From Trypanosoma brucei (lineage: Eukaryota), in contig CP000066.1 of the NCBI GenBank assembly GCA_000002445.1, positions 1,536,001-1,600,000 on the forward strand: a stretch of DNA of 64,000 bases, read 5' to 3'. Positions within the stretch are counted from its first letter, which is position 1, and each line of letters opens with the position of its first letter. The position numbers and the translations under genes were made by a program. Positions 1-64,000 of the stretch are shown here, piece after piece. Below the pieces are notes generated by a model. The model was not told the DNA's origin. It did not search any database and worked only from the letters and a program-made list of their open reading frames with translations.

Positions 1-2
1 AT

Positions 3-1319
3 ATTGGGAGCAACACGGAAGGTAATGAGGCGAGATCTGTGGGTAACACTCAGTTATTGAAGGAAACCGCTCTCGTAGAAGCGTTTAACCTAAAAACAGC
101 TATAGAGTTCATGATGAAGAACATGTCGGCAGCGAAAGAGGCCCTTACTGACATGCCACCCCGTCTGCAAGAGGAACTCGATCCCGTTACGCTGCACAAC
201 ACTGCTCTGGTAAACATGCCAGAAGATCCATCTATTGGTTTCAGCAAGCTGAACTTCCTACTTCAAAATCCACCCTTTCCGCCGGAAACGTTCCAAAACC
301 TATTATTGTTTTACTGTAAGTACCAGTACTTTGATCTTGCGGCTGATGTTCTTGCGGAGAACCCCCACCTCAGCTGGAAGTACCTCTCGCAGCAGAACCA
401 GTCGCTATATGACTTTCTTGACGGATTAATCACAGCGCAGACATCACCTGCTGAGGCCTACCGAAAGTTTGACATATTAGCCCAGCACCACATTGACCAA
501 CTTCGTAGGCTCACGAAGAAACTTCAGGATGCAAAACAGAACCAAGACAAGAACAGCGTCCGCACTGCATTGCGAAACTATGACGAGGCGTTGGAGGATT
601 ACATTCCTGTGCTAATGGCTCAGGCAAATATTTACTGGGAAATTGAAAACTATCCGATGGTCGAAAAGCTGTTCCGTCAGTCTGCAGAATTTTGTTCTGA
701 GCACGAGATTTGGAAGCTGAACGTAGCCCATGTATTTTTCATGCAGGAAACTAAATTTCGTGAAGCAATTCGTTACTATGAACCTGTAGTGGAGGCAAAT
801 GAGGAAAATTTACTTAACTGCAGTGCCATTGTGTTGGCCAACTTGTGCGTAGCGTACATTATGACGGCACTCAATGATAAGGCGGAGGAAATTATGAGGC
901 GCATCGAGCGTGAGGAAGAGAAACTTCTTTATGTGGATCCAGAAAAGCAACCACTTCATTTGTGCATTGTGAACCTCGTTATCGGTACGCTGTACTGCTC
1001 CAAAGGGAATTTTGAGTTTGGTATTTCTCGCATCGTTAAATCTTTAGAGCCATACCATCGGAAAATCATGACCGACACGTGGTTTTATGCCAAACGTTGC
1101 TTCCTTGCCCTTGCTATGCATCTTGCCAAACATATGGTTGTTCTAAAAGACGGAACGTTTGATGAGATTCTTAATTTCTTTGATCAGGCGGATCGCTACG
1201 GGGAGAAGATACCTGCCTTCGTACATCCCGATCCTAGCAAGCAGGAAAACACATCCAAGAACACCGTGCGCTGGGAGGCGCGGCAACTTAAGCATTTATA
1301 TTTGCATATGCGTGAGTAA
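3..1319 (+). CDS. IFT70: Intraflagellar transport protein IFT70 (TTC30/DYF-1/fleer homolog), C-terminal ~430 aa; the gene starts upstream of the window.
   Basis: The reading frame is open to base 3 with no upstream stop. The listed 'M' at position 39 is a GTG codon. Remembered TTC30/IFT70 consensus matches directly: 'YIPVLMAQANIYWEIENYPMVEKLFRQSAEFCSEHEIWKLNVAHVFFMQETKFREAIRYYEPVV' versus human TTC30 'YLPVLMAQAKIYWNLENYQMVEKIFRKSVEFCNDHDVWKLNVAHVLFMQENKYKEAIGFYEPIV'. The protein has TPR-like helical character. Confidence 0.75.
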   Translation: MGSNTEGNEARSVGNTQLLKETALVEAFNLKTAIEFMMKNMSAAKEALTDMPPRLQEELDPVTLHNTALVNMPEDPSIGFSKLNFLLQNPPFPPETFQNLLLFYCKYQYFDLAADVLAENPHLSWKYLSQQNQSLYDFLDGLITAQTSPAEAYRKFDILAQHHIDQLRRLTKKLQDAKQNQDKNSVRTALRNYDEALEDYIPVLMAQANIYWEIENYPMVEKLFRQSAEFCSEHEIWKLNVAHVFFMQETKFREAIRYYEPVVEANEENLLNCSAIVLANLCVAYIMTALNDKAEEIMRRIEREEEKLLYVDPEKQPLHLCIVNLVIGTLYCSKGNFEFGISRIVKSLEPYHRKIMTDTWFYAKRCFLALAMHLAKHMVVLKDGTFDEILNFFDQADRYGEKIPAFVHPDPSKQENTSKNTVRWEARQLKHLYLHMRE

Positions 1320-1800
1320 TTTACTTACCTGAAAAGGGTGTACACCGTTACACTTCGACATTTCCTCCTGCTCCTTCTCTTCTCTTCTCTTCCCTCCCCG
1401 CCCCTTCCCTTCCTTTCAGATTTGATTTCCTTTCACTATTTCATATTTAAGAGAGGCGTAACAGTTTTTGTCTTTTATCCTGTTTTTCAGTGATGAGTAC
1501 TTTGAATTCGTCACAGTAAACTGCTACTTTGTTGCGTCTTGCTTGCAGAGGAAGGAGTGAGGAGTGATGTAAAAGAGAAGAAAGTGGGTCCCGGTGTACA
1601 CTGGAGAGAGAGAAAAGGGGGAGGGGATCAAAAAAGAAAAATTATAGAAGAGAAGAAAAAGGGGGTGGGAACAAAACAGCAGCGATTAGGGAGGGGGGGG
1701 GGGAGGAAATCAAGGAAAAGGCATGAACTATTTGTGTTAACTGAACAATAGGGAGGGGAAGCTCCCGTCTTGTTGTGTCATGGAGCTCGTTGCGGTGTCG

Positions 1801-1900
1801 TGCATTTTTTTTTCTTCTCTGTGATTCCTTCTTCCCTCCCTTTGATGTTTCGTTTACGATTTCCCTCACCGCTCTCTTTTTTTTCTTTTCGGCCTTTGAT
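1801..1900 (+). promoter_or_regulatory. Polypyrimidine (CT-rich) tract upstream of the RPB3-like CDS; putative trans-splicing/polyadenylation signal region.
   Basis: The sequence is 'tttttttttcttctctgtgattccttcttccctccctttgatgtttcgtttacgatttccctcaccgctctcttttttttcttttcgg'. Kinetoplastid spliced-leader acceptor sites lie downstream of such tracts. A second tract lies at 1361-1417. Confidence 0.45.
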
Positions 1901-2251
1901 TCGTTTGTTGAGTTACTAGAGCTGCTTTGCATATCCGCTTCCCGGTTGAGCACTGTCAAAATCAATAAAAGATATGTTGTTGTGCATGCACGCCCATGAT
2001 CATGCAACTTCCACTTGAGCAATTACAAATTTATGGTTGGTGGCGTTGCCTGTTGTACTTTTGCTTTTATTCAATTACCGCTCTCAATTTCATTTTTCAT
2101 TTCATTTTATTTTTAATAAACTTGTTTACCTGCTTTTGCTTCACCTTGATTTTGATTTATTTATTTATTTATTTGGAGGTGGTGGTAGCGAAAGAAGAAG
2201 AAAAAAAAAAAGAAATTCCCTCGAGGCCCTTTTGACGGTGCCACCTCACGT

Positions 2252-3265
2252 ATGAAGGTGACGATTGTAGACTGCAAGAGACATGAGCACTCAGCTGGGG
2301 AAACGTTGGTGTTTAAACTAAACGAAGTCGACAATTCATTTGCCAACGGACTCCGACGCGTGCTTCTGGCAGAGGTTCCAGTACTCGGAGTGGAATCTGT
2401 GACCATAATTCAAAACACATCGGTCCTTCCTGATGAAATGATTGCGCACCGAATCGGCCTTGTGCCCCTTTACTCTAAGAGGGCAAAACAGATGCAGTTT
2501 TTTCACGACTGCCTGTGCGGTGGGACTGGTTGTATTGAATGTCAAATAACAGGAGAGTTGAAGGTTCGTTGCCCTTCAAACCAACACAGTTTGCAAGTTT
2601 TCGCAGATTCTCTTAAAATTGACGACGAAGGGGTTTACCCCGTGAGTTCAGAGGAACGTGGTGTTTGGTTGTTAACGTTGGGTCGCTCGCAGGAAATTAA
2701 CCTCCGCGTGCTAATCCGAAAAAGTATTGCCAAAACACACGCCAAGTTTATGCCAGTTTCTACGGTTTCGATGCGCTACGAACCGGAGGTGATATTGAAT
2801 AAAGATGTGATTTCTAGTCTTGACCCTGAACAACTTCGGCAGTGGATGCGGTCTTGTGTCCATCGTCCACATTCCATTGCTGAGAGTAATGGAGAAGGGC
2901 ACACGGGCCACATTGACGTCAATAAGTTATGCGAGGAGTGTTTGTTGAAGGAACCGTCAGTTGTCTCCTTCACTGAGCCACTTGTCTTCGCGCGTCCCAA
3001 GAAAGATGCACGTGGGCATTATAACTTTACATTCACAGTGGAGACTACTGGCGTCCTTCCTGTACTTCAGTTAATAAGAGATGCGGTTGATGTGCTGCGT
3101 CGTAAACTCCAGCGCGTGCACGAATGTCTCACTGAGAGGGTTGTTCCCGGAGATTTAGTGGAAACCCGACCTATTGGTGATGCACCAACTGCACCCGTTG
3201 TGGTGAATGAAGACATTATGGACACCAAAGGCGCGGAGGACGATCTCAAGTTCGTGATGAATTGA
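2252..3265 (+). CDS. RPB3: DNA-directed RNA polymerase alpha-like subunit; RNA polymerase II subunit RPB3 is more likely than RPAC1.
   Basis: The N-terminal alpha-subunit dimerisation motif 'NGLRRVLLAEVPVLGVESVTIIQNTSVLPDEMIAHRIGLVPL' is present. A Cys cluster 'DCLCGGTGCIECQ' resembles the CxCx3-4Cx2C zinc motif of Rpb3, which AC40 lacks. The CDS has a genuine ATG and is 337 aa. Confidence 0.6.
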   Translation: MKVTIVDCKRHEHSAGETLVFKLNEVDNSFANGLRRVLLAEVPVLGVESVTIIQNTSVLPDEMIAHRIGLVPLYSKRAKQMQFFHDCLCGGTGCIECQITGELKVRCPSNQHSLQVFADSLKIDDEGVYPVSSEERGVWLLTLGRSQEINLRVLIRKSIAKTHAKFMPVSTVSMRYEPEVILNKDVISSLDPEQLRQWMRSCVHRPHSIAESNGEGHTGHIDVNKLCEECLLKEPSVVSFTEPLVFARPKKDARGHYNFTFTVETTGVLPVLQLIRDAVDVLRRKLQRVHECLTERVVPGDLVETRPIGDAPTAPVVVNEDIMDTKGAEDDLKFVMN

Positions 3266-3598
3266 AAGACGTTGCGAAGTCTCACCACATGGGGGTACAT
3301 ATTCGCACGCACATCCGTACACTTTTCGTGGTAACTCCTCTGCTTGTTTACTCATAATTCAAGCGTCGGGTTACCTTGCGATGCTCCTGTTTCTACGTTA
3401 ATGAGGATGTCGCCTTGAGTAAAATACCATGGGTTTAACTAATACAAACTTTCCTTGTAAATCATCTTTTTTTTTTCTTTGCTCTTTGTAGGTAGTAGTG
3501 GTCTGGGTTTGGTGGGCAAGTACTCATTGGGAATCGTGGAGGGTAACAGAGAGAGAGAGAGTGCTGGATAAAAAAGAAAAGAAAAAGTGTGTGTAGAA

Positions 3599-6178
3599 AT
3601 GCCACCACCGGCTCTACCAACAATTCGCCACCCAAGTGGTCTCCAGAAACCTCCACTGCCTGCAATCAGGAAACCCACCATGGATGATGGAGTCGCGCGG
3701 ATGTTGGAAACTGGAAACTTGTCTGCAGATGTTGATTTGGAGGAATTCTTCAATAAAGAAGGTGTCTTTAAAGCCGTGAAGGCACCAGTACACCCCGTTA
3801 AGGAGCGACAACTTCCCAGAGTCATGACAAAGACGTCTTCGTACGCAAGATACAATGGAGTATTGTTAGACATCGAGGACATCCGTAAGATTCCACCGAA
3901 GTTGAATTTGCAGGATCTTCGGGAGTGGGAAAATGGTGTAGATGATGACGACGATGCAAGCGATGTGACGTCTTCGTTGTACGGCACAGTACTAAAGAAC
4001 GCTGGAGAAATCATGACCCATTTGCAGGCTCCGCAGCGTAATGACACACGTACATATGTAGAACTTTTAGATGAGTACTCTATGCACGAATTTATTATCA
4101 GAAAGGGAATGACGCTCCGAAATACACCGGAGTTTGCCTCTTTCAAGCGTCGATATAATTCCTGTTGGGGCAACATCGAGCATATAGTGGTGAAGTTGGA
4201 GAACTTCCTCAAAATGTATAACGTCGAACTTGCTTTTGTGGATGGTAGAAAAGTCGCTGAGTTAGCTGCCTTTCAAGTGGATGACATTTTGAAGCGTGAG
4301 GATCTGTTACAGTGCTTTGCAAATCACGAAGAAGTAGAAGAGATGACTGCAAATGTGTCACAGTTGTATGCCGCTGCAGACAGCGGCCGAAAGTTGGCAG
4401 TAGAAAAAATTCAAGCTACGTGGCGTATGTACCAACAGCGCATCGCCTATCGGCATTTACTTGATGGAAAGAAGGCTGCCACTACCGTACAGCGCGCATG
4501 GACGTTATACCGGTTGCATTGTACAACGAGGAAGACAATCAAGGCGTTACGCGAAACGCGTTTACTTCGGTGGAAACACACGATGGAAGAGTTTATAAGG
4601 AAGTGGCCCAAGATCAGGGATGGGCCTCGACGCATCATCCATGTGCCGTCGTTGTCGTATCCACGCTTTCATGCGAAGCACGTCCCGTTTTACCTTCTCC
4701 TTCAAATGGGGCAAATCATTCGTGTGTCGGATCTTAAGGATCCCAACGTTGAAATAATTCTTATTGTCCCCATGAGGCCGGAACCAGAGATATTAGAGTA
4801 TTATTACTCAATGTTGGCGAGCGCCGGCGTACCAGACGTGAAAAGTCGTTTAACCTTGCTAGTTCCTGAGGAGGCGAAGCGGCTTCCAGGTGTTCTCAGT
4901 TTGACGAGGCTGATGCTTCTCAGCTCAAGGCTGATGAAATGCCTCGCGTCAGCGAGCAAAGGCCGCGACACCTACATCGTTCCTGGTGTTGTGGGTGCTG
5001 AGGAGTTATCTCTTGCCACCGAACTGAATGTACCAATGCTTAGTGCAGATCCAAATATTGCTCAGGCGTTTGGAACAAAAAGTGGGGGTCGGCGGCTGAT
5101 GGATTTAGCGGCCGTGCCGGCCCCTCCCGGTGCGCATGGGCTCAACGATAGGAATGATCTTCTCTCTGCGTTGGCGTTGCTTATGGTTAATTACAGGGAG
5201 GTTTCTCGGTGGCTTGTTAAGTTAGATACAGAATCTGGGAGTCGTGGTCACGCTTATTTTGATGTGAATCGTATTCACGTCATGGCTGGCGTCGACGAGA
5301 GCAAGAAGACGTATGAAAATGTTTTAGCTGAACTTAAGCAGCACGCCGGTAAGCGGGCCCGGCTGCTTAATCCGCTTAGTTACTCTGACTGGGAAGCATA
5401 TCTGAATATGTTCGACGTGGTTGGAGGTTGTGTAGAGGCGGTACCCAATCGAATTAAGACATCCCTGACGGCAAATCTTTTCGTGGAACCGAGCGGTGTA
5501 GTGGCAGTTAACTCTGTTGTAGAACCGATGCTTGCTCCTGCTTTTACGGTTATTGGATGTCAGTATCCGTTTTCAAAGGTGGTCCCGTACGCTGCGGTGC
5601 GTGATGCAGCGCTGGCTTTGGCCAAGGCTGCGTATCACAAGGGTATTATGGGCTACATGTCTGTTGATTTTGTTGTCACAGATGTCAGCGAGAATTCTTT
5701 ACCTCGGTTGTATGCGGTTGATGTTGACCTTTGCTTAACCAATAACGCAGCAGCGCATAGCTTCGCCTGTCTAGTGGCCGGTTGTGAATGGAATGCCGAG
5801 GAGGGAACCTGCTTATTCCGTGGCACCGCTAATAGTCTGTCATATGCGTATAGTGGGTTGATATATAGCCCACTTCTCGCTTCCGTGAGGCACAAGTCAT
5901 TCTTTACTCTTTGTCATCGAAAGGGGTTAACATTTGATAGCCAATTACAGTCTGGTATTGTGTATCACCTACTTTCCATTATCACATGTGGCTGCGTTGG
6001 TGTGTTGTCTCTCGGAACACAGCGCAATGTTGTGGCCAGGAAAATGAAGGAATTTCAAAGCTTACTGAACTTGGAGTTGCCAAAACAGGGCGAGCACACG
6101 GGGGAAAGTAACATCATGTACTTCTATTCTGCAACCCACCAACTGGTACGTTCTGTGCAAGTATCTGAAATGAAGTAA
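3599..6178 (+). CDS. Hypothetical 860-aa protein with two IQ calmodulin-binding motifs.
   Basis: This is a long + strand ORF. The listed start at 3587 is GTG, and the first ATG is at 3599 (MPPPALPTIRH...). The IQ motifs are 'EKIQATWRMYQQRIAYRHLL' and 'TTVQRAWTLYRLHCTTRKTIKALRETRLLRWK'. I recognise no other domain. Confidence 0.6.
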   Translation: MPPPALPTIRHPSGLQKPPLPAIRKPTMDDGVARMLETGNLSADVDLEEFFNKEGVFKAVKAPVHPVKERQLPRVMTKTSSYARYNGVLLDIEDIRKIPPKLNLQDLREWENGVDDDDDASDVTSSLYGTVLKNAGEIMTHLQAPQRNDTRTYVELLDEYSMHEFIIRKGMTLRNTPEFASFKRRYNSCWGNIEHIVVKLENFLKMYNVELAFVDGRKVAELAAFQVDDILKREDLLQCFANHEEVEEMTANVSQLYAAADSGRKLAVEKIQATWRMYQQRIAYRHLLDGKKAATTVQRAWTLYRLHCTTRKTIKALRETRLLRWKHTMEEFIRKWPKIRDGPRRIIHVPSLSYPRFHAKHVPFYLLLQMGQIIRVSDLKDPNVEIILIVPMRPEPEILEYYYSMLASAGVPDVKSRLTLLVPEEAKRLPGVLSLTRLMLLSSRLMKCLASASKGRDTYIVPGVVGAEELSLATELNVPMLSADPNIAQAFGTKSGGRRLMDLAAVPAPPGAHGLNDRNDLLSALALLMVNYREVSRWLVKLDTESGSRGHAYFDVNRIHVMAGVDESKKTYENVLAELKQHAGKRARLLNPLSYSDWEAYLNMFDVVGGCVEAVPNRIKTSLTANLFVEPSGVVAVNSVVEPMLAPAFTVIGCQYPFSKVVPYAAVRDAALALAKAAYHKGIMGYMSVDFVVTDVSENSLPRLYAVDVDLCLTNNAAAHSFACLVAGCEWNAEEGTCLFRGTANSLSYAYSGLIYSPLLASVRHKSFFTLCHRKGLTFDSQLQSGIVYHLLSIITCGCVGVLSLGTQRNVVARKMKEFQSLLNLELPKQGEHTGESNIMYFYSATHQLVRSVQVSEMK

Positions 6179-6912
6179 TGTGTCGTTGGTGTGGTGGGGA
6201 AGTGGAGTATGGAAATTATTTTGGAATCACACTTTCTGATGACTAAAATTTGTGGTGCAAACATGTCGTACATGGATCGTAACTGCGTCTCATTTAAACC
6301 CACACGAAATGTAACTTGCGAACAGGTGTGTTAAGGTTCTTTCGCTACCCCATGCGAGTTGTTATCGTTGCAGCTTTATTGTAAATGAAGGAGCCATCAC
6401 CACCTCTTCCACCACTCCGTCTTCTTCTGTACATGTAACTTACAGTGCTTATTTCCCCCTCCTGAATGTGTGTGTGTGTGTGTTTTTGTGCGTTCTTTTG
6501 TTGTTGATGTTGCTGTTACCATTCAGTTGCAATTGTTCATACACATTTCACACGCCCTTTTACTCACATGACTCTTTTCCACATTCATCCCTCTCGCTGC
6601 GGTCGTTTTCATTCCGGTCGCCAGCACAGAAGGCGCACCTTTCAGTTGTTGTTTAGGTTTAGGCTTTTTTTTGTTGTTTTCCCTTTTTCATATTTGTTAC
6701 TCTGCGTATTCCTCCGTGGGAGTATTTTTCATACCTCTGAAGGCCCACCAATAAGGCACCATTGTTACTGACTCCCTACATTAAGGGGTGTTGTAGTGCA
6801 TTTGAAGGGAGAAGGCGGGTGCTGCGTGGAGAAAGCGAGAGGCAAAGGAAAAGGAAACAGAAAAAGCTGTGTTGGTCAGAGGAAGCGGGAGGAAGGTAAA
6901 TATCATCAGGTC

Positions 6913-9648
6913 ATGTCGGACAACAGAAAAGCAGTGGACGTTACCGTTCTGTCAGAGGATCCTAAGAAGAAAGAAAATGAGAAGAAAGCACGTGAGGCTG
7001 AGTCGCTGAAGATGAGTGAAGAGGATGAACGCATAAAAGGCCAAGTTGAACTTCTTGTTACGCGCGTGGGCGACAGCAACACTGAGTTGGCAGCGGTTGC
7101 GGTTGATCAACTGATTGATTTGCTGCGGACGCACACAAGCGGCAGCGTGGCATCGGTTCCAAAACCACTCAAGTATGTCCGCTCCATGTACGGGCAATTG
7201 GAGAGGGTTCAGAAAGAGACTACTAACCCTAAGCTCGCTGTTCGCCTCCACGACGTACTTTCTTTCGTGGCTATGACCATTGAGTTCCCTGATGGCCAGC
7301 GTCCGGCTCTAGAGCACAAATTGCTAGGTACTCAAGATGATCTCGCCCATTGGGGTCACGAGTATCTCCGCTTCCTCGCCGGGTGCATTAGTACAGAGTG
7401 GAAGGAACGTGTTAGCAAAGGAGAAAGTGTCGTCCACTTGGATGGCTTTATTCAACAAATTGTGAGCTATATGGTGAAACACCAGGATGAACCTACAGCC
7501 GTCGACCTCCTTATGGAAGTGGAGAACATCAAAGCAATCATTCCATTTATTGATGGTCACAACCACAGGCGTATTGCATCTTACTTGGCTGCTGCGAGTA
7601 AGTATTTAACTCGTCCAATGGACACTGAGGCTCTCCGTGTGGTGTATGATATTTATGTAAAAATGGAATCGTACACGGAGGCTCTCTTTGTAGCCTTGCA
7701 GTTAGGTGATCGTGCTGCCGTGGAGAACCTCTTCAAAATGTGCGAGAAGTCTTCTGTAAGCTTGCAAATGGCGCTGAGTTGTGCGCGCTATAGGTTTTTC
7801 CTTCCAAACGACAATGAGGAACAAGGAATTCTCTCTAGTGCTAACGGTAATATGAAACTTTCAGAGCTGTATCGTCACGTCGCAACGGAGCTTGATGCTA
7901 TGACTCCGCTGACACCCGAGGATATATTTAAGACAGGTCTTGACGGGAAGCAGTCCAGCAGTGCCTCTGACAGCTCCTTCAAACTTGCATGTTCCTTCGC
8001 TAGTGGTCTCGTAAACTGTGGATATGGTAAGGATATGTATTTGACAGGTGAGGAAGCCACGTGGCCCAGTGAGCAAACTGATAACCGCCTCTTCGCAACA
8101 ACATCCATGTTGGGGCTTATTCATCTATGGGATCACGCGGACGGTCTACTGGAAATTGAAAAATACCTCCACTCAGATACTGTCAATATCAGAGCCGGTG
8201 CTTGCCTGGCCACTGGTATTTCCCTATGCGGGGTGAGCCATCCCTACGACCCTGCTCTTGGACTCCTCAACGATTTTGTGTGTGCCCCGCATAAAGAGGT
8301 CAGGATTGGTGCTATTCTTGGCTTAGGTTACGCTTATGCAGGGTCGATGCGGGAGGAAATAAGGGAATTGTTGGTACCAATCCTTATCGATGGCGAACAA
8401 ACAATGGAGGTTCAGTGTTTGACAGCGCTTGCACTTTCAATGGTTTTCGTCGGCTCCACAGACGAGGGGATGGTCGAGACGATAACGCATATTCTTTTGG
8501 AGATGCCAGAAAAGGACCTAAAGGAATCCGCCACCTGCTACATTATCCTTGCACTGGGCTGCCTGTTTCTTGGACGGCAAGAAGCTGCTGATACTCTTCT
8601 GGACACTTTGCAAACATCTTCACCTATTATAAGACGTTATGCAGAGATCGTAGTGCGTAGCTGCGCCTACGCGGCAACAGGGAACGTGGTTGTCATCCAG
8701 AACTTCTTTCACGCAATCGCCGAGAACGATGAGCCTGAAGATACTGAGGTTCCTGCGGCCGAGGGCGACGGAAATGGTCAACAGCAGAAAAAAAACCGAC
8801 AGCAGCAGTCCACAGAGAATGCAGCGCATTTAAACTATAAGGCCGCTGCAGTACTTGGTATTGCATTGGTTGCCCTTGGAGAGGATATTGGAACAGAGAT
8901 GGCCAAGCGTTCAATCATTCATACACTTCTCGTCGACACGGTGAGCAAAGGTGAGGCAAATATATCGGGCAGGCATGCCATACCCCTGGCGTACGCATTG
9001 CTTTCAGCATCCAACCCCGGTATGCAGGTCGTAGAGACACTCAACCGCCTCTCACACGACAGCGACATGCTCACTGCAATAAATGCTATTGTGGCCATGG
9101 GTGTAGTGGCTGCAGGAAGTAACAACGCCAGGGTTGTGAGCAAACTACGGAACCTCGCTTTATATTACCAGAAAGATCGCTTCGCTTCTTATCTTTTCTC
9201 GGTGAGACTTGCGCAGGGGTTTACAATGATGGGTAGGGGCCATTTAACCCTTTCCCCATTGTTGAATGACCGTTCACTGGTTTCCCCCACGGCACTCATG
9301 GGGTTGCTTGTATTTTTACACAGCGCTCTGAACTTCGAGGAAATCATCCTCGGTAAGTACAGCTATATGGTCTCCAGTATTGCTCCCAGCATTAACCCGC
9401 GCATGGTGCTTGCAGTTGATGATCAGATGGAAGTTGTTAAAGATGGCGTGCAGGTGCGCGTGGGATTGCCTGTTGATACCGTCGCTGTTGCTGGGAAACC
9501 GAAATCCATCACAGGTTTCCAGACTCAAACCACACCAACGCTTATTAGCGTCACAGACAAGGTAGAGGTTGCCTCTCAGAAGTACAGGCCGGTTGCCAGC
9601 GTTGTGGAGGGTACATTTGTTGTGGAAGAGAAACCAAATATGGAGTAG
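6913..9648 (+). CDS. RPN1: 26S proteasome regulatory subunit RPN1 (non-ATPase subunit 2, PSMD2 homolog).
   Basis: The ORF is listed from 6796, but the first ATG at 6913 (MSDNRKAVD...) follows a Gly/Lys-rich leader that is unlikely to be coding. The N-terminus is KEKE-rich. Matches to remembered PSMD2: 'SVPKPLKYVRSMYGQLERVQ' versus 'SVPKPLKFLRPHYGKLKEI'. 'LLGTQDDLAHWGHEYLRFLAG' versus '[21 protein letters not shown]'. 'GKPKSITGFQTQTTPTLIS' versus 'GKPKTITGFQTHTTPVLLA'. PC repeats are present ('GAILGLGYAYAGS', 'AVLGIALVALGEDIG'). Confidence 0.7.
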   Translation: MSDNRKAVDVTVLSEDPKKKENEKKAREAESLKMSEEDERIKGQVELLVTRVGDSNTELAAVAVDQLIDLLRTHTSGSVASVPKPLKYVRSMYGQLERVQKETTNPKLAVRLHDVLSFVAMTIEFPDGQRPALEHKLLGTQDDLAHWGHEYLRFLAGCISTEWKERVSKGESVVHLDGFIQQIVSYMVKHQDEPTAVDLLMEVENIKAIIPFIDGHNHRRIASYLAAASKYLTRPMDTEALRVVYDIYVKMESYTEALFVALQLGDRAAVENLFKMCEKSSVSLQMALSCARYRFFLPNDNEEQGILSSANGNMKLSELYRHVATELDAMTPLTPEDIFKTGLDGKQSSSASDSSFKLACSFASGLVNCGYGKDMYLTGEEATWPSEQTDNRLFATTSMLGLIHLWDHADGLLEIEKYLHSDTVNIRAGACLATGISLCGVSHPYDPALGLLNDFVCAPHKEVRIGAILGLGYAYAGSMREEIRELLVPILIDGEQTMEVQCLTALALSMVFVGSTDEGMVETITHILLEMPEKDLKESATCYIILALGCLFLGRQEAADTLLDTLQTSSPIIRRYAEIVVRSCAYAATGNVVVIQNFFHAIAENDEPEDTEVPAAEGDGNGQQQKKNRQQQSTENAAHLNYKAAAVLGIALVALGEDIGTEMAKRSIIHTLLVDTVSKGEANISGRHAIPLAYALLSASNPGMQVVETLNRLSHDSDMLTAINAIVAMGVVAAGSNNARVVSKLRNLALYYQKDRFASYLFSVRLAQGFTMMGRGHLTLSPLLNDRSLVSPTALMGLLVFLHSALNFEEIILGKYSYMVSSIAPSINPRMVLAVDDQMEVVKDGVQVRVGLPVDTVAVAGKPKSITGFQTQTTPTLISVTDKVEVASQKYRPVASVVEGTFVVEEKPNME

Positions 9649-9814
9649 ACGAGGGGTTGGAGTGTGTTGCGATATAAATACCAGCAGTAAAAAGGAGTGG
9701 GAAGAATAGGAAAGCAAAAACAAAAAAAATGGAAGGGTAAGAAAGTTTCAAAAAGGGGCGATGTAACCACACGTGCGCGTACAAACAAGCAGTGGGAGTC
9801 CCAGGGGAAAGAGA

Positions 9815-9818
<4 letters not shown>

Positions 9819-9845
<27 letters not shown>

Positions 9846-9846
9846 G
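9819..9846. repeat. (GT)n microsatellite in the intergenic spacer.
   Basis: The sequence is 'gtgtgtgtgtgtgtgtgtgtgtgtgtgg'. A similar (CA)n sits at about 10613-10644 and a (TG)n at about 6467-6483. Confidence 0.9.
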
Positions 9847-11571
9847 AAAAGCTATTACCTGACGTAAAGGAGAAAGCGATGTGTGGAAAAGGGATGAAGA
9901 AGGGAATGCTGATAAGAAGAAAAGGGTAAGATACCGGAGGGAGGAAAGATAAAGGAAAGAAGTTCAGGCATCCATACAAGTTAGTTGAGGCCACACGCTA
10001 TTGGAGGTCTATGTTGAGGGCTTGTGCCAACCACTTTTCCTTCCCATGTTCATTCATTCACGTGATAAATTCTTCTGCTGTGTTTGTTTCTCTTTGCCTT
10101 CGAACGAGTGTGTTTGTCTCTTTCTGCGTCTGGCGGTTTAGAATAAGTCCCTCCTGCGAACTGTGCTGCGTTTCCATGATTATTTGTTTTATTTCCTCAA
10201 GTGAGGGTGCTATTACGGGAAATTGATGAGACTCACCGCAACAGATTTTCACTTTTCCCCTTTTTTTCTCTTTCGGAAATGTCGGCATACATGAAATTTT
10301 CTTTGTTGGTTTCGCACCGGAACTGTAAAGGAGGGACTTTGTAAAACGTGTTTACCACACAATCATTACATGGGACAAATCGATTCTAGCGACTCTATTT
10401 AATGTATTTGCGCGAGTCTCTGACGCACAGGGATGCATTCCGTGACTAATATGCCACTGAATCTCTTCACATCCATCTCCGTTTCAGTGCCACCCTTCCT
10501 TTTGCAGCTTGTGTGTCGGCTGAGGCAACAAACTGAAGCTGTTGGACATAATGCCAATTAACTGATTGGACAATTTTTGTTTGTCAGACGTTGACGGGGG
10601 ACACAAAATGGTACACATACACACACACACACACATACACACGCAGAAGATTTGCTACTGTGCTCTTACGATCATTCCATTAGTTTCAAACTAAAGGAAA
10701 AAAACCAGTCTTTGTGGGAACGGCGGAATTCGCTGGTAACATTGTCGTTGGCACCCACTTGGCGAAATAGCCGGTCGATATCAGCTTTACCGAAATCTCA
10801 GGGAACTATCAGTACGCCTTCACTTTCCTATGGCACCAAAACTCACAAAATTGCTGATGTTCAAACACTGAAGAATGAAAGATGACCTGTACTTCTTTGG
10901 GGTGGGCACTTCTGCTGAAGGAGTAGTCGGTATGCTGTCGACACTTTTTTTTTTTTAAGCACCAAAGGGGGAAAGAGTAAGTGCTGCATGCCTGGTAGTT
11001 TACAATTATATCTTGAGCAAAGGAATTACCTTTTCGATCACAAACTTTAAAAAGTTCCGGCGGTGCTGCATCTGAGAGTAATTTTTTTTTTTATCACTAG
11101 AAAAGCAGCCAGTAGCGCTTAGAAAGTTCAGAAGAGAGCGCACAAGATATCACTTCACATTTTACCATTCCACGCACTAAACTGGGTATTTTTGTAACTT
11201 TTTTTTGTATTTACAGCGTGTTTAAGGCCATGAGGGCGCAATATGTAACAAGCCTTTTGAGCACTATGCTTTAAGTGTGTGCATGACGAGCTAATTTAAC
11301 ATATGACTGCTTTCGTTCTTTCCCTTGTACCCATAGGAGGAGGATTCCGACTTAATAAGTTTTCTGTAGTTACCAGATAATCATAAAAACGTGTCAACAC
11401 AAAATACTACCAAAGAGGGAGGGGGAAAAACAATAAAATACAAGGGGAAAATTTTGTCGATAATTGTGAAAGAAAAGATAAAACGGAAGCAGTGCGGGTA
11501 GTTAAGTCATATCTGGTAGTTTAATCTGTTCGGCTCACAGAGTAAACAAATCACCGAGTTGCTCAAAAAAT

Positions 11572-14500
11572 ATGGAAGAGGACAAAAAACATTGGAGTTA
11601 CGACGCGGAAAACGAGGGTGTGTTACGCGACACCCCCTCTCCACTTCAGATACAAGAATCCATTGGGAACGATGGGAATACACAAACAGAAGGTAATGAG
11701 CACGGTGATTCTACAACAGAAGAAAATATCAGCAACAGCGAAGTAAAATGTGAAATTGAAATTGTGGAAAAGGTTCATCCGGATGCCGAAGAGGAAGAGG
11801 CACGTCTCAGAGCTGAAGAGGAGGCACGTCTGAGAGCTGAAGAGGAGGCACGTCTGAGAGCTGAAGAGGAGGCACGTCTCAGAGCTGAAGAGGAATCACG
11901 TCTCAGAGCTGAAGAGGAGGCACGTCTCAGAGCTGAAGAGGAGGCACGTCTCAGAGCTGAAGAGGAGGCACGTCTGAGAGCTGAAGAGGAGGCACGTCTC
12001 AGAGCTGAAGAGGAATCACGTCTCAGAGCTGAAGAGGAGGCACGTCTCAGAGCTGAAGAGGAGGCACGTCTCAGAGCTGAAGAGGAGGCACGTCTCAGAG
12101 CTGAAGAGGAGGCACGTCTGAGAGCTGAAGAGGAGGCACGTCTCAGAGCTGAAGAGGAGGCACGTCTCAGAGCTGAAGAGGAGGCACGTCTCAGAGCTGA
12201 AGAGGAATCACGTCTCAGAGCTGAAGAGGAGGCACGTCTCAGAGCTGAAGAGGAGGCACGTCTCAGAGCTGAAGAGGAATCACGTCTCAGAGCTGAAGAG
12301 GAGGCACGTCTGAGAGCTGAAGAGGAGGCACGTCTCAGAGCTGAAGAGGAGGCACGTCTCAGAGCTGAAGAGGAGGCACGTCTGAGAGCTGAAGAGGAGG
12401 CACGTCTCAGAGCTGAAGAGGAGGCACGTCTCAGAGCTGAAGAGGAGGCACGTCTCAGAGCTGAAGAGGAGGCACGTCTCAGAGCTGAAGAGGAATCACG
12501 TCTCAGAGCTGAAGAGGAGGCACGTCTCAGAGCTGAAGAGGAGGCACGTCTCAGAGCTGAAGAGGAGGCACGTCTCAGAGCTGAAGAGGAATCACGTCTC
12601 AGAGCTGAAGAGGAGGCACGTCTCAGAGCTGAAGAGGAGGCACGTCTCAGAGCTGAAGAGGAATCACGTCTCAGAGCTGAAGAGGAGGCACGTCTCAGAG
12701 CTGAAGAGGAGGCACGTCTCAGAGCTGAAGAGGAGGCACGTCTCAGAGCTGAAGAGGAGGCACGTCTCAGAGCTGAAGAGGAGGCACGTCTCAGAGCTGA
12801 AGAGGAGGCACGTCTCAGAGCTGAAGAGGAGGCACGTCTCAGAGCTGAAGAGGAGGCACGTCTCAGAGCTGAGGAAGAGGCACGTCTGAGAGCTGAAGAG
12901 GAGGCACGTCTGAGAGCTGAAGAGGAGGCACGTCTCAGAGCTGAAGAGGAAGAGGCACGTCTCAGAGCTGAAGAGGAGGCACATCTTGAAAGTAAAGACT
13001 CTTCCGTTAAACGACCCATCCAATGTGACGATGGTTGTAGGTGGATTAGGGCTGATGAGGTTGCAGCAGTTTCAGCAATTGAGGGGCCCACAGGTTCAGC
13101 TTTAGATGATTGTCTTTCGTATTCGTTTGTTGGTATAAGTTCCTCTGAAGTTTCTGTGGGAGGGGAAAACTGCGATGCATTTATGGGTAAAGGTGATACA
13201 TCATCGGCAAGTGATAACGCGCGTAGTGATCACTTGACCGGCCGTTCTTGTTCCAAAACAGTGCCCTTGAAACATCCGTTAACAAATAACATTCCATGCC
13301 ATGATGAGTTTGAAATTTGCATGGAGGAAGAGCTGCTGCGTATGGGTTACGCTGAATCGGATATCCACGTCCGCTACCTGGAACTTCACCACCACGAGAC
13401 GTCACGGGAGCCTGGGCGTTGTCTGTATCCTCCTCTTGAGAGTGGAGGTGGTGTCTTGTCCCCACAAAACATTCAAATTGGTTTCTTCAGAAGCAAGCAG
13501 GTCGTCATTGCTTCCCACTCCTTGGTATCCAGGAGAGTGGCTAAGCGCGAGAGGAGCGCTAAAGTTGGTGAGAGGGCTTTAAGCGACTCGCGGTTCTTCT
13601 TCGAGAATGAACTAATGTCCGACACTACGGTTACAACGGAAGACAGAAATTTACCTCACAATAGCCCTGATGAGCAACTTGTTGAGGAACAGAAACTAAG
13701 GACTAACCAAAATAACCTCGTGGCAGCTGCGCTCTCCCGTTTTACCCTTGGTGACCCTGTTCAAGTGTGGGAGCAGGCATGCGGGTTCTCCCTTGATCCT
13801 GTCCCCGGTATTAGGGATGGTGTGAGACAACTTCCTACACATGTGACTGGGGAGACGTCTTCGTATATATGGGCACACGAAATCGCAACTAACAAGCCAG
13901 TTCCCGCAATGAAAGCCTTTGACTCCGGCGTTCTGCTTCGTGTTGAATGTACGTCTATCGCGAGTCGACTCCTCGAGGTACACAAGGATGCAATAGATCC
14001 TGTCATTGTATCGGTGGCATTCTACAGTATGGGCTCCAGTACCAAGTTAAAGGTGTCTGAGACATTTTTTTTTGATTCGTGTGTCGACATTTTCTACCCT
14101 CACAAGGAGCGCAGTGAACTCAACAGAGAAAGTCGAGCGATGGCTTTTATTCCACAAGAGTTCTTCGCCTCCCTTTACCTCGTTATGCGTGTGTACCGAC
14201 CCTGCTGTGAGGATCAGGACAGTTATGTAGACCTCTACAGCAGACCCGACCGCTACAAAAGCCAGCAGGTTACTCTTATGAAGCAGAACACACAGCTGCT
14301 TGCCATGAAATCTGATATTTTTGAGGAAATTGGCTGGTACATGATGCCTTGTGTAAAGAATAAGAGTGTGGTTGAAACGTTGGAGACGACCAAATTGTAC
14401 CAAAGAGGGGCACCCGATGCACAGGTATTTCAATTGGTAGAAAATGAGCGTGCGCAGAAAGCATTAGCCACACTCCCTTTCTTCGCTTCTTTCAGCTTGA

Positions 14501-17500
14501 AGCATTGTAAGGGATGCGAAGTTGAGTTTCCGTCCCAGCATGATGAACCACTTCCTGAGGAAAATGAGACGATTATCAAGGTGTGCACCCGAAGCGATAC
14601 CGAAGTACAGGAGGAAACTTGCCGATTTGTTCCTTGCATCATACCCATACTAAACTCAGGGTTTTTCAACTCTTATCATAATGTGTACTACTTTCGTCTT
14701 GACAGGGTGAAACTGGTAAGCACTGGGATATTACGAACTGTTCCCTCGACGCACCGCACATTTGTCATGGAGATCAATGTAAGAGACAACGACACATCAT
14801 TGTCTGGTGAAAACCTACCGCTTTTGTACGGGAACAGGCTATCAGCAAAGACACTGCAGACGTCCGTGTGGGCCTCAGCTGTTCACAATTCTCTTGACTT
14901 TTCGTTGAGCGATGAGTTTAAGGTGCAACTGCCACTCCATCTTGGCGAAAAGTTCCATATATTTATAACCCTCTATGCCTGCTGTAAGAAAATGGACAAT
15001 TCTTCAGAAGAAATGCAGAAAATGCACAAGGTTGGTTATGCAGCATTTCCTATTATCCATAACGGTGTGGTGCGGGTGAAGGACGAGTGGACCATCAAGT
15101 TCATCGCAGCGGATCAAGTACTTGAAGGGTCGGAAAAATCATATCTAGATAAATTCTCCGAGGCAGCTGACGAGGCGCACCTTAATGGTGGTATCCCTGT
15201 CTTGTCTGTCAGTACGCAGACACGTACCTCTGTTCATGCCTCTAATGCCATCATTGCCAGTTTACTGAAGGAGATGCCGGCTTCGTTGGAGAGTATTTTG
15301 CGTAATGATAACTTGTTCCGCGTTTCCGGGAATTTGAAAGATATCTATAGGTCCGATGATGACGCAATTCACAGCAGTTTGATCCGTAAAATGCGGAAAC
15401 TTCCTCTGGCGGAGATTCTAGCTTTTTATCCACTTCTTTCGTTCTTCATACTGTCGCTGATCAGTTCACCGTCGAAAAGTGTCAGTTTACCCTGTCGAAC
15501 CGCAGCTTTGGAGGTACTTCTTGACATTACAATCAAAACGCAGCATTATGATCTTACAACCCGTTCGCGTCAAAAACAGCACTCAGCACGGGGTGTTTCC
15601 AAAACCTCCGTAACCCGCTTTCTCTATCACCATCTTACTAATGATTTACTGTATAATGGAGAGAAGCAACGCCTCTACGCCGGATTTGCAGAGACATGGT
15701 TACATCTACTGGTGGCGTGTAGACCGCATTCAGAGAACACTGACCAAGGTGCTGGGGATAAAACTGCGAAGGACGACCGTGAACAAGACAAGAGGAACAT
15801 TCGCAAGCGGATGGCAGATCTGTCGTGGTTTTTATTCGGTGTGATATTGCGTTCTATTTACATCTGGGCACTGGAGAACCCCAGCATTCCTCGAGCGAAG
15901 TTGTTGGACCCCGGTTTCTACTCGATTATTGGTGACCTCTGCGTAGAAGCTCTTGACGTTCTTGACGGTTTTGGAATCGATGATGTCCTTGTTCGGCGCA
16001 CGGCACTCTTTACGAGGAATCTGTTTAATTTCTGTGATCGCGGAAAGGTGCTTAACATCACCCAACGAATCGTGGAGTTCTTCGAAAAACGGCAAGATAT
16101 GGAGGGATTGGGCACGTTTATGAGTATCATTCTTGACGACGTGGATGTCGTTACGTTGATGATTCCTTCTTCGTCATACACCCAACCCGTCTTTCTTACT
16201 CGTATATTAGTACATGCCTTCTCGCTTTTACTCTCCAGTCCAAGCCAGGTCGTGCGTTCCTCATCTTCGGACGTGCTCTACAAATTCATTTGTCGTGTGA
16301 CAAATGGTGTGCGTTACCCCGCAACCTGTTTGCGCTGGATGGCCTCGCAACTCCTTGCTTTGGTACGAGAGGTTTCACTTCGGTGGAAAGCGTATGTGCA
16401 AATGTGTGAGAAGACAGAGTCTGTTGCTACAATTGAGGACAAGCGTCAACTCTGTGTTTCGATACTTTGGATAATTTATTATGCACCACCAGGTCGTCTA
16501 CGAAATTGGTTGAAGGGAGAGCGCGACAGTGACGTAATTTCTGGTCTTTTGAGCCTTGTAAGTGATGCGCAACACCTCTTTCGCTACACCGCGGGCGTTG
16601 ACAAGGCAAATCCACATGGTGTTAAGGAACCAACCCAATGGATGCGGGAGTGGGATGCGCGCATGTCAACGTTTGTTGCTGCAATTGGTGCATATGTGTG
16701 CAGCGCAGTCCTCCATGCTGTTCCTGATGCACTAAAGAGTCTCCGAACTGAGAAAGTGGATCCAATTGTGTTCCCGTTCTTTCATTTGTTAGAAGGTGTA
16801 TTGCATCTTGGAAATTCAACAGCCGCCCTTCAGATTGGTTCCTGTGCCCTACTGGAAGTTGCTCATTCTATCTTTCCGGAGATTTTGTGTTCCACTTCGC
16901 GGATGTGCAGCGGTATGGCAGTACTTGTGATGAGTCTGATGAGTAGTTGTTCGGTGCATGTGCGTTCAATGGCGGAGGAGGTGCTGTTCCTGATGTGCTA
17001 CGCCTGTTACACGGGGTGCAGGTCAGTCGCAAAAATCAAGGCGCCGATCTTCAGCGCAACGGTTTACGTGGCGGAGTCTAAAAAGCGTGACCTTCGTTTA
17101 GCTGGAGGTTTTCTCGAACTCCATCTCTCGAACTTAGTGCGAAAAGCTCAACAGTCGGGAGACAACTTCCCCCCGTTTTCCCAGTCGTATGTAAAGCGCT
17201 GTGAAGCTGACTCAGAAACCCCCGGTAATGAGGTTACCGCAGGGCGCCGGCATTGTGGAGAGTCACCATTTACTTCTGTCGAGCGGATGAGCCCGATACC
17301 ATCTTGCCTTATCAGCAACGGTGTGAATGGAATCGCATCACTTGTAGGAAACCGTAGGACAAGTGCTATTGTTGGAAGCGAACAGGGCAGCAACAACTGT
17401 AATGAACCACCCTCATTCGCAGAGGAGCTGGCTTCAGTGAGGGAAATATCCATGATGTTGTTCGGTAGCGTTCGGCAACTGATGCAGACCGAATCTCTTC

Positions 17501-18963
17501 GGCTGAAGGAGGCGAAGGCGCTCCAACACTTCAAACTTGCCGTGCAACTGTTGAGGGTGGGTGCAGTGCATGAATGCCTCAGATGGTTTCAGCGCCTTCA
17601 TGAACTGCACAAAGCGAACAACAACATGGGGGAGGCGGGCATTGTTTTGTTGTTTGTAGCGGCTCTTTGTTTTCGTCTAACAGAAGCCTTCTACCAAGTA
17701 AGAGGAAAGGAATCACGAGGAGCACGCATACCATTTATTGTGTTCTCCCACGTGTTCTGGCACGATTACGCGCGGCTTCTTCCTGAAGTGGACACACTTC
17801 TTACTGGTGATGTTTTGTATACGGTGGTGTCGGAGTTGAGGGTTCTCCCTAGCGACCCCTGCTTGTCACTTTCAGGACATGTAGAAGTGTTGCGAGGGGC
17901 TGCGTCGCTGTTAGATAAGGATCATTATAACATCTTCTCTGTAGGTGTGTTAAGCATTGTTGAGCGTTACTACCGTTTGTTGAATGACTTCAAAGCTGCC
18001 GCCTCAATCCACTCAGCGATGGCGGACGGTTGTTATGCGGTTTCTAAAGAAGATCGACAAAAGCGGGAGAATCACTGTTACTTTTTGCTTTGGGCTCGCA
18101 TGAACCGGGCAGAAGTTGAGTTACATGAGATGGATGGTAACGAATCCATGCAAAACGGATACAGCCTGCCTCTAAAATGCGTGTTTAAAATGCCAGCTAA
18201 AACTAAGTTGGAGCAGTTTTTGGAATGTAGCAAAGACTTCGTTAGGCCCCTTCTCAAAGACGCCACTCCTCTTGTTGTTACGGAAATGGCGGAGGAACAA
18301 AAAGATATGGGAGCTTTAGAAGCTTCGAAATTACCACCGGAAAATTGCTGTTTATTAAGCGTGTGTGAAGTCAACCCATGCTTTTCCAGTGGTAGGCGGA
18401 AGCTCACCGACAGTTACGATAGAAATGCTTCCCTCAATAAATTTGAGTACATGACGTACACATACGACAACAGTCGGGAGTATGGCGACGCCAAGCCGGA
18501 TAGTGCTTTACTAAGGAACCGTTTGGTTGTGTACAAATACCACCTTGAGCGCTCATTCCCTTCAACAACGAATGTCATAGACGTTGCCACTACACATATT
18601 GACCAGCTTGATACCGCGGCCACCGTTGCACACGTCCTGGGCAAAAGCATTGAAATGTTGCAGGCGCCGGTGGATAACGACGAACTTGTCGGCACACTGC
18701 TACGAGCGCTTACGCCCGGTGGGTTCGCGCGGCCAGGCGCTTATATAAAAGAAGTCATCACTACAATGAGTACGAATAGTGCTGTAATGACTCAGGTGCG
18801 ATCCCTCAGCAAACTACTGAAGACGAAGTTGACACTTTGCGAAAAGCATGACGCTCCACTAAATAGCACAGAGAATTACGCACTTGTTTTAAAGGCTGTG
18901 ATGGATATAGAGTGTACGCTTATTACTTTGGATGACAAGGTAGGGGTAGCCTGCAGTCAATAG
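11572..18963 (+). CDS. Giant 2463-aa protein. The N-terminus carries an acidic/Arg-rich tandem-repeat domain of about 50 x EEEARLRA. The C-terminal two thirds have DOCK-family (DHR-1/DHR-2-like) features of a guanine-nucleotide exchange factor.
   Basis: The ATG at 11572 is genuine, and this is the longest ORF in the window. The repeat is read directly from the sequence. A DHR-2-like segment, 'GAVHECLRWFQRLHELHKANNNMGEAGIVLLFVAALCFRL', matches the remembered DOCK motif '[37 protein letters not shown]' in the pattern W..L.....n..EAa....aal. A DHR-1-like segment is 'GEKFHIFITLYACCKK' versus the DOCK motif 'HLLFTFYHVSC'. The domain call is from memory only. Confidence 0.6.
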   Translation: MEEDKKHWSYDAENEGVLRDTPSPLQIQESIGNDGNTQTEGNEHGDSTTEENISNSEVKCEIEIVEKVHPDAEEEEARLRAEEEARLRAEEEARLRAEEEARLRAEEESRLRAEEEARLRAEEEARLRAEEEARLRAEEEARLRAEEESRLRAEEEARLRAEEEARLRAEEEARLRAEEEARLRAEEEARLRAEEEARLRAEEEARLRAEEESRLRAEEEARLRAEEEARLRAEEESRLRAEEEARLRAEEEARLRAEEEARLRAEEEARLRAEEEARLRAEEEARLRAEEEARLRAEEEARLRAEEESRLRAEEEARLRAEEEARLRAEEEARLRAEEESRLRAEEEARLRAEEEARLRAEEESRLRAEEEARLRAEEEARLRAEEEARLRAEEEARLRAEEEARLRAEEEARLRAEEEARLRAEEEARLRAEEEARLRAEEEARLRAEEEARLRAEEEEARLRAEEEAHLESKDSSVKRPIQCDDGCRWIRADEVAAVSAIEGPTGSALDDCLSYSFVGISSSEVSVGGENCDAFMGKGDTSSASDNARSDHLTGRSCSKTVPLKHPLTNNIPCHDEFEICMEEELLRMGYAESDIHVRYLELHHHETSREPGRCLYPPLESGGGVLSPQNIQIGFFRSKQVVIASHSLVSRRVAKRERSAKVGERALSDSRFFFENELMSDTTVTTEDRNLPHNSPDEQLVEEQKLRTNQNNLVAAALSRFTLGDPVQVWEQACGFSLDPVPGIRDGVRQLPTHVTGETSSYIWAHEIATNKPVPAMKAFDSGVLLRVECTSIASRLLEVHKDAIDPVIVSVAFYSMGSSTKLKVSETFFFDSCVDIFYPHKERSELNRESRAMAFIPQEFFASLYLVMRVYRPCCEDQDSYVDLYSRPDRYKSQQVTLMKQNTQLLAMKSDIFEEIGWYMMPCVKNKSVVETLETTKLYQRGAPDAQVFQLVENERAQKALATLPFFASFSLKHCKGCEVEFPSQHDEPLPEENETIIKVCTRSDTEVQEETCRFVPCIIPILNSGFFNSYHNVYYFRLDRVKLVSTGILRTVPSTHRTFVMEINVRDNDTSLSGENLPLLYGNRLSAKTLQTSVWASAVHNSLDFSLSDEFKVQLPLHLGEKFHIFITLYACCKKMDNSSEEMQKMHKVGYAAFPIIHNGVVRVKDEWTIKFIAADQVLEGSEKSYLDKFSEAADEAHLNGGIPVLSVSTQTRTSVHASNAIIASLLKEMPASLESILRNDNLFRVSGNLKDIYRSDDDAIHSSLIRKMRKLPLAEILAFYPLLSFFILSLISSPSKSVSLPCRTAALEVLLDITIKTQHYDLTTRSRQKQHSARGVSKTSVTRFLYHHLTNDLLYNGEKQRLYAGFAETWLHLLVACRPHSENTDQGAGDKTAKDDREQDKRNIRKRMADLSWFLFGVILRSIYIWALENPSIPRAKLLDPGFYSIIGDLCVEALDVLDGFGIDDVLVRRTALFTRNLFNFCDRGKVLNITQRIVEFFEKRQDMEGLGTFMSIILDDVDVVTLMIPSSSYTQPVFLTRILVHAFSLLLSSPSQVVRSSSSDVLYKFICRVTNGVRYPATCLRWMASQLLALVREVSLRWKAYVQMCEKTESVATIEDKRQLCVSILWIIYYAPPGRLRNWLKGERDSDVISGLLSLVSDAQHLFRYTAGVDKANPHGVKEPTQWMREWDARMSTFVAAIGAYVCSAVLHAVPDALKSLRTEKVDPIVFPFFHLLEGVLHLGNSTAALQIGSCALLEVAHSIFPEILCSTSRMCSGMAVLVMSLMSSCSVHVRSMAEEVLFLMCYACYTGCRSVAKIKAPIFSATVYVAESKKRDLRLAGGFLELHLSNLVRKAQQSGDNFPPFSQSYVKRCEADSETPGNEVTAGRRHCGESPFTSVERMSPIPSCLISNGVNGIASLVGNRRTSAIVGSEQGSNNCNEPPSFAEELASVREISMMLFGSVRQLMQTESLRLKEAKALQHFKLAVQLLRVGAVHECLRWFQRLHELHKANNNMGEAGIVLLFVAALCFRLTEAFYQVRGKESRGARIPFIVFSHVFWHDYARLLPEVDTLLTGDVLYTVVSELRVLPSDPCLSLSGHVEVLRGAASLLDKDHYNIFSVGVLSIVERYYRLLNDFKAAASIHSAMADGCYAVSKEDRQKRENHCYFLLWARMNRAEVELHEMDGNESMQNGYSLPLKCVFKMPAKTKLEQFLECSKDFVRPLLKDATPLVVTEMAEEQKDMGALEASKLPPENCCLLSVCEVNPCFSSGRRKLTDSYDRNASLNKFEYMTYTYDNSREYGDAKPDSALLRNRLVVYKYHLERSFPSTTNVIDVATTHIDQLDTAATVAHVLGKSIEMLQAPVDNDELVGTLLRALTPGGFARPGAYIKEVITTMSTNSAVMTQVRSLSKLLKTKLTLCEKHDAPLNSTENYALVLKAVMDIECTLITLDDKVGVACSQ
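11788..12984 (+). repeat. Perfect 24-bp tandem repeat (GAAGAGGAGGCACGTCTCAGAGCT), about 50 copies, in-frame and encoding (EEEARLRA)n.
   Basis: Read directly from the sequence. The only variants are a synonymous ctc/ctg (Leu) change and gca/tca (Ala/Ser) in about 10 copies. The last copy degenerates to EEEAHLES. A 438-aa antisense ORF (11775-13091, 'SSSALRRA'n) is an artefact of the repeat. Confidence 0.97.
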
Positions 18964-20100
18964 CGATAAACCAATGTGGTGCGTGAGATATTAAAAGGTA
19001 TTTTAAGGTTAATATATTTTGGGGGTTGGATGGCGTCACCATTATTAATATTTTAATCATAGAAAATACTCTCGCGTCATATTGATGTAGTGGTTGGTGA
19101 TTTTTTTTGCTTTTGTTATTTTCGTGTGCTTTAAGATCCAGCGTTGCGGTAGTGTTCACCCTCCCCCCGATGGGGTCAAATATTTGGCCTTCAAAACAAA
19201 TGTTGAATTAACCTTTTGATGATGATATCATTTTCATTTTTTTCTCCATAACAATGAATGTTTCGTGTCTGATAAATTGATGGTGAGTGCGATGGGCGTG
19301 TTATCGCTACCATTCCTTTTGCTTTAATCACCGCCTCTCCTGTTGGATTTTCTCAATGTGTGAACGTGCTTCCATCACTCAGCACTGCTGCAGACACAGA
19401 CGAATACAATACTACAAATGAATACAGATATATATGTTGTTTCCCTCTTTTTGTTCCTTTTTTGTTTCAATTTTACCGTCGCTCAGCGGCTGTTTCTTCG
19501 ATCGTCCCTTGAATGTGATTCTCTTCATAACGCTGGGTTGATTGAGTGCTCTGCACTTGTATCTAATCGTGCTTAGTGGTGGAACAGTTTTAAATTATCA
19601 TCATGACTTGAAGGAGCTGGGAAGTCGGAATTGATTCCGGTATTTTTTAAAAAAAAATAGAAAGAGAAATTATATACAAGTGCCCCTCTCTTTTTTGTGT
19701 TTGTTTCTGTGCGTTTATTTGCATTATTAACAGGGAGAAGTAACCATAGGTAACGTGCTAAGCGGTTTAGGAGAGCTGTGAAGGGGCGTGTTTAATTCTC
19801 TTTTTTACGTGTGATCCCTTTTGTCGCTATCACTATTTCGTCAGTTCTATTATTATTGTTATTATCACTTGCTACTGTGTCATGTCTCCGTTGTTCTTCG
19901 TAATGTAGTAAAGGTTGAGCATTTGATAGAGTTTTTTTTTCTTATTTTATTGGTTAAGGGTGCTTGTATCACCAAAGGGGGAGCACGCGGAAGTGCGGTA
20001 GGGCGAATAGACGCGAAAAGAATTGCAAAAAAAAAAAGTAGTGAATACTCTGAACACTACATTACAGGGGCTATTAAGGCAATTTTTTTCTAGTGAAGAG

Positions 20101-21705
20101 ATGCCCATTCCGTGTAATTTCAAGGATCAAATAACAGGTGAAGTTCATATTCCCTCAACTTCCCGCGCAAATGTTACGTACAAACAATGTGAATGTCAGA
20201 CGGGTGTGCTTAAGATGCAAGATATGGAAACACAAACAGCGATTAGCGCTCTTCAGGCAGTCAACCGAAGCGACAAACAAGTTGGCCACGAGAAACCTCA
20301 GATCCAGGCAAATATCGATGGGCTGCAATATGTTTATGCTGGAGTAAATTACAGCGAGGAGGCTCTGGCTGATTTCCTGGAGGCGGCGAGGGAAGACGTC
20401 CTTGCTATATTATACCGCAATGTAAAAAACAGTGCGTTTGACAACTACGAGCCGAATTGGACGAAAAAGAGCACTGAACTCTCTGCTGTTGCAACTTTCC
20501 GGGCGTCGTATGCCGAGGAAAGAGATCTTCACGCCTTATCCGTGAGTTTTAACTCCAGCGGAACACTCTTAGCCGTTGCATACGGCCAAGTGGATACCGC
20601 AGGGTGGTGTAATGATACAGGCATGGTTGGTATATGGAACTTGTCACGAAATGATGTAAACGTTAATGAACCGCATCACATGATGGAAACTGATTCCTTC
20701 GTCACATGTGTTGCATTTCATCCATCACAGGCAACAGTGTTGGCAGTGGGACTGTACAGTGGTGAGGTGGTACTTTATAAAAATGTGACGGATGCGACAC
20801 CGATAGAGATGACAGCAGACGGATCTTCAACATCGCACAGAGAGCCCGTGACATTCCTGCAGTGGACTGAAAACTTACAGGAGACGCGTGATTCCCATCG
20901 GTACACGCTTTGTTCCGCGGGCCAGGATGGTCGTATCCTCTTTTGGACTATGGGCAATAAAATGGCGCAACCAACAGCCGCATTTATCATTAAAACCAGG
21001 AAAGGAGCAACGGTTGGTGTGCAGTCCGCTTGTTTCTCCCGTCCCGGGGGCTCCGCCGGTCGCATCACACCATCGAGCGACAGTGTTCTCGTCATTGGTC
21101 TTGAAAATGGTGATGTTGGCCGAGCCCGTCCTGGCGTCCTTGCTGCCCTTCCAACTCGAGCTGGAGAGTCGGAGGTTTCTCTTGAACTTGATTGGTTGTC
21201 CTCTCACAGGGGTCCTGTGCAGTGCGTTGATACCTCGCCTTTCTTTCACAATCTCTGCCTCACTTGTTCTTCTGATGGCAGTGCTCGGCTGTACAACATG
21301 CTAGAAACGGCAGCAGTTGCCACATTAGAGCCGTCTGCGGAGTCGAAACATTTCCTTTATGCTGCGCGGTTTAGTCCTTTTAGACCCAGTGTTATTGCTG
21401 TGGTTTCGCGCAGCTCATTCCTGCATATATATGACTTGCAGAAATCGCAACTTAAGCCTGTAGTAACGTTGGAAGCTGGGACAGATGGCGCTGCACTGAT
21501 GTGTGTTACTTTTAATCATGCTTCACCGGATTGGATTTGTACGGGGGACGTCAGTGGCTCCGTCCGCCTCTGGAAGCTGCCGTCGTCCCTCATGCAAACC
21601 ACCGACTTGGAGCGGGCTGCTGTGCGGGATAGCCGTGGCCGTGGGGGGAATGCGGAAGACAGTGAAAAGAACGCCGTCATATCTCTGTTTGGTTTCTCTC
21701 TCTGA
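20101..21705 (+). CDS. WD40-repeat protein resembling dynein intermediate chains (candidate axonemal or IFT dynein intermediate chain).
   Basis: The listed ORF start at 20023 is TTG, directly after an oligo(A) run, and the first ATG is at 20101 (MPIPCNFKD...). WD-repeat signatures recur through the C-terminal 350 aa: 'VTCVAFHPSQATVLAVGLYSGEVVLYK', 'LCSAGQDGRILFWT', 'LTCSSDGSARLYNM', 'ICTGDVSGSVRLWKL'. The N-terminal region, 'LADFLEAAREDVLAILYRN...NYEPNW', fits the dynein intermediate-chain layout. Confidence 0.5.
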   Translation: MPIPCNFKDQITGEVHIPSTSRANVTYKQCECQTGVLKMQDMETQTAISALQAVNRSDKQVGHEKPQIQANIDGLQYVYAGVNYSEEALADFLEAAREDVLAILYRNVKNSAFDNYEPNWTKKSTELSAVATFRASYAEERDLHALSVSFNSSGTLLAVAYGQVDTAGWCNDTGMVGIWNLSRNDVNVNEPHHMMETDSFVTCVAFHPSQATVLAVGLYSGEVVLYKNVTDATPIEMTADGSSTSHREPVTFLQWTENLQETRDSHRYTLCSAGQDGRILFWTMGNKMAQPTAAFIIKTRKGATVGVQSACFSRPGGSAGRITPSSDSVLVIGLENGDVGRARPGVLAALPTRAGESEVSLELDWLSSHRGPVQCVDTSPFFHNLCLTCSSDGSARLYNMLETAAVATLEPSAESKHFLYAARFSPFRPSVIAVVSRSSFLHIYDLQKSQLKPVVTLEAGTDGAALMCVTFNHASPDWICTGDVSGSVRLWKLPSSLMQTTDLERAAVRDSRGRGGNAEDSEKNAVISLFGFSL

Positions 21706-22020
21706 GATGGTGTCATTTATTCTCAAATATTTTTTCCGTTGCGGATGCTTCAAATACGAGGTGTTAAAGGAATATAGTGACGTATGTGCAAAGTGCGTGT
21801 GAAAGTGGTGAGAAGATTCTGTTTACGTGTGGTACATTGTGTCTGACCACTTTTTTTTTCTTTGCTTTGTCTTTTGTGGTGTTTGTCCTCACTGTGTTGA
21901 ACCGACCTCACGTTATATTTTCTTCGACGAATTGAAGAGCCGCAAAGGCGAGAGTTACCTTTTGATAACATTCAGGTGTACTCTCCTTTCATTTATGCGT
22001 TTGTATGCTTCCAGTCTTGC

Positions 22021-22066
22021 ACACACACACACACACACACACACTCTCTCTCTCTCTCTCTCTCTA
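22021..22066. repeat. Compound microsatellite (CA)11(TC)11.
   Basis: The sequence is 'acacacacacacacacacacacactctctctctctctctctctc', in the spacer upstream of IFT27. Confidence 0.95.
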
Positions 22067-22310
22067 CTTCCTGCTTTCGTGAGAATTTTTAACGACTGTT
22101 GGTACCAGACTCCGTGTGTACGTGCATCAATGAAATGCCAAGTAATTACGATCATGCACTTTTTACCTTTTTTGGCATAAAAAAATGTGCACAGTTCGTC
22201 TTGTTTTCCCTTCTTTGCTCCGGTTGATATCCATTTGTTTTGCTTAGCAAAGAGCAATTCCTCATCGTAGAGGCCGTAGTTGTTTGTCAAAACTAAGAGA
22301 GGAAGGTCTC

Positions 22311-22862
22311 ATGGTAAACTTGCGTCTTCAGGTGGCCGTAGTTGGCGCACCAACGGTCGGGAAAACTGCATTTGTGCAAATGCTTCACAGCAACGGCACA
22401 ACATTTCCTAAGAATTACCTCATGACGTTGGGTTGCGACTTTATTGTAAAGGAGGTTCCTGTTGATGATGATAATACGGTGGAAATGATAATATTTGATG
22501 TGTCAGGCCAGCGCGAGTATGAACCTATGGTTTCTTCGTACCTACAAAACACTGCAGTGTTCATAGTCATGTACGATGTTTCCAATAAAGTTACATTTGA
22601 GGCCTGCGCACGTTGGGTGAATCAGGTGAGGACGAACAGTAAAGAGAGTGTTGGAATTCTCATTGCAAATAAATCCGACCTCAGTGATAAGGCTGAAGTG
22701 ACGGACCGGCAGGGGAAAGATCTCGCAAATGCAAATAAGATGAAGTTCTACAAAATATCCACTTTGCGAGGTGTTGGCATCACTGAGCCCATTGATGAGA
22801 TTGCGCGGCATTACGTTGACGCATATCAAAAACGTATTGAACAACTCACCCAAATGAGGTAA
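22311..22862 (+). CDS. IFT27: Intraflagellar transport protein IFT27 (Rab-like small GTPase RABL4), 183 aa.
   Basis: The listed start at 22284 is TTG, and the first ATG is at 22311 (MVNLRLQVAVVG...). A P-loop 'GAPTVGKT' and an NKxD motif 'ANKSD' are present, and there is no C-terminal prenylation Cys. The switch II motif 'DVSGQ' is atypical. The N-terminus aligns well to remembered Chlamydomonas IFT27: 'LRCKVAVVGEATVGKSALISMFTSKGSKFLKDYAMTSGVEVVV' versus 'LRLQVAVVGAPTVGKTAFVQMLHSNGTTFPKNYLMTLGCDFIV'. Confidence 0.7.
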   Translation: MVNLRLQVAVVGAPTVGKTAFVQMLHSNGTTFPKNYLMTLGCDFIVKEVPVDDDNTVEMIIFDVSGQREYEPMVSSYLQNTAVFIVMYDVSNKVTFEACARWVNQVRTNSKESVGILIANKSDLSDKAEVTDRQGKDLANANKMKFYKISTLRGVGITEPIDEIARHYVDAYQKRIEQLTQMR

Positions 22863-23619
22863 TGTTTGCTGTTGCGTTTTCAAACGTGTGCGTGTGCACG
22901 TGAGAATGAAAAGGGAGGATAAGCCACAGATGCATTCACGTGTGAGTGATTTGGTTCTTTTGTTTTGACATTGCCTCATATTTGCCTCCCTTTTTTTCTT
23001 TCTCTCTCTCTTGATATGTTCGGTATTTTTGCTTCCACTGGGCGTACTGTTTTTGGTATCTTTTGTTTCTCCGTGATTCGGTGCTCAAATGATGGTGAAG
23101 GGGATATCACTTTAGGATGCGGCTCAATACAAAAGGGAAACAAAAAAAAGAACAAATGAATTAATGAATGAATGAGAAAGGCAAAAGTCCGAGATAGAAA
23201 AAAAAAGGGCTGAGAGTGGGGATGAGAGGTCACACGGAATGGTGAGAATCGAAATAAGACGACACTTCGGTGTGTATTTGTGTGTTGTTTACTGTTGGAG
23301 TTGTTTTTTTTCTTTTTCCCTTTTTCGTTGGTTCTTTCCCTTTCTCTCACTCTACCGCCACAACAATGGCACCACTTTCCCTCCTACAGTTATTTCATTT
23401 CATATTTTCCTCCATTTATTCCCCCCCCCTCGTTGGTCCCTAAGCAACTCTGTTTATTTCCATTACCTGCACTGCAGTCGCTGTAGCAGTTGCTTTTCTC
23501 CTACTCTTTCTCTCTCTCTTTTTTTTTTTCGATATGTTCCATTTCAATTTGATTCTTCCCATTAGGGGGTTTTAGTTTAACCTTCCCGTGATATTGGATG
23601 TTTAGTACATTGTATTTGT

Positions 23620-23952
23620 ATGATTGACGATGTAAGAATTTGTCATCTCGTACTGCAGGATGTGAAGGAGCGTCTTCCGCTTTACGAGTCGCGACTTGAG
23701 GCAGTTAATAACTCGCATGTAGTGATAAGTTGTTGGAACGAAAGCGTAAAGGCATTTGTGCCGGTTCCTGTTGCAGAAGATGTGGAATTTACATCAGATG
23801 TGCTTCATGAAGTTGTCAGTTTGGTGGATGGATTGAGGCAGTTGGGTTGTACGGATTTTTTTGTCGTTTTTGTGGACAGCGGAGGCACACTTTCATTTTA
23901 CCACGTGGACACGCTTCGGTTACTCCAATCAGGGCGCAGCGGTTCCTCCTGA
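23620..23952 (+). CDS. Possible small (110 aa) hypothetical protein. I assign no domain confidently.
   Basis: The ORF has a genuine ATG and follows a very long CT-rich tract (23280-23560) in the correct orientation of the polycistron. Its composition is not low-complexity. I cannot confirm it is coding without conservation data. Confidence 0.3.
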   Translation: MIDDVRICHLVLQDVKERLPLYESRLEAVNNSHVVISCWNESVKAFVPVPVAEDVEFTSDVLHEVVSLVDGLRQLGCTDFFVVFVDSGGTLSFYHVDTLRLLQSGRSGSS

Positions 23953-24400
23953 TGGTAAAGGTGAGATGAAGTTGTCAGGAAAATTTGAAAATTTACGGGT
24001 TTAAAGGCGTATGTGAGGGGGTTTTCGAATGTCAAATTCATTACTTCCGTTGTTTTCACATGAAAGGGGAGGAGAAAATAATATGGCTATCACCATCAAA
24101 AAAAAAAGGTACGTGGAAGTTGCTTCGTGCAAGGAAAAGGGAAGGTTCAGTTGTGTTGCTTTTTTTTTCCATGCGCTGACACCTTTATATAATATTATCC
24201 ATGGGAACCTTCCAGTGCCAACTAAAATTTGGTGGTGAATTTAATGCTCTCTGGTGATTTGCTGTACTTTCATGCCTCCACGCACACATACACACACACA
24301 CATTTTTACGTGGCTATTTGATTGTTAACTTTTTTTCTCTGAATCACTTATTCAAAGGGAGGAAAGGGTAGGTGTGAACGTTTCATTTTTGCAAGTATAC

Positions 24401-25183
24401 ATGGACGATCCAAGTTGGCAGCGCAATTGTGATATGCTGACGCATGCGTTGCAATCGTTGGAACGCAGTACCTCCCAAATAAAGCGCAGCACAAATAAAC
24501 TTGTCACCTTACGTGACATTGCGCAAGAGAGAGATAAGGTAAAGAAAGTAACGAGTGCAGCAAATGCGAAAGATGTGCATGCCGTTCACGATGCTTTGGC
24601 TTTTCTGGAAAAATATATGCGACTGCATCCCACGCAGCTGCGTGGACAGGGAGTGAAACTCAGTACGGAGGCTCAAGTTGTGCTAGAAAACTACAAAAAA
24701 TCATGTGATGTCTTCTATAAAAAGTGCATTTCACTGGAAGAATCATTACGAAAGAACAGTGCAACGACACGTGTGAGGATTGGGACTGGTGATGGAAGTG
24801 ATGTGGATGATTTTGATGATGAGGGAGAAAGTTTATTACCACGTGGAGCCACTGCGGGATCTGCGCAGCGGCAGGCATTTGAGGATGATCTCCATAACGA
24901 AATCATGGCTGAGAGGGTCCGTGAGACATCAGAGATAGCAGAGAGTGTAAGGGATATTAATGAGTTATTTAATCACATTAACTCATTAGTAGCAGAGCAG
25001 GGTGTGGGTTTGGAAATTATCGAGGAAAATGTTACGAGGTCGTCCGCTGCGACGAGGAATGCGGTGGGACATCTTCAACAGGCGCGTGATAGCCAACAGA
25101 GATCTGGACGTGACAAGATGTTTATATTTCTTATCGTTGTATTAATGATCATGCTATTGCTCGTTGCGTACCATAAAGTATGA
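24401..25183 (+). CDS. Syntaxin-like Q-SNARE (t-SNARE), tail-anchored.
   Basis: The listed start at 24374 is GTG, and the first ATG is at 24401 (MDDPSWQRN...). The C-terminal SNARE motif 'RETSEIAESVRDINELFNHINSLVAEQGVGLEIIEENVTRSSAATRNAVGHLQQARDSQQRSGRDK' has a central Gln in the syntaxin pattern. A single C-terminal TM helix, 'MFIFLIVVLMIMLLLVAY', follows. Confidence 0.65.
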   Translation: MDDPSWQRNCDMLTHALQSLERSTSQIKRSTNKLVTLRDIAQERDKVKKVTSAANAKDVHAVHDALAFLEKYMRLHPTQLRGQGVKLSTEAQVVLENYKKSCDVFYKKCISLEESLRKNSATTRVRIGTGDGSDVDDFDDEGESLLPRGATAGSAQRQAFEDDLHNEIMAERVRETSEIAESVRDINELFNHINSLVAEQGVGLEIIEENVTRSSAATRNAVGHLQQARDSQQRSGRDKMFIFLIVVLMIMLLLVAYHKV

Positions 25184-25214
25184 AGTCGCCATCACTTTCC
25201 CCTTGTGGTTTCCA

Positions 25215-25243
25215 TTGTTGTTGTTGTTGTTGTTGTTGTTGTG
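25215..25243. repeat. (GTT)n microsatellite in the spacer between the syntaxin-like and TrpRS genes.
   Basis: The sequence is 'ttgttgttgttgttgttgttgttgttgtt'. More (GTT)n lies at about 25356-25375. Confidence 0.9.
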
Positions 25244-25870
25244 TTTGTTTTTTTTTTACCGTGTACAGGAGAGATTTCGGGATGTTTTTCATCGGAGCGA
25301 TGAAGTTTAGTCGTTGATGCTCTTCTCCGCTCTGCGCTAAAGGGAGGTGTCTGGTTGTTGTTGCTGTTGTTGTTTTATAGCATGCAGTGAAAAGCTTAGG
25401 GCCACATCTTCACTCACGAGTTCCACCATTCATTCGGCCTTTTTGTGTTGGTTATTAAATTTGGCGCCTCATTTATTTTCCTCTTCCATTCTATCATATA
25501 TGCTATTGCTTTACTTCTTTTCGTTGCTGCTGCTTTGGCACTGCACATTGCGCACACACCCAACGACAAATTGTTGTTGTTGTTTTTGAGCAGCGGATGA
25601 GTTATCAATATCTTTTCTCTTTGATTTTCATCACTTGGTTTCGATATCAAACTCTGACAATGTGAAGGAAGCTGGGAAAAGGTCAAAGAAAAAAAAAAAG
25701 AGAAAAGGGTGGTGGAGTGAAGGGAAGGGAAGTGGTGCAGCGGAAACTCACGTTTGTGAAATAGTTTCATATCTCAACACGTAACCACTCATCGTAATAC
25801 CCCAAACAAAGAAAGAGAGAGAGAAAAAGAGAAGATCCAACAGAAAAAATAAATAAATAACAAATAACAA

Positions 25871-27040
25871 ATGACTGAAGCCGTTGTAACACCGTGGTCT
25901 GTCGAGGGTGACGTAAATTATGATAAACTAATAAAAGACTTTGGAAGTCACGCCATCGATGAGGCATTGCTGGAACGGATTGAACGGGTTCTGGGGAAGA
26001 AACCGCATCATTTCCTCCGTCGAGGAATTTTCTTTTCCCATAGGGATTTGAACCTTCTATTGGACGTGTACGAGTCCGGTCAACCTTTTTATCTCTACAC
26101 TGGCAGAGGTCCAAGCAGCGAGTCCATGCATATGGGTCATTTGATTCCTTTCATGTTTACTAAGTGGCTTCAGGACTCCTTTAGGGTACCCCTCGTGATA
26201 CAAATGACAGATGATGAGAAGTTTTATTTCCGTAATATCCCAATGGAACAAGTCGAGGCCATGACAACAGAAAATATAAAAGATATTATCGCTATGGGGT
26301 TCGACCCCGAGTTAACTTTCATTTTCCGTGACTTTGATTATATGGGATGCATGTACCGTACCGTTGCCAAGATTGAGAGGGCCTTCACTGCGAGTCAAGT
26401 ACGTGGTTGCTTTGGTTTTGCAATGGAAGACAACTGTGGCCGCTGGATGTTTCCTGCTATACAGGCTGCACCATCTTTCTCAGCAGCTTTTCCTCATATC
26501 TTTCCACCATCGATGGGAAATGTGTTTTGTCTCATTCCACAGGCCATTGATCAGGATCCATATTTCCGCCTGACACGTGACATCGCCCCACGTCTCGGTT
26601 ATTTAAAGCCGGCGGTGATTCATTCCAAGTTCTTCCCCGGATTAAGTGGCCCAAAAGGAAAGATGAGTTCATCTTCCGGTACTGCAGTGCTGTTGACGGA
26701 TACAGAAAAGATGGTGAAGGATAAAATTAACAAACATGCCTTTAGCGGCGGTGGGGCAACCAAGCAAGAGCACTTTCTTCTTGGCGCCAACGTGGAGGTG
26801 GATGTTCCTATACAGTGGCTGTCTTTTTTTCTTGAAGATGATGAAGAGCTCGCGCGAGTGAAGAAGGAGTATATGTTAGGTCGTATCATGACAGGAGAGG
26901 TGAAGAAGTTATTAATTAACACAATAACGGCCATCACGAAAACTCATCAGGAGAAACGGAAATTGGTGACAGACGAGGACGTACAGCTCTTCACAAGCAC
27001 TCGCATAATGGGTCCGGCTAAGAAGGCGGCAACCCAGTGA
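25871..27040 (+). CDS. TrpRS: Tryptophanyl-tRNA synthetase, cytosolic type (class I aaRS).
   Basis: The HIGH motif appears as 'HMGH' and the KMSKS motif as 'KMSSS'. The sequence '[42 protein letters not shown]' matches remembered eukaryotic TrpRS '[42 protein letters not shown]'. The ATG is genuine and the protein is 389 aa. Confidence 0.85.
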   Translation: [389 protein letters not shown]

Positions 27041-27414
27041 AGTTTGTGAAGGGTTGGATGGAATTAACTGGTTGTTGGTGTATTTGTTCGTCCTTTCTGA
27101 GAATCCGACTATTGTGATTTCTGCAACCATTCTCTACCTGCACTAAATCTCTCGATAGTATGCGCCTTGCCGCCACCGGAGGTTGTTGGTGAGTAACGTG
27201 GCGTTTCTAAACTCCACTATTGGTAATTTATTAGTACTTGTGTGTGTGTATGTGTGTGTGCCTTGAATACCTGTATGATGGTTGTTGTTAACATCCCCTT
27301 TATTTCTCCTTGTTTATTTAATCATGCTTTGATTCATATTGTATGGAATGCATGTGACGTAGTGCAAGAAGCAGGTAGTAGAGTGGGGCGACTTTTCTAC
27401 CCTTTCTGTCGTGT

Positions 27415-29502
27415 ATGTCAGTATGGCAAAAATGGAAGCTCTCCACTGCAGCCGATGGCAAGTTTGGTCTTCGACCCTTTCTTATTCGTTTTGTTAATGT
27501 CTGGCCCCTGAGATGTGACACCACGTGGTTGGGGAAGCCACCAGTGAAAACGTTTCCATCTTTTTGGGCAAATGTGGCGTGTCTCAGTGACAGAGAGCGC
27601 GATTTCTTCGTTCAATGTGTAGAACACATTTGTTTCGGCATTGGCATGAGTGCTACACCCGCTATTAAAGACGTTATGAATCGTCTGGCAGATGGCGCGG
27701 GTATTCACAACCTTCAGGGGTTGAGCACCACCGAAAGGGAATCACATACAGACATTCTTTGCGATGTGGTGCTTATGCATGATGGGAAACCTTGTATGGG
27801 ATGGTTCGCTGATAATTATGGTGACAGGAACTTTAATAACATTATTGAAGTTTTAGAAGAGCGGTGGAACATCTCCCCGGCATCATTATGGGCGTTAAAG
27901 GAGCGAAATATCGCAGAACAGATGAACACCATGACACACTACAACCGACAGGAAAGTATCTTTTGCAATTCTGATGGGTTGACGGAGGGGAAACTGGCGT
28001 CTCTTGTCAAGCGGCACGTCCGCTTCGCCGATAAAAACATTTGTATCGATGTGAAGAGCATTTCAGAGATCCGTTCCTTGTCTCTGTCGCTTTTGGAAGA
28101 ACCGACGGTGGAGAAGCGTGAGATCTTACTACAGTGCTTGAGCAATGTCGTTCCTGAACTAATAACTAAACCGGGAAAAGTTTCTCCGTGTTCCACCGTT
28201 TTAAAGGCGTTCGGGTGCTTTTTAGCGCCAAGCGTACGGAAGTTGGACATACCTCTGGACTCTGTGTATGAACTTGGTTCAACCTTGTGTTCTATCCCAG
28301 CGGATGATGTGACCACACATGTTTTTCAGCGGCACATTCGCCACCTTCTCGACATCACTGAAGGGAAACAAATATGTGCAAGTGGCCCGGATCAGCAGCA
28401 CATGCTGAGAGATACCCTCAACAACCTCGAAAGTGTGGGTCACGATTTGGACCAGGTTTTTGTATGCTTCTCGCAAGCAGTTGCACTTTGCCAGGTTGTG
28501 GAGGATCCAACTGAGAGGGACGATGCGTTGTGTAGAATTCTCTTGGCTATTCCGTTGATTGAACGATACATTACATCGTACGAATCTGCGATCCTGCGGC
28601 AACACACATTTAGCGACAGCTGTTTACCGTCCCATGTTGAGCCAAACCATAGCAACCGTGAGGTGTGCCTTTTGGACAGTTTTGCGCTGGATCGAGTGAT
28701 CTGCGCAAGCAACTGCAGAGAGCAGGGAGCTAATGCCTCCGCTGATTCCAGTAGTGCATTTGATTCAACTAAAGGCAAACCTTTCGATGGTTGTTGTGGT
28801 TTTTGGATGCCTGGCATGGGGTTGGACTCGTCTTGTTATGTGACGGATCTTCTCTCTGCATGCACCGATCTTGCTAACATGCTCGGCGTGCCCGCATCAC
28901 GGTGTGACATCGTAACTGAATCACAACGACTTGTGTATGATATCCGTCACAAGCTTCGTGTACACACACTCCGGCGATTTGCCTTCGTGAAAGCATCGAA
29001 AGTGTGGAATTCTGCCTTGAGGAAACGAGCCCTGCCATTTCTTAACGCACTGAGGAGCTCCCTGTATGAGGCTCCCGCCCTCACAATACTCCGATTTAGA
29101 GACGGGGAACGCCTCCCAAACACTTTTGGCGCAGCGAGCGAACCGTCGTCATTGTTGCAGTCGCTCTCTTCGCTGCACGTTTGCTTTGCATTTTCGACTC
29201 CCGCTTTTTACGTGGAATGCGGAACCATACAGGAGCTCGAGGCCATGTGTGTTACGCAGCCTTTAAGTGCCATGAGGCGACTAAAATGTTTTTCATCACC
29301 GAGTAGTAGCACAGGGATTAGCTCCGTGGTTGAAGTGCCTGTCCCTAGCAACCTTGTTGATTCTCTTCTTGTATGCGCTAAGGCTCAACTGCAGCTAAAA
29401 CCGGAACACGGTTTTGTGGATGTTGCCTTCCAGAGAGACGGGGATCACGCAACGGTAGTGCCCTCGTGTCTTGATAAATTGTTGCGAGGACAAAAGGCGT
29501 AA
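27415..29502 (+). CDS. Hypothetical protein of about 695 aa with no recognisable domain.
   Basis: This is a long + strand ORF with a genuine ATG at 27415, downstream of a CT-rich tract (27290-27340). The true initiation codon could be a later Met, for example at about 27640. I recognise no motifs. Confidence 0.5.
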   Translation: MSVWQKWKLSTAADGKFGLRPFLIRFVNVWPLRCDTTWLGKPPVKTFPSFWANVACLSDRERDFFVQCVEHICFGIGMSATPAIKDVMNRLADGAGIHNLQGLSTTERESHTDILCDVVLMHDGKPCMGWFADNYGDRNFNNIIEVLEERWNISPASLWALKERNIAEQMNTMTHYNRQESIFCNSDGLTEGKLASLVKRHVRFADKNICIDVKSISEIRSLSLSLLEEPTVEKREILLQCLSNVVPELITKPGKVSPCSTVLKAFGCFLAPSVRKLDIPLDSVYELGSTLCSIPADDVTTHVFQRHIRHLLDITEGKQICASGPDQQHMLRDTLNNLESVGHDLDQVFVCFSQAVALCQVVEDPTERDDALCRILLAIPLIERYITSYESAILRQHTFSDSCLPSHVEPNHSNREVCLLDSFALDRVICASNCREQGANASADSSSAFDSTKGKPFDGCCGFWMPGMGLDSSCYVTDLLSACTDLANMLGVPASRCDIVTESQRLVYDIRHKLRVHTLRRFAFVKASKVWNSALRKRALPFLNALRSSLYEAPALTILRFRDGERLPNTFGAASEPSSLLQSLSSLHVCFAFSTPAFYVECGTIQELEAMCVTQPLSAMRRLKCFSSPSSSTGISSVVEVPVPSNLVDSLLVCAKAQLQLKPEHGFVDVAFQRDGDHATVVPSCLDKLLRGQKA

Positions 29503-29903
29503 AATGATGGTGGCCGAGTGACGGACTGACAATTACATTTGGCTTCACGCTGGAGGAGCACACCGGTGGGGAGAGAGTGCCTCCAGATATTTGTTGTGCC
29601 GGCGTATGCAACACTCGGATGCAGCTTGTCGAGGTTCTTCTTAGCGTTTAACTGTTTACTTATTCACATACACGAGACGGAGCGTTGAAGAAAATGAAAT
29701 ACCTGATTACACCGTAGCACAAAATTTACTTCGTCCCTTCGATGGCCGTTCTCGGGTTTGAACCCTGCTTTGTGCTGTCCTAAATGAATGTTCCATCCCT
29801 TCTCTCTTGATTTCTGTGCGCATATGTAAATAAACAAACATTTTTCACTTGGTTTTGGTGTGGGCTTGCGGGGGAAATTATTTGAAAAGGTGAATAAGGG
29901 TAA

Positions 29904-30719
29904 ATGAAGGGTCTGCGGTTATTTTTTACACGCCCAGTGTTTGTAGCGTCTGCTATTCCTTATTTAACTTCAGTGAGGCGAGTTTCCCAGCAGCGGGATG
30001 TAACGCCGTGCGGAAACCAATCTGGTAGGGATCTGCATTCACCCGATGTGGTTGTGCATGATCAGCAGTCTTCCTTCACTGAAGATACGTTTGCCTCCGA
30101 TTTTGACGAATTAGAGGCTGCATCACAGGAGATACATGACCTGTGCTTTGCTATGATAAACTACTTACAGAAAACGGACCCTGATGGGACGAGCTGCTTG
30201 TTTCAAAAACGCTGCGCTCGCGGCTTCCGTGAGACCGTCCCGGAGAACAAACGTCGGCTTCTTCATGAGCGGGGGTCGAAAATTCTTCGGCGAAGGAACT
30301 GTTATAGAACAAAGGAGGAGTATGAGGAGGCAACACAGCTGTTTCTCCAATTCGGTGAGAAACTCTTGTTACTTCTCACTAAACCTGTTGTTCAAAGGAT
30401 CATCGAATCAGCGGGAAAAGTCTATCGAGATCATCGGCGTGATGGGGTTCACAGATACCGAAAACCAGTGGAGCGGGGGAGTTGGCGTGGGTTTCCTCAT
30501 AGATGGTTTAAACATGCACCATTCGAAGTGCAACAACTTCGTGCCGACATCCCTGAGGCGACTGTAGCGAACACGAGGGCCATGCGTGATTTGTCCACCG
30601 TTAACTCACTCTTCACGCTCATGGAGCCGCAACACCCTTTCAGAGCAAAGCTGGAGAATCAGCTATTTGAAATAACACAGGAGTACGATGTCGTTCATGC
30701 AGGAGGCAGAGGAGTGTAG
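29904..30719 (+). CDS. Hypothetical 271-aa protein. The N-terminus looks like a mitochondrial presequence.
   Basis: The ATG at 29904 is genuine. The N-terminus 'MKGLRLFFTRPVFVASAIPYLTSVRRVSQQR' is Arg-rich, amphipathic and has no acidic residues. I have no family assignment. Confidence 0.45.
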   Translation: MKGLRLFFTRPVFVASAIPYLTSVRRVSQQRDVTPCGNQSGRDLHSPDVVVHDQQSSFTEDTFASDFDELEAASQEIHDLCFAMINYLQKTDPDGTSCLFQKRCARGFRETVPENKRRLLHERGSKILRRRNCYRTKEEYEEATQLFLQFGEKLLLLLTKPVVQRIIESAGKVYRDHRRDGVHRYRKPVERGSWRGFPHRWFKHAPFEVQQLRADIPEATVANTRAMRDLSTVNSLFTLMEPQHPFRAKLENQLFEITQEYDVVHAGGRGV

Positions 30720-31001
30720 AGATTGGTTTCCCCTCTCAAATGTCCCCTCGCATTGCATTTCTTTATCGTTTTCGAATCGGTTTACCTCCATGTTTAATGG
30801 TGACAATGATTCATACGGGTGCCTGTGTGTTTTTCGCGCCTGCACAACTTCTGGCATGTCGAACTCTTTGTTCCTTTCGCCTCCTCCCTCCCTCAAACGC
30901 GGGCACCTTCTTCCAGGACCTCAAAATATATATGTTCATCTACTTGTACGTGCAAATACACGCACACTATTTTCACCTTATTTTGTCCTCATACAGTGTA
31001 G

Positions 31002-32423
31002 ATGCGCTCGCTCATAGCCATGAGGCGTCGTTTCGTTAGCGGCACATGGACAATTGCTGTTAGTACCCAGCAGCGTCACCGCAGTGGGAGCGGGCCAGGA
31101 GACAAGCGCATTCGCACAGACTGGTATCGGTGTTACCCGTCTCTTATGCGTGAAAAGGATCGAGACATGTATCATTGCTACTATCCGTATCTTTTTGATC
31201 ACGGGGACAAAATGAGTTTGTACCCCAAAATACCTGAAAACCCGCGTGAGTGGCAACCAGAGCAGCTGCAGACAACGTATGATGCAATTAGGGAGGACAA
31301 ATATGATGCATTTATTCGTCTTCGAGAGAAGTTCCCTGAATTGTATCAGGACACACGAGCATGGGACAACCCTCCACCGTTTGGTGAGTTTAACATGTTC
31401 TACTCTGTGCGTTTTGGTATGGTTGGCGTGAAGGCCTTCACATGCAAAGACTATGATGAGTTAGGGAATCAATTTGACTGTACTGCTTTCTGGTTTCCTG
31501 ATAATCAAGTCGTGAAGCACAGTACTCGCAATGGAGAGGTTGGCACTGACAAAGTTTATGTGGGTGCAATGAATGTCCCTGTGGAGTTCCATAAACCGCA
31601 TGTGGCTGCCTTCTATAAGGCAGCAGGTGTACCGGTAAAACATGTATGCGCTGGTTTCCCCATAACCCCAGACGCCTACGCTCCCGTCGGGACGAAGTTG
31701 GATGTCCGGCATTTTAAACCTGGACAGGAGGTAACCATTACATTTCAAAACACTGACTATGGCTTCCGTGGTGTTATGTTCCGTCATGGTTTTGACGGAG
31801 GTTATGTGTGGCTTGGAGACTCCAGATGGCAGCGTCGCCCCGGAGCCATGGGTACGGAAGGGCAGAAGCGCATTTACCCCGGACACCGCATGGCAGGGCA
31901 AACTGGTGCAGCTGCTGAAACTTACCAGGGTGTTCCTGTATGGCGCATCGATTACAAAAACTCTCTTATTTATCTGCCAACGTTACTGGATGCAGATGTT
32001 GGCACGTACGTAAGATTTAGCGATACTATTAATACGAAGGGACTTACACTGTGGAATGAGCACCGTGGTCTCCCAGCGTTCCCAACCTTTATTCCTCCAG
32101 AGGATGAAGATTTATCCAAGTTGGCAACAGATGAATGTCAACTAAAGAGTCCGCCACTTTATATGTACTTCCGTGATGAATTCCCGGCAACACAGTTAGT
32201 ATCGCAGGCAGATGTGGAGGATGCAAAGAGCGCCAAACCGGCTACCGCTCCTCCAAAGAAAAAAGTGTACGACATGAAGAAGTACTACGAGGCGCGGAAA
32301 AAGTATCGACAAAGCATGCAAAAAGCGCGGAAGTATAAGTTAATGGGGCTCCGGACGAAGGCACACGAAAAGCAAGAGGAGGCACGCCGTGCGAAAATAC
32401 TGAAGTACAAACGTATGAAGTAG
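31002..32423 (+). CDS. Mitochondrial ribosomal protein uL3m (bacterial-type L3 with long kinetoplastid extensions).
   Basis: The segment 'FRGVMFRHGFDGGYVWLGDSRWQRRPGAMGTEGQKRIYPGHRMAGQTGAAAETYQGVPVWRID' matches the uL3 core 'GKGFQGVMKRHGFxGGPASHGSxxHRxPGSIGxxxTPGRVFKGKKMAGHMGxxxVTVQNLEVVxVD'. The N-terminus is presequence-like ('MRSLIAMRRRFVSGTW') and the C-terminus is Lys-rich. Confidence 0.6.
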   Translation: MRSLIAMRRRFVSGTWTIAVSTQQRHRSGSGPGDKRIRTDWYRCYPSLMREKDRDMYHCYYPYLFDHGDKMSLYPKIPENPREWQPEQLQTTYDAIREDKYDAFIRLREKFPELYQDTRAWDNPPPFGEFNMFYSVRFGMVGVKAFTCKDYDELGNQFDCTAFWFPDNQVVKHSTRNGEVGTDKVYVGAMNVPVEFHKPHVAAFYKAAGVPVKHVCAGFPITPDAYAPVGTKLDVRHFKPGQEVTITFQNTDYGFRGVMFRHGFDGGYVWLGDSRWQRRPGAMGTEGQKRIYPGHRMAGQTGAAAETYQGVPVWRIDYKNSLIYLPTLLDADVGTYVRFSDTINTKGLTLWNEHRGLPAFPTFIPPEDEDLSKLATDECQLKSPPLYMYFRDEFPATQLVSQADVEDAKSAKPATAPPKKKVYDMKKYYEARKKYRQSMQKARKYKLMGLRTKAHEKQEEARRAKILKYKRMK

Positions 32424-32734
32424 CTCCTCTTCATCACAGTTCTATCTCCGTCTTTGTGGTGTAGGTCCTTTTTAGAAGTGATACGTCACTTCTAAAAGAG
32501 AGAAAAAAAAAAGAAAAATGTCATTTTTTTGTCCATTAGTGCAACCACCTAATCCTTATGCTAATTTCTTTTGAATGTGCTGCACCATTGTTACATGGTA
32601 CATCCCAATCCTTTTTCCCCTTGTTGTCCTCCCCTCCTTATCGGATCTCACTGCCGTTCATAGAGTATTGTTGTTTTGTTGGCTTAACCAAATAAGGTGC
32701 AGTAAGTGGGGGGTAAATATCAAAAAAAAAAAAA

Positions 32735-35700
32735 ATGTCGCGTGTTACCCTTTCCGCATCTCGCATGGAGAAAATAGTTAACGCATGGAGGAAAGTCCCT
32801 GATGCAGCGGAAGGTTGTTCAGTTATGTGTTGTGTATTTGGTGCGCTTACGCCTGAGACACTTGAAAACCAACGTGGGCAGGCAATGCTGCAATACCTTT
32901 TTACGTCGCTGAATACTGTGTGCAACGCTGCCTTGTTCTTTTCCTTTGATAAGCTACTGGTTGTACATTCCAACCTCAATGTTGAGCTGCCGCCCTCATC
33001 AGAGAGCTTTACCTACGCTTCTGCAACGTTGGACGAGAAGTTTGGTGAGATTCTCGCAGCATTTGTTGCTGATGCAAAAGTTGGAGTGTGTCAGAAGGAG
33101 TTGAACATACAAGAGGGTGATTTTGCACCAAAGCTAATTTCAGTCGTTCGAGAAATTGTTCCCGCTGAGCGTACGGTTGAAGTTGGACCCCTTCTGGGTG
33201 AGTTCCTTTTTGTGAAGGACGAGGCAGCACTTTCCTGTGTGGAGAAAGCGGCAGGACTTTGTAACGCTATATTCCGCCGCTCCGCCCGCGGGATGATTGA
33301 GTCGGAAATGCAAAAGAGTAATCCTAAAACGCTGAGCGCCTTGCGGGAGCAGTTAACGAAAACCCTCGAGGCACCAAACACCGTCATGGGTTTGGAAACA
33401 CTTGATGTCTCTCAGTTCTCAATTGCGTCCGGTTTGACACCATGTATTATGCACCGTGGGACTTATAACCCTCAAATTAGTGTCACAGAGGTGAGTACCC
33501 AACCGCTGCGGAGTGATGTCATCGTCGTCCGATACGGATTGAAGAATTGCGGCTACACCGCTTTCATCGCCCGTACGCTCATCGCGGAACGAAATGCCCC
33601 AAGCAACGTGAAGGACGTCTACAAGTTTGTGTACAACGTAACCGAAAAACTGTTAGAGCACCTTCGTGTGGGGACGCGTCTCAGTGCCGTGCATGAAGAA
33701 GTAATGAAGTATGCAACCACTACAGACGAAGCTCTTGCAAAGCACCTTCCCAAGTCTTTGGGTTTCTCGACTGGATTGTTGGTGCTTGAGGCACGCGGGA
33801 CAATATCTCAGAAAGGAACTGCAACAGTTGAAGACGGAATGGCTTTTGTAACTCGGGTTACTCTCGAAGGGGTGCCGGATGGTGAAGGCGGTACATTCGA
33901 CGTGGAGCTGTCCGACACAGTCACAGTAAAAGGTGGCGCTGCACAACTTAACACCAAAACATCACGTAAGCTTGAGGAAGTCCTCTACGATGACAGTGCA
34001 GAAGAGGAAACTGCATTCGAAACAAGTGCGCGGGACTTAAATAAGATAACACGGCAAGGACAGAGTAGCGTTCCACTACTCTCGCGGGAATCGGCACGAG
34101 AGGAAAAACTCAAGACGCTTTTAAGGGAACTACATGCGGAGTTGGCCGCTGCTGGTGGGAAAAAAGCCAAAACTGCCGTCTCAGAAGAGTTTCGTACGTA
34201 CGAAATTGCACGTCTTTCCTACGGCGACGTCATTCCTTACGCGAATGAAACCTCGTTCCCGGATGTGGCGCGTGGTGGTGGCATTTATGTAGACACGGAA
34301 AAGGAGGTGGCGTTCTTTCCCGTATGCGGGGGTGTGGCGGCGTTTCATGTCTCGACCATAAGTCGAGTTGACGTGAAGTTTGAAGGGAACCAAGTGGCGG
34401 GTATTTTCTCATTTCATTCGCTTCAGGAAGGAAATATCGCCTACCGTTTGAACCGCACTAAAATATTCGTCAAAGAGCTGACGTACCGTGCGCGCCGTGA
34501 CATCTTCACCGATGTGAAGATTGCCATTCAGGGTATTCAGCAACGCATCAAAAATAGAGATACGGAGCGACGCCGTGTTTCATTGAATGCTGGAGGTGCT
34601 CAGCTGCAAACAGTTCCTGATGCGATTCGGCTTCCACAGGTAAAGATTCGACCCCCAGCGACAACAGGACGTTATAACAAAGAATGCATTGGAAACTTGG
34701 AGATTCATCGGAATGGATTGCGCTTTTCATATATTGGTGGGGCACCAATTGACATGCATTTTGAAAACATCAAGCATGTTATATTCCAACCCGCTGTCAA
34801 TGCTGTTCGGGTTATTTACCACATCACCTTGAAGAAGGGTGTGGAGATTGCCCGGAAGAGTGTGGATGAGGTTCAGTTCGTTGCGGAGGTTATGGAAAGC
34901 AGCGAAACTGTTATGGCTGCGCGAAAAGGGTATGAAGAGGAAATTGCAGCGGAAGAGCGTGAACTTATGCGCATCAGTGACACAAACAAACAATTCCTGA
35001 AGTTTGCTCAGGCCGTTGAAAGGGTCAGCATGATCAAAACGCAAATACCTGCTAGCAATTTTTCCTTTGAAGGCGTTCATGCCAAGGGCTTAACAACATT
35101 CAAAGCCAATCGCGAAGTGTTATGGGCGATTATGGACCGGCCTCCGTTTACACAGCGTGTGGAGGATATCGAGGTTGTGTCGCTTGAGCGCGTTATACCT
35201 GGTGGATCCACTTTTGATGTGAACCTTATTTTCAAGGACTACAACAAACCGCCGGCGAGCATCACCACAATACCTCGTAGCAGCCTCGAGTCTCTAAAAG
35301 ACTGGTGTCTTGCAGCGCGACTTTACTACATGGAGACGAGCGTTAATCCAAACTGGAAGGTGGTACTGAAAACAATTATCGAAGACGAAGATTGGGATCC
35401 GTGGAGGCCAGGAGCCGGTTGGGCAGTACTCAATGATGATTTCGAGGGAGATGAAGAAGCCTCTGAAGACTCTGATTCAGATGATTCCACTTATGTTGAA
35501 GAAGAAGATGAAACCGATGAGACGGGGAGTTCCTTTCTTGACGATGAGGAGAGTGAACCCGAGTCCAGTGACGAAGAGGACAGTGAAAGTGTGTTGAGTT
35601 GGGACGAAATGGAGCGTCGTGCGGAGCAGCATGACCGGCAGCGCGGATACGGCTCTGATGATGATGATCGGCCTCGCAAGAGACCCCGCACGTCTTCAGG

Positions 35701-35803
35701 CGCTTCCAGCAACCGAAGGCCGCATCCGCCTCCACAACTCCCAAAAAAGCAGAGTCGGTTGCCTCCTATGGGATCAGCAGTGCCGCCACCGCGCCGGTTT
35801 TAG
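32735..35803 (+). CDS. SPT16: FACT complex subunit SPT16.
   Basis: The protein is 1022 aa. Middle-domain matches to remembered SPT16: 'FHVSTISRVDVKFEGN' versus 'FHISTIKN', and 'IDMHFENIKHVIFQPAVNAVRVIYHITLKKGVEIARKSVDEVQFVAEVMESSETV' versus '[55 protein letters not shown]'. The C-terminal tail is strongly acidic ('EGDEEASEDSDSDDSTYVEEEDETDETGSSFLDDEESEPESSDEEDSE'). Confidence 0.8.
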   Translation: MSRVTLSASRMEKIVNAWRKVPDAAEGCSVMCCVFGALTPETLENQRGQAMLQYLFTSLNTVCNAALFFSFDKLLVVHSNLNVELPPSSESFTYASATLDEKFGEILAAFVADAKVGVCQKELNIQEGDFAPKLISVVREIVPAERTVEVGPLLGEFLFVKDEAALSCVEKAAGLCNAIFRRSARGMIESEMQKSNPKTLSALREQLTKTLEAPNTVMGLETLDVSQFSIASGLTPCIMHRGTYNPQISVTEVSTQPLRSDVIVVRYGLKNCGYTAFIARTLIAERNAPSNVKDVYKFVYNVTEKLLEHLRVGTRLSAVHEEVMKYATTTDEALAKHLPKSLGFSTGLLVLEARGTISQKGTATVEDGMAFVTRVTLEGVPDGEGGTFDVELSDTVTVKGGAAQLNTKTSRKLEEVLYDDSAEEETAFETSARDLNKITRQGQSSVPLLSRESAREEKLKTLLRELHAELAAAGGKKAKTAVSEEFRTYEIARLSYGDVIPYANETSFPDVARGGGIYVDTEKEVAFFPVCGGVAAFHVSTISRVDVKFEGNQVAGIFSFHSLQEGNIAYRLNRTKIFVKELTYRARRDIFTDVKIAIQGIQQRIKNRDTERRRVSLNAGGAQLQTVPDAIRLPQVKIRPPATTGRYNKECIGNLEIHRNGLRFSYIGGAPIDMHFENIKHVIFQPAVNAVRVIYHITLKKGVEIARKSVDEVQFVAEVMESSETVMAARKGYEEEIAAEERELMRISDTNKQFLKFAQAVERVSMIKTQIPASNFSFEGVHAKGLTTFKANREVLWAIMDRPPFTQRVEDIEVVSLERVIPGGSTFDVNLIFKDYNKPPASITTIPRSSLESLKDWCLAARLYYMETSVNPNWKVVLKTIIEDEDWDPWRPGAGWAVLNDDFEGDEEASEDSDSDDSTYVEEEDETDETGSSFLDDEESEPESSDEEDSESVLSWDEMERRAEQHDRQRGYGSDDDDRPRKRPRTSSGASSNRRPHPPPQLPKKQSRLPPMGSAVPPPRRF

Positions 35804-36762
35804 TTAGGGTAGAGATGAAGAGGGAAATATAGAAACAATTAAACGGGCAAGAACGAGGGGGACGAAAGCGTTTTTTTTTTGTCTTGTTAACATTACAAGA
35901 GAGAATGAAGAATGTGGTAAGTAATAGCGTTTGTGACAATCGAAACGGAAGCGGAAAGTGAAATTGAAGAGGAAATGTTCCTTTTTATCACGCCATTTCT
36001 TTCACACCTGTTGCTTGCCCTTTCGTACATCATAGAGTAAGAAACCGCTGAGGGAGCTGCCAAATGCGGTGCCTCGAAGGGGCACTTCTTTTTTTTTAAT
36101 TTTTGTCAGCTTCTCAGCTTCTTTCCGTTTTGTGGACGAACACTTCTCCTGCTGCGACACTTGTTCGGCAGCTGAAGCATCAAACGTTTTGTTTTTCTTT
36201 ATTGAGCCTTTCTCCTTTTAAACTTACTCCGGGACACTGGCACACATTTCGATTATATTTTTGCGCTTTTCTTGTGAGTACTCTCGTCCTTTTCCTTTCT
36301 TCACCTCATTCCTGTTGCGGCGGCGCATGGAGAAGCTCTTCTTTTTTCTTTTGTGGGAGCTAACAAAGTGATGGAAAGAACCTTCTCGAATTTCGAACGG
36401 AAATTGATCGGGAAAGCGTTTGGCAAAGGCAGGAAAATTGCGTTGAGGTGGTTCTATTATCACTACAATTCAATCGCCCACTTTTTTTTACCTCTTTTAA
36501 TTGGTGCGATGTGGTTATGCGCTTTCCGCTGCCACGCAAATGATGGTGTTCAACACGTCTTTGATGCAACAGAGGGGGGAAACTCCTTCTTTTTTAAACT
36601 TTTTTTTTAAAAAAAAGTTTAAACAAATTATTTTTTTTTTCGCACTTCTGGAGTGTGGTGGAGTCCGTGATGGTTTGTTTTATTTTCCTTTATTATTATT
36701 AATAATATTATTTTCTTTTTCCTTATAATATTTTACTTTCCGTAAAAGTTGTAGCGAACATA

Positions 36763-37698
36763 ATGGCTGCAACACCTTACAGGTTTCGGTTGTCTTCACA
36801 GTGCAGCCACATAAGGCGTCATGTGTGTAGACGGTTGATTACACCACAGTTATCTGTGAGGACATGTGCTACGGGAACGGAATCATCAAACGGTGCTCGT
36901 TTAATCGAGGTGATGGAATCTCCAATTGAGAATATTAAAATTCTTTCCATGAACAACGCTCCAGCGAATGTTCTATCGTCAGCCATGATAAAGGAGATGC
37001 TTAGTTCGATCAGTGAAGTATGCAACCCAGAGAAAGGATGCTGCAAGGGTATCGTGTTAACATCGTCTCTCCCTAATGTGTTTTGTAATGGACTTGATCT
37101 TCAATTATTGATCGATAAATTGCCTTACGATTCTTTTTCATCCTACTGGAAGCAACTTCAGATGCTTTACATCACTCTCAACACGCTTCCGGTTCCTGTC
37201 GTTGCAGCTATAAACGGAGATGCTACGGGTTTTGGATGTATTATGGCTCTGTCTACTGATTATAGAGTTATGGCCGAGAAAGCAGAAGAGGGGGGAGGCA
37301 AACAATTAAAAATTGGTGTTGATACGGTTCGATGTGGATTGGCAGTTCCACCTTGCTTTGGTGCGGTTGTGGCTCACACGGTTGGATATCGTGCATGTGA
37401 AATGTTTCTTCAGCGTGGTGTGATTCTTTGTGCTGCTGAGGCTGAAAATGCGGGTCTTGTAGATGAAACGGTGGAAAGGGCTGATGAGGTTCTTGTGCGT
37501 GCTTTGGATATGGCAGAAAACCTGTCCGGAGGACCCCCGTGGTCTTTTTGGTTGGTAAAAGACGCTTCACGCAAGGCGTTTATGGCCCCCCTTTGTACGC
37601 AAGCCCTTCGTGATGCCGATTGTGCAAACTTTTACGAGTTTATCAGCAACACGGAGGTGCGACGTGATATGAGAGCGTACATTGCAGGTAGTGCGTAG
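36763..37698 (+). CDS. Enoyl-CoA hydratase/isomerase (crotonase) family protein, probably mitochondrial.
   Basis: The crotonase-fold signature is present: 'GIVLTSSLPNVFCNGLDLQLL...LPVPVVAAINGDATGFGCIMALSTDYRVMAE'. The N-terminus is presequence-like ('MAATPYRFRLSSQCSHIRRHVCRRL'). The protein is 311 aa. Confidence 0.6.
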   Translation: MAATPYRFRLSSQCSHIRRHVCRRLITPQLSVRTCATGTESSNGARLIEVMESPIENIKILSMNNAPANVLSSAMIKEMLSSISEVCNPEKGCCKGIVLTSSLPNVFCNGLDLQLLIDKLPYDSFSSYWKQLQMLYITLNTLPVPVVAAINGDATGFGCIMALSTDYRVMAEKAEEGGGKQLKIGVDTVRCGLAVPPCFGAVVAHTVGYRACEMFLQRGVILCAAEAENAGLVDETVERADEVLVRALDMAENLSGGPPWSFWLVKDASRKAFMAPLCTQALRDADCANFYEFISNTEVRRDMRAYIAGSA

Positions 37699-37749
37699 CG
37701 GTTGTTTTTCTTTTGTACGTGGTTAACCACAACCTACTTGTCTCACATG

Positions 37750-37752
<3 letters not shown>

Positions 37753-37782
<30 letters not shown>
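37753..37782. repeat. (AT)15 microsatellite.
   Basis: The sequence is 'atatatatatatatatatatatatatatat', between the crotonase-family and NF-X1 genes. Confidence 0.95.
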
Positions 37783-37785
<3 letters not shown>

Positions 37786-37985
37786 TATTTAATTATGTAT
37801 GATCTCTTATTTTCATATGTTGTGTGCCATGAAAAATACATTATTTTCCTTTTCTCACGCAAGTTTAAGCAGTTTCCCTTCTTTGCTTCGTTTCTTCGTC
37901 CCTTTCGTTTGCACCCCATGCGAACAACACAAGCCTGTAGACATCTACCGCATACGCGTTAACCATTTGTTCGACACGGCAAATA

Positions 37986-39623
37986 ATGGTGGAAATCACT
38001 GAACTCGCAAAAGACATCTCCGAGAGGTTACGAAATGGGTCTTACGAGTGCGTTATTTGCTCCAACGCGGTTTATCTACGAGATAAACTTTGGTCGTGTA
38101 CTGTCTGCTACGGTGTTGTGCACATGCCGTGCGTAAGATCTTGGGTAAAGGTTCAGGTTGAGGAGCGGGAGAAGCGTGATGCCACTGCTGGTGGTTCCTC
38201 CGCTTCTTCTATTTCCCTCAATGAGTTTCGCTGCCCTATCTGCCAAGCTCTAACACCTGTTTCGGCCGTAGCGGAGTTTAGTTGTTTCTGTGGAAAGGTG
38301 TGTAACCCAACTCCGGATCCCTTACTTGTCCCTGGTTCATGTGGCGACACATGTGGACGCCGTCGTAAGGACGAGTTGTGTCCCCACGCCTGCACGCTTA
38401 TGTGTCATCCAGGTCCTTGTACTCCATGTCAACTGACACGTACACAATCATGTTTCTGTGGAAAGACGAGCAAAACTGTGGGGTGCTCTAGTGGAATTCA
38501 TGGCTTTGAGTGTGAAGGTATTTGTGGGAAACTGCGTGAGTGTGGAAAGCATAACTGTGGTGTCCCGTGTCATGAAGGGCCTTGTCCCGTGTGCACTATT
38601 CTTTCTACAGATTCGTGTTATTGTGGTGCTACGAAGCGAACTCAGCGCTGTGGCGAAAGCGGGCCGTTTCCATGTGGAACCCCGTGCTCAAAAATTCTTG
38701 ATTGTGGCAACCACCGATGTCTTTCCAAATGTCATAAGGACGCGTGTGAGCCCTGCTTTCGGACCCCTGAGCGTATGGTATTTTGTCCTTGTGGGAAGGT
38801 GCGACTGCAGCAACTGTTGAATTCGCCCAGGAAATCGTGTTTGGATCCTATTCCCTCCTGCGGGTTGGTGTGTGAAGGTTTTTTACCATGCGGTCATACC
38901 TGCTCAGATGTGTGCCACGAAAGTCCCACATGTCCACCATGCACAAAATTAGTTTCGATGAAATGCGGTTGCGGATCGCAGAATTATCAAATCTACTGCT
39001 TTTTCACATATTTGCCACAGGGTGAATGGAAAGCCGCCGCTGAAAGGTCCGGTCTCAGTAAGGATAAAATTATTTCTCACTTTCCTCCGGTGTGCAAAAA
39101 ACCTTGTCGCAAGCATTTATCGTGTGGTAAACATACGTGCAAAGAGAACTGTTGCACCAATGAGGATCACACATGTTACAAAATCTGTACGAAACGCCTC
39201 TCTTGTGGAACGCACAGCTGCGGCCAATTATGCCATAAAGGTCTCTGTCTGCCATGTTCCGTGGCATCTTATGATCGTCTCTACTGCCGCTGCCGTCGAA
39301 CTTGGGTGGAGCCTCCGGTGCCATGTGGAACAAAACCTCCAAACTGCAGTCATGAATGCATCGTTCCCCGTCCTTGTGGGCATCCGGCCAACCACCCGTG
39401 TCATATTGAAAACGAATGTCCCGTTTGTGTTGTTCCCGTTGAGAAGAAGTGCGGCTCGCATGCCACAGTGATTCCATATTATTTACCCTGCTACAGAGAG
39501 TCGGTGTCATGTGGTAAGAAGTGTGGAAAGTTGATGAGCTGCTGTGGAAAACCGTGTGGGAAGATATGCCACATCGGGAAGTGCGAACATAAGTGTCAAA
39601 CACCATTTCCTGCACTTGAGTGA
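37986..39623 (+). CDS. NF-X1-type zinc-finger protein (NFX1/shuttle-craft family) with an N-terminal RING/PHD-like finger.
   Basis: The N-terminal finger is 'YECVICSNAVYLRDKLWSCTVCYGVVHMPCVRSW'. It is followed by at least 6 tandem NF-X1 fingers (C-x-H-x-C-x3-C-H/C...): 'CGKHNCGVPCHEGPCPVC', 'CGNHRCLSKCHKDACEPC', 'CGHTCSDVCHESPTCPPC', 'CGKHTCKENCC', 'CGTHSCGQLCHKGLCLPC', 'CGHPANHPCHIENECPVC'. Confidence 0.75.
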   Translation: MVEITELAKDISERLRNGSYECVICSNAVYLRDKLWSCTVCYGVVHMPCVRSWVKVQVEEREKRDATAGGSSASSISLNEFRCPICQALTPVSAVAEFSCFCGKVCNPTPDPLLVPGSCGDTCGRRRKDELCPHACTLMCHPGPCTPCQLTRTQSCFCGKTSKTVGCSSGIHGFECEGICGKLRECGKHNCGVPCHEGPCPVCTILSTDSCYCGATKRTQRCGESGPFPCGTPCSKILDCGNHRCLSKCHKDACEPCFRTPERMVFCPCGKVRLQQLLNSPRKSCLDPIPSCGLVCEGFLPCGHTCSDVCHESPTCPPCTKLVSMKCGCGSQNYQIYCFFTYLPQGEWKAAAERSGLSKDKIISHFPPVCKKPCRKHLSCGKHTCKENCCTNEDHTCYKICTKRLSCGTHSCGQLCHKGLCLPCSVASYDRLYCRCRRTWVEPPVPCGTKPPNCSHECIVPRPCGHPANHPCHIENECPVCVVPVEKKCGSHATVIPYYLPCYRESVSCGKKCGKLMSCCGKPCGKICHIGKCEHKCQTPFPALE

Positions 39624-40074
39624 ATATTAACTGACCGTGAAAACTGGAAAAACACGGCAGTGGTGCGGTTGACTGTCGGTGATGGAAGCTGCAGAAGAGA
39701 AATAATGTCTGTTTTTTTCGTTGTCATCTCACTGAAACATGAATGGGGGGAGAGAGCGGTCCCAACATTTATTTGGGTTTGGTAATGGCATGTCTCTTTT
39801 TTGTCGTAACTCAACGCTAACACGTTTCAGTTGGGGCCAAAATTTTTTGAACCGTGCCAAGGTACACTGGTGACCAGCTTCTCACATCTTCACATGTGGT
39901 CGCATTATTGCTGCCCATCTTTTGTAATCTCCTTACTTATCCACCCTAATACCCTTTGTCTCCTAAATCCACTTGTCACTACACACATTAAGGCTTGAGG
40001 TTAACAAAAAAAAAAGAAAATAAAGCATACCCCATCAGTCATTTACAAATATTTCAAGAGAAAAAAGAGCTTTG

Positions 40075-42864
40075 ATGATAGAATATGCGTGTGGTTGGCT
40101 ACACGCGCCTGTCAGTAGTTTCAACAGTAGGGGGGAAACCACTTCAAGCAGTGAAGGAGCAACGTGGGGTATCGCATTGGGAAGATTCGGCCCTACCGCC
40201 AAGTGTTCTCTTGTGAGAGTACTGGCAGTGATAGTTTCAGGGTATTATTTTTTTGTTGGTTTATGTTTAGTTAGTGCCGCAAAATGCATATGTACCGACT
40301 ACTGGTCTATGATCGAGGGTTTAACAAACGTAGCGAATGTGTCCGAGCTAAGGGAAGTTACCAACCTCACTGACCAGCTTAGATATTCACTCATAGTTGT
40401 TTCATGTGTGGCTCTGTTCGTTCATCTCGCTATTTCTGTTGTCGGAGTGAGGCACATCCGTAGTTTGTTCATGCAACTCGATGCAAATGTCGAGGCGTTG
40501 CACCGTGTTGCCGATGCGTTGGCAGTGCCACTCAACGGTGATGCAACGGGTACTATTGATGTGAATCCGAAGCAGTCCTTTTCCCATGCAAAAAGTTGTA
40601 AAGGGATTCAAAACGCTGCAACACCTGAAATGGCGAATGACATGCTTATGCTTTTGCACCAACTCCGTGGGTTACTTCCCGATTCCACATTTGAAAAGGA
40701 GCTAACAGACGTCGCTGTGCGGCAGTGTAACGGTGCCAAACTTCAATGTGAAAAGGCGAATCTTCCCGTTGGTTCCAAACTTGAGGCCCACTCACCGCGT
40801 GTTATGTCTCAGTTCAGAGTTTCACGGAGAACTGCAGCGGGAATGGTTCGAAATCGGGAGATTTTGGAACACGGTGGCACTGGCACGACCTTCAGGAAAA
40901 GGAGGGTCACGGTGGTGGTTGTTTGCCTCTCCGACTTTGCGCATCAAGTTGAGGAGGATTTGGAACATTGTCTTCATTTTTCCCGACAATTTCTTTCTGT
41001 TGTAACTCAAATTGTTGAGAGGTATGGCGGTATCATTGCGAGTGTAGCACCTAACAAGGTTGTTGTGACATGGAATGCCTTTACGGATTCTCCCCGTCAC
41101 GCACAAAACGGAATGCAATGTGCCTGTGATGTACTTGTTGCGCTCCAACCATTTACACAAGGTTTGAGTGTGTCACCGTCTCTTAAGTTGTTTCCGACCA
41201 TTGTTGCTACTTCAGGGTTTGTTATGGCAGGAACGATCAGAGTTTCTGACCATGAGGACGATGTCTTAAGTGTTTACGGGAATTGTATTTCCCTGAGTGA
41301 GGAACTTCCATCACTATTAGGTGCGCTGAGAGTAAGGTGTGCGTGTGTTGGGGCGCTGGCACATTTTTGCCCAAGCAACTTTTCGTGTATTCCACGAGAC
41401 TGCGTAACAGATGCCAATAACAAAAGGCACATCATTTATGAGATGCAAGATAAGGCTCTCGCACAGCGCCGGCGTCATGTTGAGGCATTTCAAGCATTTC
41501 AGCGAGGAGAACATGGTGTCGCACACCATCTCTACACTCGAATACACGAAGAAACACGTAGTGATTGGAATGCCTTGCGTATGAGTCAGATTTGTTATTA
41601 CTTGGAAGAAAGCCACAGCGTTTACGCCCAACGCTTTCCGGAGTGGCAACTGTTCCCTGTTGAAAGAGAGCACTCATGTGTTAATGAACTTCAACTTGGT
41701 AGAAGGGCGTACGGGTTTATGAAATGCGAGGCTTCACCTGTTGAGGATCATATTCGCCGTGCCATATTAAAGCAAACAGATACACGTGCCCTTCCGCGCT
41801 CTTATGGACGAAATGAGGAGGAGTCGTACCGAACGCCTGAAGTCGCAAAATCAGATAAGTGTTTGATAGTTAAATGTAACTCGTCTTCTTTGCGGTATGT
41901 CACGGAGTTTTGCGACCGTCAAGGGTTGGTGTTTCGCATGTCTAAACAAGTATTAGGCACTGGGGCGTGTGGTGTTGCATTCTTGGGTTTGTCACAAACT
42001 GGTGCACTGGTTGCCATTAAGGAAATCGAACTTCCATTAAGGACTCGGGCACAAAACAGTAACTTAAGCGACCTAAACCGTAGGAGATTACGTCGGAAGG
42101 GAATTCAAGTGGAAAGTGCAATGGAGAAAACTTTGGATGGTATTATCAATGAAGTAAGTTTACTCTCCCGACTGCGTCATGCAAACATAATGGGTTACAT
42201 ATCGTCTGCCATTTGGGGTAACAAATTGCTGATTGTAATGGAGTTGGGTAGTGGTGGGAGTCTCTACGATCTCATACAAAAGTTTGGAAGTATAAAAGAG
42301 AGTCGTGCGAGACGATACCTCCGCGATGTATTGCAAGGACTGGAGTATTTGCATCGCAAGAATATTGTGCACCGGGACATTAAACCTCAGAATGTTCTGC
42401 TACTTGAGACCGGTTTATGTAAACTTACTGATTTTGGTACTTCACAAAACTTGCAGAAAATCGCCAACAGTTGTGCACCTGAGGGAACTCCCCCTTATAC
42501 GGCACCTGAAGCAGCGAGAGGAAAAGCGGAAAAGGCATCTGATATTTGGAGTTTTGGCATTATGATGTTGTATGTTTTAAGTGGTTCCCTCCCATGGCCA
42601 AACATGAACCAAATGACTTCTCATGCATTTTTCTACAAGGTGGGACATGTGGAAAGTTTTATGCCATGTGTAGATGATAAAATTTCTCACGATGCGAAGC
42701 AAATCGTCAAGCGTTGCTGCCAACGCGACCCGAAAGAACGGGCCACCGCACGGGAACTTTTGAATAATTCATTTTTTAACTGCACGGACACTTCTACGAG
42801 TTGCCTCGTTAAGGACTGGCCATCCTCTTGTGGGAATATCTCGAGAAGCGAATTTCATTTGTAG
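40075..42864 (+). CDS. Multi-pass membrane protein with a central, degenerate class III nucleotidyl-cyclase homology domain and a C-terminal STE-group Ser/Thr protein kinase domain.
   Basis: The listed start at 40072 is TTG, and the ATG is at 40075. N-terminal hydrophobic helices are present ('VLAVIVSGYYFFVGLCLVSAA', 'LIVVSCVALFVHLAISVVGV'). The cyclase-like block runs from about 40890 to 41340: 'RVTVVVVCLSDFAHQVEE...GGIIASVAPNKVVVTWNAF...HAQNGMQCACDVL...FPTIVATSGFVMAGTI...VYGNCISLSEEL'. It follows the class III pattern V-F-DI-GFT / KTIGD-YM / HA / RIGIHsG-V-AG / Gd-VN-ASRMES, but with substitutions at catalytic positions. The kinase motifs are 'GTGACGVAF', 'VAIKEI', 'HRDIKPQN', 'DFGTS' and 'GTPPYTAPE'. 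Confidence 0.7.
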   Translation: MIEYACGWLHAPVSSFNSRGETTSSSEGATWGIALGRFGPTAKCSLVRVLAVIVSGYYFFVGLCLVSAAKCICTDYWSMIEGLTNVANVSELREVTNLTDQLRYSLIVVSCVALFVHLAISVVGVRHIRSLFMQLDANVEALHRVADALAVPLNGDATGTIDVNPKQSFSHAKSCKGIQNAATPEMANDMLMLLHQLRGLLPDSTFEKELTDVAVRQCNGAKLQCEKANLPVGSKLEAHSPRVMSQFRVSRRTAAGMVRNREILEHGGTGTTFRKRRVTVVVVCLSDFAHQVEEDLEHCLHFSRQFLSVVTQIVERYGGIIASVAPNKVVVTWNAFTDSPRHAQNGMQCACDVLVALQPFTQGLSVSPSLKLFPTIVATSGFVMAGTIRVSDHEDDVLSVYGNCISLSEELPSLLGALRVRCACVGALAHFCPSNFSCIPRDCVTDANNKRHIIYEMQDKALAQRRRHVEAFQAFQRGEHGVAHHLYTRIHEETRSDWNALRMSQICYYLEESHSVYAQRFPEWQLFPVEREHSCVNELQLGRRAYGFMKCEASPVEDHIRRAILKQTDTRALPRSYGRNEEESYRTPEVAKSDKCLIVKCNSSSLRYVTEFCDRQGLVFRMSKQVLGTGACGVAFLGLSQTGALVAIKEIELPLRTRAQNSNLSDLNRRRLRRKGIQVESAMEKTLDGIINEVSLLSRLRHANIMGYISSAIWGNKLLIVMELGSGGSLYDLIQKFGSIKESRARRYLRDVLQGLEYLHRKNIVHRDIKPQNVLLLETGLCKLTDFGTSQNLQKIANSCAPEGTPPYTAPEAARGKAEKASDIWSFGIMMLYVLSGSLPWPNMNQMTSHAFFYKVGHVESFMPCVDDKISHDAKQIVKRCCQRDPKERATARELLNNSFFNCTDTSTSCLVKDWPSSCGNISRSEFHL

Positions 42865-43385
42865 CGGTATTTAGTTAAGCTTTTTTTTTGTTTTATTTTA
42901 TTTTATTTTATTTTTTTTTGGGGGGGGGGTATCCACGAAATATGTGGAATTGGAGAGGTGCGGGAAAACGGTTGGAAAGCAGAAAAGGGGGAATGCACCG
43001 CAAAAAAAAAAAAAAAGAAAACAAAAGAGAAAGAAGAGAAAGAGAAAATAAGGAAGGAGAAAAGGTGTATGAGTGTGTGTATATTTATATTCGTTCGTTC
43101 GTTCGAGTTATGTTGATGATTTTTGTACCGAACTATTTCATGTGAAAAAAAATTAAATAAATAAATATATATATATTTATTTATTTATATTAATCCTGAG
43201 TCTTACAGCATCTTAGAGTTCACTGAACATGAAACTTGAAACAATTGGTTGTCTCCATTAGTCTTTTTCTTATTTTGTCTCTCATATTTTTCCTCTTTCT
43301 TCTTTTCCTTTTGATATTTATTCTAAACTTATCGCGATGTGTAAAAAAAAAAAAAGAAAGAAAGAAAGGAAGGAAGAAAATAAAA

Positions 43386-43619
43386 ATGCTAGTTAGCGCC
43401 AGCGAAACGTTTAAAGATATGATTCACAATACCTCGTCTGCACTCATTACCGTCGCTGTGGGTTGTGTCATTATTGTGCTTTTATGGTTCACAGTGTGGA
43501 GTACAACACTTAAAGATGTTCCTTTCATTCATGAATTTTTTAACGCATTTACTCGACGCACGGGGTCAAAAAAAAAACCGCAAGTACGCACGAAAAAATG
43601 TACCGTCATCTTCAGGTGA
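43386..43619 (+). CDS. Possible small (77 aa) single-TM protein; speculative.
   Basis: The ATG at 43386 is preceded by an A-rich stretch. A non-repetitive hydrophobic helix 'ALITVAVGCVIIVLLWFTVW' is present. The upstream in-frame part of the ORF (43236-43385) is only a translation of a T-rich low-complexity tract and is probably non-coding. Confidence 0.2.
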   Translation: MLVSASETFKDMIHNTSSALITVAVGCVIIVLLWFTVWSTTLKDVPFIHEFFNAFTRRTGSKKKPQVRTKKCTVIFR

Positions 43620-44493
43620 TTTGCAATTTTTTTTCAAAAAAAGAAAAAAGAACAAAAACAAAAAATAAATTAAAGAAAAATGAAGAAAAATGAAGGTGTC
43701 GTGACGTACAGCTCCCCCTCAGATGAGGAAGTGGAATGGGGTTTGGAGAAAGTGTGGCTAAACTTATTTCACCACTTCCTTTTTTTTTTAATATTTTGGT
43801 GTTTTTTTTTTTGTGTGTGTGTGCGTGTGTGCGTGTTTCTTATTTATTTTTATTTTTTTCTTTTTTTCTTTTTTTTTTGGGGGGGGGTGGGAGGGGGGCT
43901 ACTTACTTATATCATGAAAGAACTTTTTTAAAAAAAACAAAAATAGAAAAAAAGAGAAAAGAAAAGAAAAGAAAAAAAGAGGGCCCCTTCTTCTTCTTAT
44001 TATTATTATTTTGCTTATTAGACACATATGCTTTTTTCATGATGTCCTGAGAAAGTTTTTAAAGCATTTGGAAGGAAGGGAAGGGAAAAAAAAACCCCTC
44101 CCCCCTCCCATCACACACACACACACACACACGAAATATGTTTTACGTTTTTGTGATAATGTTCATGCAATGCAGCGATTTGAAATATTTTAAGAGTTGT
44201 TGTTTTTGTTTTGTTATTTTCATTTTTGTTTGACGTTTGCGTTTATTGAATTCCTTTCTTTGTTTTTTTTTATTTCGTTGTTGTTTTTTCGTTGTTATTG
44301 TTATTATTGTTATTATTGTTCACACTGTTTGCTCGTAATACCTTTCTCTCGTCTGTCACTGTTATATTTTGCACAGTTGCCATTGTTGTTACCCTTATGT
44401 CCTCATATCTTTGCTACGTTATTTGTGGCAATTCCTCATGTCACATGTAATATATTTAAATCTTTTTTGTTCTTGTTTTTTTTTGTTTTATTC

Positions 44494-44527
<34 letters not shown>

Positions 44528-44528
44528 G
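44494..44528. repeat. (GTT)11 microsatellite within a spacer of about 1.8 kb of low-complexity sequence, followed by (AT)n at about 44571-44592.
   Basis: The sequence is 'gttgttgttgttgttgttgttgttgttgttgttg'. The surrounding 42865-44700 region is mostly T-rich, G-run, (CA)n and (GT)n tracts. Confidence 0.9.
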
Positions 44529-44706
44529 CGGTGGTATCTTTATTTCTTCCTCTTCTTTTTTGTTTAAAAAATATATATATATATATATATTTTTTTCCTT
44601 TTCTGTTCTATAGTTAAGTTTCATTGATAATCTAAACAAACTTATAGATTCCCCCCTCTCCCTCATTCATAATACACTAACGATTTGTTTTTGTAATACC
44701 CATCCA

Positions 44707-45873
44707 ATGGCAATCAAATCACGAGGAGTTAAAGTTGTAATTATAGTTTTTATTGCCGTGTATGTGTTAACAATTACAAATGTTCTCATTAGTTTACATC
44801 GTTTCCACCAAAATTCCCAAAAGGAGGTGGTTAAAATTCAACGAGATGAACCATTACCAGATTTTGAGTACACCGAAGATGACAAAATGGCGTTAGAATT
44901 TGTAACACCGCATATTATAAAGAAATGGCGGAATCATAATTATCTCGTAGCACTCGGTATTCCTTCACCAGATAATGAAGAGCGACGGCGGCGGAGACAA
45001 CTTCAACGGGACACATGTTGGAAATATCCGGGAGTTGCCACCGTAGAAAATAATTTTGAAGGAGATATGCTCGTAGCATATGTATTGGCTCGTCATCCAC
45101 AATTTGATTACAAATATTCACCTGAATTGAAGGATGAAGCAAATAAATGGCGGGATGTCATTACGCTCCCCATAAATGAAGGTCGTGTCACAACTAAAAA
45201 GAAATTAGGAGAAGTTGCGCATTGGGGAATTGATGCGGAAATTGGTATGAGTCGAAAAATATATTTGTGGTTTGAATTGGGAGCGCGCCTTCTTCCGAAA
45301 ACAAGTTATTTCTCTAAAGGTGATGATGACGCGTTTTTCCATTCACCGCAGTACATTATTGATTTGAGAACTTTACCGCGTCGTGGTGTTTATTGGGCAT
45401 TTCATTGGCGTATAAATCCAGTGAGGCCTTTTATATTTGGCCGTGGCCTCTTGTACACCATGTCGAGAGATGTTGTTAATAAATTTGTAACATATGAACC
45501 GGTACGCCGCCTTGTGCATGTGCCATTCAGTTTTGATCGGCTTCTTGAATTTAAGCAATCCATTATGGAATATGAAGATGCCATGGTCGGTCATGCACTT
45601 TCTTATCAAAATCCAGAAGAATTATTATTTGTGAATGAAAGTTGCTGCCGCTTCATCATATTGAATGGTAATGAGTGCAAGCCACCGAAAAATAACAATT
45701 TTGTAGTAGTTCATGGTATTCAAGAAGAAGAATACGCAATAATGATGGAACGCTTTAAAAATTACACAACTCCCGTTCCTGTTCAATTTATTCCCTCAAA
45801 ATATGGTTGGATGGCCAATTGCACATTACCACCAGATCCACAACGGCGGCGGGATGCGGAATGGACGGCATAA
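44707..45873 (+). CDS. Type II membrane glycosyltransferase of the trypanosome UDP-Gal/UDP-GlcNAc-dependent (GT67-like) family.
   Basis: An N-terminal signal anchor 'VKVVIIVFIAVYVLTITNVLISL' follows a short cytoplasmic tail. A DxD-type motif appears as 'SKGDDDAFF'. The length (388 aa) and layout match the large T. brucei beta-1,3-glycosyltransferase family. The family assignment is from memory. Confidence 0.55.
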   Translation: MAIKSRGVKVVIIVFIAVYVLTITNVLISLHRFHQNSQKEVVKIQRDEPLPDFEYTEDDKMALEFVTPHIIKKWRNHNYLVALGIPSPDNEERRRRRQLQRDTCWKYPGVATVENNFEGDMLVAYVLARHPQFDYKYSPELKDEANKWRDVITLPINEGRVTTKKKLGEVAHWGIDAEIGMSRKIYLWFELGARLLPKTSYFSKGDDDAFFHSPQYIIDLRTLPRRGVYWAFHWRINPVRPFIFGRGLLYTMSRDVVNKFVTYEPVRRLVHVPFSFDRLLEFKQSIMEYEDAMVGHALSYQNPEELLFVNESCCRFIILNGNECKPPKNNNFVVVHGIQEEEYAIMMERFKNYTTPVPVQFIPSKYGWMANCTLPPDPQRRRDAEWTA

Positions 45874-47403
45874 CTTAAGTGCAACAATAACTTTCATCAT
45901 CATCATTATCTCCTTATAAGTTCCTTTTCCTTATTTTCTTGTTATTGCTATTGTTGTGCCGGTTCTTCTTTGTTTTCGTTTTAGTTTTTTTTTAAAAAAA
46001 ACACTCCTCACACCTGTTTTGTCCGTATAAATGCGAATATATAAATAAAGAAGGCAATTTATCCAATTTGCATTTTTGAAACGGTGATGGTGGGCGTAAA
46101 TTCCGATTTTTTTTATGATTTCCCTCACGCACACGCACACACACACACTTCCAAAAAAAAAAATGCGTCCCTGTTACTTTAATAAATAAATATATATATA
46201 TATCCTCATTTAGAACTGTGTGGTCGAAGAACCAAAAAAAAAAAATGAAAATTTTTGATTGCTGCACTTCACTTGATTTTTTTTTAAAATAGTTTTCATT
46301 TTGAGTCTCAGTTTCTCCCTTTGGTTGATCTCAGCTAACAGTTTGTTCACTACTCTCCTTCTGAACATGTTAGGCTCAGTATGTTATTTTCTTTTTTTTT
46401 GTTTTGTACTGTAAATGCTTTTGAAAAAAAAAGGGGGTGAAGGAAATGTGTGCGTCAATTCAAGTGTCATCATTTTATATTTAAAAAAAAATGTCAATTG
46501 GAGGTGTAAAAAAAAAAACATTTTTTGTTTAGCGAGTTCATTTCCATGTATTTTCGTTCCATTCATCATCTAAATAGTTGTTTGTTATTTATTTTTCACT
46601 CTTTGCTTTGACTGAATTTTACTTAGGTTGGAAGTGTGTTGTAGTTTTTAGTTTACAGTTTTGTTGCTGCCGTTTTTTAATTTTTTTTCTATAAAAAAAA
46701 GGAGCTTTGAGAAGAAAGGGAAACGGCGCATTTAATTTTCACACACTTTTCTCTTTCAGTCCTGAAAGTTGAGAAGTGGATGGGCACATGTTAACGGTAT
46801 TTAACATTGATATGATTTGCAGGTGGATGTCGTTTGGAAATTAGAGGGAGAGGAACTGGAAATATAATCGAGTGATGATGCGCAGCAGGAAATGCGTGCC
46901 ACAAATTTGAAATTAAGAAATGATATCAGTTGTTGAAACATGGAGGCGAACAGGAGAAAATATGAAATAACGAATATGACAAGAAGTAAGCGTTACTCGC
47001 ATAAACAACCCGCTGCGCAGCAGAACAGAGAAAGCGAGAGAGGAAGAAGATGATGGTTTAATTATAGCAGAGAAACTAATATTTGGATGACTCCAAACTA
47101 AATTGCTGAAATGTTGGGAATGATGACATTAAACACGTTTTTTTTAATACTTGCCGTTTTGGTGGATTGCAAAATTTCGAAGATATTTATATTTGGTTGA
47201 TGAATGTAATGCTTACGTAGTGAAGGGTACATGTTCTAATAGAGGAGACGCGCGCCTGAATCAAATGTTTATTATAACGCTGTCATCGAGCGCAGGTTAA
47301 TTGACAAACTCTACATGTAGAATATATACATTTCTATACCATTGTGTCTTTTCCGTACTTTTTATCCAAAAAAAAATACATAGACATAACAGGTGTTTAC
47401 ACG

Positions 47404-48075
47404 ATGGCTAAGGTTGATACGCTGCTTGTATCAATTTTATTGCTCTTTTTGTGGCTATCAGTGGGTGTTTATGCAAACCAGCAGGACGGTTCAGCGGTTC
47501 CTATACCAAGCTGTGGTGAACGAGAGGAAGTTGACAATATTTTAAAATCTCTTGATAGAATTAAGCGCCTCAATTATGCGAAGGCAAACTGTACACTCGA
47601 GCGGTACGCCCCAAAAAATTTACATAAAGGGGGTAACTGTACGTTATGTGTCGACGGATTTTGGTGCGTAGACAAGCATATTTGCGTGGTTGATACTCTA
47701 CTGGTTTTTTTGGGTGTGCGTCCACCGCAGGCAGTTGAAGAAAAGAAAGAAAAGTTGGATCCGGATGACAGTTCCGCACCGAATGGAAACGATGAAAATC
47801 CCCTTCCCGCAAGTGATGCCCCCGCAGCCCCCAGCGGGCCCAAACAAAAGCAGCCGGATGATGCGATTAAAACACCAGGGGGAAATGTTAAGGACTCGTC
47901 ACCGGATGTTGTGCAGCATCAGATTTCAACAAAAGGAACTTCTAACACTAAAATTAACAGAAAAAATGAAGTTGCGGACACGGAACAACCTACGGACCAG
48001 CAAAGAAGCATATCTCGACGCCCTTTCACACTCATTCGTTCAATGGATGCAATACTTTTTTTTGTTGTTGTCTAG
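47404..48075 (+). CDS. Small (223 aa) secreted or surface protein. It has a signal peptide, a 6-Cys N-terminal module, a Pro/Ala/Asp-rich low-complexity region and a short hydrophobic C-terminus.
   Basis: The first ATG in the ORF is at 47404 (MAKVDTLLVSILLLFLWLSVGVYANQQ...), and its N-terminus is a typical signal peptide. The Cys pattern is 'CGERE...CTLERY...CTLCVDGFWCVDKHIC'. The C-terminus 'SMDAILFFVVV' is hydrophobic but short for a GPI signal. Confidence 0.45.
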   Translation: MAKVDTLLVSILLLFLWLSVGVYANQQDGSAVPIPSCGEREEVDNILKSLDRIKRLNYAKANCTLERYAPKNLHKGGNCTLCVDGFWCVDKHICVVDTLLVFLGVRPPQAVEEKKEKLDPDDSSAPNGNDENPLPASDAPAAPSGPKQKQPDDAIKTPGGNVKDSSPDVVQHQISTKGTSNTKINRKNEVADTEQPTDQQRSISRRPFTLIRSMDAILFFVVV

Positions 48076-49999
48076 AACTACGGTTTTGACTACTAAGTTT
48101 TTTTTAAAAGGTGAATGTTTTTAAACAGGTCAATTGTGGAATTTGAAAATATGCAGAAGCGGTTCATGGGTATTTGAAAGCATTATGTTGCTATGTTTTT
48201 TTTTCCCGCGCCGCACGCAATTTATGAACAAAGGGCGGCAGGTAAATATTGTGATATGCGGTGTGTAGCAAACTGTACCAATAATGGAATGTATGTACTC
48301 GTTTACGCGTCAAAAGGGGGAAAATGTTTGGCTTGAGGGTGTAAATTAATGATTGGAACAAACTCATTAACACAGAGAGAAACTTAAGAGCAGCAAAATA
48401 CAACACAGTCTTCCGTGAAATAGCAATAGGGAAAAGGGGAAAACTGCACTTCCAACAAACCGGATCGGGGAAGAATAGAGATAATATAAAAGTTGGGGAT
48501 CCCGCCAATCAAATTGGTTGTGTTCAACAAATTCAACAACAGATGTCCATTCGAGCAACTGAAGGGATTAAGAGGATGCAACCGGCTTCTCAATTTAAAC
48601 ATGTGGAGAGCGTTTGGGGAAACCCTGAATCCATCGGGGCTCTCAAAATTCCACACGGAGCTCAAAACTGAACTAACTGAAGAGGGTTAGTCAACATCAG
48701 TAAAGGTTTGATGTAAGCATTGAAGAAAGGAGGAGGAGGAGGAGAAGGGAAAAGTGTCATAAATTCACGTCTCATATTCCATTTCCCTCTTTATATCTTT
48801 GTTGTTTGTTACAATTGAATATCTGGGGCTCTTTCACTCGGCATGCCTTTCTCGTATTGCATCCCGTGGTATATATTTTTGGAAATATTATGCCTCAAGT
48901 AAATAAAGCGCACGCGTGTGTCACCGTTCAAAGCAATGTTTACGTGTCATTTGTTAAAGCACTGGTCTCACTTACGTCCCCTCGGCCCATAATTTTCTCT
49001 GCTCTGAATTTAAAGAGGATGCATTTATGACCTGGTAGGGTGGAAGAAACAAAAGAATTTAAAAAGGGGGAACAGTAAAAATAAGGTAACGATGAGTTAA
49101 GAGGGCGCTGCTTGAATATTGCTAATGCGGCACCTTTGTAACATCGCAACATTTTGGTGTAAGAAGGTTTTCTTTGTCAGCATGTGGTATGATATATTGC
49201 ATAATTATGCCTTTGGTGGATAAGGTTTACCGTGTCTGTATGCTGGATTTTTATAATGAAGATTACTCCACAAATGTAAAGTAAAAAAGGGGGAGTAATT
49301 TATAAACGATAATTCTGATTCGCGATAATTTCGGTAGAAATGGTATTATTTGTTTGATTTGGGTTGAACAGTCGAAACGTGTCACATTTTTCATAGGTTG
49401 TGGGGCGTTTAAAACTGTGATTATGGTCGGGTAGATTGTGTTATATATGTGAGACTGTGAAGCCACCAGGTGGATTATAAGAGGGATTTGATAAATTGGG
49501 AAACATAAATTCGTATAACTTTCGGTTGTTGACATAATTGAGTTTGCTTTTTTTTTTGATAATGGTTACAAGAGCGTGATGGAACTGTATCCGAGCAAAT
49601 ATGTCGGGATATCACCCGGAAATTTCAGAGGAATGGACTCTGATAGAATGTTAAGTTTAAATGAGCTGAAAGTGAGCGCTGCGTGCACTGTGCCCCCAGA
49701 AAATGTATCGAGCAGGGATTCCAGTCCCTTCCCTGCGGTCTCTGGAATCTGCGTCGTGCGAATATCAGAAGTGCACGTTTTCTGCAGAAGGTTGCGGAAA
49801 ATAAGAAACAGAGGTTGCGTTTTTGTAATTGAATTGTGTGACTAGTGTGGTCACCAAAATATGCGCATGTGACATGTTATGCCCGAAATGAAGCGCATAT
49901 GATTCTTTCAAGATTCATATCTTGGTGGTACTCTATTATTATTTTTTTTAATTGAAGCTTGAAAATTCTCAAAGGTGAGTAAGGCTGGGTAAAGGGAAT

Positions 50000-51472
50000 A
50001 TGCGCATTGGGAAGTATTGCGTCGTTTTTCTGCTAGTGTGGACGCAAGCAACCAAGAGAAGCGTGGGAAAACCCACAAATATTATAAATCAGGAAGAATT
50101 TAAAGCATTATGTGCTTTCGTGAATTTGGCGAATGAATCGGTAGACTACGCAGGTCTCGAAGCCGAAATCAGGGACGCGGCAGCAGATATCGGGGCTATT
50201 TTTCTTGCGTCGCAGCAAGAAAGCATTTCGAAATTGAGGGAGCAAATTGAGATCTGGCGCGAGGTTGAAGCAACCAATAACGGAGGGAACAACCGAGGCA
50301 TTAAAAAGTGGAGTGTTTGGGAGGAAGCGAGAAGAAAGCTAATAGATGAAGGCGGAACAAAATATGTGCAATGGGTTGAATTGGGCTTGAGTGATGCTGA
50401 GAAGCAGAAGATAGAGGAAGCTATGGATGAGACAGTCAAATGCATGGCGGAGGAGAACGGCTTGTGGGACACTTTGCGGGAAATGCCAGTAAAAGGAAGT
50501 ATAACAAAAGCAATATTCGGATCCAGGGAAAGGCAAGTGCAGATTATGAAAGGACGCGGTAGCCGCGAAACCGCTTGTGGCAGGGGATTATTCCCTGGAG
50601 ACTGGGCGGGCACGGCATTGAGCGCTGACTTACTGTGCCTGTGCGCCGCTACGGAACGCAGGGCCGCCACCAACGAGGGTTGCTGCACAGGATGCGAGAC
50701 AGGGGGAAATGGCGTTGCTTGGGATCCAAGGGTGCATAGTGAGGAGAGGTGGAATTTGCTTAGAAGTAAATGTGAAAAGGTCAGCAGCGGTACTCCCCTT
50801 TCAAGTCGAGCGCTGTCGGTTGCGGAGAGTACATTTTTCAACCAACTGAAGATCTCAAAAGGGTCAACATCAGGAAGACCAACGCTACTGGGTAAATTTG
50901 GAACTAGCTTTTCCGTGGGTTGTACCGGGGAAATCACCGAGAAAGAGGGACGTTGCGTTCGGTATAGCCACAGCCATGTTGACAGAAATAATCCAGCGCT
51001 ACCCTGGCTTACAAACTTAAGGGAGGCGGCAAATGCAGTAGATCAGTTGAATGCAGTTGATACAAAGCTCAAACATCTACGCGTTGGTATAGCCACCTTC
51101 CACACGAAGCATGTTGATTTTAAATCGCGTGAAAAAGGAAACGGCGGCGACCCTATTCTGGGAAGCGGTGGCGTAGAGGGTGAAGTTAACACCAATGAGT
51201 CAACGAAGGCGAACACAAACGATGGTAGAGCAAAAAAGGCTGGTGAAAGCAAAAGAACACCTGTCGACAACATTTCACATAAATGCGAAGGTTATAGGCA
51301 GGGAAAAACATGCAAAAGTCGAAAAGTGGAAACGGAATGTGACTGGGAGGAGGGTACATGCGTTGGCTCTGCCAGTGAGCCAGTCACTTCGCCTCTGAGG
51401 CAAAGACCACCTACTTCAGGGAAGGTAAACTCCATTAGATGCTCACTGAGTTTGTTTTTAATACTATTATAG
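50000..51472 (+). CDS. VSG-like (variant surface glycoprotein or VSG-related) gene, 490 aa, apparently intact.
   Basis: A signal peptide 'MRIGKYCVVFLLVWTQATKRSVG' is present. The N-terminal domain has the 'ALCAFVNLA' motif and a B-type-like Cys cluster 'LLCLCAATERRAATNEGCCTGCETGG'. The C-terminal domain has four Cys ('CEGYRQGKTCKSRKVETECDWEEGTCVGS'), resembling VSG C-terminal domains of the 'CKWEG-TCKDS' type. A hydrophobic tail 'IRCSLSLFLILL' is compatible with a GPI signal. The size is typical for a VSG. I could not find the canonical VSG 3'UTR 16-mer (TGATATATTTTAACAC) downstream. Confidence 0.55.
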   Translation: MRIGKYCVVFLLVWTQATKRSVGKPTNIINQEEFKALCAFVNLANESVDYAGLEAEIRDAAADIGAIFLASQQESISKLREQIEIWREVEATNNGGNNRGIKKWSVWEEARRKLIDEGGTKYVQWVELGLSDAEKQKIEEAMDETVKCMAEENGLWDTLREMPVKGSITKAIFGSRERQVQIMKGRGSRETACGRGLFPGDWAGTALSADLLCLCAATERRAATNEGCCTGCETGGNGVAWDPRVHSEERWNLLRSKCEKVSSGTPLSSRALSVAESTFFNQLKISKGSTSGRPTLLGKFGTSFSVGCTGEITEKEGRCVRYSHSHVDRNNPALPWLTNLREAANAVDQLNAVDTKLKHLRVGIATFHTKHVDFKSREKGNGGDPILGSGGVEGEVNTNESTKANTNDGRAKKAGESKRTPVDNISHKCEGYRQGKTCKSRKVETECDWEEGTCVGSASEPVTSPLRQRPPTSGKVNSIRCSLSLFLILL

Positions 51473-54400
51473 TCATCGTGAGCGAAACCATTATTAAGAA
51501 TGGTTTAGGTTATAAAATGGTTTAGCTAACTATTTTATTCGATCTACAGGGGGAGATATGTGTTCTTACTTTATTATGTAGGACTGCTTTTGGTGGTTAT
51601 CATGATTATGTTCTTTCAGTATGTAGGCTGCCGCTGGAACCCACACATTTAAGCTGATCATGCCTCCTATGGAAGGTTTTATGGGGGTAAAATACAGGGT
51701 GTTGTGGACTAGTTTTACCTCGAAAGGGGAATGTACATCAAGAATCCGGGGGCTGTCCTTCATATCTATTTGCTCCCTGTGTGCAACTCGTTTGCTGTGA
51801 AGAAGAGTGGGGCGTTTATTCACTATTTTGTTTTTTTCTTTGCGACAACGTACTCCGAGTACTAAGGATGGACATCCACTGAGAAGTTATACGCTGGCTG
51901 GTATATGCTTTTGGTGGAGTCTATGTATACCTTGGCGCATAGAGATGGCGAAGTTGGGAAGGTGAGCGCGTTGTGTTGTCTTTGGTAAGCTAGTATACTG
52001 CTGTAAAGCGAGTTTTAATGACGGGGGAGTATTTACGGTGCGGGTATTATGTTGCTTGGATTGCATTCTTAGGAAAATTTGGACGGAGAAGTGTTCAGTT
52101 GGGAAGATTATTACCACGAAATGGAGTGGCATTCGCGAGTGTGTGCAGGAAAATATATCCTCGTAGAAAGTGTGCTGATGGGACAGTACATTTTCGTGGG
52201 GAATATAAGGCTCTTTACCACAGTATTTTTGTTGCGGGGATAACTGGTTACTCACTGGCACCAAGTGCCGCCAATCTCAAGCTCATGTCGTTGTTGGTGT
52301 TGCCTCTTTCAGTGAGAGGCAACGGCACAGACGAAGGTACATCAGCGGGTAGTGTTGCACAGCGCATAGGTTAAGGGGAATTCATTTCGGTAAGGAATTC
52401 CGCTAAACACCGGCAGCTCGAAAATTACGCACCGCTAAAGTGATAGTTGAAGCTTCAACCGCCTAAAGTTACCGTTGGAAAACAAAAATGCAATATGTGC
52501 AACAGAGGTCTTGTTTGCACATGGAAATGGGCCTGTCTTACCGTTGAACTTTCCGGCGATTTTGGAGTCACACGGCTGCCAGCCCGTCAGGTGTGCAACC
52601 AAAAGGCAACCTCACTCTGAAGAATCCCACTGCCGCATTTGCAGGTGGTAAAACTGCAATGGATAGCGGTACGGAACCGACTTCAGAAGAACGAACTGCG
52701 AGGCATAACAGCGGGGGAACGGGCACCAAGGGAGAAAGAAGCAAGGTGGTTTTCCGTGCCGCAGGGTATGTCGCTCCAGGGAAACAGGTATCTAGTTCGA
52801 CTCCTGCAAACTCTCTTAACAGCGGCGCTTGTTCCTCGCCCCATATCACCACTGACCGAGGAGCAAGCATTTTCCACTCCTCATCATACCCAATCTATCA
52901 TACAACGAATCCGATTGTTATGTCCTTTTTATACCATATAAATATATCTTCTCTTTCAAAGCAGTAAAGTGCTGGAGGAGGTCAATACGGAAACATTTAT
53001 AATTATAAAAATTGTTTCTACGAATCATTTTTCTAGAGGAAGTGCATAGAGATGCCAAATTACCCTAACCCGAACCAATTGAAGAATGTTTGAATGTGCT
53101 GAAGCACTCTCTCAAAAGATGGAAGAGGAGGTACGACATTGCCCAAATAATACAACTCCGTGTTGAAAGTAGTGAATTGAAGTACAGGCACGGATCAACA
53201 TTAGCTCGCATCAGTTTTCACGCTACAAACTAAGTCTTTTAATTGGGTTAGTGCAGCAGCCGAGATAAGCGCTGAGGTTATCAACTTGATGGAAGTAGTG
53301 TCTGTCACAAACAAACCTTCGAGGTGCGGAGCAGAGGTCTTATCGGCACGTATATTACAAATTTCGGGGAGAAAGGCTTAGGGAAAAGTAAGATTATCGT
53401 ACAAACACCCGTCAGTTGGGGGTTCGTCAAGAAAATATAAGTCAGATAGATTATAAATTAGGAATCGGGATGTATACATTTTTTTACATGATAAATTTTG
53501 GAGCAGCGGAAGTAAAGGTTTCCATGGGTAGAAGATGGGGATGTGCACGGCTAAGGTGTTGGTGTTTTTGATACTGGCATCCAGGTAGCAAGTGTAAAGG
53601 GTGCTAATTGTGATGAGTTGAAGATTCTTCGTGGTTTCCTGAGGCCTGTTTGGGGGTATTTAAATGTGGTTGACGAAGGAAGCAAGGAACGCGTTACAGG
53701 CACTTGAAACCAAGGAATCGAGTCCTTACTGGGGCGATATCCCATGGCACCGATAGGTTGTAGAACAGAAAGCACACATTCAATCAGCGACGAATGCAGC
53801 ATTTGTTCCGTGTGCGAGGAAAAAGTGAGCAACGTACTTAAAATAAACCCCGAAAACCCTTTGTCAACACCCAGGACAAAGCAAAGCGACTTGAGCAACC
53901 ACAAAGAATTGACGAATTTGGTCGAACAAGCCTCTGAGCTGTACATGAAAAACTCACTGAAAGTCAGAGTGACGGCAGAAGATTTTCAAAAGGATGCAGA
54001 GGAAATACTCTACGGTATAGAAGACAAAAAAAAGTCCAAAAGGTATGGAACTAAGAAGGGAGCAGGCTTGCGGTAAAGAAGTATCAAGCTGAAACAACTA
54101 CTTTCGGCGTGCGCTAACTATAGACCTGATGTGCTTGTGCTTTCCCCCAGAACTACCTTTAGCTGCCGCGTTGTGTTGCGATAGGTGCAACATGGAACCA
54201 AACACCGCGACCTGGGACGTAGAAACCTCCACCAAGATAACCGATTTTATGATCGAAAAATGTGGAGATTGCCCGCTTCCATAAGTGAGTTTTGTGAAAA
54301 CTATGAAGAAAAACTTCGTGAAGCTAAATGATCTCGGAAAGTTTAGGAAGAAATCCAGAGGAAAGGCTTTCTGTGCTGTAGGTTGGGACAATAGGGAAGA

Positions 54401-56951
54401 TATGCAGAGTTGCTCGGGAAGAACAAAGTCGGCAACCTGTGCGCAGTACAACACAAGCGAAGGAGGTCTTGCCTGGGGAGAGGTGTCTTAGCTAAAAAAA
54501 AAAACTAATGAAGTTACAAAATCAATTGCGAGATTTAAGACAATATGGAACTCAACGGAAAATGCAAGAGGCAACAACTAAACTGGAAAGGCAGATTGAT
54601 ACTTTTTCGAACAGGGAGGTTGACGAGGAACTGGAGCACATTCAACTGGTACAAAAACATGAGCCACCCGCAAAGCATCAGCATCCGTCTCCACGCGTGG
54701 AAGCAACGGAAGGTAATGACAAACAAGTCATGACCGAAAACTTAAACAGCAAGCCTAACGATAGAGTTAGGGCACATGCTGCGGAAGGAAACTCGGGGAA
54801 TCCTGTCTTGCAACAGGGAAATGAGTCCAAAGAAATCCCACATCAGCCACAGCGACCAAAAAGCGGCACCCAAATTGTTCCGCCTCTTAAGGTTCTTTTG
54901 CTTTTCCTGTAGAACAATACACAGGTTTTTATGTTCATAGTGATAACAGTTTGAACAACCAAATTCTCTACGGAATTCCGGAAGCTGACTTTCGATTGGA
55001 ACCACTATCCTATTTCCCCTTTCTGGAAAAGAACTACTGGTAACGAACAGAGCACACTCAGGCTCTACAGGATCAAACTCACTGGGAAAACTATTGTCAC
55101 TAAGGGTGAAAAAAAAAAATCGTGGAGCACCATCAGTGTACCTAATGGTTTCATTTGAGTGGCAAATAAATAAAATCAAAACATGAAGGAATGGGAAAGT
55201 AGTTCATTTCGGCGGAGTACGCAGAAGGTGCGAGGCTGTTGCGCTGTTAAAATAATATCTGAAACTCCACCAGAGTAGGCAACACTCGTCTTGAGAGAAA
55301 AATAACGGACATGTCACAAAAACAAATGAAAATTTCAGTCTATTGCCTATTAATCTTTTTATGATGGGTTGAATGTGAAACTACCGTAGATTTTTTCGTT
55401 CTGACTGACTGTAGGAGACAAAAGCACTTCAAATGCGCTCTCCGGCAATAACGGCCAGCGACGAGGTGAAGTGGAAGCTACAGTGAGTGACAGGTGCGTG
55501 AGAAGCGTTAACGTAAATGCCTTCGTTCACCTGTGTACAAAATGTTAAAACGTGACAAAGGAAGCGACCTCAGAAAAATACGTAAAAGTCGCGAGAACAT
55601 ATGGATCGACAAGGCAAAAAAAAACAATCGCTCAAATCCGAGATGGTGGAGGAGAGATCGAGTATTATATCGATAAAAACCACATCAGCGGTGCACACCA
55701 AAATAACGAGTGAAAGGCACACGTGAGCACAAAAGTGCGCGAGATCTAACCTAATTTAGCGGATAACCGCAGTGCTACTGCGAAAAGTAAAAGGGGACAC
55801 CTCACACCAAGAAAACAACTGTGTGTTTCGTGCAAGTTTAGAAGGGAAAATGGTAAGACCGTGACACAAAGGATCAGAGAAGTTTTCACAGTATTTTTAA
55901 AAATATGCACTCACAAAAGCTGCCGCACAAATCAGTGAGTTGCACCATAAAACCTCAAAAATATCCGCCGATAACACAACCGTGCGGTTAACCACCCGTA
56001 AGAAACAATGGACTGTGTCGCACCGGCGAAAAGGAGGTAAACAAGTTCAGAAATATGAAAAAAAAAAAGTGTATGTGACGTGCGACTGTTACATCCCTTA
56101 CAGAAGAATCAATACCCGTGACTACATTATGAACCCGGAAGTTGTATTAAGCGTCAGCCGGACGACTAAACCAGGGTGTGGCATGCATCACTAACCACAC
56201 ACGCATAAACACAAAGGGAAAGATTGCAAAATTATATCACAAGCCCCAAGGAAACACTCGAATACCATTGATCAACCAAAAACGAAGGAATGTCTAATAA
56301 CATGCAGACAGCCTTCACCAGATGGGATGTTGAATGCAGAGAGCGTTGGTTGGGAGTATATGGCATGAAAATCGTACGGACGAGAAGCAATCAAAAGTTA
56401 AATGTCACCCTTGGTGGTTCGGACAAACAGTAGTTAAGAAGTGGTAACAAGCACAAAGCGCAAAGAACAAAAGGAAGGGAGAATGATGCCAAAAAGTGAA
56501 GATGACGACCGCCGCTGAAGAGCGTGTGTATGTGACCTACAACCGGAGAAAAAAAAGGAGTCTAGCAAAAAAAAAAACGCAGCAGAGGATGCCGAGTCGA
56601 GCTAAGTTAAGGAGGGGGAAATAAAACTTGAAGCCAAAAGTACAAACCCGGAGAAGAGTAAATGTTCCCACACACTACCGGGTGATCGATCCGGAGTTAG
56701 CACCTAATTTCCGCTAACTCTTTCTCAAGTTATTACCATATTTTTACGAATATCGTTGTTTTAGCTTGCGAAAATTGTCCCGAAAGTCATCACTAGAACA
56801 AGAGTATTTTCCAGCTGCAACACCCCAAACTGTTGAGAAAAAAAAAGTTGCACCGTCTCACTTATAATAAAAAAATATCAAAAAATATATTGGAATTCAA
56901 TCAAGAACACCACTTTTCTTCTATTTATGTTTCCTTTTAAGAAGAGGAGCG

Positions 56952-57944
56952 ATGGAGAACAAATATTTAGTGTGGTGCATGTTTTTTTGTTTAACGGTTG
57001 TGGGGGGCAAAGCTAATGCAGTGAAAACAACGCTAAAGAAAGAAACGAATTGCCACACAACTGTTAAAGCACTGTTCAACAAACGTGAAAACTGTCATGA
57101 TCTGGCCTCCGATGCAACGAAAATAAATGAGGATGTTGACATCGGAACAGATGCAGATAGATGGACTGCTTGCACATGGTTAGAATATGATAAGAGGCGT
57201 ACGGAGACACAATGCATATTGAGGTTTAACAACACATATGGAGAGAAATTAGTATGCACCTACGAAACAAAGGGCAATCGCCAAGACCTAAGTTGCAAAC
57301 CAGAGGGTCGTTGCGAAGACGCTCGCGAGCGGTACCTTTTAGGGGAAGAAGGATGTCCGAAGCCTGCACCACGTGAAGAACCAAAAAGAAACAAAACCGA
57401 AAGGTGTCTTGATGAGGTTTATGGGTCATTCAGCGGTGACCAGGAGTGTGCGAAACTTAAAATAGGAAGCGAGGTCGCCGAGCAAATTATATTCAGGGAG
57501 AACGGAGATGACAAAACACCAGAATGTATAGAAGCAAGTGGCCCCCCAGAGTCGAAAGTGGTTGGAGAAGCATGCGTAATAAAGTTGCGAACCGAGCCAC
57601 ACCCATCAGAATATATTTGCAAAATGGAGGGTTCTGGTGAGGAAAGGAAAATAAAATGCACAAGAGAAACATCGAAAACAGTTCCTCAACCTACGACCAC
57701 AAGGAAGAGACGAGGCAGTACTGGATCCATGCGCAAAAGAAGTGACGACGGTGGTAACACTGAGGTCACCCTGAAAGAAGATAAAGACAAAACACAAGAT
57801 GAGGATGAAGGCCAAAAAGAAGAAAGAAAAGAAGAAAGCGGTGAAGAAACTGGTACAGCAAAAGCTCGAATCAAAAGCAAAACTTATTGGAAATCAAATA
57901 ATCCTATTATCATGCTTTTAACACTTTCGTTATTGTTGCTTTAA
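56952..57944 (+). CDS. Cys-rich surface protein with a signal peptide and a C-terminal GPI-anchor-like signal. It is the divergent first member (330 aa) of the tandem family that follows.
   Basis: It is about 45-50% identical to the downstream copies. Conserved blocks are 'TQCILRFNNTYGEKLVCTYETKGNRQDLSC' (versus 'TQCILKFENAEGNRIACTYETEGGQGNVSC') and 'PESKVVGEACVIKLRTEPHPSEYICKMEGSGEERKIKC'. The C-terminus 'WKSNNPIIMLLTLSLLLL' is identical. Confidence 0.7.
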   Translation: MENKYLVWCMFFCLTVVGGKANAVKTTLKKETNCHTTVKALFNKRENCHDLASDATKINEDVDIGTDADRWTACTWLEYDKRRTETQCILRFNNTYGEKLVCTYETKGNRQDLSCKPEGRCEDARERYLLGEEGCPKPAPREEPKRNKTERCLDEVYGSFSGDQECAKLKIGSEVAEQIIFRENGDDKTPECIEASGPPESKVVGEACVIKLRTEPHPSEYICKMEGSGEERKIKCTRETSKTVPQPTTTRKRRGSTGSMRKRSDDGGNTEVTLKEDKDKTQDEDEGQKEERKEESGEETGTAKARIKSKTYWKSNNPIIMLLTLSLLLL

Positions 57945-58767
57945 TACTGTTTAATAATAAACGGTAATGTAAACTGTTTGGAAGAAAGTATGCTTTTAAC
58001 GGAGAAGGGAAGTGAGTGTATCAAAACATTTTTCTTGTAAGACATACATTAAGGGAACATTTTTATGTTTTTTTTTTGTCACGCGTCACTGCTGTAAAAA
58101 AAACTTCTTGCGCTCAAGTTGTATCGAAAGTATTGAATTTTCAACGATGTTGTTCGGTGGGGAAGGTAAGGGGAATAGGATATATAGTTGTGTCGGGGAC
58201 GGCGTTCTGTTTGTTGAAAGGGGTAAAGAGAGGAAAAAACCCTACACCGGGTGAAAGTAACTGACTGATGAAGTTCGTTTGGATCGATAGACAAGTGGAA
58301 CTCGCCGCAAAAAGGTTGTAACAGCATTTAACCGGCACATGCGGCTTAGCGTTTTAGGTTGAGAAATGCACGTATAAAGGCACGGATGCTCAGGAAATAC
58401 CCTTATTTCTGATAACATAATTGGACGCTAAGCTAGAGAAGGCACAACACCAGATTCGAGAATACAACAGAAAAATGACGGGCGATGGCACCGACGAAGA
58501 GGAACAATTGAAGCGGGTCGCTGAAATCGATAACATCAATGCCCACGGCAGCCTCCTCTCGACGCGCGGACAAAACAAGAAAAAAAAATGCAGCTTCAGA
58601 AAAAAAAAAAAATGTTTCTTTGGGAAACCACTTGAAACTGTTGAGGAAAAGAGGGTTTGCCACGCCCAGCCGCTAATGATAATGTGAAATGGAAATTTAC
58701 AGTATCCATTTAACCTACAATATCATGATTCCTACACCTTTATCATTCTTCCTTTAGCGAAAACAAA

Positions 58768-59829
58768 ATGAGGAAACAACATGTCATATACTACGTATTT
58801 TTCTGCTTAGGAGCCATAGGAAGCAGAGGAGAGACAGAACCAATAACAATACAAAAAGGAACGGAGTGCCACAAAGCATTGGAAACAGCGTTCACCACGC
58901 CCAAAAACTGTGAGAATGTAAGCACAGCGATAAGCGAAATGCCTGAAAATGTTAGCATTGAAACATTCCCGGGGGCATGGACCGTGTGTCAATTCATGGA
59001 AAACGAAAAAGAAAGCACAGTCACGCAATGCATTTTGAAGTTCGAAAACGCAGAGGGAAATCGAATAGCGTGCACCTACGAAACCGAGGGCGGACAAGGA
59101 AACGTAAGCTGCACACAGGAAGTGGATGCTCCGGTGGCTTATCATCCATACTGTGAGGGAGCCGAATACGATTATACTTATCATGACGAAAGCCACGGTC
59201 ATGGGAGCGGGGGCTATGAGCGGCGTTGTCCCGAGCCGGGTCCACGTCCTGCGCCACTGAATGAAGAAGCTCACAGGTGTGTTGCCGACGTCCTTGTTGC
59301 ATTTGGTGGTCACCATGAATGTGCAAAACTCTACGGCACAGATCCGGCACTCGATCCTGAAGATGTCATCTTCGGCGAGAAAGGAGATGACAAACCAAAA
59401 TGCACGGAGGCAGATCGACCCGAGGTGTCCACATTGGTTGGAGAAGCATGCGAGGTAAAATTGCGGACCAAACCAGAACCAGACGAATACTTGTGTAAGG
59501 TAGAAACCTCTAACGGTAAAAGAAAAATAAAGTGTACCCCCAAAACACCAAAAACAATTCCTCAACAAGCGGACACAGTAAAGAAACCAGATACCACTGA
59601 ATCCATGCAGAAAAAAGCTGACGATGGTGGTAAAACTGAGGTAACACCAGAAGTAAAAGATGGGCAAAAAGATGAAAAGGGTGGGAAAGAAAGGCAAGAA
59701 AAGCAAAAAATGGAAAATAATACTGGAAAAAGCAATGAAGCAGCGACAAACACTAAAACGCAGGCTTCTTCTTGGAAATCAAATAATCCTATTATCATGT
59801 TTTTAACACTTTCTTTATTGTTGCTTTAG
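58768..59829 (+). CDS. Cys-rich, probably GPI-anchored surface protein, 353 aa (tandem copy 2).
   Basis: A signal peptide 'MRKQHVIYYVFFCLGAIGSRG' is followed by two internally homologous Cys modules. Module A ends 'TQCILKFENAEGNRIACTYETEGGQGNVSC', and module B ends 'EACEVKLRTKPEPDEYLCKVETSNGKRKIKC'. A Lys/Glu/Thr-rich stalk and a hydrophobic tail 'SWKSNNPIIMFLTLSLLLL' follow. N-glycosylation sequons are NVS x2 and NNT. Confidence 0.75.
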   Translation: MRKQHVIYYVFFCLGAIGSRGETEPITIQKGTECHKALETAFTTPKNCENVSTAISEMPENVSIETFPGAWTVCQFMENEKESTVTQCILKFENAEGNRIACTYETEGGQGNVSCTQEVDAPVAYHPYCEGAEYDYTYHDESHGHGSGGYERRCPEPGPRPAPLNEEAHRCVADVLVAFGGHHECAKLYGTDPALDPEDVIFGEKGDDKPKCTEADRPEVSTLVGEACEVKLRTKPEPDEYLCKVETSNGKRKIKCTPKTPKTIPQQADTVKKPDTTESMQKKADDGGKTEVTPEVKDGQKDEKGGKERQEKQKMENNTGKSNEAATNTKTQASSWKSNNPIIMFLTLSLLLL

Positions 59830-60645
59830 TATCATTTAATAAACGGTAATGTAGACTGTTTTGAAGAAAGTATGCTTTTAACGGAGAAGGGAAGTGAGTG
59901 TATCAAAACATTTTTCTTGACAGACGTACATTAAGGGAACATTTTTATTGTTTACTTGCCATATTGCACTGCTAAAAAACTTCTCGTGCTGGAGTTGCGT
60001 GCGAAGTATTAGATTTCTTCACCGATTCTTTTTTGTAGCGAAGGTAAGGGGAATAGGATATGTAGTTGTGTCGGGGACGGCGTTCTGTTTGTTGAAAGGG
60101 ATAGCAGGAAGAGAAAACTCTACCCCGGGTGAAAGCAACTGACTTGTGCAGTTCGTTCGGATCGATAGACAGGTGGAAATCGCCGCAAAAAGGTTGTAAC
60201 AGCATTTGATCGGCACATGTGGTGTAGCGTTTTGGGTTGAGAAATGCACGCATAAAGGCACGGATGCTCAGGAAATACCCTTATTTCTGATAACATAATT
60301 GGACGCTAAGCTAGAGAAGGCACAACACCAGATTCGAGAATACAACAGAAAAATGACGGGCGATGGCACCGACGAAGAGGAACAATTGAAGCGGGTCGCT
60401 GAAATCGATAACATCAATGCCCACGGCAGCCTCCTCTCGACGCGCGGACAAAACAAGAAAAAAAAATGCAGCTTCAGAAAAAAAAAAAAATGTTTCTTTG
60501 GGAAACCACTTGAAACTGTTGAGGAAAAGAGGGTTTGCCACGCCCAGCCGCTAATGATAATGTGAAATGGAAATTTACAGTATCCATTTAACCTACAATA
60601 TCATGATTCCTACACCTTTATCATTCTTCCTTTAGCGAAAACAAA

Positions 60646-61707
60646 ATGAGGAAACAACATGTCATATACTACGTATTTTTCTGCTTAGGAGCCATAGGAA
60701 GCAGAGGAGAGACAGAACCAATAACAATACAAAAAGGAACGGAGTGCCACAAAGCATTGGAAACAGCGTTCACCACGCCCAAAAACTGTGAGAATGTAAG
60801 CACAGCGATAAGCGAAATGCCTGAAAATGTTAGCATTGAAACATTCCCGGGGGCATGGACCGTGTGCCAATTCATGGAAAACGAAAAAGAAAGCACAGTC
60901 ACGCAATGCATTTTGAAGTTCGAAAACGCAGAGGGAAATCGAATAGCGTGCACCTACGAAACCGAGGGCGGACAAGGAAACGTAAGCTGCACACAGGAAG
61001 TGGATGCTCCGGTGGCTTATCATCCATACTGTGAGGGAGCCGAATACGATTATACTTATCATGACGAAAGCCACGGTCATGGGAGCGGGGGCTATGAGCG
61101 GCGTTGTCCCGAGCCGGGTCCACGTCCTGCGCCACTGAATGAAGAAGCTCACAGGTGTGTTGCCGACGTCCTTGTTGCATTTGGTGGTCACCATGAATGT
61201 GCAAAACTCTACGGCACAGATCCGGCACTCGATCCTGAAGATGTCATCTTCGGCGAGAAAGGAGATGACAAACCAAAATGCACGGAGGCAGATCGACCCG
61301 AGGTGTCCACATTGGTTGGAGAAGCATGCGAGGTAAAATTGCGGACCAAACCAGAACCAGACGAATACTTGTGTAAGGTAGAAACCTCTAACGGTAAAAG
61401 AAAAATAAAGTGTACCCCCAAAACACCAAAAACAATTCCTCAACAAGCGGACACAGTAAAGAAACCAGATACCACTGAATCCATGCAGAAAAAAGCTGAC
61501 GATGGTGGTAAAACTGAGGTAACACCAGAAGTAAAAGATGGGCAAAAAGATGAAAAGGGTGGGAAAGAAAGGCAAGAAAAGCAAAAAATGGAAAATAATA
61601 CTGGAAAAAGCAATGAAGCAGCGACAAACACTAAAACGCAGGCTTCTTCTTGGAAATCAAATAATCCTATTATCATGTTTTTAACACTTTCTTTATTGTT
61701 GCTTTAG
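60646..61707 (+). CDS. Cys-rich, probably GPI-anchored surface protein, 353 aa (tandem copy 3, identical to copy 2).
   Basis: The protein is identical to the 58768-59829 product. The complete 1878-bp unit, 5' and 3' flanks included, appears identical at the nucleotide level. Confidence 0.75.
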   Translation: MRKQHVIYYVFFCLGAIGSRGETEPITIQKGTECHKALETAFTTPKNCENVSTAISEMPENVSIETFPGAWTVCQFMENEKESTVTQCILKFENAEGNRIACTYETEGGQGNVSCTQEVDAPVAYHPYCEGAEYDYTYHDESHGHGSGGYERRCPEPGPRPAPLNEEAHRCVADVLVAFGGHHECAKLYGTDPALDPEDVIFGEKGDDKPKCTEADRPEVSTLVGEACEVKLRTKPEPDEYLCKVETSNGKRKIKCTPKTPKTIPQQADTVKKPDTTESMQKKADDGGKTEVTPEVKDGQKDEKGGKERQEKQKMENNTGKSNEAATNTKTQASSWKSNNPIIMFLTLSLLLL

Positions 61708-62457
61708 TATCATTTAATAAACGGTAATGTAGACTGTTTTGAAGAAAGTATGCTTTTAACGGAGAAGGGAAGTGAGTGTATCAAAACATTTTTCTTGACA
61801 GACGTACATTAAGGGAACATTTTTATTGTTTACTTGCCATATTGCACTGCTAAAAAACTTCTCGTGCTGGAGTTGCGTGCGAAGTATTAGATTTCTTCAC
61901 CGATTCTTTTTTGTAGCGAAGGTAAGGGGAATAGGATATGTAGTTGTGTCGGGGACGGCGTTCTGTTTGTTGAAAGGGATAGCAGGAAGAGAAAACTCTA
62001 CCCCGGGTGAAAGCAACTGACTTGTGCAGTTCGTTCGGATCGATAGACAGGTGGAAATCGCCGCAAAAAGGTTGTAACAGCATTTGATCGGCACATGTGG
62101 TGTAGCGTTTTGGGTTGAGAAATGCACGCATAAAGGCACGGATGCTCAGGAAATACCCTTATTTCTGATAACATAATTGTACGCTAAGCTAGAGAAGGCA
62201 CAACACCAGATTCGAGAATACAACAGAAAAGTGAAGACGGGTGATTTAAGCGGGTCACTGAAATCAAGATCATTAATACAGACGGCAGCATCAGTGGAGG
62301 GGGAAATATTTTTTTTAATACTTGAAACTGTTGAGGAAAAGAGGGTTTGCCACGCCCAGCCGCTAATGATAATGTGAAATGGAAATTTACAGTATCCATT
62401 TAACCTACAATATCATGATTCCTACACCTTTATCATTCTTCCTTTAGCGAAAACAAA

Positions 62458-63522
62458 ATGAGGAAACAACATGTCATATACTACGTATTTTTCTGCTTAG
62501 GAGCCATAGGAAGCAGAGGAGAGACAGAACCAATAACAATACAAAAAGGAACGGAGTGCCACAAAGCATTGGAAACAGCGTTCACCACGCCCAAAAACTG
62601 TGAGAATGTAAGCACAGCGATAAGCGAAATGCCTGAAAATGTTAGCATTGAAACATTCCCGGGGGCATGGACCGTGTGTCAATTCATGGAAAACGAAAAA
62701 GAAAGCACAGTCACGCAATGCATTTTGAAGTTCGAAAACGCAGAGGGAAATCGAATAGCGTGCACCTACGAAACCGAGGGCGGACAAGGAAACGTAAGCT
62801 GCACACAGGAAGTGGATGCTCCGGTGGCTTATCACCCACACTGTGGGGAACATGGAAGTGACCATGGTTATGATAACGGCTATGATGGTTATAATGGCGT
62901 GGCGTATGGTGAACTGGGTTGTCCCGAGCCTGGTCCACCTCCTGCCCAACCGAACGATGAAGCTCACAGGTGCATTGCCGACGTTTTCGCTGCATTTAGT
63001 GGCCACCTTCCATGTGCAAAATTCTACGGCACAGATCAGGCATTCGGTCCTAAGGAAGTCGTCTTCGGCGAGAACGGAAATGAAAAACCAGAATGTGCAG
63101 AAGGAAGCGAACCCCCGGAATCCAAGGTGGTTGGGGAAACATGTGAAGTAAAATTGCGGACAAAAAAACAACCAGAAGAATATGTATGTAAGGTAGAAAC
63201 CTCTAACGGTAAAAGAAAAATAAAGTGTACCCCCAAAACACCAAAAACAATTCCTCAACAAGCGGACACAGTAAAGAAACCAGATACCACTGAATCCATG
63301 CAGAAAAAAGCTGACGATGGTGGTAAAACTGAGGTAACACCAGAAGTAAAAGATGGGCAAAAAGATGAAAAGGGTGGGAAAGAAAGGCAAGAAAAGCAAA
63401 AAATGGAAAATAATACTGGAAAAAGCAATGAAGCAGCGACAAACACTAAAACGCAGGCTTCTTCTTGGAAATCAAATAATCCTATTATCATGTTTTTAAC
63501 ACTTTCTTTATTGTTGCTTTAG
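62458..63522 (+). CDS. Cys-rich, probably GPI-anchored surface protein, 354 aa (tandem copy 4, mosaic).
   Basis: Residues 1 to about 125 and about 245 to the end are identical to copies 2 and 3. The central module B region (about nt 62835-63195) is diverged: 'HCGEHGSDHGYDNGYDGYNGVAYGELGCPEPGPPPAQPNDEAHRCIADVFAAFSGHLPCAKFYGTDQAFGPKEVVFGENGNEKPECAEGSEPPESKVVGETCEVKLRTKKQPEEY'. In places it is closer to copy 1. Confidence 0.75.
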   Translation: MRKQHVIYYVFFCLGAIGSRGETEPITIQKGTECHKALETAFTTPKNCENVSTAISEMPENVSIETFPGAWTVCQFMENEKESTVTQCILKFENAEGNRIACTYETEGGQGNVSCTQEVDAPVAYHPHCGEHGSDHGYDNGYDGYNGVAYGELGCPEPGPPPAQPNDEAHRCIADVFAAFSGHLPCAKFYGTDQAFGPKEVVFGENGNEKPECAEGSEPPESKVVGETCEVKLRTKKQPEEYVCKVETSNGKRKIKCTPKTPKTIPQQADTVKKPDTTESMQKKADDGGKTEVTPEVKDGQKDEKGGKERQEKQKMENNTGKSNEAATNTKTQASSWKSNNPIIMFLTLSLLLL

Positions 63523-64000
63523 TATCATTTAATAAACGGTAATGTAAACTGTTTGGAAGAAAGCATGCTTTTAACGGAGAAGGGAAGTGAGTGTATCAAA
63601 ACATTTTTCTTGACAGACGTACATTAAGGGAACATTTTTATTGTTTACTTGCCATATTGCACTGCTAAAAAACTTCTCGTGCTGGAGTTGCGTGCGAAGT
63701 ATTAGATTTCTTCACCGATTCTTTTTTGTAGCGAAGGTAAGGGGAATAGGATATGTAGTTGTGTCGGGGACGGCGTTCTGTTTGTTGAAAGGGATAGCAG
63801 GAAGAGAAAACTCTACCCCGGGTGAAAGCAACTGACTTGTGCAGTTCGTTCGGATCGATAGACAGGTGGAAATCGCCGCAAAAAGGTTGTAACAGCATTT
63901 GATCGGCACATGTGGTGTAGCGTTTTGGGTTGAGAAATGCACGCATAAAGGCACGGATGCTCAGGAAATACCCTTATTTCTGATAACATAATTGGACGCT

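Follow-up and report, generated by a model that had tools for sequence, protein, structure and literature searches.

The long repeat array in the analysed window, a stretch of 64,000 nucleotides of Trypanosoma brucei DNA, is the EARLRAEE octad repeat of Tb-292 (Tb927.3.5530), and as such it is already known. On a reading that we hold to be slightly better than evenly probable, this known coding minisatellite encodes a helix resembling a single alpha-helix (SAH), which acts as a semi-flexible N-terminal tether of a kinetoplastid DOCK protein. The coding sequence at 11572..18963 on the + strand, taken from the ORF list and its translation, encodes 2463 aa and is 100% identical over this length to the NCBI entry 'Tb-292 membrane associated protein [T. 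b. brucei TREU927]' (XP_844143.1/Q580S2). The publication cited for the EARLRAEE repeat of Tb-292 is that of Lee, Russell, D'Alesandro & Van der Ploeg (1994, J Biol Chem 269:8408), and '49 x RLRAEEE' was tabulated for Tb927.3.5530 in 2007 (PMC2254594, Table 4). The product is here read as a euglenozoan DOCK-family protein, and neither this identity nor the helix reading is drawn in the earlier Tb-292 literature as far as it could be traced.

Anatomy of the array

The array occupies 11788..12969 on the + strand and comprises 49 complete tandem units (47 of 24 bp and 2 of 27 bp) that encode (EEEARLRA)n at residues 73-466 (394 aa), as defined by Tandem Repeats Finder, a codon-register unit catalogue and an AlphaFold (AF2) model. 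It is followed by a degenerate terminal unit, EEEAHLES, at 12970..12993 (+), identified from the translation and the unit catalogue. The preliminary description, which had counted about 50 tandem 24-bp repeats encoding octads, thus agrees with the 49 complete units and one degenerate unit found within the 2463-aa frame. Tandem Repeats Finder reported a single array at 11797-12986 with a period of 24, 49.5 copies, 95% matches and a score of 2178, by far the strongest repeat of the window.

The dominant unit, GAAGAGGAGGCACGTCTCAGAGCT (EEEARLRA), accounts for 32 of the 49 units. A synonymous CTC>CTG variant is present in 7 units, the EEESRLRA variant in another 7, and a single unit (GAGGAAGAG...CTG) carries permuted Glu codons. 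The two 27-bp units, both EEEEARLRA in the unit catalogue, are the first (11788..11814, +) and the last complete one (12943..12969, +), and are identical to each other; in the DAL972 and 1994 sequences this variant is found as the first unit only. The Ser unit differs by two nucleotide changes (GAG GCA > GAA TCA), so that a linked synonymous change is also present. Consequently, the initial estimate of about 10 Ser-containing units was too high, and the statement that the ctc/ctg change and the Ala-to-Ser substitution are the only variants was too narrow, as the linked GAA change, the 27-bp units and the Glu-codon permutation have to be added.

A 438-aa antisense frame encoding (ALRRASSS)n is present in the ORF list at 11775..13091 on the - strand, and its description as spurious was upheld. 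Stops interrupt every reading frame through the array except the sense frame and this antisense one, and the window has no other large ORF on the - strand; the antisense ORF arises mechanically from the repeat. A Pfam DUF2345 match on the repeat (E=1.6e-14, above its cut-off) was dismissed as compositional, as were PDB matches of the array region to IF-2, ensconsin, TolA, huntingtin and circumsporozoite protein. A search for the paralogue Tb-291 and other carriers, using a 15-unit pure-repeat query under low-complexity correction, returned one irrelevant 107-aa match only.

The DOCK-type host protein and its locus

Downstream of the array, a DOCK-type C2 (DHR-1) domain was identified at residues 1033-1226 (14668..15249, +) through Pfam PF14429, with E=2.7e-21 and 76.8 bits against a cut-off of 33.6. 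A profile built from the orthologues likewise matched DHR-1 structures (DOCK6, E=3e-9; DOCK8, E=5e-6). A DHR-2-like region, with a helical lobe A, a beta lobe B and a helical lobe C, was assigned to residues ~1949-2461 (17416..18954, +) from Pfam, profile, AF2 and Foldseek results in combination. The T. brucei sequence scores 24.3 bits for PF06920, slightly below the 26-bit cut-off, and most orthologues are annotated with this family. The orthologue profile matches DHR-2 structures of DOCK7/8/10, and the AF2 secondary-structure layout, passing from helical to beta and back to helical, fits the three lobes. The best eight Foldseek matches are all DOCK DHR-2 domains, with E-values of 3e-7 to 4e-4 and TM-scores of just 0.15-0.31.

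The accessible passages of Fort & Blangy (2017, PMC5499878) describe DOCK proteins with canonical C2/DHR-1 and DHR-2 in Euglenozoa (Trypanosoma, Leishmania and bodonids), and the same passages state that Rac is missing from several of the Euglenozoa that have this DOCK. The catalytic function is therefore uncertain, and DHR-2 may not be a Rac GEF. Neither the N-terminal repeat nor the name Tb-292 is mentioned in these passages. The protein lacks a signal peptide, and the two predicted TM segments fall within the helical-repeat and DHR-2 regions; the old annotation as a '2 TM membrane protein' is probably wrong.

The N-terminal 72 aa (11572..11787, +) are acidic, predicted to be disordered (AF2 pLDDT <50 for residues 1-71) and unconserved outside T. 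brucei. The N-terminal motif of other trypanosomatids (MSxxNDIERQ...PPFEI...IEERLRRKQ) has no significant match in the window, the region upstream of the T. brucei start included. Two neighbours anchor the locus for synteny. Upstream lies the RPN1 proteasome subunit (6796..9648, +; Pfam RPN1_RPN2_N, E=1.7e-78), which is upstream in all orthologous loci. Downstream lies the WD40 protein Tb927.3.5540 (20023..21705, +; Pfam WD40 and beta-propeller matches), identified as the IFT dynein intermediate chain DIC5 (PMC4148251). A WD40 gene of 531-538 aa is present downstream in 8/8 other loci that reach that far, and in the gapped T. cruzi locus this gene is cut by the locus end.

Syntenic arrays across the Trypanosomatidae

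Judged from synteny (RPN1, DOCK, WD40, Arf-like), the array is ancient and stands at one position in nearly all sampled trypanosomatids. Octad arrays are found in this slot in T. congolense, T. grayi, T. cruzi and T. conorhini, as well as in Leishmania spp., Porcisia, Novymonas, Leptomonas, Lotmaria and Phytomonas, with lengths ranging from ~9 to ~97 units across the trypanosomatids sampled. This comparison with relatives contradicts the very recent expansion and lineage specificity considered in the preliminary description. The sole true absence in the sample is T. vivax, in which the rest of the protein is kept. Apparent absences in the protein models of Phytomonas and L. donovani were overturned by inspection of the DNA, which revealed ~9 units upstream of the annotated start in Phytomonas and 51.6 units, with frameshifts, in L. 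donovani. The L. tarentolae and L. seymouri arrays are likewise missing, as judged from the protein models alone. In Bodo saltans and other distant homologues the E/A/R-rich segments are both degenerate and non-tandem, or missing altogether; an E/R/A-rich helical segment is retained at the same place in Bodo and environmental relatives. The EukProt entry P0028 contains ~85-90 octads.

Several properties are shared by the arrays. The period of 8 is conserved, as are Ala (octad positions 1 and 5) and Glu (position 2), and the reading frame is always kept. Among 5549 array residues from 16 sequences there are no Gly and 2 Pro. The charges at octad positions 4 and 8 are swapped between lineages in a coordinated manner, giving 57 salt pairs against 3 clashes, and the Novymonas unit AEAQAQRA offers few salt pairs.

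Copy number and unit turnover in T. brucei

The array was expected to vary in copy number between strains, and it does so: 49 units are found in TREU927, 32 in DAL972 and 60 in the 1994 clone, each count coming from one assembly or clone of a gene whose arrays are demonstrably mis-assembled elsewhere. The flanks of the three sequences are exactly collinear, comprising 72 + 1997 aa without indels and with at most 25 substitutions. Unit identity is 0.963 within the TREU927 array and 0.981 within that of DAL972, as compared to 0.918 between the two, whereas the flanking coding sequences differ at only 48 of 5994 nt (0.8%). The major unit is GCTGAAGAGGAG... in TREU927 (32/47 units) and GCTGAGGAGGAA... 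in DAL972 (23/31 units); these differ at two synonymous sites, and just one unit type is common to both strains. The fixation of different synonymous unit types in the two subspecies argues for concerted evolution, as had been proposed from the homogeneity of the repeats, and the array behaves as a coding minisatellite evolving in this manner. Mechanistically, unequal recombination or replication slippage would change the copy number and spread variants, and such spread would keep the units of one strain alike as strains and species drift apart.

Difficulties in assembly, likewise anticipated, are apparent at this locus. The 2005 reference gives the L. major Friedlin array 146 units, a more recent assembly of that strain ~93, and several draft gene models begin inside or just past the array; the reference gene models of L. 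donovani, Phytomonas and probably other species are truncated because of it. Combined with the frameshifts that fill the L. donovani array and the suspicious uniformity, as peptide, of the 1994 and DAL972 arrays, these observations could be taken to mean that the array, or its exact 49-unit structure and variant order, is an assembly artefact. This is highly improbable, since the array, with its frame intact, recurs in three independent sequences from T. brucei and in over 15 species. Moreover, the 1994 cloning was independent, and DAL972 has nucleotide unit types of its own and so is no copy of TREU927. The existence of the array is beyond doubt, and uncertainty attaches to the exact count and the variant order alone.

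Predicted structure of the array

The array most likely forms one long, highly charged, SAH-like alpha-helix, as judged from modelling and composition. In agreement with the helicity expected in the preliminary description, AlphaFold predicts helix over residues 73-475, spanning exactly the array, as two stretches (73-283 and 286-475) with pLDDT 85-93 over most of their length and disordered flanks. The model has a break at 284-285 and a pLDDT of ~69 in its centre, and single-sequence AF2 models of this kind give a helix for nearly any such sequence, with SAH and oligomer indistinguishable. The T. brucei array consists of E (37.5%), R (25%), Ala (25%) and Leu (12.5%), with zero Lys, Gly and Pro; over all arrays, Lys amounts to 0.6%. 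Oppositely charged pairs at i+4 occur at 0.25 (E>R) and 0.23 (R>E) per residue and at i+3 at 0.24, and like-charge pairs are absent. The possibility of a coiled coil was addressed by helical-wheel and hydrophobic moment calculations and rejected, as the period is exactly 8, Leu advances 80 degrees per unit and there is no moment at coiled-coil angles (0.01-0.05 at 96-103 degrees, versus 1.01 for a model heptad coiled coil). In combination, the presence of only strong helix formers, the placement of Glu four residues before and four after every Arg, and the lack of a seam argue for a long charged helix. A permutation analysis gave a chance probability of ~0.17 for the salt-bridge arrangement of one octad given its composition; as this single-octad signal is weak, the covariation between lineages is counted as supporting evidence only.

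The proposed assignment as an ER/K-type SAH was overstated. The i/i+4 salt ladder and the missing seam agree with it; conversely, the array is Lys-free, contains 25% Ala and has 62.5% charged residues, compared to about 75-80% in known SAHs (~80% as quoted in the literature), and its composition falls outside the experimentally validated SAH range. Designed Arg-only repeats (AEEERRR, AEEEKRR) aggregated and the Ala-enriched AEEAKKA dimerised, so that the array is at most a putative monomeric SAH. The natural, Arg-enriched myosin VI SAH remained monomeric, and predicted SAHs of kinetoplastids are Arg- and Ala-rich. Similarly, the suggested rigid rod of ~60 nm is right with respect to the contour length, calculated as 59 nm, but not with respect to rigidity. 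At published helix persistence lengths of 15-22 nm the helix would be semi-flexible, with an rms end-to-end distance of ~36-41 nm.

Functional interpretation and alternatives

In the favoured reading the helix would serve the kinetoplastid DOCK protein (C2/DHR-1 and DHR-2) as an N-terminal spacer or tether that is extended and semi-flexible. The earlier idea that a rod spaces the N-terminus from a C-terminal catalytic region holds in so far as a DHR-2-like domain is indeed located at the C-terminus. However, the N-terminal 72 aa are disordered and unconserved, catalysis is uncertain, and the N-terminal end in T. brucei has no recognisable domain for the helix to hold off the DOCK core. The array-free T. 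vivax protein and the roughly ten-fold length range indicate that no particular length is required of any such spacer, which might even be dispensable. What selection seems to preserve is the helix-forming, charge-paired composition and not the exact sequence or length. A bolder proposal, which we regard as doubtful, is that the array is a length-tunable, Lys-free E/R/A SAH tethering a partner-binding N-terminal element to a membrane-bound DOCK core, with copy-number changes altering the reach and T. vivax serving as a natural null. If true, few of the SAHs known to us would exceed this helix in length (~60 nm in T. brucei, >110 nm in L. major), and it would represent a natural counter-example to the aggregation of Arg-only repetitive charged helices.

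Instead of acting as a single helix, the array might self-associate, either as a two-stranded or higher-order bundle or through lateral contacts mediated by Arg, and the two chains of a DOCK dimer might be the partners; this we find unlikely. DOCK proteins dimerise via lobe A of DHR-2, Ala stands at i and i+4 in every octad of all species, and in the AF2 model the array is folded into two helices. The precedent of designed Arg-only and Ala-rich charged repeats, which were helical and yet aggregated or dimerised, points the same way, but these peptides were neutral while the array carries a net charge of about -1 per octad (-49 overall). The missing hydrophobic seam at any known coiled-coil periodicity and the monomeric state of the Arg-enriched myosin VI SAH further argue against association. 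A rather improbable alternative to the tether is an essentially neutral, self-propagating coding minisatellite in a permissive linker, devoid of spacer function, whose helix-friendly composition would reflect harmlessness only. Copy number spans a roughly ten-fold range among species and 32-60 within T. brucei, yet the frame is always maintained, the period and the Ala 1/5 and Glu 2 positions are conserved, Gly and Pro are virtually absent and the 4:8 charges swap together. Likewise, the complete loss in T. vivax with conservation of the remaining protein, and the absence of a conserved element at the T. brucei N-terminus, fit neutrality, but nearly every sampled trypanosomatid, monoxenous species included, has kept an array at the same position. 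The distant homologues can be read either way, with segments that are both degenerate and non-tandem, or missing altogether, in Bodo saltans and others on the one hand, and the E/R/A-rich helical segment retained by Bodo and environmental relatives on the other.

The antigenicity of the repeat raises the further question of whether it is maintained as an immunodominant B-cell antigen or immune decoy in vertebrate infection. The L. infantum orthologue Lci12 (LinJ.29.0110) was found in tandem-repeat antigen screens and was recognised by sera in 46% of human and 91% of canine visceral leishmaniasis, and the repeat is listed among repetitive parasite antigens (including PMC2254594). However, antigenicity is a common by-product of abundant tandem repeats, and the protein appears to be a cytoplasmic DOCK-type protein that lacks a signal peptide and has its '2 TM' segments inside the helical-repeat and DHR-2 regions. 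Arrays are furthermore present in trypanosomatids that never encounter antibodies, namely the insect-only Leptomonas, Lotmaria and Novymonas and the plant parasite Phytomonas. The presence in monoxenous species already disfavours the decoy explanation, which is very unlikely, and favours a cell-biological over an immunological role.

Significance and comparison with known systems

Separate publications already cover the repeat, its copy number in this strain, its antigenicity in Leishmania and the membership of the host protein in the DOCK family, and overall the finding is an ordinary and known one. The value added is modest and consists in joining the literatures on Tb-292/EARLRAEE, the Lci12 antigen and euglenozoan DOCK proteins, together with the age and concerted evolution of the array across Trypanosomatidae, the doubtful 2 TM annotation and the truncated gene models. 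A demonstration that the helix is a monomeric SAH would make it a useful natural test case for the design rules of Arg-only SAHs and for DOCK tether length. For serodiagnostics, strain variation in copy number and unit type bears on antigen design.

The closest counterpart is the Tb-292 EARLRAEE repeat of 1994, which is the same repeat in the same gene and at sequence level shows no difference in kind; the 1994 clone has 60 units and zero Ser variants, the window array 49 units and 7 Ser variants. The earlier work treated Tb-292 as a membrane protein with 2 TM segments, whereas the protein is read here as a cytoplasmic DOCK-type protein. The euglenozoan DOCK proteins in the accessible passages of PMC5499878 have the same C2/DHR-1 + DHR-2 organisation as Tb-292. 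Lci12 (LinJ.29.0110, LmjF29.0110) is the positional orthologue by RPN1, DOCK and WD40 synteny, and carries an 8-aa E/R/A repeat in the matching location. Its dominant unit in Leishmania is AEEQARRE/V, in ~30 to 146 copies depending on species and assembly, and in L. braziliensis the peptide AEEEARLR, identical to that of T. brucei, is found in 30/82 units. The Leishmania repeat has been studied solely as a serodiagnostic antigen.

With respect to structure, the array resembles the ER/K SAHs of myosin VI/X, the Kelch ER/K helix, INCENP and the CAF-1 KER in being rich in Glu and basic residues, with dense opposite pairs at i/i+4, no hydrophobic seam, a predicted continuous helix and a location between other protein segments. 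These SAHs are irregular and ~80% charged, whereas the Tb-292 array is a perfect octad tandem, Lys-free and 62.5% charged. To our knowledge, its 394 aa make it several times longer than the characterised SAHs. Designed charged repeats (the AEEEXXX series, E4K4 and Ala-based E/R peptides) share with it the periodic use of E/R/A, opposite charges at i/i+4 and a helix-favouring background. The natural Tb-292 unit nevertheless differs from the designed Arg-only heptads, which were neutral and aggregated at neutral pH, in having a period of 8, a net charge of -1 and one Leu.

Gene identity and repeat array

The one outstanding tandem array of the window lies at 11797-12986 (period 24, 49.5 copies, 95% matches, score 2178 in Tandem Repeats Finder) and is in frame inside a 2463-residue ORF at 11572-18963 on the + strand. 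The product is 100% identical to the "Tb-292 membrane associated protein" of Trypanosoma brucei brucei TREU927 (1.65-Mb chromosome-sized record), and the neighbouring genes, RPN1 upstream and the WD40 gene Tb927.3.5540 (DIC5) downstream, fit the identity Tb927.3.5530. The intergenic region of about 1.9 kb 5' of the gene also holds the microsatellites (GT)15 at 9815-9845 and (CA)n at about 10612-10640.

In codon register the array comprises 49 complete units at 11788-12969 (aa 73-466, 394 residues), followed by a degenerate EEEAHLES unit that ends at 12993. The major unit, GAAGAGGAGGCACGTCTCAGAGCT, occurs 32 times. Seven units carry the synonymous change CTC>CTG, seven encode EEESRLRA through two changes (GAG GCA > GAA TCA), one has permuted Glu codons together with CTG, and the first and last positions are occupied by 27-bp EEEEARLRA units (n = 2). 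The preliminary description was thus right in substance about the repeat; it recognised the Ser and synonymous types, but counted about ten of the former and missed the further kinds of variant. The 438-residue antisense ORF that it reported is present at 11775-13091, reads (ALRRASSS)n, and is the only stop-free frame across the array besides the sense frame. All large ORFs of the window are on the + strand, the same single-strand arrangement as in a kinetoplastid polycistron.

The array is real but already known. The repeat has been in print since 1994, and the row "Tb927.3.5530, 2 TM, 49 x RLRAEEE" of a 2007 survey of perfect repeats (PMC2254594) is exactly the array described here, with the same copy number. 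In Leishmania, the orthologue (LinJ.29.0110 = Lci12; LmjF29.0110) has long been used as a tandem-repeat antigen in serodiagnosis, its antigenicity having been described in 2007-2017, and the DOCK nature of the host protein dates from 2017. The initial interpretation was sensible in outline; what is added is the joining of these separate literatures, the demonstration of family-wide concerted evolution, a natural loss in T. vivax, and correction of the '2 TM' annotation and of several truncated gene models.

Concerted evolution and copy number

Between TREU927 and T. b. gambiense DAL972, the flanking coding sequences show only 48 differences in 5994 nt. The dominant units are synonymous versions of each other, GCT GAA GAG GAG GCA... 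in TREU927 (32/47 units) and GCT GAG GAG GAA GCA... in DAL972 (23/31), and only one unit type is common to both arrays. Identity between units averages 0.963 and 0.981 inside the respective arrays, versus 0.918 from one array to the other, and the Ser variant, found in seven TREU927 units, is absent from DAL972 and from the clone published in 1994. The concerted evolution initially proposed is therefore directly visible. Likewise, the expected copy-number polymorphism is supported by counts of 49 units in TREU927, 32 in DAL972 and 60 in the 1994 clone, each figure representing a single assembly or clone; the flanks in all three measure exactly 72 and 1997 residues, are free of indels and differ by no more than 25 substitutions.

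Distribution among relatives

The array is not lineage-specific, and the very recent expansion first considered is not supported: in many species E/R/A-rich octads occupy the same place, after the N-terminus and ahead of the conserved core (syntenic slot RPN1, DOCK, WD40, Arf-like GTPase). Among trypanosomes, T. congolense has about 21 units of AEERARQE, T. grayi about 11 of AEERARKE and T. cruzi about 70 of AEERAQRE; T. conorhini, represented by a partial model, has the array too. Approximate counts in Leishmania are 91-97 for L. major (AEEQARRE/V), 81 for L. mexicana (AEEQARRE), 82 for L. braziliensis (AEEQARLR/AEEEARLR), 52 for L. donovani (as a 24-bp DNA unit), 40 for L. martiniquensis (AEERARLE/AEEQARRE) and 49 for L. 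orientalis (AEEQARRE). Similar arrays are found in Porcisia hertigi (AEAQARRE, ~51), Novymonas (AEAEARRE, ~27), Leptomonas pyrrhocoris (AEEQARRE, ~14), Lotmaria (AEAQARKE/AEEQARRE, ~12) and Phytomonas EM1 (EQARREAE, ~9).

T. vivax is the sole species with inspected DNA in which the octad array is truly absent. Two assemblies give an identical 1994-residue protein, synteny and the entire DOCK core are kept, and the 5' intergenic region (1.5 kb, gap-free; 2500-4001 of the T. vivax locus L007, GCA_021307395.1) contains an E/R/A signal in no frame; this is a natural deletion of the array. Among more distant relatives, Bodo saltans and a number of environmental sequences have E/A/R(K)-rich stretches at this place that are degenerate and non-tandem, often with an "AE[IV][EQ]RR" core. 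A 2778-residue EukProt homologue (P0028), 32% identical to the T. brucei protein, keeps the conserved N-terminal motif, has about 85-90 octads, whose higher-order pattern is EAEERARQ/EAEEQARI, and ends in a hydrophobic tail absent from the other homologues. We infer that kinetoplastids have long had a charged, helical segment at the N-terminus and that trypanosomatids elaborated it into the perfect tandem array. The T. grayi locus (L005) carries at 478-2643, between RPN1 and the DOCK gene, an extra 721-residue gene with a weak VWA match, which is missing from the other syntenic loci.

The caution that such arrays mislead assemblies proved real. For L. major Friedlin, the 2005-era reference gave 3418 residues with 146 x AEEQARR (2007; PMC2254594 Table 3), and the newer assembly (GCA_916722125.1, 6001-14772 of locus L003) gives 2923 residues with about 93 units. 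The L. donovani array (3753-4957 of locus L009, GCA_900635355.2) has 51.6 units with 4% indels and is split over three frames; consequently, the annotated protein (2039 residues) begins past the array. The Phytomonas model (L008, upstream of 4001) has its start placed 256 in-frame codons too far downstream, which leaves out about nine octads, and three draft models begin within the array. From read depth, "copy number variation" of the Tb-292-like gene has also been reported among L. infantum isolates. The L. tarentolae and L. seymouri protein models look similarly truncated.

The DOCK-family host protein

A DOCK-type C2 (DHR-1) domain is found at aa 1033-1226 (Pfam, E = 2.7e-21), and DHR-2 lobe A is matched at aa 2002-2155, slightly under the curated cut-off. 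A profile built from 16 orthologues matches the solved structures of DOCK6 and DOCK8 DHR-1 and of DOCK7/8/10 DHR-2. In the AlphaFold model of aa 1801-2463 (pLDDT 63.8), helical parts precede and follow a beta part, and the eight top PDB hits of this model in Foldseek are DOCK DHR-2 domains without exception (E 3e-7 to 4e-4); their TM-scores are low (0.15-0.31), so the packing of the lobes is poorly modelled. Fort & Blangy 2017 (PMC5499878) had already described the "unique DOCK proteins" of Euglenozoa, in which the C2 and DHR2 domains are canonical, and noted that several such species are without Rac. The DHR-2 may consequently serve other than in Rac exchange: the predicted C-terminal catalytic region is a DHR-2-like domain with a putative catalytic role.

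The two strongest hydrophobic segments, aa 1279-1297 (window ~15406-15462) and aa 2022-2040 (17635-17691), lie in a conserved helical region past the C2 domain and within DHR-2 lobe A, respectively. The published '2 TM' and 'trans-membrane segments' calls probably stem from these two, which are more likely to be buried helices than membrane spans; the membrane association described in 1994 would be better explained by the C2 domain. The Pfam match of the repeat itself to the bacterial family DUF2345 (PF10106; aa 377-479, 54.4 bits, above the 30.7-bit cut-off) was rejected as a compositional false positive, as was PF08017 (Fibrinogen_BP) on orthologues. Precomputed annotation carries DUF2345 on the T. 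brucei and L. braziliensis proteins and PF08017 on other orthologues.

Other features of the window

Genes for products of about 330-354 residues form a tandem family at 56952-57944, 58768-59829, 60646-61707 and 62458-63522. The products have a signal-peptide-like N-terminal start and a hydrophobic C-terminal tail, with no Pfam match. Identity is 100% between copies 2 and 3, 85% for copy 4 and 42% for copy 1; the three copies of 353-354 residues each have an antisense ORF of about 300 residues. An ORF at 50000-51472, on the same strand, encodes a full trypanosomal VSG_B domain (E = 3.6e-71), and the region ahead of it (42000-49500) is low in GC (0.36-0.39) with many poly(A)/poly(T)-rich short repeats.

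Predicted helical structure and possible role

Array residues from 16 sequences (n = 5549) include no Gly and two Pro, and consist of E (33%), A (25.5%), R (24.6%), Q (8%), L (5%) and K (0.6%). The (EEEARLRA)n unit contains strong helix formers exclusively, with Glu at i-4 and i+4 of every Arg (0.25 and 0.23 pairs per residue) and no like-charge i+3 or i+4 contacts. Across species, the i/i+4 ("antipodal") pair 1:5 of the octad combines Ala with Ala or Ser, and pair 2:6 is usually Glu:Arg. The charges swap in pair 4:8: T. brucei and L. braziliensis have E:R, and R:E is found in T. congolense, T. grayi, T. cruzi and L. martiniquensis. The total is 57 salt pairs versus 3 clashes; as the chance probability for a single octad is ~0.17, this pattern is supporting evidence only. 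Single-sequence AlphaFold places helices at 73-283 and 286-475, exactly the array, with pLDDT mostly 85-93 (~69 near the centre) and disordered flanks on either side. Helicity is very likely. The contour length of the array is 59 nm. Modelled as a worm-like chain with the persistence lengths published for the Kelch ER/K helix (15 nm) and the myosin VI SAH (22.4 nm), it has an rms end-to-end distance of 36-41 nm (27-30 nm for 32 units, 41-48 nm for 60). The initially proposed rigid 60 nm rod is accordingly correct in contour, but overstated in rigidity.

On the most likely reading, the array would form a long, charged helix that serves the kinetoplastid DOCK protein as a semi-flexible N-terminal tether, and selection would act on helix-forming, charge-paired composition and not on exact length. 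In most trypanosomatids a motif of about 75 residues, MSxxNDIERQxMxEMEAEI...PPFEI...IQxEIEERLRRKQ, precedes the array and could be the tethered element. The T. brucei (window 11572-11787) and T. congolense N-termini are unrelated, acidic and predicted to be disordered; the motif is missing from both, with no remnant upstream, which weakens the spacer idea for T. brucei itself. An essentially neutral minisatellite is favoured by the loss in T. vivax and the ten-fold variation in array length, but the almost universal retention of the array and the constraints on its composition argue against it. An immune-decoy role is disfavoured, as the array is also present in insect-only trypanosomatids and Phytomonas.

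The remaining rival to a semi-flexible tether is self-association of the helices. The hydrophobic moment at straight-helix and coiled-coil angles is 0.01-0.05, versus 1.0 for a model heptad, because Leu turns 80 degrees per unit, and with a net charge of -1 each, the units should also resist association. Conversely, designed Arg-only repeats (AEEERRR, AEEEKRR) were helical yet aggregated, and designed Ala-enriched repeats dimerised. Monomeric SAH (single alpha-helix) behaviour has about even odds, and the ER/K-type SAH first proposed stands as to predicted helix and charge pairing, but not as a simple label. Whereas ER/K SAHs are typically ~80% charged, the T. brucei array is 62.5% charged with no Lys; in favour of the label, predicted SAHs of kinetoplastids are Arg- and Ala-rich as a class.

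Follow-up and report, generated by a model that had tools for sequence, protein, structure and literature searches.

Tb-292 of Trypanosoma brucei (Tb927.3.5530) is a full-length DOCK protein that has diverged strongly from the rest of the family, and its homology to the other members can be regarded as practically certain. In the analysed window, a stretch of 64,000 nucleotides, it is encoded by a complete and uninterrupted open reading frame on the plus strand (positions 11572-18963; 2463 aa plus stop), which is 100% identical over its full length to the NCBI entry 'Tb-292 membrane associated protein [T. brucei brucei TREU927]', and the gene ID Tb927.3.5530 is given for the entry '49 x RLRAEEE' of PMC2254594. 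An antisense open reading frame at 11775-13091 was discarded as an artefact of the repeat. DOCK domain names derived from Pfam and InterPro are already attached to Tb-292 orthologues in public databases; a literature search (DOCK/DHR-2/Dock180, Tb-292 and the gene IDs) found neither a functional study of Tb-292 nor any paper on a trypanosomatid DOCK, and the papers returned mention the protein solely as an antigen, for its repeat or in the EV-proteome. What is new here is the assignment to the DOCK family over the full length, the difference in the catalytic site and a module that can be tested, not a new kind of system.

The assignment was supported over nearly the whole DOCK body by a profile-profile comparison (hhalign) of 18 sequences of the clade with six canonical DOCKs, in which aa 756-2425 of Tb-292 matched residues 375-2038 of a 2090-aa DOCK collinearly (probability 100%, E 9e-79, 1461 columns), a match far beyond chance. 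The canonical order of a C2-like sandwich, DHR-1, an ARM-like helical region and a three-lobe DHR-2 is kept, and relatives from Bodo saltans to Leishmania have the same layout. When 1.84 billion representatives were searched, members of the clade were recovered from T. vivax, Bodo saltans and metagenomes, followed by canonical DOCKs.

Domain architecture of Tb-292

The DOCK-type C2 domain, DHR-1, occupies positions 14668-15249 of the plus strand (aa 1033-1226). Pfam PF14429 (DOCK-C2) was matched here with E 2.7e-21 and 76.8 bits against a gathering cutoff of 33.6, from position 2 to 186 of the 187 positions of the model, and the same family scored 66-75 bits in all four orthologues scanned. 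An earlier note, which covered 13000-18963 of the window (aa 477-2463 of Tb-292), had recognized a block resembling 'HLLFTFYH.SC' of DHR-1, and this block could be located inside the Pfam match: FHIFITLYACC at aa 1128-1138 (about window 14953-14985) is the counterpart of HLLFTFYHISC, and in a phmmer search it was aligned directly to HLLFTFYHISCQ of the solved DOCK8 DHR-1 (7clx). The DHR-1 blocks were recovered by hhalign as well.

The helical lobe A of DHR-2 lies at 17413-18060 (plus strand; aa 1948-2163; helices 8-223 in the numbering of the AF2 model). PF06920 matched aa 2002-2155 with E 4.4e-5 and 24.3 bits, just below the cutoff of 26, and reached 42.5-55.1 bits, above the cutoff, in four orthologues. 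Within this match WFQRLHELHKANNNMGEAGIVLLFVAAL at aa 2005-2032 (window 17584-17667) agrees exactly with 'W.Q.L...H...NN..EA.......A.L', the pattern which had been taken for the DHR-2 core, and both the profile search and hhalign aligned the lobe to 'WL..M..IH..NGD..EAAMC..H.AAL' of DOCK10 and DOCK9. The beta-rich lobe B (18076-18606, plus strand; aa 2169-2345; AF2 strands 229-405, model numbering), defined by the profile search, MAFFT and hhalign, carries kinetoplastid-specific insertions; in this lobe NHCYFLLWARM is the counterpart of YFRVAFFG, and CLLSVCEVNPCF that of YIQVT.V.PYF. Lobe C, a helical bundle (18613-18957, plus strand; aa 2348-2462; AF2 helices 408-522, model numbering), was delimited by alignments and a conservation scan. 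It has LDTAATVAHV as the counterpart of LSPIEVAI and an invariant C-terminal YALVLKA..DIEC; the 'LSPIE' motif reads 'LDPFET' in most kinetoplastids, with 'LDTAAT' as its degenerate form in T. brucei.

The Pfam families of lobe B (PF20422) and lobe C (PF20421) gave no match in the T. brucei protein or in four orthologues, and weak, sub-threshold matches to them were seen in two more distant relatives. When a DHR-2 profile built from 16 kinetoplastid C-termini was searched against the PDB, its positions 320-489 were aligned to lobes B and C of the solved DOCK10, DOCK7, DOCK9 and DOCK8 (E 6e-6 to 1.5e-3), and hhalign of DHR-2 with a fish DOCK9 extended over 389 columns (E 5e-5). The AF2 model of DHR-2, of moderate confidence (pLDDT 68.9, pTM 0.42), has the helical / beta / helical layout of three lobes. 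In all 19 Foldseek matches in the PDB at E <= 0.001 (E 7e-14 to 2e-8) the target was either a DOCK DHR-2 domain or a whole DOCK protein; 13 of the 19 spanned all three lobes, and 460-490 columns were aligned to full DHR-2 structures. Judged by homology and by the modelled fold, lobes B and C are present, below the Pfam threshold. The DHR-2 call of the earlier note, made like that of DHR-1 from motif patterns, has thus withstood comparisons of profiles and of the predicted fold.

Upstream of DHR-1 the kinetoplastid-conserved part starts with the segment 13288-13926 (plus strand; aa 573-785), in which orthologue BLAST and alignment revealed the motifs REPGRCLYPP and IQLGFF.AKQ; in AF2 the pLDDT was below 50 over the first 214 residues of the pre-DHR-1 region, and no counterpart of it was detected in canonical DOCKs. 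An extra C2-like beta-sandwich is predicted to follow at 13927-14511 (plus strand; aa about 786-980; local pLDDT ~60-90 in the AF2 model). This region is collinear with canonical DOCKs in hhalign, its motif DPVIVSVAFYS...KVSETFFFD is common to canonical DOCK-C/D-like proteins, and the top PDB matches of the sandwich were the DHR-1 domains of DOCK8 and DOCK180 (E 1.6e-4 to 6.7e-4). By sequence, the pre-DHR-1 region gave no Pfam match across 10 aligned sequences and no match in the PDB. PH and DOCK_C-D_N (PF11878) were matched neither in the full protein nor in the 10 aligned pre-DHR-1 segments, the only hint being a collinear but non-significant one from hhalign (E 0.53), and at E <= 1 Pfam gave neither SH3 nor any further N-terminal domain in Tb-292.

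N-terminal to the DOCK body stands a 24-nt tandem repeat of 49.5 copies (11797-12986, plus strand; 95% matches, TRF score 2178), which encodes 49 units of EEE(A/S)RLRA at aa 74-466, EEEARLRA 42 times and EEESRLRA seven times. Every E and R of the unit can take part in i/i+4 pairing and, since the 8-residue period yields no coiled-coil seam, we infer an ER/K-type single alpha-helix rod, which would be ~59 nm long if helical throughout. Single alpha-helix (SAH) domains of the ER/K type are found in caldesmon and in the myosins X and VI. Like them, EEEARLRA permits uninterrupted i/i+4 pairing of Glu with Arg and has no heptad hydrophobic seam, whereas the Tb-292 repeat is a perfect 8-residue tandem of ~393 aa, a putative helix far longer than the characterised SAHs. 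Between species both the sequence and the length of the repeat differ. A Pfam DUF2345 match (aa 377-479), wholly within the repeat, was rejected as a compositional, low-complexity artefact, and so were the PF08017 matches in orthologues.

The helical, ARM-like middle region (15250-17391, plus strand; aa 1227-1940) was defined by the full-length hhalign and is collinear with the canonical inter-DHR region. Older predictions described a 'membrane associated protein' with 2 TM (PMC2254594; PMC5619722), and membrane association is stated in the title of a 1994 JBC paper (PMID 8132566). The hydropathy scan found two strongly hydrophobic stretches only, aa 1276-1300 and aa 2018-2043, of which hhalign aligned the former with an ARM helix and the latter with a lobe A helix of soluble DOCKs. 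As both stretches match buried helices of soluble proteins, transmembrane helices and an integral membrane protein were ruled out. These alignments also bear on the reading that Tb-292 is not a DOCK but an integral membrane antigen with a repeat, in which the motifs have arisen by chance, as the historical naming, the TM predictions and the T. brucei lobe A score just below the Pfam cutoff might suggest. That reading is refuted by the DHR-1 Pfam match, by fold matches made exclusively to proteins containing a DOCK DHR-2, by the full-length hhalign and by the alignment of the hydrophobic stretches with helices of soluble DOCKs, and the probability left to it is negligible. Matches to leucine-rich-repeat structures in the PDB (4r5d, 4r6g) were non-significant (E 0.03-0.7), rested solely on 'LHELH.(A/S)NNN.GE.G' and were rejected.

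DOCK subfamilies and the nucleotide-sensor position

In both sequence and fold the best DHR-2 matches of Tb-292 come from the DOCK-D (zizimin) subfamily of Cdc42/Rac GEFs, which comprises DOCK9, DOCK10 and DOCK11: 2wm9 (DOCK9-Cdc42) and 8i5f/6tky (DOCK10) were matched with E about 1e-13 and TM 0.6, the structural alignments with DOCK-D having 10-18% identity only. The order DHR-1, ARM, DHR-2, the W...L...H..N....EA of lobe A and the absence of an SH3 or ELMO-binding N-terminus are common to Tb-292 and DOCK-D; unlike these proteins it is without PH and PF11878, has 'GFARP' in place of 'VNAGP' and large insertions in lobe B, and carries the charged 49 x 8-aa repeat N-terminally. Among the DOCK-C proteins the DHR-2 profile matched lobes B and C of DOCK7 (E 7.5e-5), DOCK8 (1.5e-3) and, weakly, DOCK6 (E 0.03). 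The DHR-1 of Tb-292 aligns best with that of DOCK8, which was crystallised with PI(4,5)P2 (7clx/7cly), and the pre-DHR-1 motif 'EPFF.....YD...K.RVSE.FHFD' is common to Tb-292 and DOCK-C. In the catalytic motif and the N-terminus Tb-292 differs from DOCK-C as it does from DOCK-D, its closeness to the subfamilies being judged by match scores. The DHR-2 fold matches to DOCK-A/B (DOCK180/DOCK1, DOCK2, DOCK5; 2yin, 3b13, 7dpa, E 3e-12 to 2e-11) were weaker than those to DOCK-D; the C2-type DHR-1 is related to 3l4c of this group, and no SH3 or ELMO-binding helical N-terminus was detected in Tb-292.

Work of Yang et al. in 2009 reportedly placed the nucleotide-sensor Val of the alpha10 insert at Val1951 in DOCK9. 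By MAFFT and profile-profile hhalign the counterpart of this insert in Tb-292 is LTPGGFARPGAY (18709-18744, plus strand; aa 2380-2391). In a MAFFT alignment of 15 euglenozoan-clade (kinetoplastid-clade) sequences with eight canonical DOCKs, 'V-N-x-G' was present in all eight canonical proteins, that of the prokinetoplastid Papus included, and in none of the 15 sequences of the clade, where 'VNxGP' is replaced by 'G-hydrophobic' in most species. The sensor Val falls on G2384 of Tb-292 in the gapless alignments and on F2385 in the gapped one. A substitute hydrophobic residue at the sensor is possible in the latter register, and it would not be a conserved one: the residue after the aligned position (Gly in T. 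brucei), though mostly hydrophobic, is replaced by Thr in T. vivax and by Arg in Phytomonas, the range being F/V/I/L/T/R/A. PG.Y.KEVI, which comes next, hardly varies within the clade and ranks among the most conserved segments of lobe C, and the invariant columns near the sensor are G449, Y451, K453, E454 and I456 (DHR-2 alignment numbering).

Because the VNxGP sensor is replaced across the kinetoplastid clade, GEF activity of Tb-292 is unproven. Of the 'exchange factor' named in the earlier note the DOCK fold stands; the catalytic nucleotide-sensor Val is not conserved, so exchange activity is still conjectural. The protein might instead be a DOCK-derived pseudo-GEF or scaffold, in which catalysis was lost and the DHR-2 fold was kept as a GTPase- or protein-binding platform, serving as a long tether where endocytosis or exocytosis takes place in the flagellar pocket. 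The disappearance of the sensor Val-Asn from the whole clade with a variable adjoining residue and the degenerate state of the LSPIE counterpart in African trypanosomes point in this direction, and the giant rod-like repeat suits tethering. Nevertheless the constraint on lobes B and C is strong all the way from Bodo to Leishmania, also in the segment flanking the sensor position, and with the register shifted by one residue the sensor site would be hydrophobic in most species. Loss of catalysis appears to us possible but doubtful.

Candidate partners at the flagellar pocket

All endocytosis and exocytosis of the parasite take place at the flagellar pocket, as does all turnover of the surface coat, and the pocket is key to immune evasion. 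TrypTag lists Tb927.3.5530 under flagellar-pocket 'points' (PMC9981465 supplement), in keeping with the earlier guess that the protein is positioned at a flagellar structure. The record was obtained with tagged protein in procyclic T. brucei. In the list of 'points' Tb-292 stands beside two entries, Tb927.3.4720 and Tb927.3.4760, which we take to be dynamin-like protein genes.

PI(4,5)P2 is enriched at the flagellar pocket (PMC4802737). The highly reduced Rho-GTPase repertoire that had been assumed for trypanosomatids is supported by the literature, where their Rho signalling is described as minimal: TbRHP is the sole Rho-like GTPase of T. brucei and is conserved across trypanosomatids, and TbOCRL, its GAP, is the one RhoGAP (PMC3214021). 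TbRHP was described as cytoplasmic, and its knockdown affected the mitotic spindle rather than endocytosis (PMC3214021). This phenotype does not match a pocket localisation, which would favour a scaffold without catalysis; against such a scaffold, no other candidate Rho GEF for TbRHP or for trypanosomatids is named in PMC3214021 or was found by literature search.

As a whole, we slightly favour the explanation that Tb-292 is a divergent DOCK which acts peripherally, by a GEF-type mechanism, at the pocket. The protein would be soluble and peripheral, and its DHR-1 C2, perhaps with the second C2-like domain, would bind acidic phosphoinositides and in this way bring about membrane association; peripheral recruitment through C2 domains is fairly probable. 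Lobes B and C of DHR-2 would hold a nucleotide-free small GTPase and promote the release of GDP, and the chances of a real GEF activity are evenly balanced. The substrate would most likely be TbRHP (gene Tb927.10.6240), the only Rho-like GTPase in T. brucei, a tentative assignment to which we give somewhat less than even chances. Its GAP, TbOCRL, is one of the OCRL-type inositol 5-phosphatases, a family with members such as OCRL1 that act on phosphoinositides, and this would tie the proposed module to phosphoinositide metabolism. The long charged repeat would serve as a spacer or rod and be an immunodominant antigen incidentally.

An active DOCK-type GEF could also work on another small GTPase of pocket trafficking (Rab-, Arf- or RJL-like), its specificity having been rewired together with the alpha10 loop. 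To our knowledge all characterised DOCKs act on Rho-family GTPases. The co-occurrence of TbRHP and Tb-292 across trypanosomatids also speaks for TbRHP, and nothing positive was found for any other partner. Even though the 'points' localisation beside Tb927.3.4720/4760, the altered GTPase-contacting motifs and the cytoplasmic location and mitotic phenotype of TbRHP (PMC3214021) would agree with a different substrate, we consider it very unlikely.

Returning to TbRHP as the candidate substrate, the proposal can be carried further: kinetoplastid DOCKs would have swapped the Val sensor for an alpha10 loop TP.G-hydrophobic-.P.G.Y.KEV, with a modified exchange mechanism or a non-canonical partner, and would be joined with TbRHP and TbOCRL in a minimal Rho module, coupled to phosphoinositides, that controls the endocytic/exocytic sites of the pocket. 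In this complete form the proposal is speculative and rather improbable.

As a complete DOCK homologue, Tb-292 is a concrete candidate GEF for the minimal Rho signalling of trypanosomatids. The DOCK reading would account for the long-known 'membrane association' without transmembrane helices, and it would connect Rho-type signalling with the flagellar pocket. Furthermore, the loss of an otherwise invariant Val in a clade dating from the bodonid-trypanosomatid ancestor offers a natural test of the need for this residue in DOCK catalysis.

Gene identity and the charged N-terminus

Tb-292 is encoded by a single long open reading frame (11572-18963, + strand, 2463 aa), the product of which matches, end to end and with 100% identity, the NCBI entry 'Tb-292 membrane associated protein [Trypanosoma brucei brucei TREU927]'. 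A 2007 repeat survey listed 'Tb927.3.5530, 2 TM, 49 x RLRAEEE' (PMC2254594); since this corresponds to the 24-nt tandem repeat of 49.5 copies inside the reading frame (11797-12986) and to the 49 EEE(A/S)RLRA units counted in the protein, the gene is Tb927.3.5530. Its neighbours, RPN1 (6796-9648), a WD40 protein (20023-21705), SPT16 (32735-35803) and a protein kinase (40072-42864), fit a housekeeping polycistron.

The EEEARLRA array makes up the N-terminal 393 aa. Because each Glu and Arg has a partner of opposite charge at i/i+4 and the 8-residue period does not produce a heptad seam, the array can be regarded as a putative ER/K-type single alpha-helix rod, not a coiled coil. E/A/R-rich repeats of differing sequence stand at the start of many kinetoplastid relatives (the clade), so that the charged extension appears to be a conserved feature of the clade without sequence conservation, and selection seems to act on its composition and length rather than its sequence. 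An antisense reading frame (11775-13091, - strand, 438 aa) lying almost wholly within the repeat was rejected as an artefact, because the 24-nt repeat has no stop codons on the opposite strand. In four distant members of the clade (P0026, P0028, P0031, P0034) the N-terminus likewise bears charged repeats rich in E/A/R/Q, or stretches resembling a coiled coil, with unrelated repeat units, e.g. EEARQEAEERARQ.

Elsewhere in the window, the frame at 3587-6178 (+, 863 aa) has an IQCH-like ATP-grasp domain (PF24923, E 1.1e-57), and that at 50000-51472 (+, 490 aa) strongly matches the Trypanosomal VSG_B domain (E 3.6e-71); the latter is chromosome-internal and adjoins an AT-rich stretch (42000-50000, GC 0.36-0.39). 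From ~54 kb onward the window has a strongly positive AT skew (+0.2 to +0.29). At least three tandem units of ~1.88 kb, 89-100% identical, occupy 58140-64000, each encoding a Cys-rich protein of 353-354 aa whose N-terminus resembles a signal peptide and whose hydrophobic C-terminal tail is GPI-anchor-like; none has a Pfam match.

Tb-292 as a full-length DOCK homologue

A profile of 18 clade sequences, aligned from the start of the conserved body, was compared by hhalign with six canonical DOCKs from the representative search (Thecamonas 'Dock9', fish DOCK9 and four environmental/transcriptome DOCKs; Pfam finds DHR-1 and all three DHR-2 lobes in 5/5 scanned). One collinear alignment of 1461 columns was obtained (probability 100%, E 9e-79), pairing aa 756-2425 of Tb-292 with residues 375-2038 of a 2090-aa DOCK. 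The homology therefore extends beyond two motifs to essentially the whole non-repeat length, and it was demonstrated that Tb-292, a divergent member of the DOCK family, is a full-length homologue conserved across kinetoplastids. Chance resemblance is excluded by this collinear alignment together with DOCK-specific fold matches.

The DHR-1-like block that the earlier note had read from the sequence is present as FHIFITLYACC (aa 1128-1138), which phmmer pairs with HLLFTFYHISCQ of the solved DOCK8 DHR-1 (7clx), and Pfam DOCK-C2 (PF14429) matches aa 1033-1226 (E 2.7e-21, 76.8 bits where the curated cutoff is 33.6, model positions 2-186 of 187). DOCK8 DHR-1, the closest solved relative, was crystallised with PI(4,5)P2 (7cly). 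Upstream of this domain lies a second C2-like beta-sandwich (aa ~786-980, window 13927-14511), modelled by AlphaFold2 with a local pLDDT of ~60-90 (whole model, 54); in the PDB it is matched best by the DHR-1 domains of DOCK8 and DOCK180 (E 1.6e-4 to 6.7e-4), no Pfam model matches it, and it is collinear with a pre-DHR-1 region conserved among canonical DOCK-C/D-like proteins. Unlike canonical DOCKs, Tb-292 has no detectable SH3, PH or DOCK_C-D_N domain, and its N-terminus is the EEEARLRA array.

The DHR-2-like pattern proposed in the same note has an exact match at aa 2005-2032 (WFQRLHELHKANNNMGEAGIVLLFVAAL, window 17584-17667). DHR-2 Lobe A (PF06920) was detected at aa 2002-2155 with E 4.4e-5 and 24.3 bits, slightly under the cutoff of 26, and at the orthologous position with 42.5-55.1 bits in T. 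theileri, T. grayi, L. donovani and Phytomonas; Pfam's models for lobes B and C matched neither the T. brucei protein nor these four orthologues. The C-terminal ~525-540 aa of 16 kinetoplastid orthologues were aligned (A1, mean column identity 73%), and the profile built from them found the solved DHR-2 chains of DOCK10 (E 6.2e-6), DOCK7 (7.5e-5), DOCK9 (1.1e-4) and DOCK8 (1.5e-3) in the PDB, aligning at the lobe A motif and, through profile positions 320-489, across late lobe B and lobe C; against fish DOCK9, hhalign covered 389 columns (residues 1605-2005, E 5.2e-5). The AlphaFold2 model built on A1, whose C-terminal segment begins at aa 1941, is moderately confident (mean pLDDT 68.9, pTM 0.42) and consists of a helical block (8-223, segment numbering), a beta-rich block (229-405) and a helical bundle (408-522), a predicted order that is the lobe A/B/C layout of DHR-2. 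All 19 Foldseek matches of this model in the PDB at E <= 0.001 were DOCKs (16 DHR-2 domains and 3 full-length DOCK5/DOCK2 chains), comprising DOCK9-Cdc42 (2wm9, E 7e-14, target-normalised TM 0.61, 461 columns), DOCK10, DOCK2-Rac1, DOCK5-ELMO1, DOCK7 and DOCK8; the following match was a TPR protein (E 0.02). With an HMM match and a DHR-2-compatible fold both found, the DOCK call stands.

Searched exhaustively by HMMER with A1, 1.84 billion representatives yielded 41 proteins at E <= 0.001; the strong matches include T. vivax, Bodo saltans, one EukProt sequence and several metagenomic proteins, and the weaker ones are canonical DOCKs.

The nucleotide-sensor site

The putative catalytic site is the most important departure of Tb-292 from canonical DOCKs. 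The Val of the alpha10 insert is reportedly, from DOCK9-Cdc42 work, the nucleotide sensor of DOCK GEFs. Its V-N-x-G motif is present in 8/8 canonical DOCKs, the prokinetoplastid Papus included, whereas it is absent from the clade (0/15; MAFFT, lobes B and C). The T. brucei counterpart is LTPGGFARPGAY (aa 2380-2391), where MAFFT places G2384 on Val and F2385 on Asn; profile-profile alignment gives the same register, and gapped hhalign another, with F2385 on the sensor Val. Directly after the Gly position most species have a hydrophobic residue (T. vivax has Thr and Phytomonas Arg), and a downstream P-G-x-Y-x-K-E-V-I is nearly invariant. Where lobe C begins, 'LDPFET' takes the place of the 'LSPIE' motif in most kinetoplastids, and T. 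brucei has 'LDTAAT'.

The DOCK of Papus ankaliazontas (P0043, EukProt) matches the kinetoplastid profile solely in lobe A (E 1.1e-13) and retains the sensor motif in its canonical form, 'TVNAG'. This protein may represent the ancestral state of the Tb-292 clade, or else a distinct canonical paralogue that trypanosomatids have lost.

Membrane association, partners and significance

Older papers assign two TM segments to Tb-292 (one of them PMC2254594). Only two strongly hydrophobic stretches occur in the protein, aa 1276-1300 (window 15397-15471) and 2018-2043 (window 17623-17700), and these are likely the basis of the published '2 TM' or 'trans-membrane segments' annotation. When aligned by hhalign with soluble DOCKs, the former falls on the first of the ARM helices that follow DHR-1, and the latter on the 'EAAMC..H.AAL' helix of lobe A. 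The published call thus looks like a false positive: since both stretches match helices of soluble proteins, an integral-membrane reading is excluded and Tb-292 is read as peripheral.

The earlier note had suggested consulting TrypTag, and a record exists: the source-data sheet 'Figure5I' places Tb927.3.5530 among ten proteins of the flagellar-pocket 'points' class (PMC9981465), which shows that Tb-292 localises to these points. The flagellar pocket is enriched in PI(4,5)P2 made by TbPIPKA (PMC4802737). The pocket membrane would recruit Tb-292 via its C2-type domains. The only Rho-like GTPase of T. brucei is TbRHP (Tb927.10.6240), which is conserved among trypanosomes and in Leishmania; the OCRL-related TbOCRL is its sole predicted RhoGAP, and the paper names no GEF (PMC3214021). 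The DHR-2 domain would engage a small GTPase, most plausibly TbRHP, and Tb-292 as candidate GEF would complete a GEF-GTPase-GAP module with TbRHP and TbOCRL. The main rival reading, that Tb-292 is a pseudo-GEF or scaffold, is favoured by the loss of the sensor Val and by the TbRHP phenotype, which is mitotic, not endocytic; action of the DHR-2 domain on a rewired substrate is a further possibility.

The DOCK C2 domain was already precomputed for Tb-292 itself; no paper was found in the literature that describes Tb-292 as a DOCK or proposes it as a GEF for TbRHP. The full-length DOCK assignment, the extra C2-like domain, the corrected TM annotation and the clade-wide loss of the sensor Val are additions of modest, testable value.

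Follow-up and report, generated by a model that had tools for sequence, protein, structure and literature searches.

To our knowledge, trypanosomatids have no receptor tyrosine kinases, GPCRs, or heterotrimeric G proteins, which makes the few membrane kinases that they possess leading candidates for sensing the environment. The receptor guanylyl cyclases (RGCs) of animals are laid out as an extracellular domain, a transmembrane (TM) segment, a kinase-homology domain, and a cyclase. In the ESAG4/GRESAG4 receptor cyclases of trypanosomes, which are active enzymes, a large extracellular domain is joined to the cyclase by one TM helix, and a kinase is absent. The RGC group is absent from trypanosomatids (PMC1266030).

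A third arrangement has been described in Trypanosoma brucei. Jensen et al. 2021 (PMC8519429; Fig 1, text, and Table S1) reported Tb927.3.5650 as a TM kinase with a 'nucleotide cyclase domain' and catalogued the same architecture in Tb927.9.12400, Tb927.10.1910, and RDK1 (Tb927.11.14070). In that study, V5-tagged Tb927.3.5650, over-expressed as a C-terminally tagged copy, was located at the ER in bloodstream forms, and several TM kinases of T. brucei with cyclase-like domains were observed there too. In their kinome-wide RNAi table, Jones et al. 2014 list Tb927.3.5650 as STE without a family and the paralogues as STE/STE11; knock-down of Tb927.3.5650 had no effect on the fitness of the monomorphic bloodstream forms used. 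In the three paralogues, too, TM segment(s) and a cyclase-like domain are combined with an STE kinase at the C-terminus, but these proteins are larger (131-168 kDa). RDK1, which controls life-cycle differentiation as a known repressor of the bloodstream-to-procyclic transition, has an extracytoplasmic sensor-like domain, whereas Tb927.3.5650 has only an exposed loop of 33 aa, no STE family assignment, and no phenotype.

An initial annotation made from the DNA alone had regarded the TM-cyclase-like-kinase fusion as a different signalling design and had suggested consulting kinome surveys. The design is already catalogued for exactly this gene by Jensen et al. 2021. Since the architecture has been published and the knock-down has no phenotype, the present analysis adds detail to a known domain combination and is not a discovery. 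What it adds to the work of Jensen et al. is the residue-level competence of the cyclase domain, a conserved helical extension behind it, and a link between degeneracy and kinase fusion; no paper with a residue-level analysis of this cassette was found in the literature searched.

Identification of Tb927.3.5650 and its domain order

The window analysed is a stretch of 64,000 nucleotides of T. brucei contig CP000066.1. The ORF at 40075-42864 on the + strand starts with ATG at 40075, ends with its stop codon at 42864, and encodes 929 aa, exactly as initially annotated. The encoded protein was 100% identical to T. brucei TREU927 XP_844155.1/Q57VH8, a chromosome 3 gene product. Published cloning primers for Tb927.3.5650 mapped to 40075-40097 (0 mismatches) and 42832-42861 (2 mismatches), and a published RNAi primer mapped to 41775-41794. 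Because these primers match, we concluded that the ORF is Tb927.3.5650. Its features are as follows.

40075..42864, + strand: complete ORF of Tb927.3.5650 (929 aa and stop codon); translation, protein identity, primer matches
40213..40281, + strand: TM helix 1, aa 47-69; Kyte-Doolittle, TMHMM
40282..40380, + strand: inter-TM loop of 33 aa (aa 70-102) with two N-x-S/T sequons (NVS, NLT); sequence
40381..40449, + strand: TM helix 2, aa 103-125; Kyte-Doolittle, TMHMM
40450..40893, + strand: poorly conserved juxtamembrane linker, aa 126-273; orthologue identity, pLDDT
40894..41454, + strand: degenerate class III cyclase homology domain (CHD), aa ~274-460; phmmer, profile, AF2, Foldseek
41455..41787, + strand: conserved post-CHD extension, aa 461-571; alignment, AF2, orthologue identity
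41944..42777, + strand: protein kinase domain of the STE group, aa 624-901; Pfam, PDB matches, motifs

All peptides quoted in the initial annotation were found in the cyclase-like block (VTVVVVCLSDFAH at aa 278-290, TWNAF at 332-336, HAQNGMQCACDVL at 342-354, ATSGFVMAGTI at 378-388, and VYGNCISLSEEL at 400-411) and in the kinase (GTGACG at 628-633, VAIK at 646-649, HRDIKPQN at 766-773, DFG at 786-788, and APE at 810-812). The proposed order, in which a degenerate class III cyclase domain lies behind the TM helices and ahead of a complete Ser/Thr kinase, was also borne out. The neighbouring genes, all on the same strand, encode an enoyl-CoA hydratase, an NF-X1 zinc finger protein, SPT16, and a VSG_B-domain protein; they are unrelated, as expected in a trypanosome polycistronic unit, and genomic context was therefore set aside as a functional clue.

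Membrane anchor and linker

Using the Kyte-Doolittle scale with a 19-aa window and a threshold of 1.6, two hydrophobic segments were detected at aa 44-70 (mean up to 2.2) and aa 101-128 (up to 2.62). These agree with the published TMHMM helices of Tb927.3.5650 at aa 47-69 and 103-125 (Table S1 of Jensen et al. 2021, PMC8519429), so that the N-terminal TM helices of the initial annotation are upheld. Because there are two TM helices and the kinase lies in the cytosol, the 33-aa loop between them is predicted to be the sole part on the lumenal/extracellular side. The linker that follows was only 10-30% identical (20-aa windows) to those of the T. congolense, T. vivax, and T. cruzi orthologues, and its modelled stretch had low pLDDT. 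No transducer-like or coiled-coil helix directly N-terminal to the CHD was confidently modelled by AF2.

A class III cyclase fold between membrane and kinase

The initial annotation had recognized a class III cyclase pattern in the middle block and had suggested a domain scan. In the single-sequence Pfam search, the kinase was recovered (Pkinase, E=8.7e-58, aa 624-901), but PF00211 (gathering threshold 21.9 bits) gave no match to the full protein or to the isolated block even at E<=10; nor did PF00211 match any kinase-fused relative at E<=0.01. Two word-indexed searches were uninformative: with the N-terminal 622 aa as query, the T. brucei protein itself was the sole hit, and with the family alignment, the only hits were three unrelated cyclases.

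In contrast to Pfam, the profile and structure methods yielded clear relationships. An exhaustive phmmer search of a 1.84-billion-protein library with the query retrieved PF00211-positive proteins at E values of 1e-6 to 1e-4. When a family profile of 13 sequences was searched against the PDB, it matched 2W01 (Cya2 guanylyl cyclase) at E=1.2e-12, photoactivated cyclases (PACs) at 1e-9 to 1e-7, and CyaC at 3e-5. As the single-sequence AlphaFold model of aa 231-495 was unusable (pLDDT 41.9), an MSA-based model (AF2) was used instead, in which the CHD core had a pLDDT of 85-97 and adopted the beta-alpha-beta-beta-alpha-beta cyclase fold. The best 50 Foldseek matches of this model were all class III cyclases (probability 1.00, target-normalised TM 0.73-0.80), with an rmsd of ~3-4 A over ~195 residues. 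The silence of Pfam alone was thus rejected as a refutation of cyclase homology, and we concluded that aa ~274-460 form a CHD of class III, with a similarity far above what chance would give, in agreement with the pattern first noticed.

The domain has the same fold as Cya2, photoactivated cyclase, CyaC, CyaB, and sAC (2W01, 4YUS, 5M27, 1WC0, 3R5G, and 4CLF), and shares with class III cyclases G319, the W-N pair, H342, G381, G386, and G402. Unlike them, it has all catalytic residues replaced, falls below the PF00211 threshold, and is fused to a eukaryotic kinase.

Loss of the catalytic residues

Across the catalytic columns, the intact cyclases retrieved with the query read D-(E/K)-G-D-R-(G/T)-N-R-K, whereas Tb927.3.5650 reads C-S-P-N-T-S-S-E-A (C284, S323, P326-N327, T375, S399, S406, E410, and A447). 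C284 occupies the first metal Asp column, which is D in 33 of 38 intact cyclases, and N327 occupies the second (D in 36/38). The transition-state Asn and Arg are S406 and E410, the phosphate Arg and the base-specifying Lys/Glu are likewise replaced (T375, A447, S323), and the F-x-D-x-x-G-F phosphate-binding turn is without its Gly (CLSDFAH). The initial annotation had placed TWNAF at the K-T/S-I-G-D position; this register is wrong, as the K-x-x-G-D column corresponds to S323-V-A-P-N327 (SVAPN) and TWNAF is the next beta-strand, whose W-N is common to intact subfamily cyclases (W in 33/38, N in 32/38). Loss of either metal Asp abolishes catalysis in class III enzymes. Judged from its residues, the CHD of Tb927.3.5650 is a catalytically dead pseudo-cyclase, and the initial suggestion of a pseudo-cyclase is borne out by these replacements.

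The loss extends to the relatives. All hits of sufficient length with a degenerate catalytic set were fused to a kinase. Hits with an intact set were all PF00211-positive and had no kinase. The first metal Asp was kept in none of the 12 kinase-fused relatives covering that column. At the second metal position, Asn in Tb927.3.5650, 8 of 13 kinase-fused relatives had Asp, and the transition-state Arg was kept in 4 of 13. Because the catalytic loss is common to all kinase-fused relatives, the fusion of a pseudo-cyclase to a kinase appears to be old and maintained. The replacement residues vary within this clade (C/S/N/T/R/Y at 284, S/E/N/D/T at 406, and E/A/D/R at 410), and the structural core is kept (G319, W333-N334, H342, G381, G386, G402, and L414). 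This variation argues for a structural role and against the old pocket having become a conserved site for a new ligand.

A conserved extension and an apparently active STE kinase

The region behind the CHD consists of three confident helices (aa ~465-513, TPR-like), a P-E-W-Q-L-F motif (aa 522-527), and the helix ASPVEDHIRRAIL (aa 553-565). The three helices correspond to residues 211-259 of the AF2 model (pLDDT 87-94). In the alignment the extension is conserved across the kinase-fused family, with F472 invariant and a consensus of PxWQxF, and longer kinase-fused relatives (1267-1659 aa) also carry a degenerate CHD with the extension. Identity among Trypanosoma orthologues was 37-57% for the extension and 30-60% for CHD and extension together among T. 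brucei, T. congolense, T. vivax, and T. cruzi, compared with 10-25% for the linker; CHD and extension are under purifying selection in these four species. A confident TPR assignment for the helices was rejected, the hints being sub-threshold (TPR_14 at E=0.0045 in one relative, P0016, and TOM70 at E~8).

The kinase domain was the best-conserved region of the protein (50-93% identity to orthologues). Its GxGxxG, VAIK, HRDxKxxN, DFG, and APE motifs are all intact, and an insert of ~35 aa lies between VAIK and helix C; the kinase is apparently active, as far as its motifs indicate. The top PDB relatives were PAK1/2, ASK1/MAP3K5, and MST3/4/STK25 (E~1e-32), and the T. cruzi orthologue is annotated as 'STE group'. 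The initial annotation had called the kinase STE-type and MAP3K-like. The STE group is supported by the PDB relatives and by Jones et al. 2014, but membership in STE11 is not established, as similarity to STE20 and STE11 was equal (PAK2 3e-32, ASK1 5e-32 in the PDB search).

Proposed role of the pseudo-cyclase

Head-to-tail dimerization is obligatory for class III cyclase domains. Because of this, and because the kinase-fused clade has kept the structural core and not the active site, we favour with moderate confidence the reading that Tb927.3.5650 is a two-pass ER/endomembrane STE kinase whose pseudo-cyclase serves as a dimerization or regulatory scaffold. The cytosolic part would then comprise the dead CHD and a short TPR-like helical extension upstream of the apparently active kinase. 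The pseudo-cyclase could pair two kinase domains at the membrane, which would lead to trans-autophosphorylation or regulated activation, and the CHD itself would produce no cAMP or cGMP. Against this reading stand the absence of a confidently modelled transducer-like or coiled-coil helix just before the CHD, the normal fitness of bloodstream forms under RNAi, and the origin of the ER location from an over-expressed tagged copy.

Alternatively, the degenerate CHD might be an allosteric sensor that binds ATP, GTP, cAMP, cGMP, or another small molecule and relays this to the kinase. The fold and the pocket-forming core are retained, at the second metal position Tb927.3.5650 has Asn and 8/13 kinase-fused relatives have Asp, and the transition-state Arg persists in 4/13; the regulatory pseudo-sites of heterodimeric class III cyclases may serve as a precedent, and forskolin, for one, binds to such a non-catalytic pseudo-site in mammalian adenylyl cyclase. 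We nevertheless consider a sensor unlikely, since in Tb927.3.5650 the first Asp, the phosphate Arg, the transition-state Arg, and the Lys are all lost, the turn CLSDFAH has no phosphate-binding Gly, and the residues found in their place vary within the kinase-fused clade. For the last reason, the cyclic-nucleotide-type sensing raised in the initial annotation found no support. That the CHD keeps a residual or non-canonical activity, making the protein a bifunctional cyclase-kinase, is extremely improbable. In its favour are the fold and the name 'serine/threonine protein kinase/class 3 adenylate cyclase' that the JGI pipeline gives to a distant relative, and we rejected it on the catalytic-residue table: both metal Asp (C284, N327), the transition-state Asn/Arg (S406, E410), and the base-recognition residues are replaced, and PF00211 scores nothing even at E<=10.

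The dimer might also be mixed, with the pseudo-cyclase binding Tb927.9.12400, Tb927.10.1910, RDK1, or a true receptor adenylate cyclase and thereby coupling the kinase or modulating cyclase output. Class III heterodimers are known, such as mammalian C1/C2 and soluble guanylyl cyclase alpha/beta, and by analogy such pairing may occur here. T. brucei has three or four such kinases, several of them seen at the ER (PMC8519429). Against this, the family profile has no detectable affinity to trypanosome receptor cyclases, and these are surface or flagellar proteins while Tb927.3.5650 was seen at the ER (PMC8519429). On balance, a mixed dimer seems improbable, and the dimerization or regulatory scaffold remains the preferred reading.

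The initial annotation had compared the protein with ESAG4/GRESAG4. Both are membrane proteins of the same organism whose cytosolic part has the class III cyclase fold, but the comparison holds as an analogy only: structures of trypanosome receptor cyclases were absent from the PDB matches of the family profile even at E<=10. A derivation from ESAG4/GRESAG4 was therefore rejected, the relationship being distant, and the 33-aa exposed loop, the dead catalytic set, and the lack of a profile match place the protein outside that family. Like Tb927.3.5650, the RGCs of animals are membrane proteins that combine a kinase fold with a class III cyclase fold, one module of which is dead and regulatory. 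Tb927.3.5650 resembles their mirror image: in RGCs the kinase is dead and the cyclase is active and C-terminal, whereas here an apparently dead cyclase lies N-terminal to an apparently active kinase. More speculatively, and with rather low confidence, the dead CHD, TPR-like extension, PxWQxF motif, and STE kinase may form an ancient conserved regulatory cassette of kinetoplastids, and possibly of other protists, in which the pseudo-cyclase would be a ligand- or partner-gated dimerization switch for MAPK-type signalling and a functional mirror of RGCs. A cyclase module that is uniformly dead, conserved, and always linked to a kinase would shift the question from the making or sensing of cAMP to the regulation of a kinase by a pseudo-cyclase dimer.

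The residue at 327 is Asn here and Asp in some relatives, and some have Arg at 410; a weak nucleotide or metal contact may persist at these positions.

Identity of Tb927.3.5650 and its membrane and kinase regions

The gene under study is an uninterrupted ORF for a protein of 929 aa.
40075-42864, + strand: Tb927.3.5650, ATG at 40075, stop codon ending at 42864

Sequence comparison showed that its product is the same as T. b. brucei TREU927 XP_844155.1 (UniProt Q57VH8) at every residue, and near-identical copies were found in T. b. gambiense and T. b. equiperdum. The Tb927.3.5650 cloning primers of Jensen et al. 2021 (PMC8519429) matched the first sense codons (40075-40097, no mismatch) and, on the minus strand, the last ones (42832-42861, two mismatches), and the RNAi primer of Jones et al. 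2014 matched 41775-41794 of the window. Hence, from protein identity and primer positions, the ORF was assigned to Tb927.3.5650. The peptides quoted for this ORF in the initial annotation were all found in it in the order described. Its upstream neighbours are unrelated, housekeeping-type genes on the same strand.
32735-35803, + strand: SPT16/FACT gene
36763-37698, + strand: enoyl-CoA hydratase gene
37986-39623, + strand: NF-X1-type zinc-finger protein gene

Every large ORF of the window lies on the + strand, as would be expected of a single polycistronic unit.

A Kyte-Doolittle scan gave exactly two strongly hydrophobic segments, at aa 44-70 and 101-128; Jensen et al. 2021 (PMC8519429) had placed TM helices at 47-69 and 103-125 and had seen the V5-tagged protein at the ER of bloodstream forms. 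The loop between the segments carries two N-glycosylation sequons. As it is only 33 aa long, the protein is predicted to lack a sizeable extracytoplasmic sensor domain, and in this it would differ from RDK1, a paralogue with a cyclase-like domain and an STE kinase. Pfam identified a complete protein kinase domain (aa 624-901, + strand, E = 8.7e-58), with none of the motifs GTGACG, VAIK, HRDIKPQN, DFG and APE missing.

The middle block is a class III cyclase homology domain

PF00211 gave no match in a single-sequence Pfam scan of the protein even at E ≤ 10, and a single-sequence AlphaFold model of the middle block was uninformative (pLDDT 41.9). With aa 1-622 as query, an exhaustive phmmer search of 1.84 billion representative proteins yielded 51 matches, all converging on query residues ~270-570. 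Many were PF00211 proteins (their own PF00211 E values 1e-20 to 1e-27), in which the segment aligned to the query was the cyclase domain. An alignment of 13 kinase-fused relatives, i.e. those carrying both the cyclase homology domain (CHD) and a protein kinase, was then run as a profile against PDB sequences.

Matches of the kinase-fused profile in PDB
Cya2 guanylyl cyclase (2W01): E 1.2e-12
Photoactivated adenylyl cyclases: E 1e-9 to 1e-7
CyaC: E 3e-5
Rhodopsin guanylyl cyclases, CyaB and human soluble adenylyl cyclase: each E below 0.01

At E ≤ 10 this profile matched no chain of a trypanosome receptor cyclase, mammalian membrane cyclase or soluble guanylyl cyclase, so the comparison previously drawn with the ESAG4/GRESAG4 family serves as an analogy and reaches no further. 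The nearest intact cyclases belong to bacteria and to various protists, such as a dinoflagellate and a labyrinthulomycete; some of them are CHASE2-linked. AlphaFold2 supplied with the same alignment gave pLDDT 75 and pTM 0.72, with model residues ~20-260 at pLDDT 85-97. The best 50 Foldseek matches of this model in PDB were all class III cyclase catalytic domains (probability 1.00, target-normalised TM 0.73-0.80, rmsd ~3-4 Å over ~195 columns). Since the three approaches concur, we concluded that the class III cyclase homology is real and that the CHD spans aa ~274-460.

Loss of the catalytic residues

The matched regions of the 51 phmmer matches were aligned, and kinase-fused proteins were compared with intact cyclases column by column.

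Catalytic positions: intact cyclases; Tb927.3.5650
Metal Asp 1: D (33/38); C284
Base-specifying residue: E or K; S323
Gly of G-D: G (33/38); P326
Metal Asp 2: D (36/38); N327
Phosphate Arg: R; T375
Second base-specifying residue: G or T; S399
Transition-state Asn: N (30/38); S406
Transition-state Arg: R (30/38); E410
Lys: K; A447

Metal Asp 1 was retained in none of the 12 kinase-fused relatives covering that column. Five matches with the degenerate signature, first placed with the cyclases, were kinase fusions or short fragments, so that among the sampled matches the degenerate signature and kinase fusion always occur together. The kinase-fused clade keeps a structural core in common with intact cyclases (G319, W333-N334, H342, G381, G386, G402 and L414), and the replacements at its catalytic positions vary from member to member. 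Judged from these sequences, the CHD is an old, maintained pseudo-cyclase. The column comparison thus supported the earlier proposal of a pseudo-cyclase and corrected its register: K-x-x-G-D corresponds to S323-V-A-P-N327, and not to 'TWNAF' (332-336), which forms the following beta-strand and whose W-N is normal in this cyclase subfamily.

Post-CHD extension and conservation

The kinase-fused proteins remain conserved beyond the CHD, as far as about aa 571.
41455-41787, + strand: post-CHD helical extension, aa 461-571, conserved in all kinase-fused relatives

Three helices were modelled in it with high confidence (pLDDT 87-94, aa ~465-513), and these are followed by a P-x-W-Q-x-F motif, here PEWQLF (aa 522-527), and by a fourth helix at aa 553-565, ASPVEDHIRRAIL; hints of TPR-like character in the helices were all sub-threshold. 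Some intact cyclases, e.g. the phmmer matches P0019, P0021 and P0049, align with part of it (to query aa ~490-525). No description of the extension was found in the literature searched. Among orthologues from T. brucei, T. congolense, T. vivax and T. cruzi, identity was 7-35% in the N-terminus, TM hairpin and linker, 30-60% in the CHD plus extension, and 50-93% in the kinase.

An exhaustive search returned full-length orthologues from Trypanosoma species only, at 35-44% identity; among the more distant kinase-fused relatives were an Angomonas deanei protein and several in metagenomic or SRA assemblies. A Herpetomonas muscarum survey (PMC6872171) listed Tb927.3.5650 among kinases without an orthologue there. 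Considering both observations, we doubt that LmjF.21.0130, which is listed for L. major as orthologue of both Tb927.3.5650 and its paralogue Tb927.10.1910 (Jensen et al. 2021, Table S1, PMC8519429), is an orthologue of Tb927.3.5650, a gene that may be confined to Trypanosoma.

Possible role of the pseudo-cyclase

Our analysis established how the domains are ordered, that the CHD has the cyclase fold and a dead catalytic set, that the kinase motifs are intact, and that CHD and extension form a conserved cassette. Class III cyclase domains work as obligate dimers. Given this, and given that the clade conserves its core rather than the pocket, in which the replacements differ between members, we incline to the most economical interpretation: the pseudo-cyclase would serve as a scaffold that dimerises or regulates the kinase at an endomembrane.

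Two other roles, an allosteric one in which the CHD binds a ligand and heterodimerisation with paralogues or true cyclases, are each improbable, and residual cyclase activity in the CHD is very hard to credit. The architecture, earlier put forward as a different signalling design, proved to be catalogued already in the trypanosomatid kinome, and for this very gene, which lessens its interest. Parsons et al. 2005 had already counted ten TM kinases, with the STE group enriched; the kinome table of Jones et al. 2014 gives Tb927.3.5650 as 'STE' with the family blank, RNAi ratios of ~1.0 and the entry 'No LOF'; and Jensen et al. 2021 (PMC8519429) listed it as a TM kinase with a 'nucleotide cyclase domain' and, at 929 aa, as the smallest except LDK. 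Among the papers searched, none was found to discuss which catalytic residues such cyclase-like domains have kept or lost. What is new here is the residue-level and clade-level detail, which is useful, though no surprise to a specialist.

Other features of the window

Four tandem paralogous ORFs (330, 353, 353 and 354 aa) occupy 56952-63522 (+). ORFs 2 and 3 are 100% identical, and ORFs 4 and 1 share 84% and 39% identity with them, respectively. In each, the N-terminus resembles a signal peptide, the body is rich in Cys and the tail in Lys/Glu, and the C-terminus (NNPIIMFLTLSLLLL) is hydrophobic and looks like a GPI-anchor signal; Pfam matched neither of the two ORFs scanned, the one of 330 aa and the first of 353 aa. 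These are probably surface-protein genes. AT skew is strong in this region (0.2-0.29). A chromosome-internal 490-aa ORF at 50000-51472 (+) matched the VSG_B domain (E = 3.6e-71) and is preceded by unusually low GC (0.355-0.39 across ~42-50 kb). At 11572-18963 (+), a very long ORF of 2463 aa encloses an antisense ORF of 438 aa.

What the first reader, a model, noticed from the sequence alone, without database searches (positions are those of the whole stretch)
50000..51472. Intact VSG-like gene at the edge of a housekeeping polycistron
A 490-aa ORF has the hallmarks of a variant surface glycoprotein: a signal peptide, a B-type-like Cys-rich N-terminal domain, a 4-Cys C-terminal domain and a hydrophobic GPI-signal tail. 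It is transcribed in the same direction as the upstream core genes and is followed by a 5.4-kb stretch free of ORFs. I did not find the canonical conserved VSG 3'UTR 16-mer downstream, and no obvious 70-bp repeat array upstream. I saw only weak fragments resembling one, such as 'taagagcag' near 48385 and 'tgttatatatgtgagactgtg' near 49441. That argues for a 'VSG-related' (VR) or atypical chromosome-internal VSG-family gene rather than an expression-site-competent VSG. Such genes are of interest as possible non-variant surface receptors evolved from VSGs, as TgsGP, SRA and the transferrin receptor were.
Basis: partly seen in the sequence, partly recalled or inferred. Interest (0 to 1): 0.5.

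Follow-up and report, generated by a model that had tools for sequence, protein, structure and literature searches.

The report
Known VSG-related gene VR9 (Tb927.3.5680)

Summary
The 490-aa ORF at 50000..51472 (+) is real. The window is T. brucei brucei TREU927 chromosome 3, 1,536,001-1,600,000. The ORF is Tb927.3.5680 (XP_844158.1), annotated "VSG-related, putative" and listed as "VR9" by Jensen et al. 2009.

Pfam VSG_B scores E=3.6e-71. An AlphaFold model matches only class-B VSG N-terminal domains. A 4-Cys C-terminal module and a 17-residue VSG-type GPI-signal-like tail are present.

No VSG 3'UTR 16-mer, 8-mer or 70-bp repeat is found. Published microarrays show low mRNA levels, 7-9 times higher in bloodstream than procyclic forms.

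First, the "ORF-free" 5.4 kb holds a decayed second VR-type gene (~53864-54912, VSG_B E=2.3e-15). Second, T. b. gambiense DAL972 has a single dead gene at this locus: the VR9 5' end, a 250-bp patch, then the relic. It lacks window 50138-53882. T. equiperdum keeps VR9 with 0/1473 substitutions.

Verdict: already known. The function is still untested, and the gene is evidently dispensable in one subspecies. Low interest.

The parts
50000..51472 (+). CDS of Tb927.3.5680 (VR9), 490 aa, VSG-related protein
   Evidence: ORF. 100% identical to XP_844158.1/AAZ10599.1/SCU73053.1. Gene ID and start coordinate 1,586,000 from the Jensen 2009 supplement.
49931..49957 (+). Polypyrimidine tract (CTCTATTATTATTTTTTTT) followed by the first AG (49956-49957). 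Candidate trans-splice acceptor, giving a 5'UTR of about 42 nt.
   Evidence: Read directly from the sequence. Inferred from the general trypanosome splice-site rule, not mapped here.
50000..50068 (+). Signal peptide region (residues 1 to about 17-23). The cleavage site is inferred: after TQA17 or G23.
   Evidence: Hydrophobic core residues 6-15. Helix 7-17 in the model.
50036..51082 (+). Class-B VSG N-terminal domain (residues 13-361), 11 Cys
   Evidence: Pfam PF13206 E=3.6e-71. PDB sequence hit mVSG1954 at 1.3e-17. Foldseek top 27 hits are all class-B VSG NTDs. Family-invariant C38, C193, C258, C308, W336.
51284..51361 (+). 4-Cys C-terminal module (C429, C438, C447, C454)
   Evidence: Cys positions. 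Small helix plus hairpin in the model, pLDDT about 60-70. Pfam Trypan_glycop_C only E=0.19, below cutoff. The same motif occurs in the VR paralogues.
51419..51472 (+). 17-residue GPI-signal-like tail GKVNSIRCSLSLFLILL plus stop codon. Inferred omega site S473.
   Evidence: The tail aligns residue for residue with the canonical 17-aa VSG signal NSFVINKAPLLLAFLLF seen in family members, and is shared in short form by the VR clade. GPI addition is not tested.
53864..54912 (+). Decayed VR-type VSG_B gene (relic) with at least 3 in-frame stops and 2 frameshifts. Ends in the VR-like tail VPPLKVLLLFL.
   Evidence: tblastn hits of about 20 VSG_B proteins. Frame translations. Pfam VSG_B E=2.3e-15 on the stitched translation, profile positions 112-342 of 352. 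Its C-terminal part is closest to the VR protein P0079.
50138..53882 (+). 3,745-bp segment (VR9 codons 47-490 plus 2.4 kb of 3' flank) with no counterpart in T. b. gambiense DAL972, where 250 bp stands in its place.
   Evidence: blastn of the window against L002. Junction sequence. Tbg translation.

Best explanation
The ORF is Tb927.3.5680 (VR9), one of the roughly 30-36 'VSG-related' genes of T. brucei.

Shown: it encodes a secretory-type protein with a class-B VSG N-terminal fold, a 4-Cys C-terminal module and a VSG-style 17-residue hydrophobic tail. It lies on the + strand with its neighbours, about 67 kb from the right end of the chromosome 3 assembly. It follows core genes (SPT16, enoyl-CoA hydratase, NF-X1 zinc finger, protein kinase, TbGnTI) and sits inside a small cluster of T. 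brucei-specific predicted surface-protein genes. It has none of the cis elements that make a VSG switchable or super-abundant: no upstream 70-bp repeats, no 3'UTR 16-mer and no 8-mer.

Inferred: it is transcribed by RNA polymerase II as part of the polycistron, trans-spliced at about 49957 and regulated through its own 3'UTR. Without the 16-mer it cannot recruit the CFB2/MKT1 stabilising complex, which fits the low mRNA level. Published arrays give about 1,900-2,400 units in bloodstream forms against 260-360 in procyclics. The product is most likely a low-abundance, non-variant, GPI-anchored bloodstream-stage membrane glycoprotein of the surface, flagellar pocket or endosomal system. It is not a coat protein and not an archive donor.

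The gene is not universally required. In T. b. gambiense DAL972 the locus carries only a dead gene.
For: - Identity: 100% match to the annotated VR protein. Three gene start coordinates in the Jensen 2009 supplement (5670 at 1583404, 5680 at 1586000, 5690 at 1592952) equal window 47404, 50000 and 56952 plus 1,536,000. The gene is named 'VR9', VSG-I, BF>>PF.
- Fold: Pfam VSG_B 3.6e-71. PDB mVSG1954 1.3e-17. AF2 pLDDT 78, pTM 0.71. Foldseek hits are only class-B VSGs: mVSG1954, VSG11, VSG3, VSG615.
- Clade: it groups with four other VR-type or VR-like proteins at 88% bootstrap, three of them with VR or VSG_B-domain annotations. Nearest paralogue 38% identical, canonical VSGs at most 27%.
- Missing cis elements.
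- Role of the 16-mer and CFB2: PMC8051951.
- VR genes are chromosome-internal and lack 70-bp repeats: PMC2771046. They are T. brucei-specific: PMC3605285.
- Some VR proteins are enriched in the bloodstream-form surface proteome: PMC4587319.
- Constraint: 0 substitutions in 1,473 bp against T. equiperdum OVI, while flanks show 2.5-15 per kb. Poisson P is about 5e-6 against pooled flanks but only about 0.03 against the adjacent 3' flank.
Against: - No protein-level evidence for this particular gene. Tb927.3.5680 does not occur in the supplementary tables held for the surface proteome or in the ribosome-profiling supplements.
- mRNA signal is low, near the array's 5th percentile in procyclics.
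- The T. b. gambiense orthologous position is a pseudogene.
- The 90%-identity protein cluster holds no Lister 427 or EATRO1125 VSGnome entry, unlike the clusters of other VRs. The gene may therefore be strain-variable and functionless.
- Pfam's VSG C-terminal model is below threshold and the CTD alone finds no solved structure.
- GPI anchoring, localisation and Pol II transcription are inferred, not tested.
Confidence: 0.88

Rival explanations
1. It is an ordinary silent archive VSG that can be copied into an expression site and used for antigenic variation.
For: Full-length intact VSG_B N-terminal domain, 4-Cys CTD-like module and VSG-like tail.
Against: No 70-bp repeat array or core motif upstream. 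No 16-mer or 8-mer downstream. Core-chromosome position in a Pol II unit among housekeeping genes. At most 27% identity to canonical VSGs, and separate clade membership. Identical protein in T. equiperdum.
Confidence: 0.02
2. It is an intact but functionless gene on its way to decay, transcribed only because it sits in a polycistron. The bloodstream bias is a by-product of its UTR.
For: - The same locus is dead in T. b. gambiense and a dead VR copy lies next door.
- No orthologue appears in the Lister 427 or EATRO1125 VSGnome clusters.
- Low mRNA signal. No hit in the proteome supplements held.
- Neighbouring arrays are known to vary between strains (PMC4288722).
Against: The 490-codon ORF is intact, with zero substitutions against T. 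equiperdum, while the neighbouring relic has 14.9 substitutions per kb. All family-invariant Cys and Trp residues are retained. Stage regulation is 7-9-fold. Other VR proteins are translated and surface-associated.
Confidence: 0.25
3. It is a dedicated host-ligand receptor or resistance factor evolved from a VSG, in the manner of the transferrin receptor, SRA or TgsGP.
For: Precedent only. VSG-fold proteins have repeatedly been recruited to such roles (PMC3605285). VR9 is bloodstream-enriched and non-variant.
Against: No ligand, no localisation data, and no similarity beyond the generic class-B fold. It is dispensable in T. b. gambiense. Expression is low.
Confidence: 0.1

Closest known systems
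VSG-related (VR) genes of T. brucei (Marcello & Barry 2007; 36 VR sequences counted in PMC2854126)
   Same: It is one of them, listed as VR9. It is chromosome-internal, lacks 70-bp repeats, has a b-type VSG-like fold, is T. brucei-specific and has bloodstream-biased mRNA. It shares the short hydrophobic tail and 4-Cys module with P0008-P0011.
   Different: Nothing categorical. Unlike several other VRs, its orthologue is missing or dead in T. b. gambiense and it is not represented in the 427 or EATRO1125 VSGnome protein clusters.
Class-B variant surface glycoproteins (mVSG1954, VSG3, VSG11, VSG615)
   Same: Same N-terminal fold. Foldseek E 6e-13 to 1e-4, probability 1.0. Conserved Cys framework and the 'DLxCLC...CC..C' core.
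   Different: Only 13-20% identity in the Foldseek structural alignments to solved class-B VSGs and at most 27% sequence identity to canonical VSGs. Not subtelomeric. No 70-bp repeats and no 16-mer. CTD below the Pfam threshold. Invariant between T. b. brucei TREU927 and T. equiperdum.
Other non-variant b-type VSG derivatives: Fam1 (Tb927.6.1310-1390) and ESAG2
   Same: b-VSG-derived, predicted GPI-anchored and bloodstream-enriched. Fam1 lies at a chromosome-internal strand-switch region and varies in copy number between subspecies (PMC3605285).
   Different: Fam1 proteins are 347 aa and lack the VSG C-terminal domain. VR9 keeps a 4-Cys module. No direct sequence comparison was made here.
VSG-derived receptors and resistance proteins: ESAG6/7 transferrin receptor, SRA, TgsGP
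   Same: The general principle of a VSG fold reused for a non-variant role.
   Different: ESAG6/7 derive from a-type VSG-like genes, whereas VR9 is b-type. All of these have demonstrated ligands or functions and VR9 has none. They are expression-site or subtelomere associated, whereas VR9 is in the core.

Membership tests
VSG superfamily, B-type N-terminal domain (Pfam PF13206) | Significant match to the VSG_B profile over the whole domain | tested here: met
   E=3.6e-71, 240.7 bits (cutoff 25), residues 13-361 against profile 2-347 of 352. No A-type profile hit at E<=1.
VSG superfamily, B-type N-terminal domain (Pfam PF13206) | Class-B VSG three-dimensional fold | tested here: met
   AF2 model pLDDT 78.1. 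Top 27 Foldseek PDB hits are all class-B VSG NTDs, best mVSG1954 at E=6e-13, TM 0.62 normalised by target. This is a predicted structure, not a solved one.
VSG superfamily, B-type N-terminal domain (Pfam PF13206) | Conserved cysteine framework | tested here: met
   C38, C193, C258 and C308 are invariant. C213, C215, C228 and C319 are at least 90% conserved in a 56-sequence alignment.
Canonical switchable (archive or expression-site) VSG | 70-bp repeats upstream of the gene | tested here: not met
No tandem repeat with a period near 70 and no TRR-rich array at 46.4-50 kb. The core motif, recalled from memory, has 0 matches within 3 mismatches.
Canonical switchable (archive or expression-site) VSG | Conserved 3'UTR 16-mer TGATATATTTTAACAC (and 8-mer) | tested here: not met
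   The only match within 3 mismatches is at 44181, upstream and at chance level. The 8-mer TTGCTACT, recalled from memory, is absent beyond 41211.
Canonical switchable (archive or expression-site) VSG | Subtelomeric array, minichromosome or expression-site location | tested here: not met
   It follows core genes on the same strand. Classed 'VSG-I' (internal) in the Jensen 2009 supplement.
Canonical switchable (archive or expression-site) VSG | Recognisable VSG C-terminal domain (Pfam PF10659) and canonical GPI signal | tested here: inconclusive
   PF10659 E=0.19, 12.6 bits, below the 21.4 cutoff. The 4-Cys pattern and a 17-residue tail colinear with the canonical 17-aa signal are present. The CTD alone has no PDB sequence hit.
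VSG-related (VR) genes | VSG-like protein encoded at a chromosome-internal site without 70-bp repeats | tested here: met
   Definition as given in PMC2771046.
VSG-related (VR) genes | Phylogenetically separate from canonical VSGs, clustering with other VRs | tested here: met
   NJ tree on 339 NTD columns: VR9+P0008+P0009 at 79% bootstrap, plus P0010+P0011 at 88%. P0009 and P0011 carry VR annotations, P0010's cluster carries VSG_B-domain, hypothetical-protein and 'variant surface glycoprotein' (VSGnome) labels, and P0008 is labelled 'VSG, putative'. A distance method on a limited sample.
VSG-related (VR) genes | Listed as a VR in the original classification | tested here: met
   'Tb927.3.5680 VSG-related VR9' in the Jensen 2009 supplement, which follows Marcello & Barry 2007. 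The primary paper is not held.
GPI-anchored surface protein | Actual GPI addition and surface or flagellar-pocket localisation | not testable with these tools
   Only the sequence signal is seen. The family-level proteomic statement in PMC4587319 does not name this gene.
VSG-derived receptors (TfR ESAG6/7, SRA, TgsGP) | Sequence membership or a demonstrated ligand | not tested
   No direct comparison was run. No solved structure of these proteins appears by name among the 50 Foldseek PDB hits listed.

The most novel reading that the evidence does not exclude
VR9 at this locus may be the product of a VSG-style segmental replacement inside the chromosome core. A resident VR-type gene, preserved as a single colinear dead gene in T. 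b. gambiense, would have had codons ~47-130 replaced in the T. b. brucei/T. equiperdum lineage by the body and 2.4-kb 3' flank of another VR gene. The upstream junction falls right after the family-conserved 'EFKALCAFVNLA' motif. This would create a new intact mosaic gene on the old 5' end and push the old 3' two-thirds downstream as the relic. If so, mosaic gene formation, known from the subtelomeric VSG archive, also renews 'invariant' VR genes in Pol II units and produces subspecies-specific surface proteins.
Probability: 0.3. Interest if true: 0.4.

Novelty: already known. Interest (0 to 1): 0.13.

Why it matters
As a gene call it adds nothing. Tb927.3.5680 has been annotated as VSG-related since the TREU927 genome and appears as VR9 in published expression tables.

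VR proteins are still functionally uncharacterised, and they are candidates for invariant bloodstream-stage surface molecules. The comparison made here adds one useful fact: VR9 is intact and perfectly conserved in TREU927 and T. equiperdum OVI, but replaced by a dead chimeric-looking gene in T. b. gambiense. That marks it as dispensable and lineage-variable rather than a core receptor. It also gives a concrete locus at which to study how VR genes are born and lost.

Tried and rejected
- Word-indexed protein search with VR9 returned only itself. The exhaustive HMMER search was needed to see the family.
- Rfam scan of 42-64 kb found nothing.
- The bacterial promoter/terminator scan was at chance level and is irrelevant for a trypanosome.
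- Pfam on eight short ORFs in the 51.5-56.2 kb gap found nothing. The relic shows up only by tblastn and a stitched translation.
- Marcello & Barry 2007 (PMC1950903) is not held.
- The locus of the nearest paralogue P0008 and the TREU927 neighbours are not on record in the contig index. I therefore could not compare flanks or add more strains.
- DNA comparison of VR9 against the relic, and of their flanks, found no similarity. A recent tandem duplication is rejected and simple homologous unequal crossover is unlikely.
- A search for an intact version of the T. b. gambiense-type resident gene found only VR9, through the shared N-terminus. The direction of the rearrangement stays unresolved.
- The weak global similarity of the Tbg 250-bp patch to window 53633-53882 (57% identity, z=3.4 against mononucleotide shuffles) is not strong enough to call homology.
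- Surface-proteome and ribosome-profiling supplements held as text do not mention Tb927.3.5680.
- Recent papers that use the term 'VSG-related' say nothing about this gene.

Full report
**Observation.** All ORFs of 180 aa or more that are not antisense shadows lie on the + strand across the whole window.

Upstream genes are ordinary core genes:
- SPT16 at 32735-35803
- enoyl-CoA hydratase at 36763-37698
- an NF-X1 zinc-finger protein at 37986-39623
- a protein kinase at 40072-42864

**Where the window comes from.** The translated ORF is 100% identical to one database protein with accessions AAZ10599.1/XP_844158.1 (T. brucei brucei TREU927) and SCU73053.1 (T. equiperdum). [quoted passage not shown] Neighbouring ORFs match AAZ10597 (the TbGnTI glycosyltransferase, Tb927.3.5660), AAZ10600 and AAZ10601/2/4.

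The Jensen et al. 2009 supplement gives start coordinates 1,583,404 for Tb927.3.5670, 1,586,000 for Tb927.3.5680 and 1,592,952 for Tb927.3.5690. These equal window 47404, 50000 and 56952 plus 1,536,000. The window is therefore chromosome 3, 1,536,001-1,600,000, and the ORF is Tb927.3.5680. The same supplement calls it 'VSG-related VR9', class VSG-I (chromosome-internal), expression group B 'BF>>PF'.

**Protein anatomy.**
- Pfam gives VSG_B at E=3.6e-71 over residues 13-361. The VSG C-terminal model scores only 0.19, below its cutoff, and no A-type model hits.
- Against PDB sequences the best hit is metacyclic VSG1954 at 1.3e-17.
- An exhaustive HMMER search finds 126 cluster representatives. 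The nearest is 38% identical (P0008, chromosome 9), followed by three VR or VSG_B-domain proteins at 30-36%. Canonical VSGs are at 27% or less, and T. congolense VSGs appear only at E around 1e-6 to 1e-3.
- In a 56-sequence alignment VR9 keeps every invariant Cys and Trp.
- In an NJ tree of the N-terminal domain it groups with P0008 and P0009 (79% bootstrap) and with P0010 and P0011 (88%).
- An AlphaFold2 model built on that alignment has mean pLDDT 78 and pTM 0.71, with the N-terminal domain mostly above 85.
- Foldseek against the PDB returns only class-B VSG N-terminal domains in the first 27 places: mVSG1954, VSG11, VSG3, VSG615.
- The C-terminal part has four Cys at 429, 438, 447 and 454.
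- The last 17 residues, GKVNSIRCSLSLFLILL, line up residue for residue with the canonical 17-residue VSG GPI signal NSFVINKAPLLLAFLLF seen in family members. The VR clade shares this shortened tail. I infer omega = S473. GPI addition itself is untested.

**Cis elements.**
- The 16-mer has no match within three mismatches except a chance-level site 6 kb upstream.
- The 8-mer, whose sequence I recalled from memory, is absent beyond 41211.
- There is no tandem repeat with a period near 70 and no TRR-type array in the 3.6 kb upstream. A 26-nt core of the 70-bp repeat, also from memory, has no match.
- A pyrimidine tract and AG at 49931-49957 would serve as a splice acceptor (inference).

**Expression and mechanism.** Jensen et al. 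report signals of 1,903 (cultured bloodstream), 2,397 (slender), 1,829 (stumpy), 260 (procyclic log) and 364 (procyclic stationary). That is 6.1-fold for cultured bloodstream against procyclic. Tb927.3.5670 and 5690-5730 are bloodstream-enriched too.

The 16-mer is what recruits CFB2/MKT1 and makes VSG mRNA very stable (PMC8051951). Its absence explains why VR9 mRNA is ordinary in abundance. VR genes as a class are described as internal, lacking 70-bp repeats (PMC2771046), T. brucei-specific (PMC3605285) and, for some members, enriched in the bloodstream surface proteome (PMC4587319). VR9 itself is not mentioned in the supplements held.

My best explanation is therefore a Pol II-transcribed, low-abundance, non-variant, probably GPI-anchored bloodstream-stage glycoprotein. 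Identity and fold are shown. Transcription mode, anchoring and localisation are inferred.

tblastn of the family against the window shows consistent + strand hits at 54036-54476 and 54649-54909. The frame translations contain the VSG_B core 'ACGKEVSS*NNYFRRALTIDLMCLCFPPELPLAAALCCDRCN...W' interrupted by stops and frameshifts, and end in a VR-like tail. A stitched translation scores VSG_B E=2.3e-15 over profile positions 112-342. So the 'ORF-free' gap holds a dead VR-type gene, roughly 53864-54912.

**Comparative result.** The syntenic T. b. gambiense DAL972 locus (L002) was fetched through its GT11 orthologue. It aligns to window 46234-50137 and 53883-58240, but has only 250 bp in place of window 50138-53882.

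The gambiense copy starts like VR9, at 96.5% identity over the first ~170 bp aligned. It has TAA at codon 32, continues through a VSG-like but unrelated patch, and then becomes the orthologue of the TREU927 relic. Read as a whole it is one colinear full-length VR-type pseudogene.

T. equiperdum OVI (L001) has the TREU927 arrangement. It shows 0 substitutions in the 1,473-bp CDS, against 10.4 per kb upstream, 2.5 per kb in the next 2 kb and 14.9 per kb in the relic.

VR9 and the relic share no DNA similarity, and neither do their flanks. No intact version of the gambiense-type gene exists in the protein database.

Two histories remain open:
- Import of a VR body plus 3' flank into a resident gene in the brucei/equiperdum lineage.
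- An old tandem pair, followed by deletion in gambiense and 5' loss in brucei.

VR9's 90% cluster contains no Lister 427, EATRO1125 or gambiense entry, whereas the clusters of other VRs do. This is weak evidence that VR9 is strain-variable.

**Comparison with what is known, and verdict.** The gene meets every tested criterion of the VR family. It fails three defining criteria of a switchable VSG: 70-bp repeats, the 16-mer and location. It shares the fold, but not the context or abundance control, of class-B VSGs. Analogies with TfR, SRA or TgsGP are only analogies.

The finding is a correct re-discovery of an annotated gene, so the novelty is 'already known' and the interest is low. The only parts with some freshness are the adjacent relic and the subspecies difference with breakpoints inside the coding region. 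These show that VR9 is dispensable in at least one human-infective lineage and hint at mosaic-type turnover of VR genes in the chromosome core.

Noticed in passing
window 53864-54912 (+): Decayed VR-type VSG_B gene inside the supposedly ORF-free gap. It has at least 3 stops and 2 frameshifts. The VSG_B core motif and a VR-like hydrophobic tail are still readable, and Pfam VSG_B scores 2.3e-15 on the stitched translation.
   Followed up: yes
window 50138-53882 vs L002 15372-15621: T. b. gambiense DAL972 lacks this 3.7-kb segment (VR9 codons 47-490 plus its 3' flank) and has a 250-bp VSG-like patch instead. Its single gene is colinear but dead, with TAA at codon 32, further stops and a frameshift. 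The direction of the event is unresolved.
   Followed up: partly
window 56952-63522 (+): Four-member tandem family of Cys-rich secretory proteins with hydrophobic tails (Tb927.3.5690-.5730). The 330-aa first copy is about 40% identical to three 353/354-aa copies. Two of those copies (58768 and 60646) encode identical proteins and the third is 84% identical. The literature reports the extra copies as absent from T. b. gambiense and T. evansi (PMC2854126, PMC4288722).
   Followed up: partly
window 47404-48075 (+): Tb927.3.5670, a 223-aa T. brucei-specific protein with a signal peptide (MAKVDTLLVSILLLFLWLSVGVYA) and a hydrophobic C-terminus. It is bloodstream/stumpy-enriched in the Jensen 2009 supplement. 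No Pfam family matches. It is not called as a gene in the T. b. gambiense locus.
   Followed up: no
window 42865-44700: AT-rich (GC about 0.36), low-complexity stretch with many poly-A/poly-T and short repeats between the last conserved core gene (protein kinase) and TbGnTI. It marks the transition from housekeeping genes to the T. brucei-specific surface-gene cluster.
   Followed up: no
window 50146-50937 (-), 58807-59706 (-), 60685-61584 (-), 62497-63399 (-): Long antisense ORFs (263-300 aa) lie inside VR9 and inside each 353-aa gene. They are most likely shadows of the strong purine/GC skew of the sense strand and not genes.
   Followed up: no
L001 (T. equiperdum OVI) vs window 48658-55453: Divergence is very uneven: 0 substitutions per kb in the VR9 CDS, 2.5 in the next 2 kb, 10-15 in the upstream flank and the relic, and 72 per kb at 54913-55453, next to an assembly gap. 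This could reflect selection, recombination blocks or assembly quality.
   Followed up: partly
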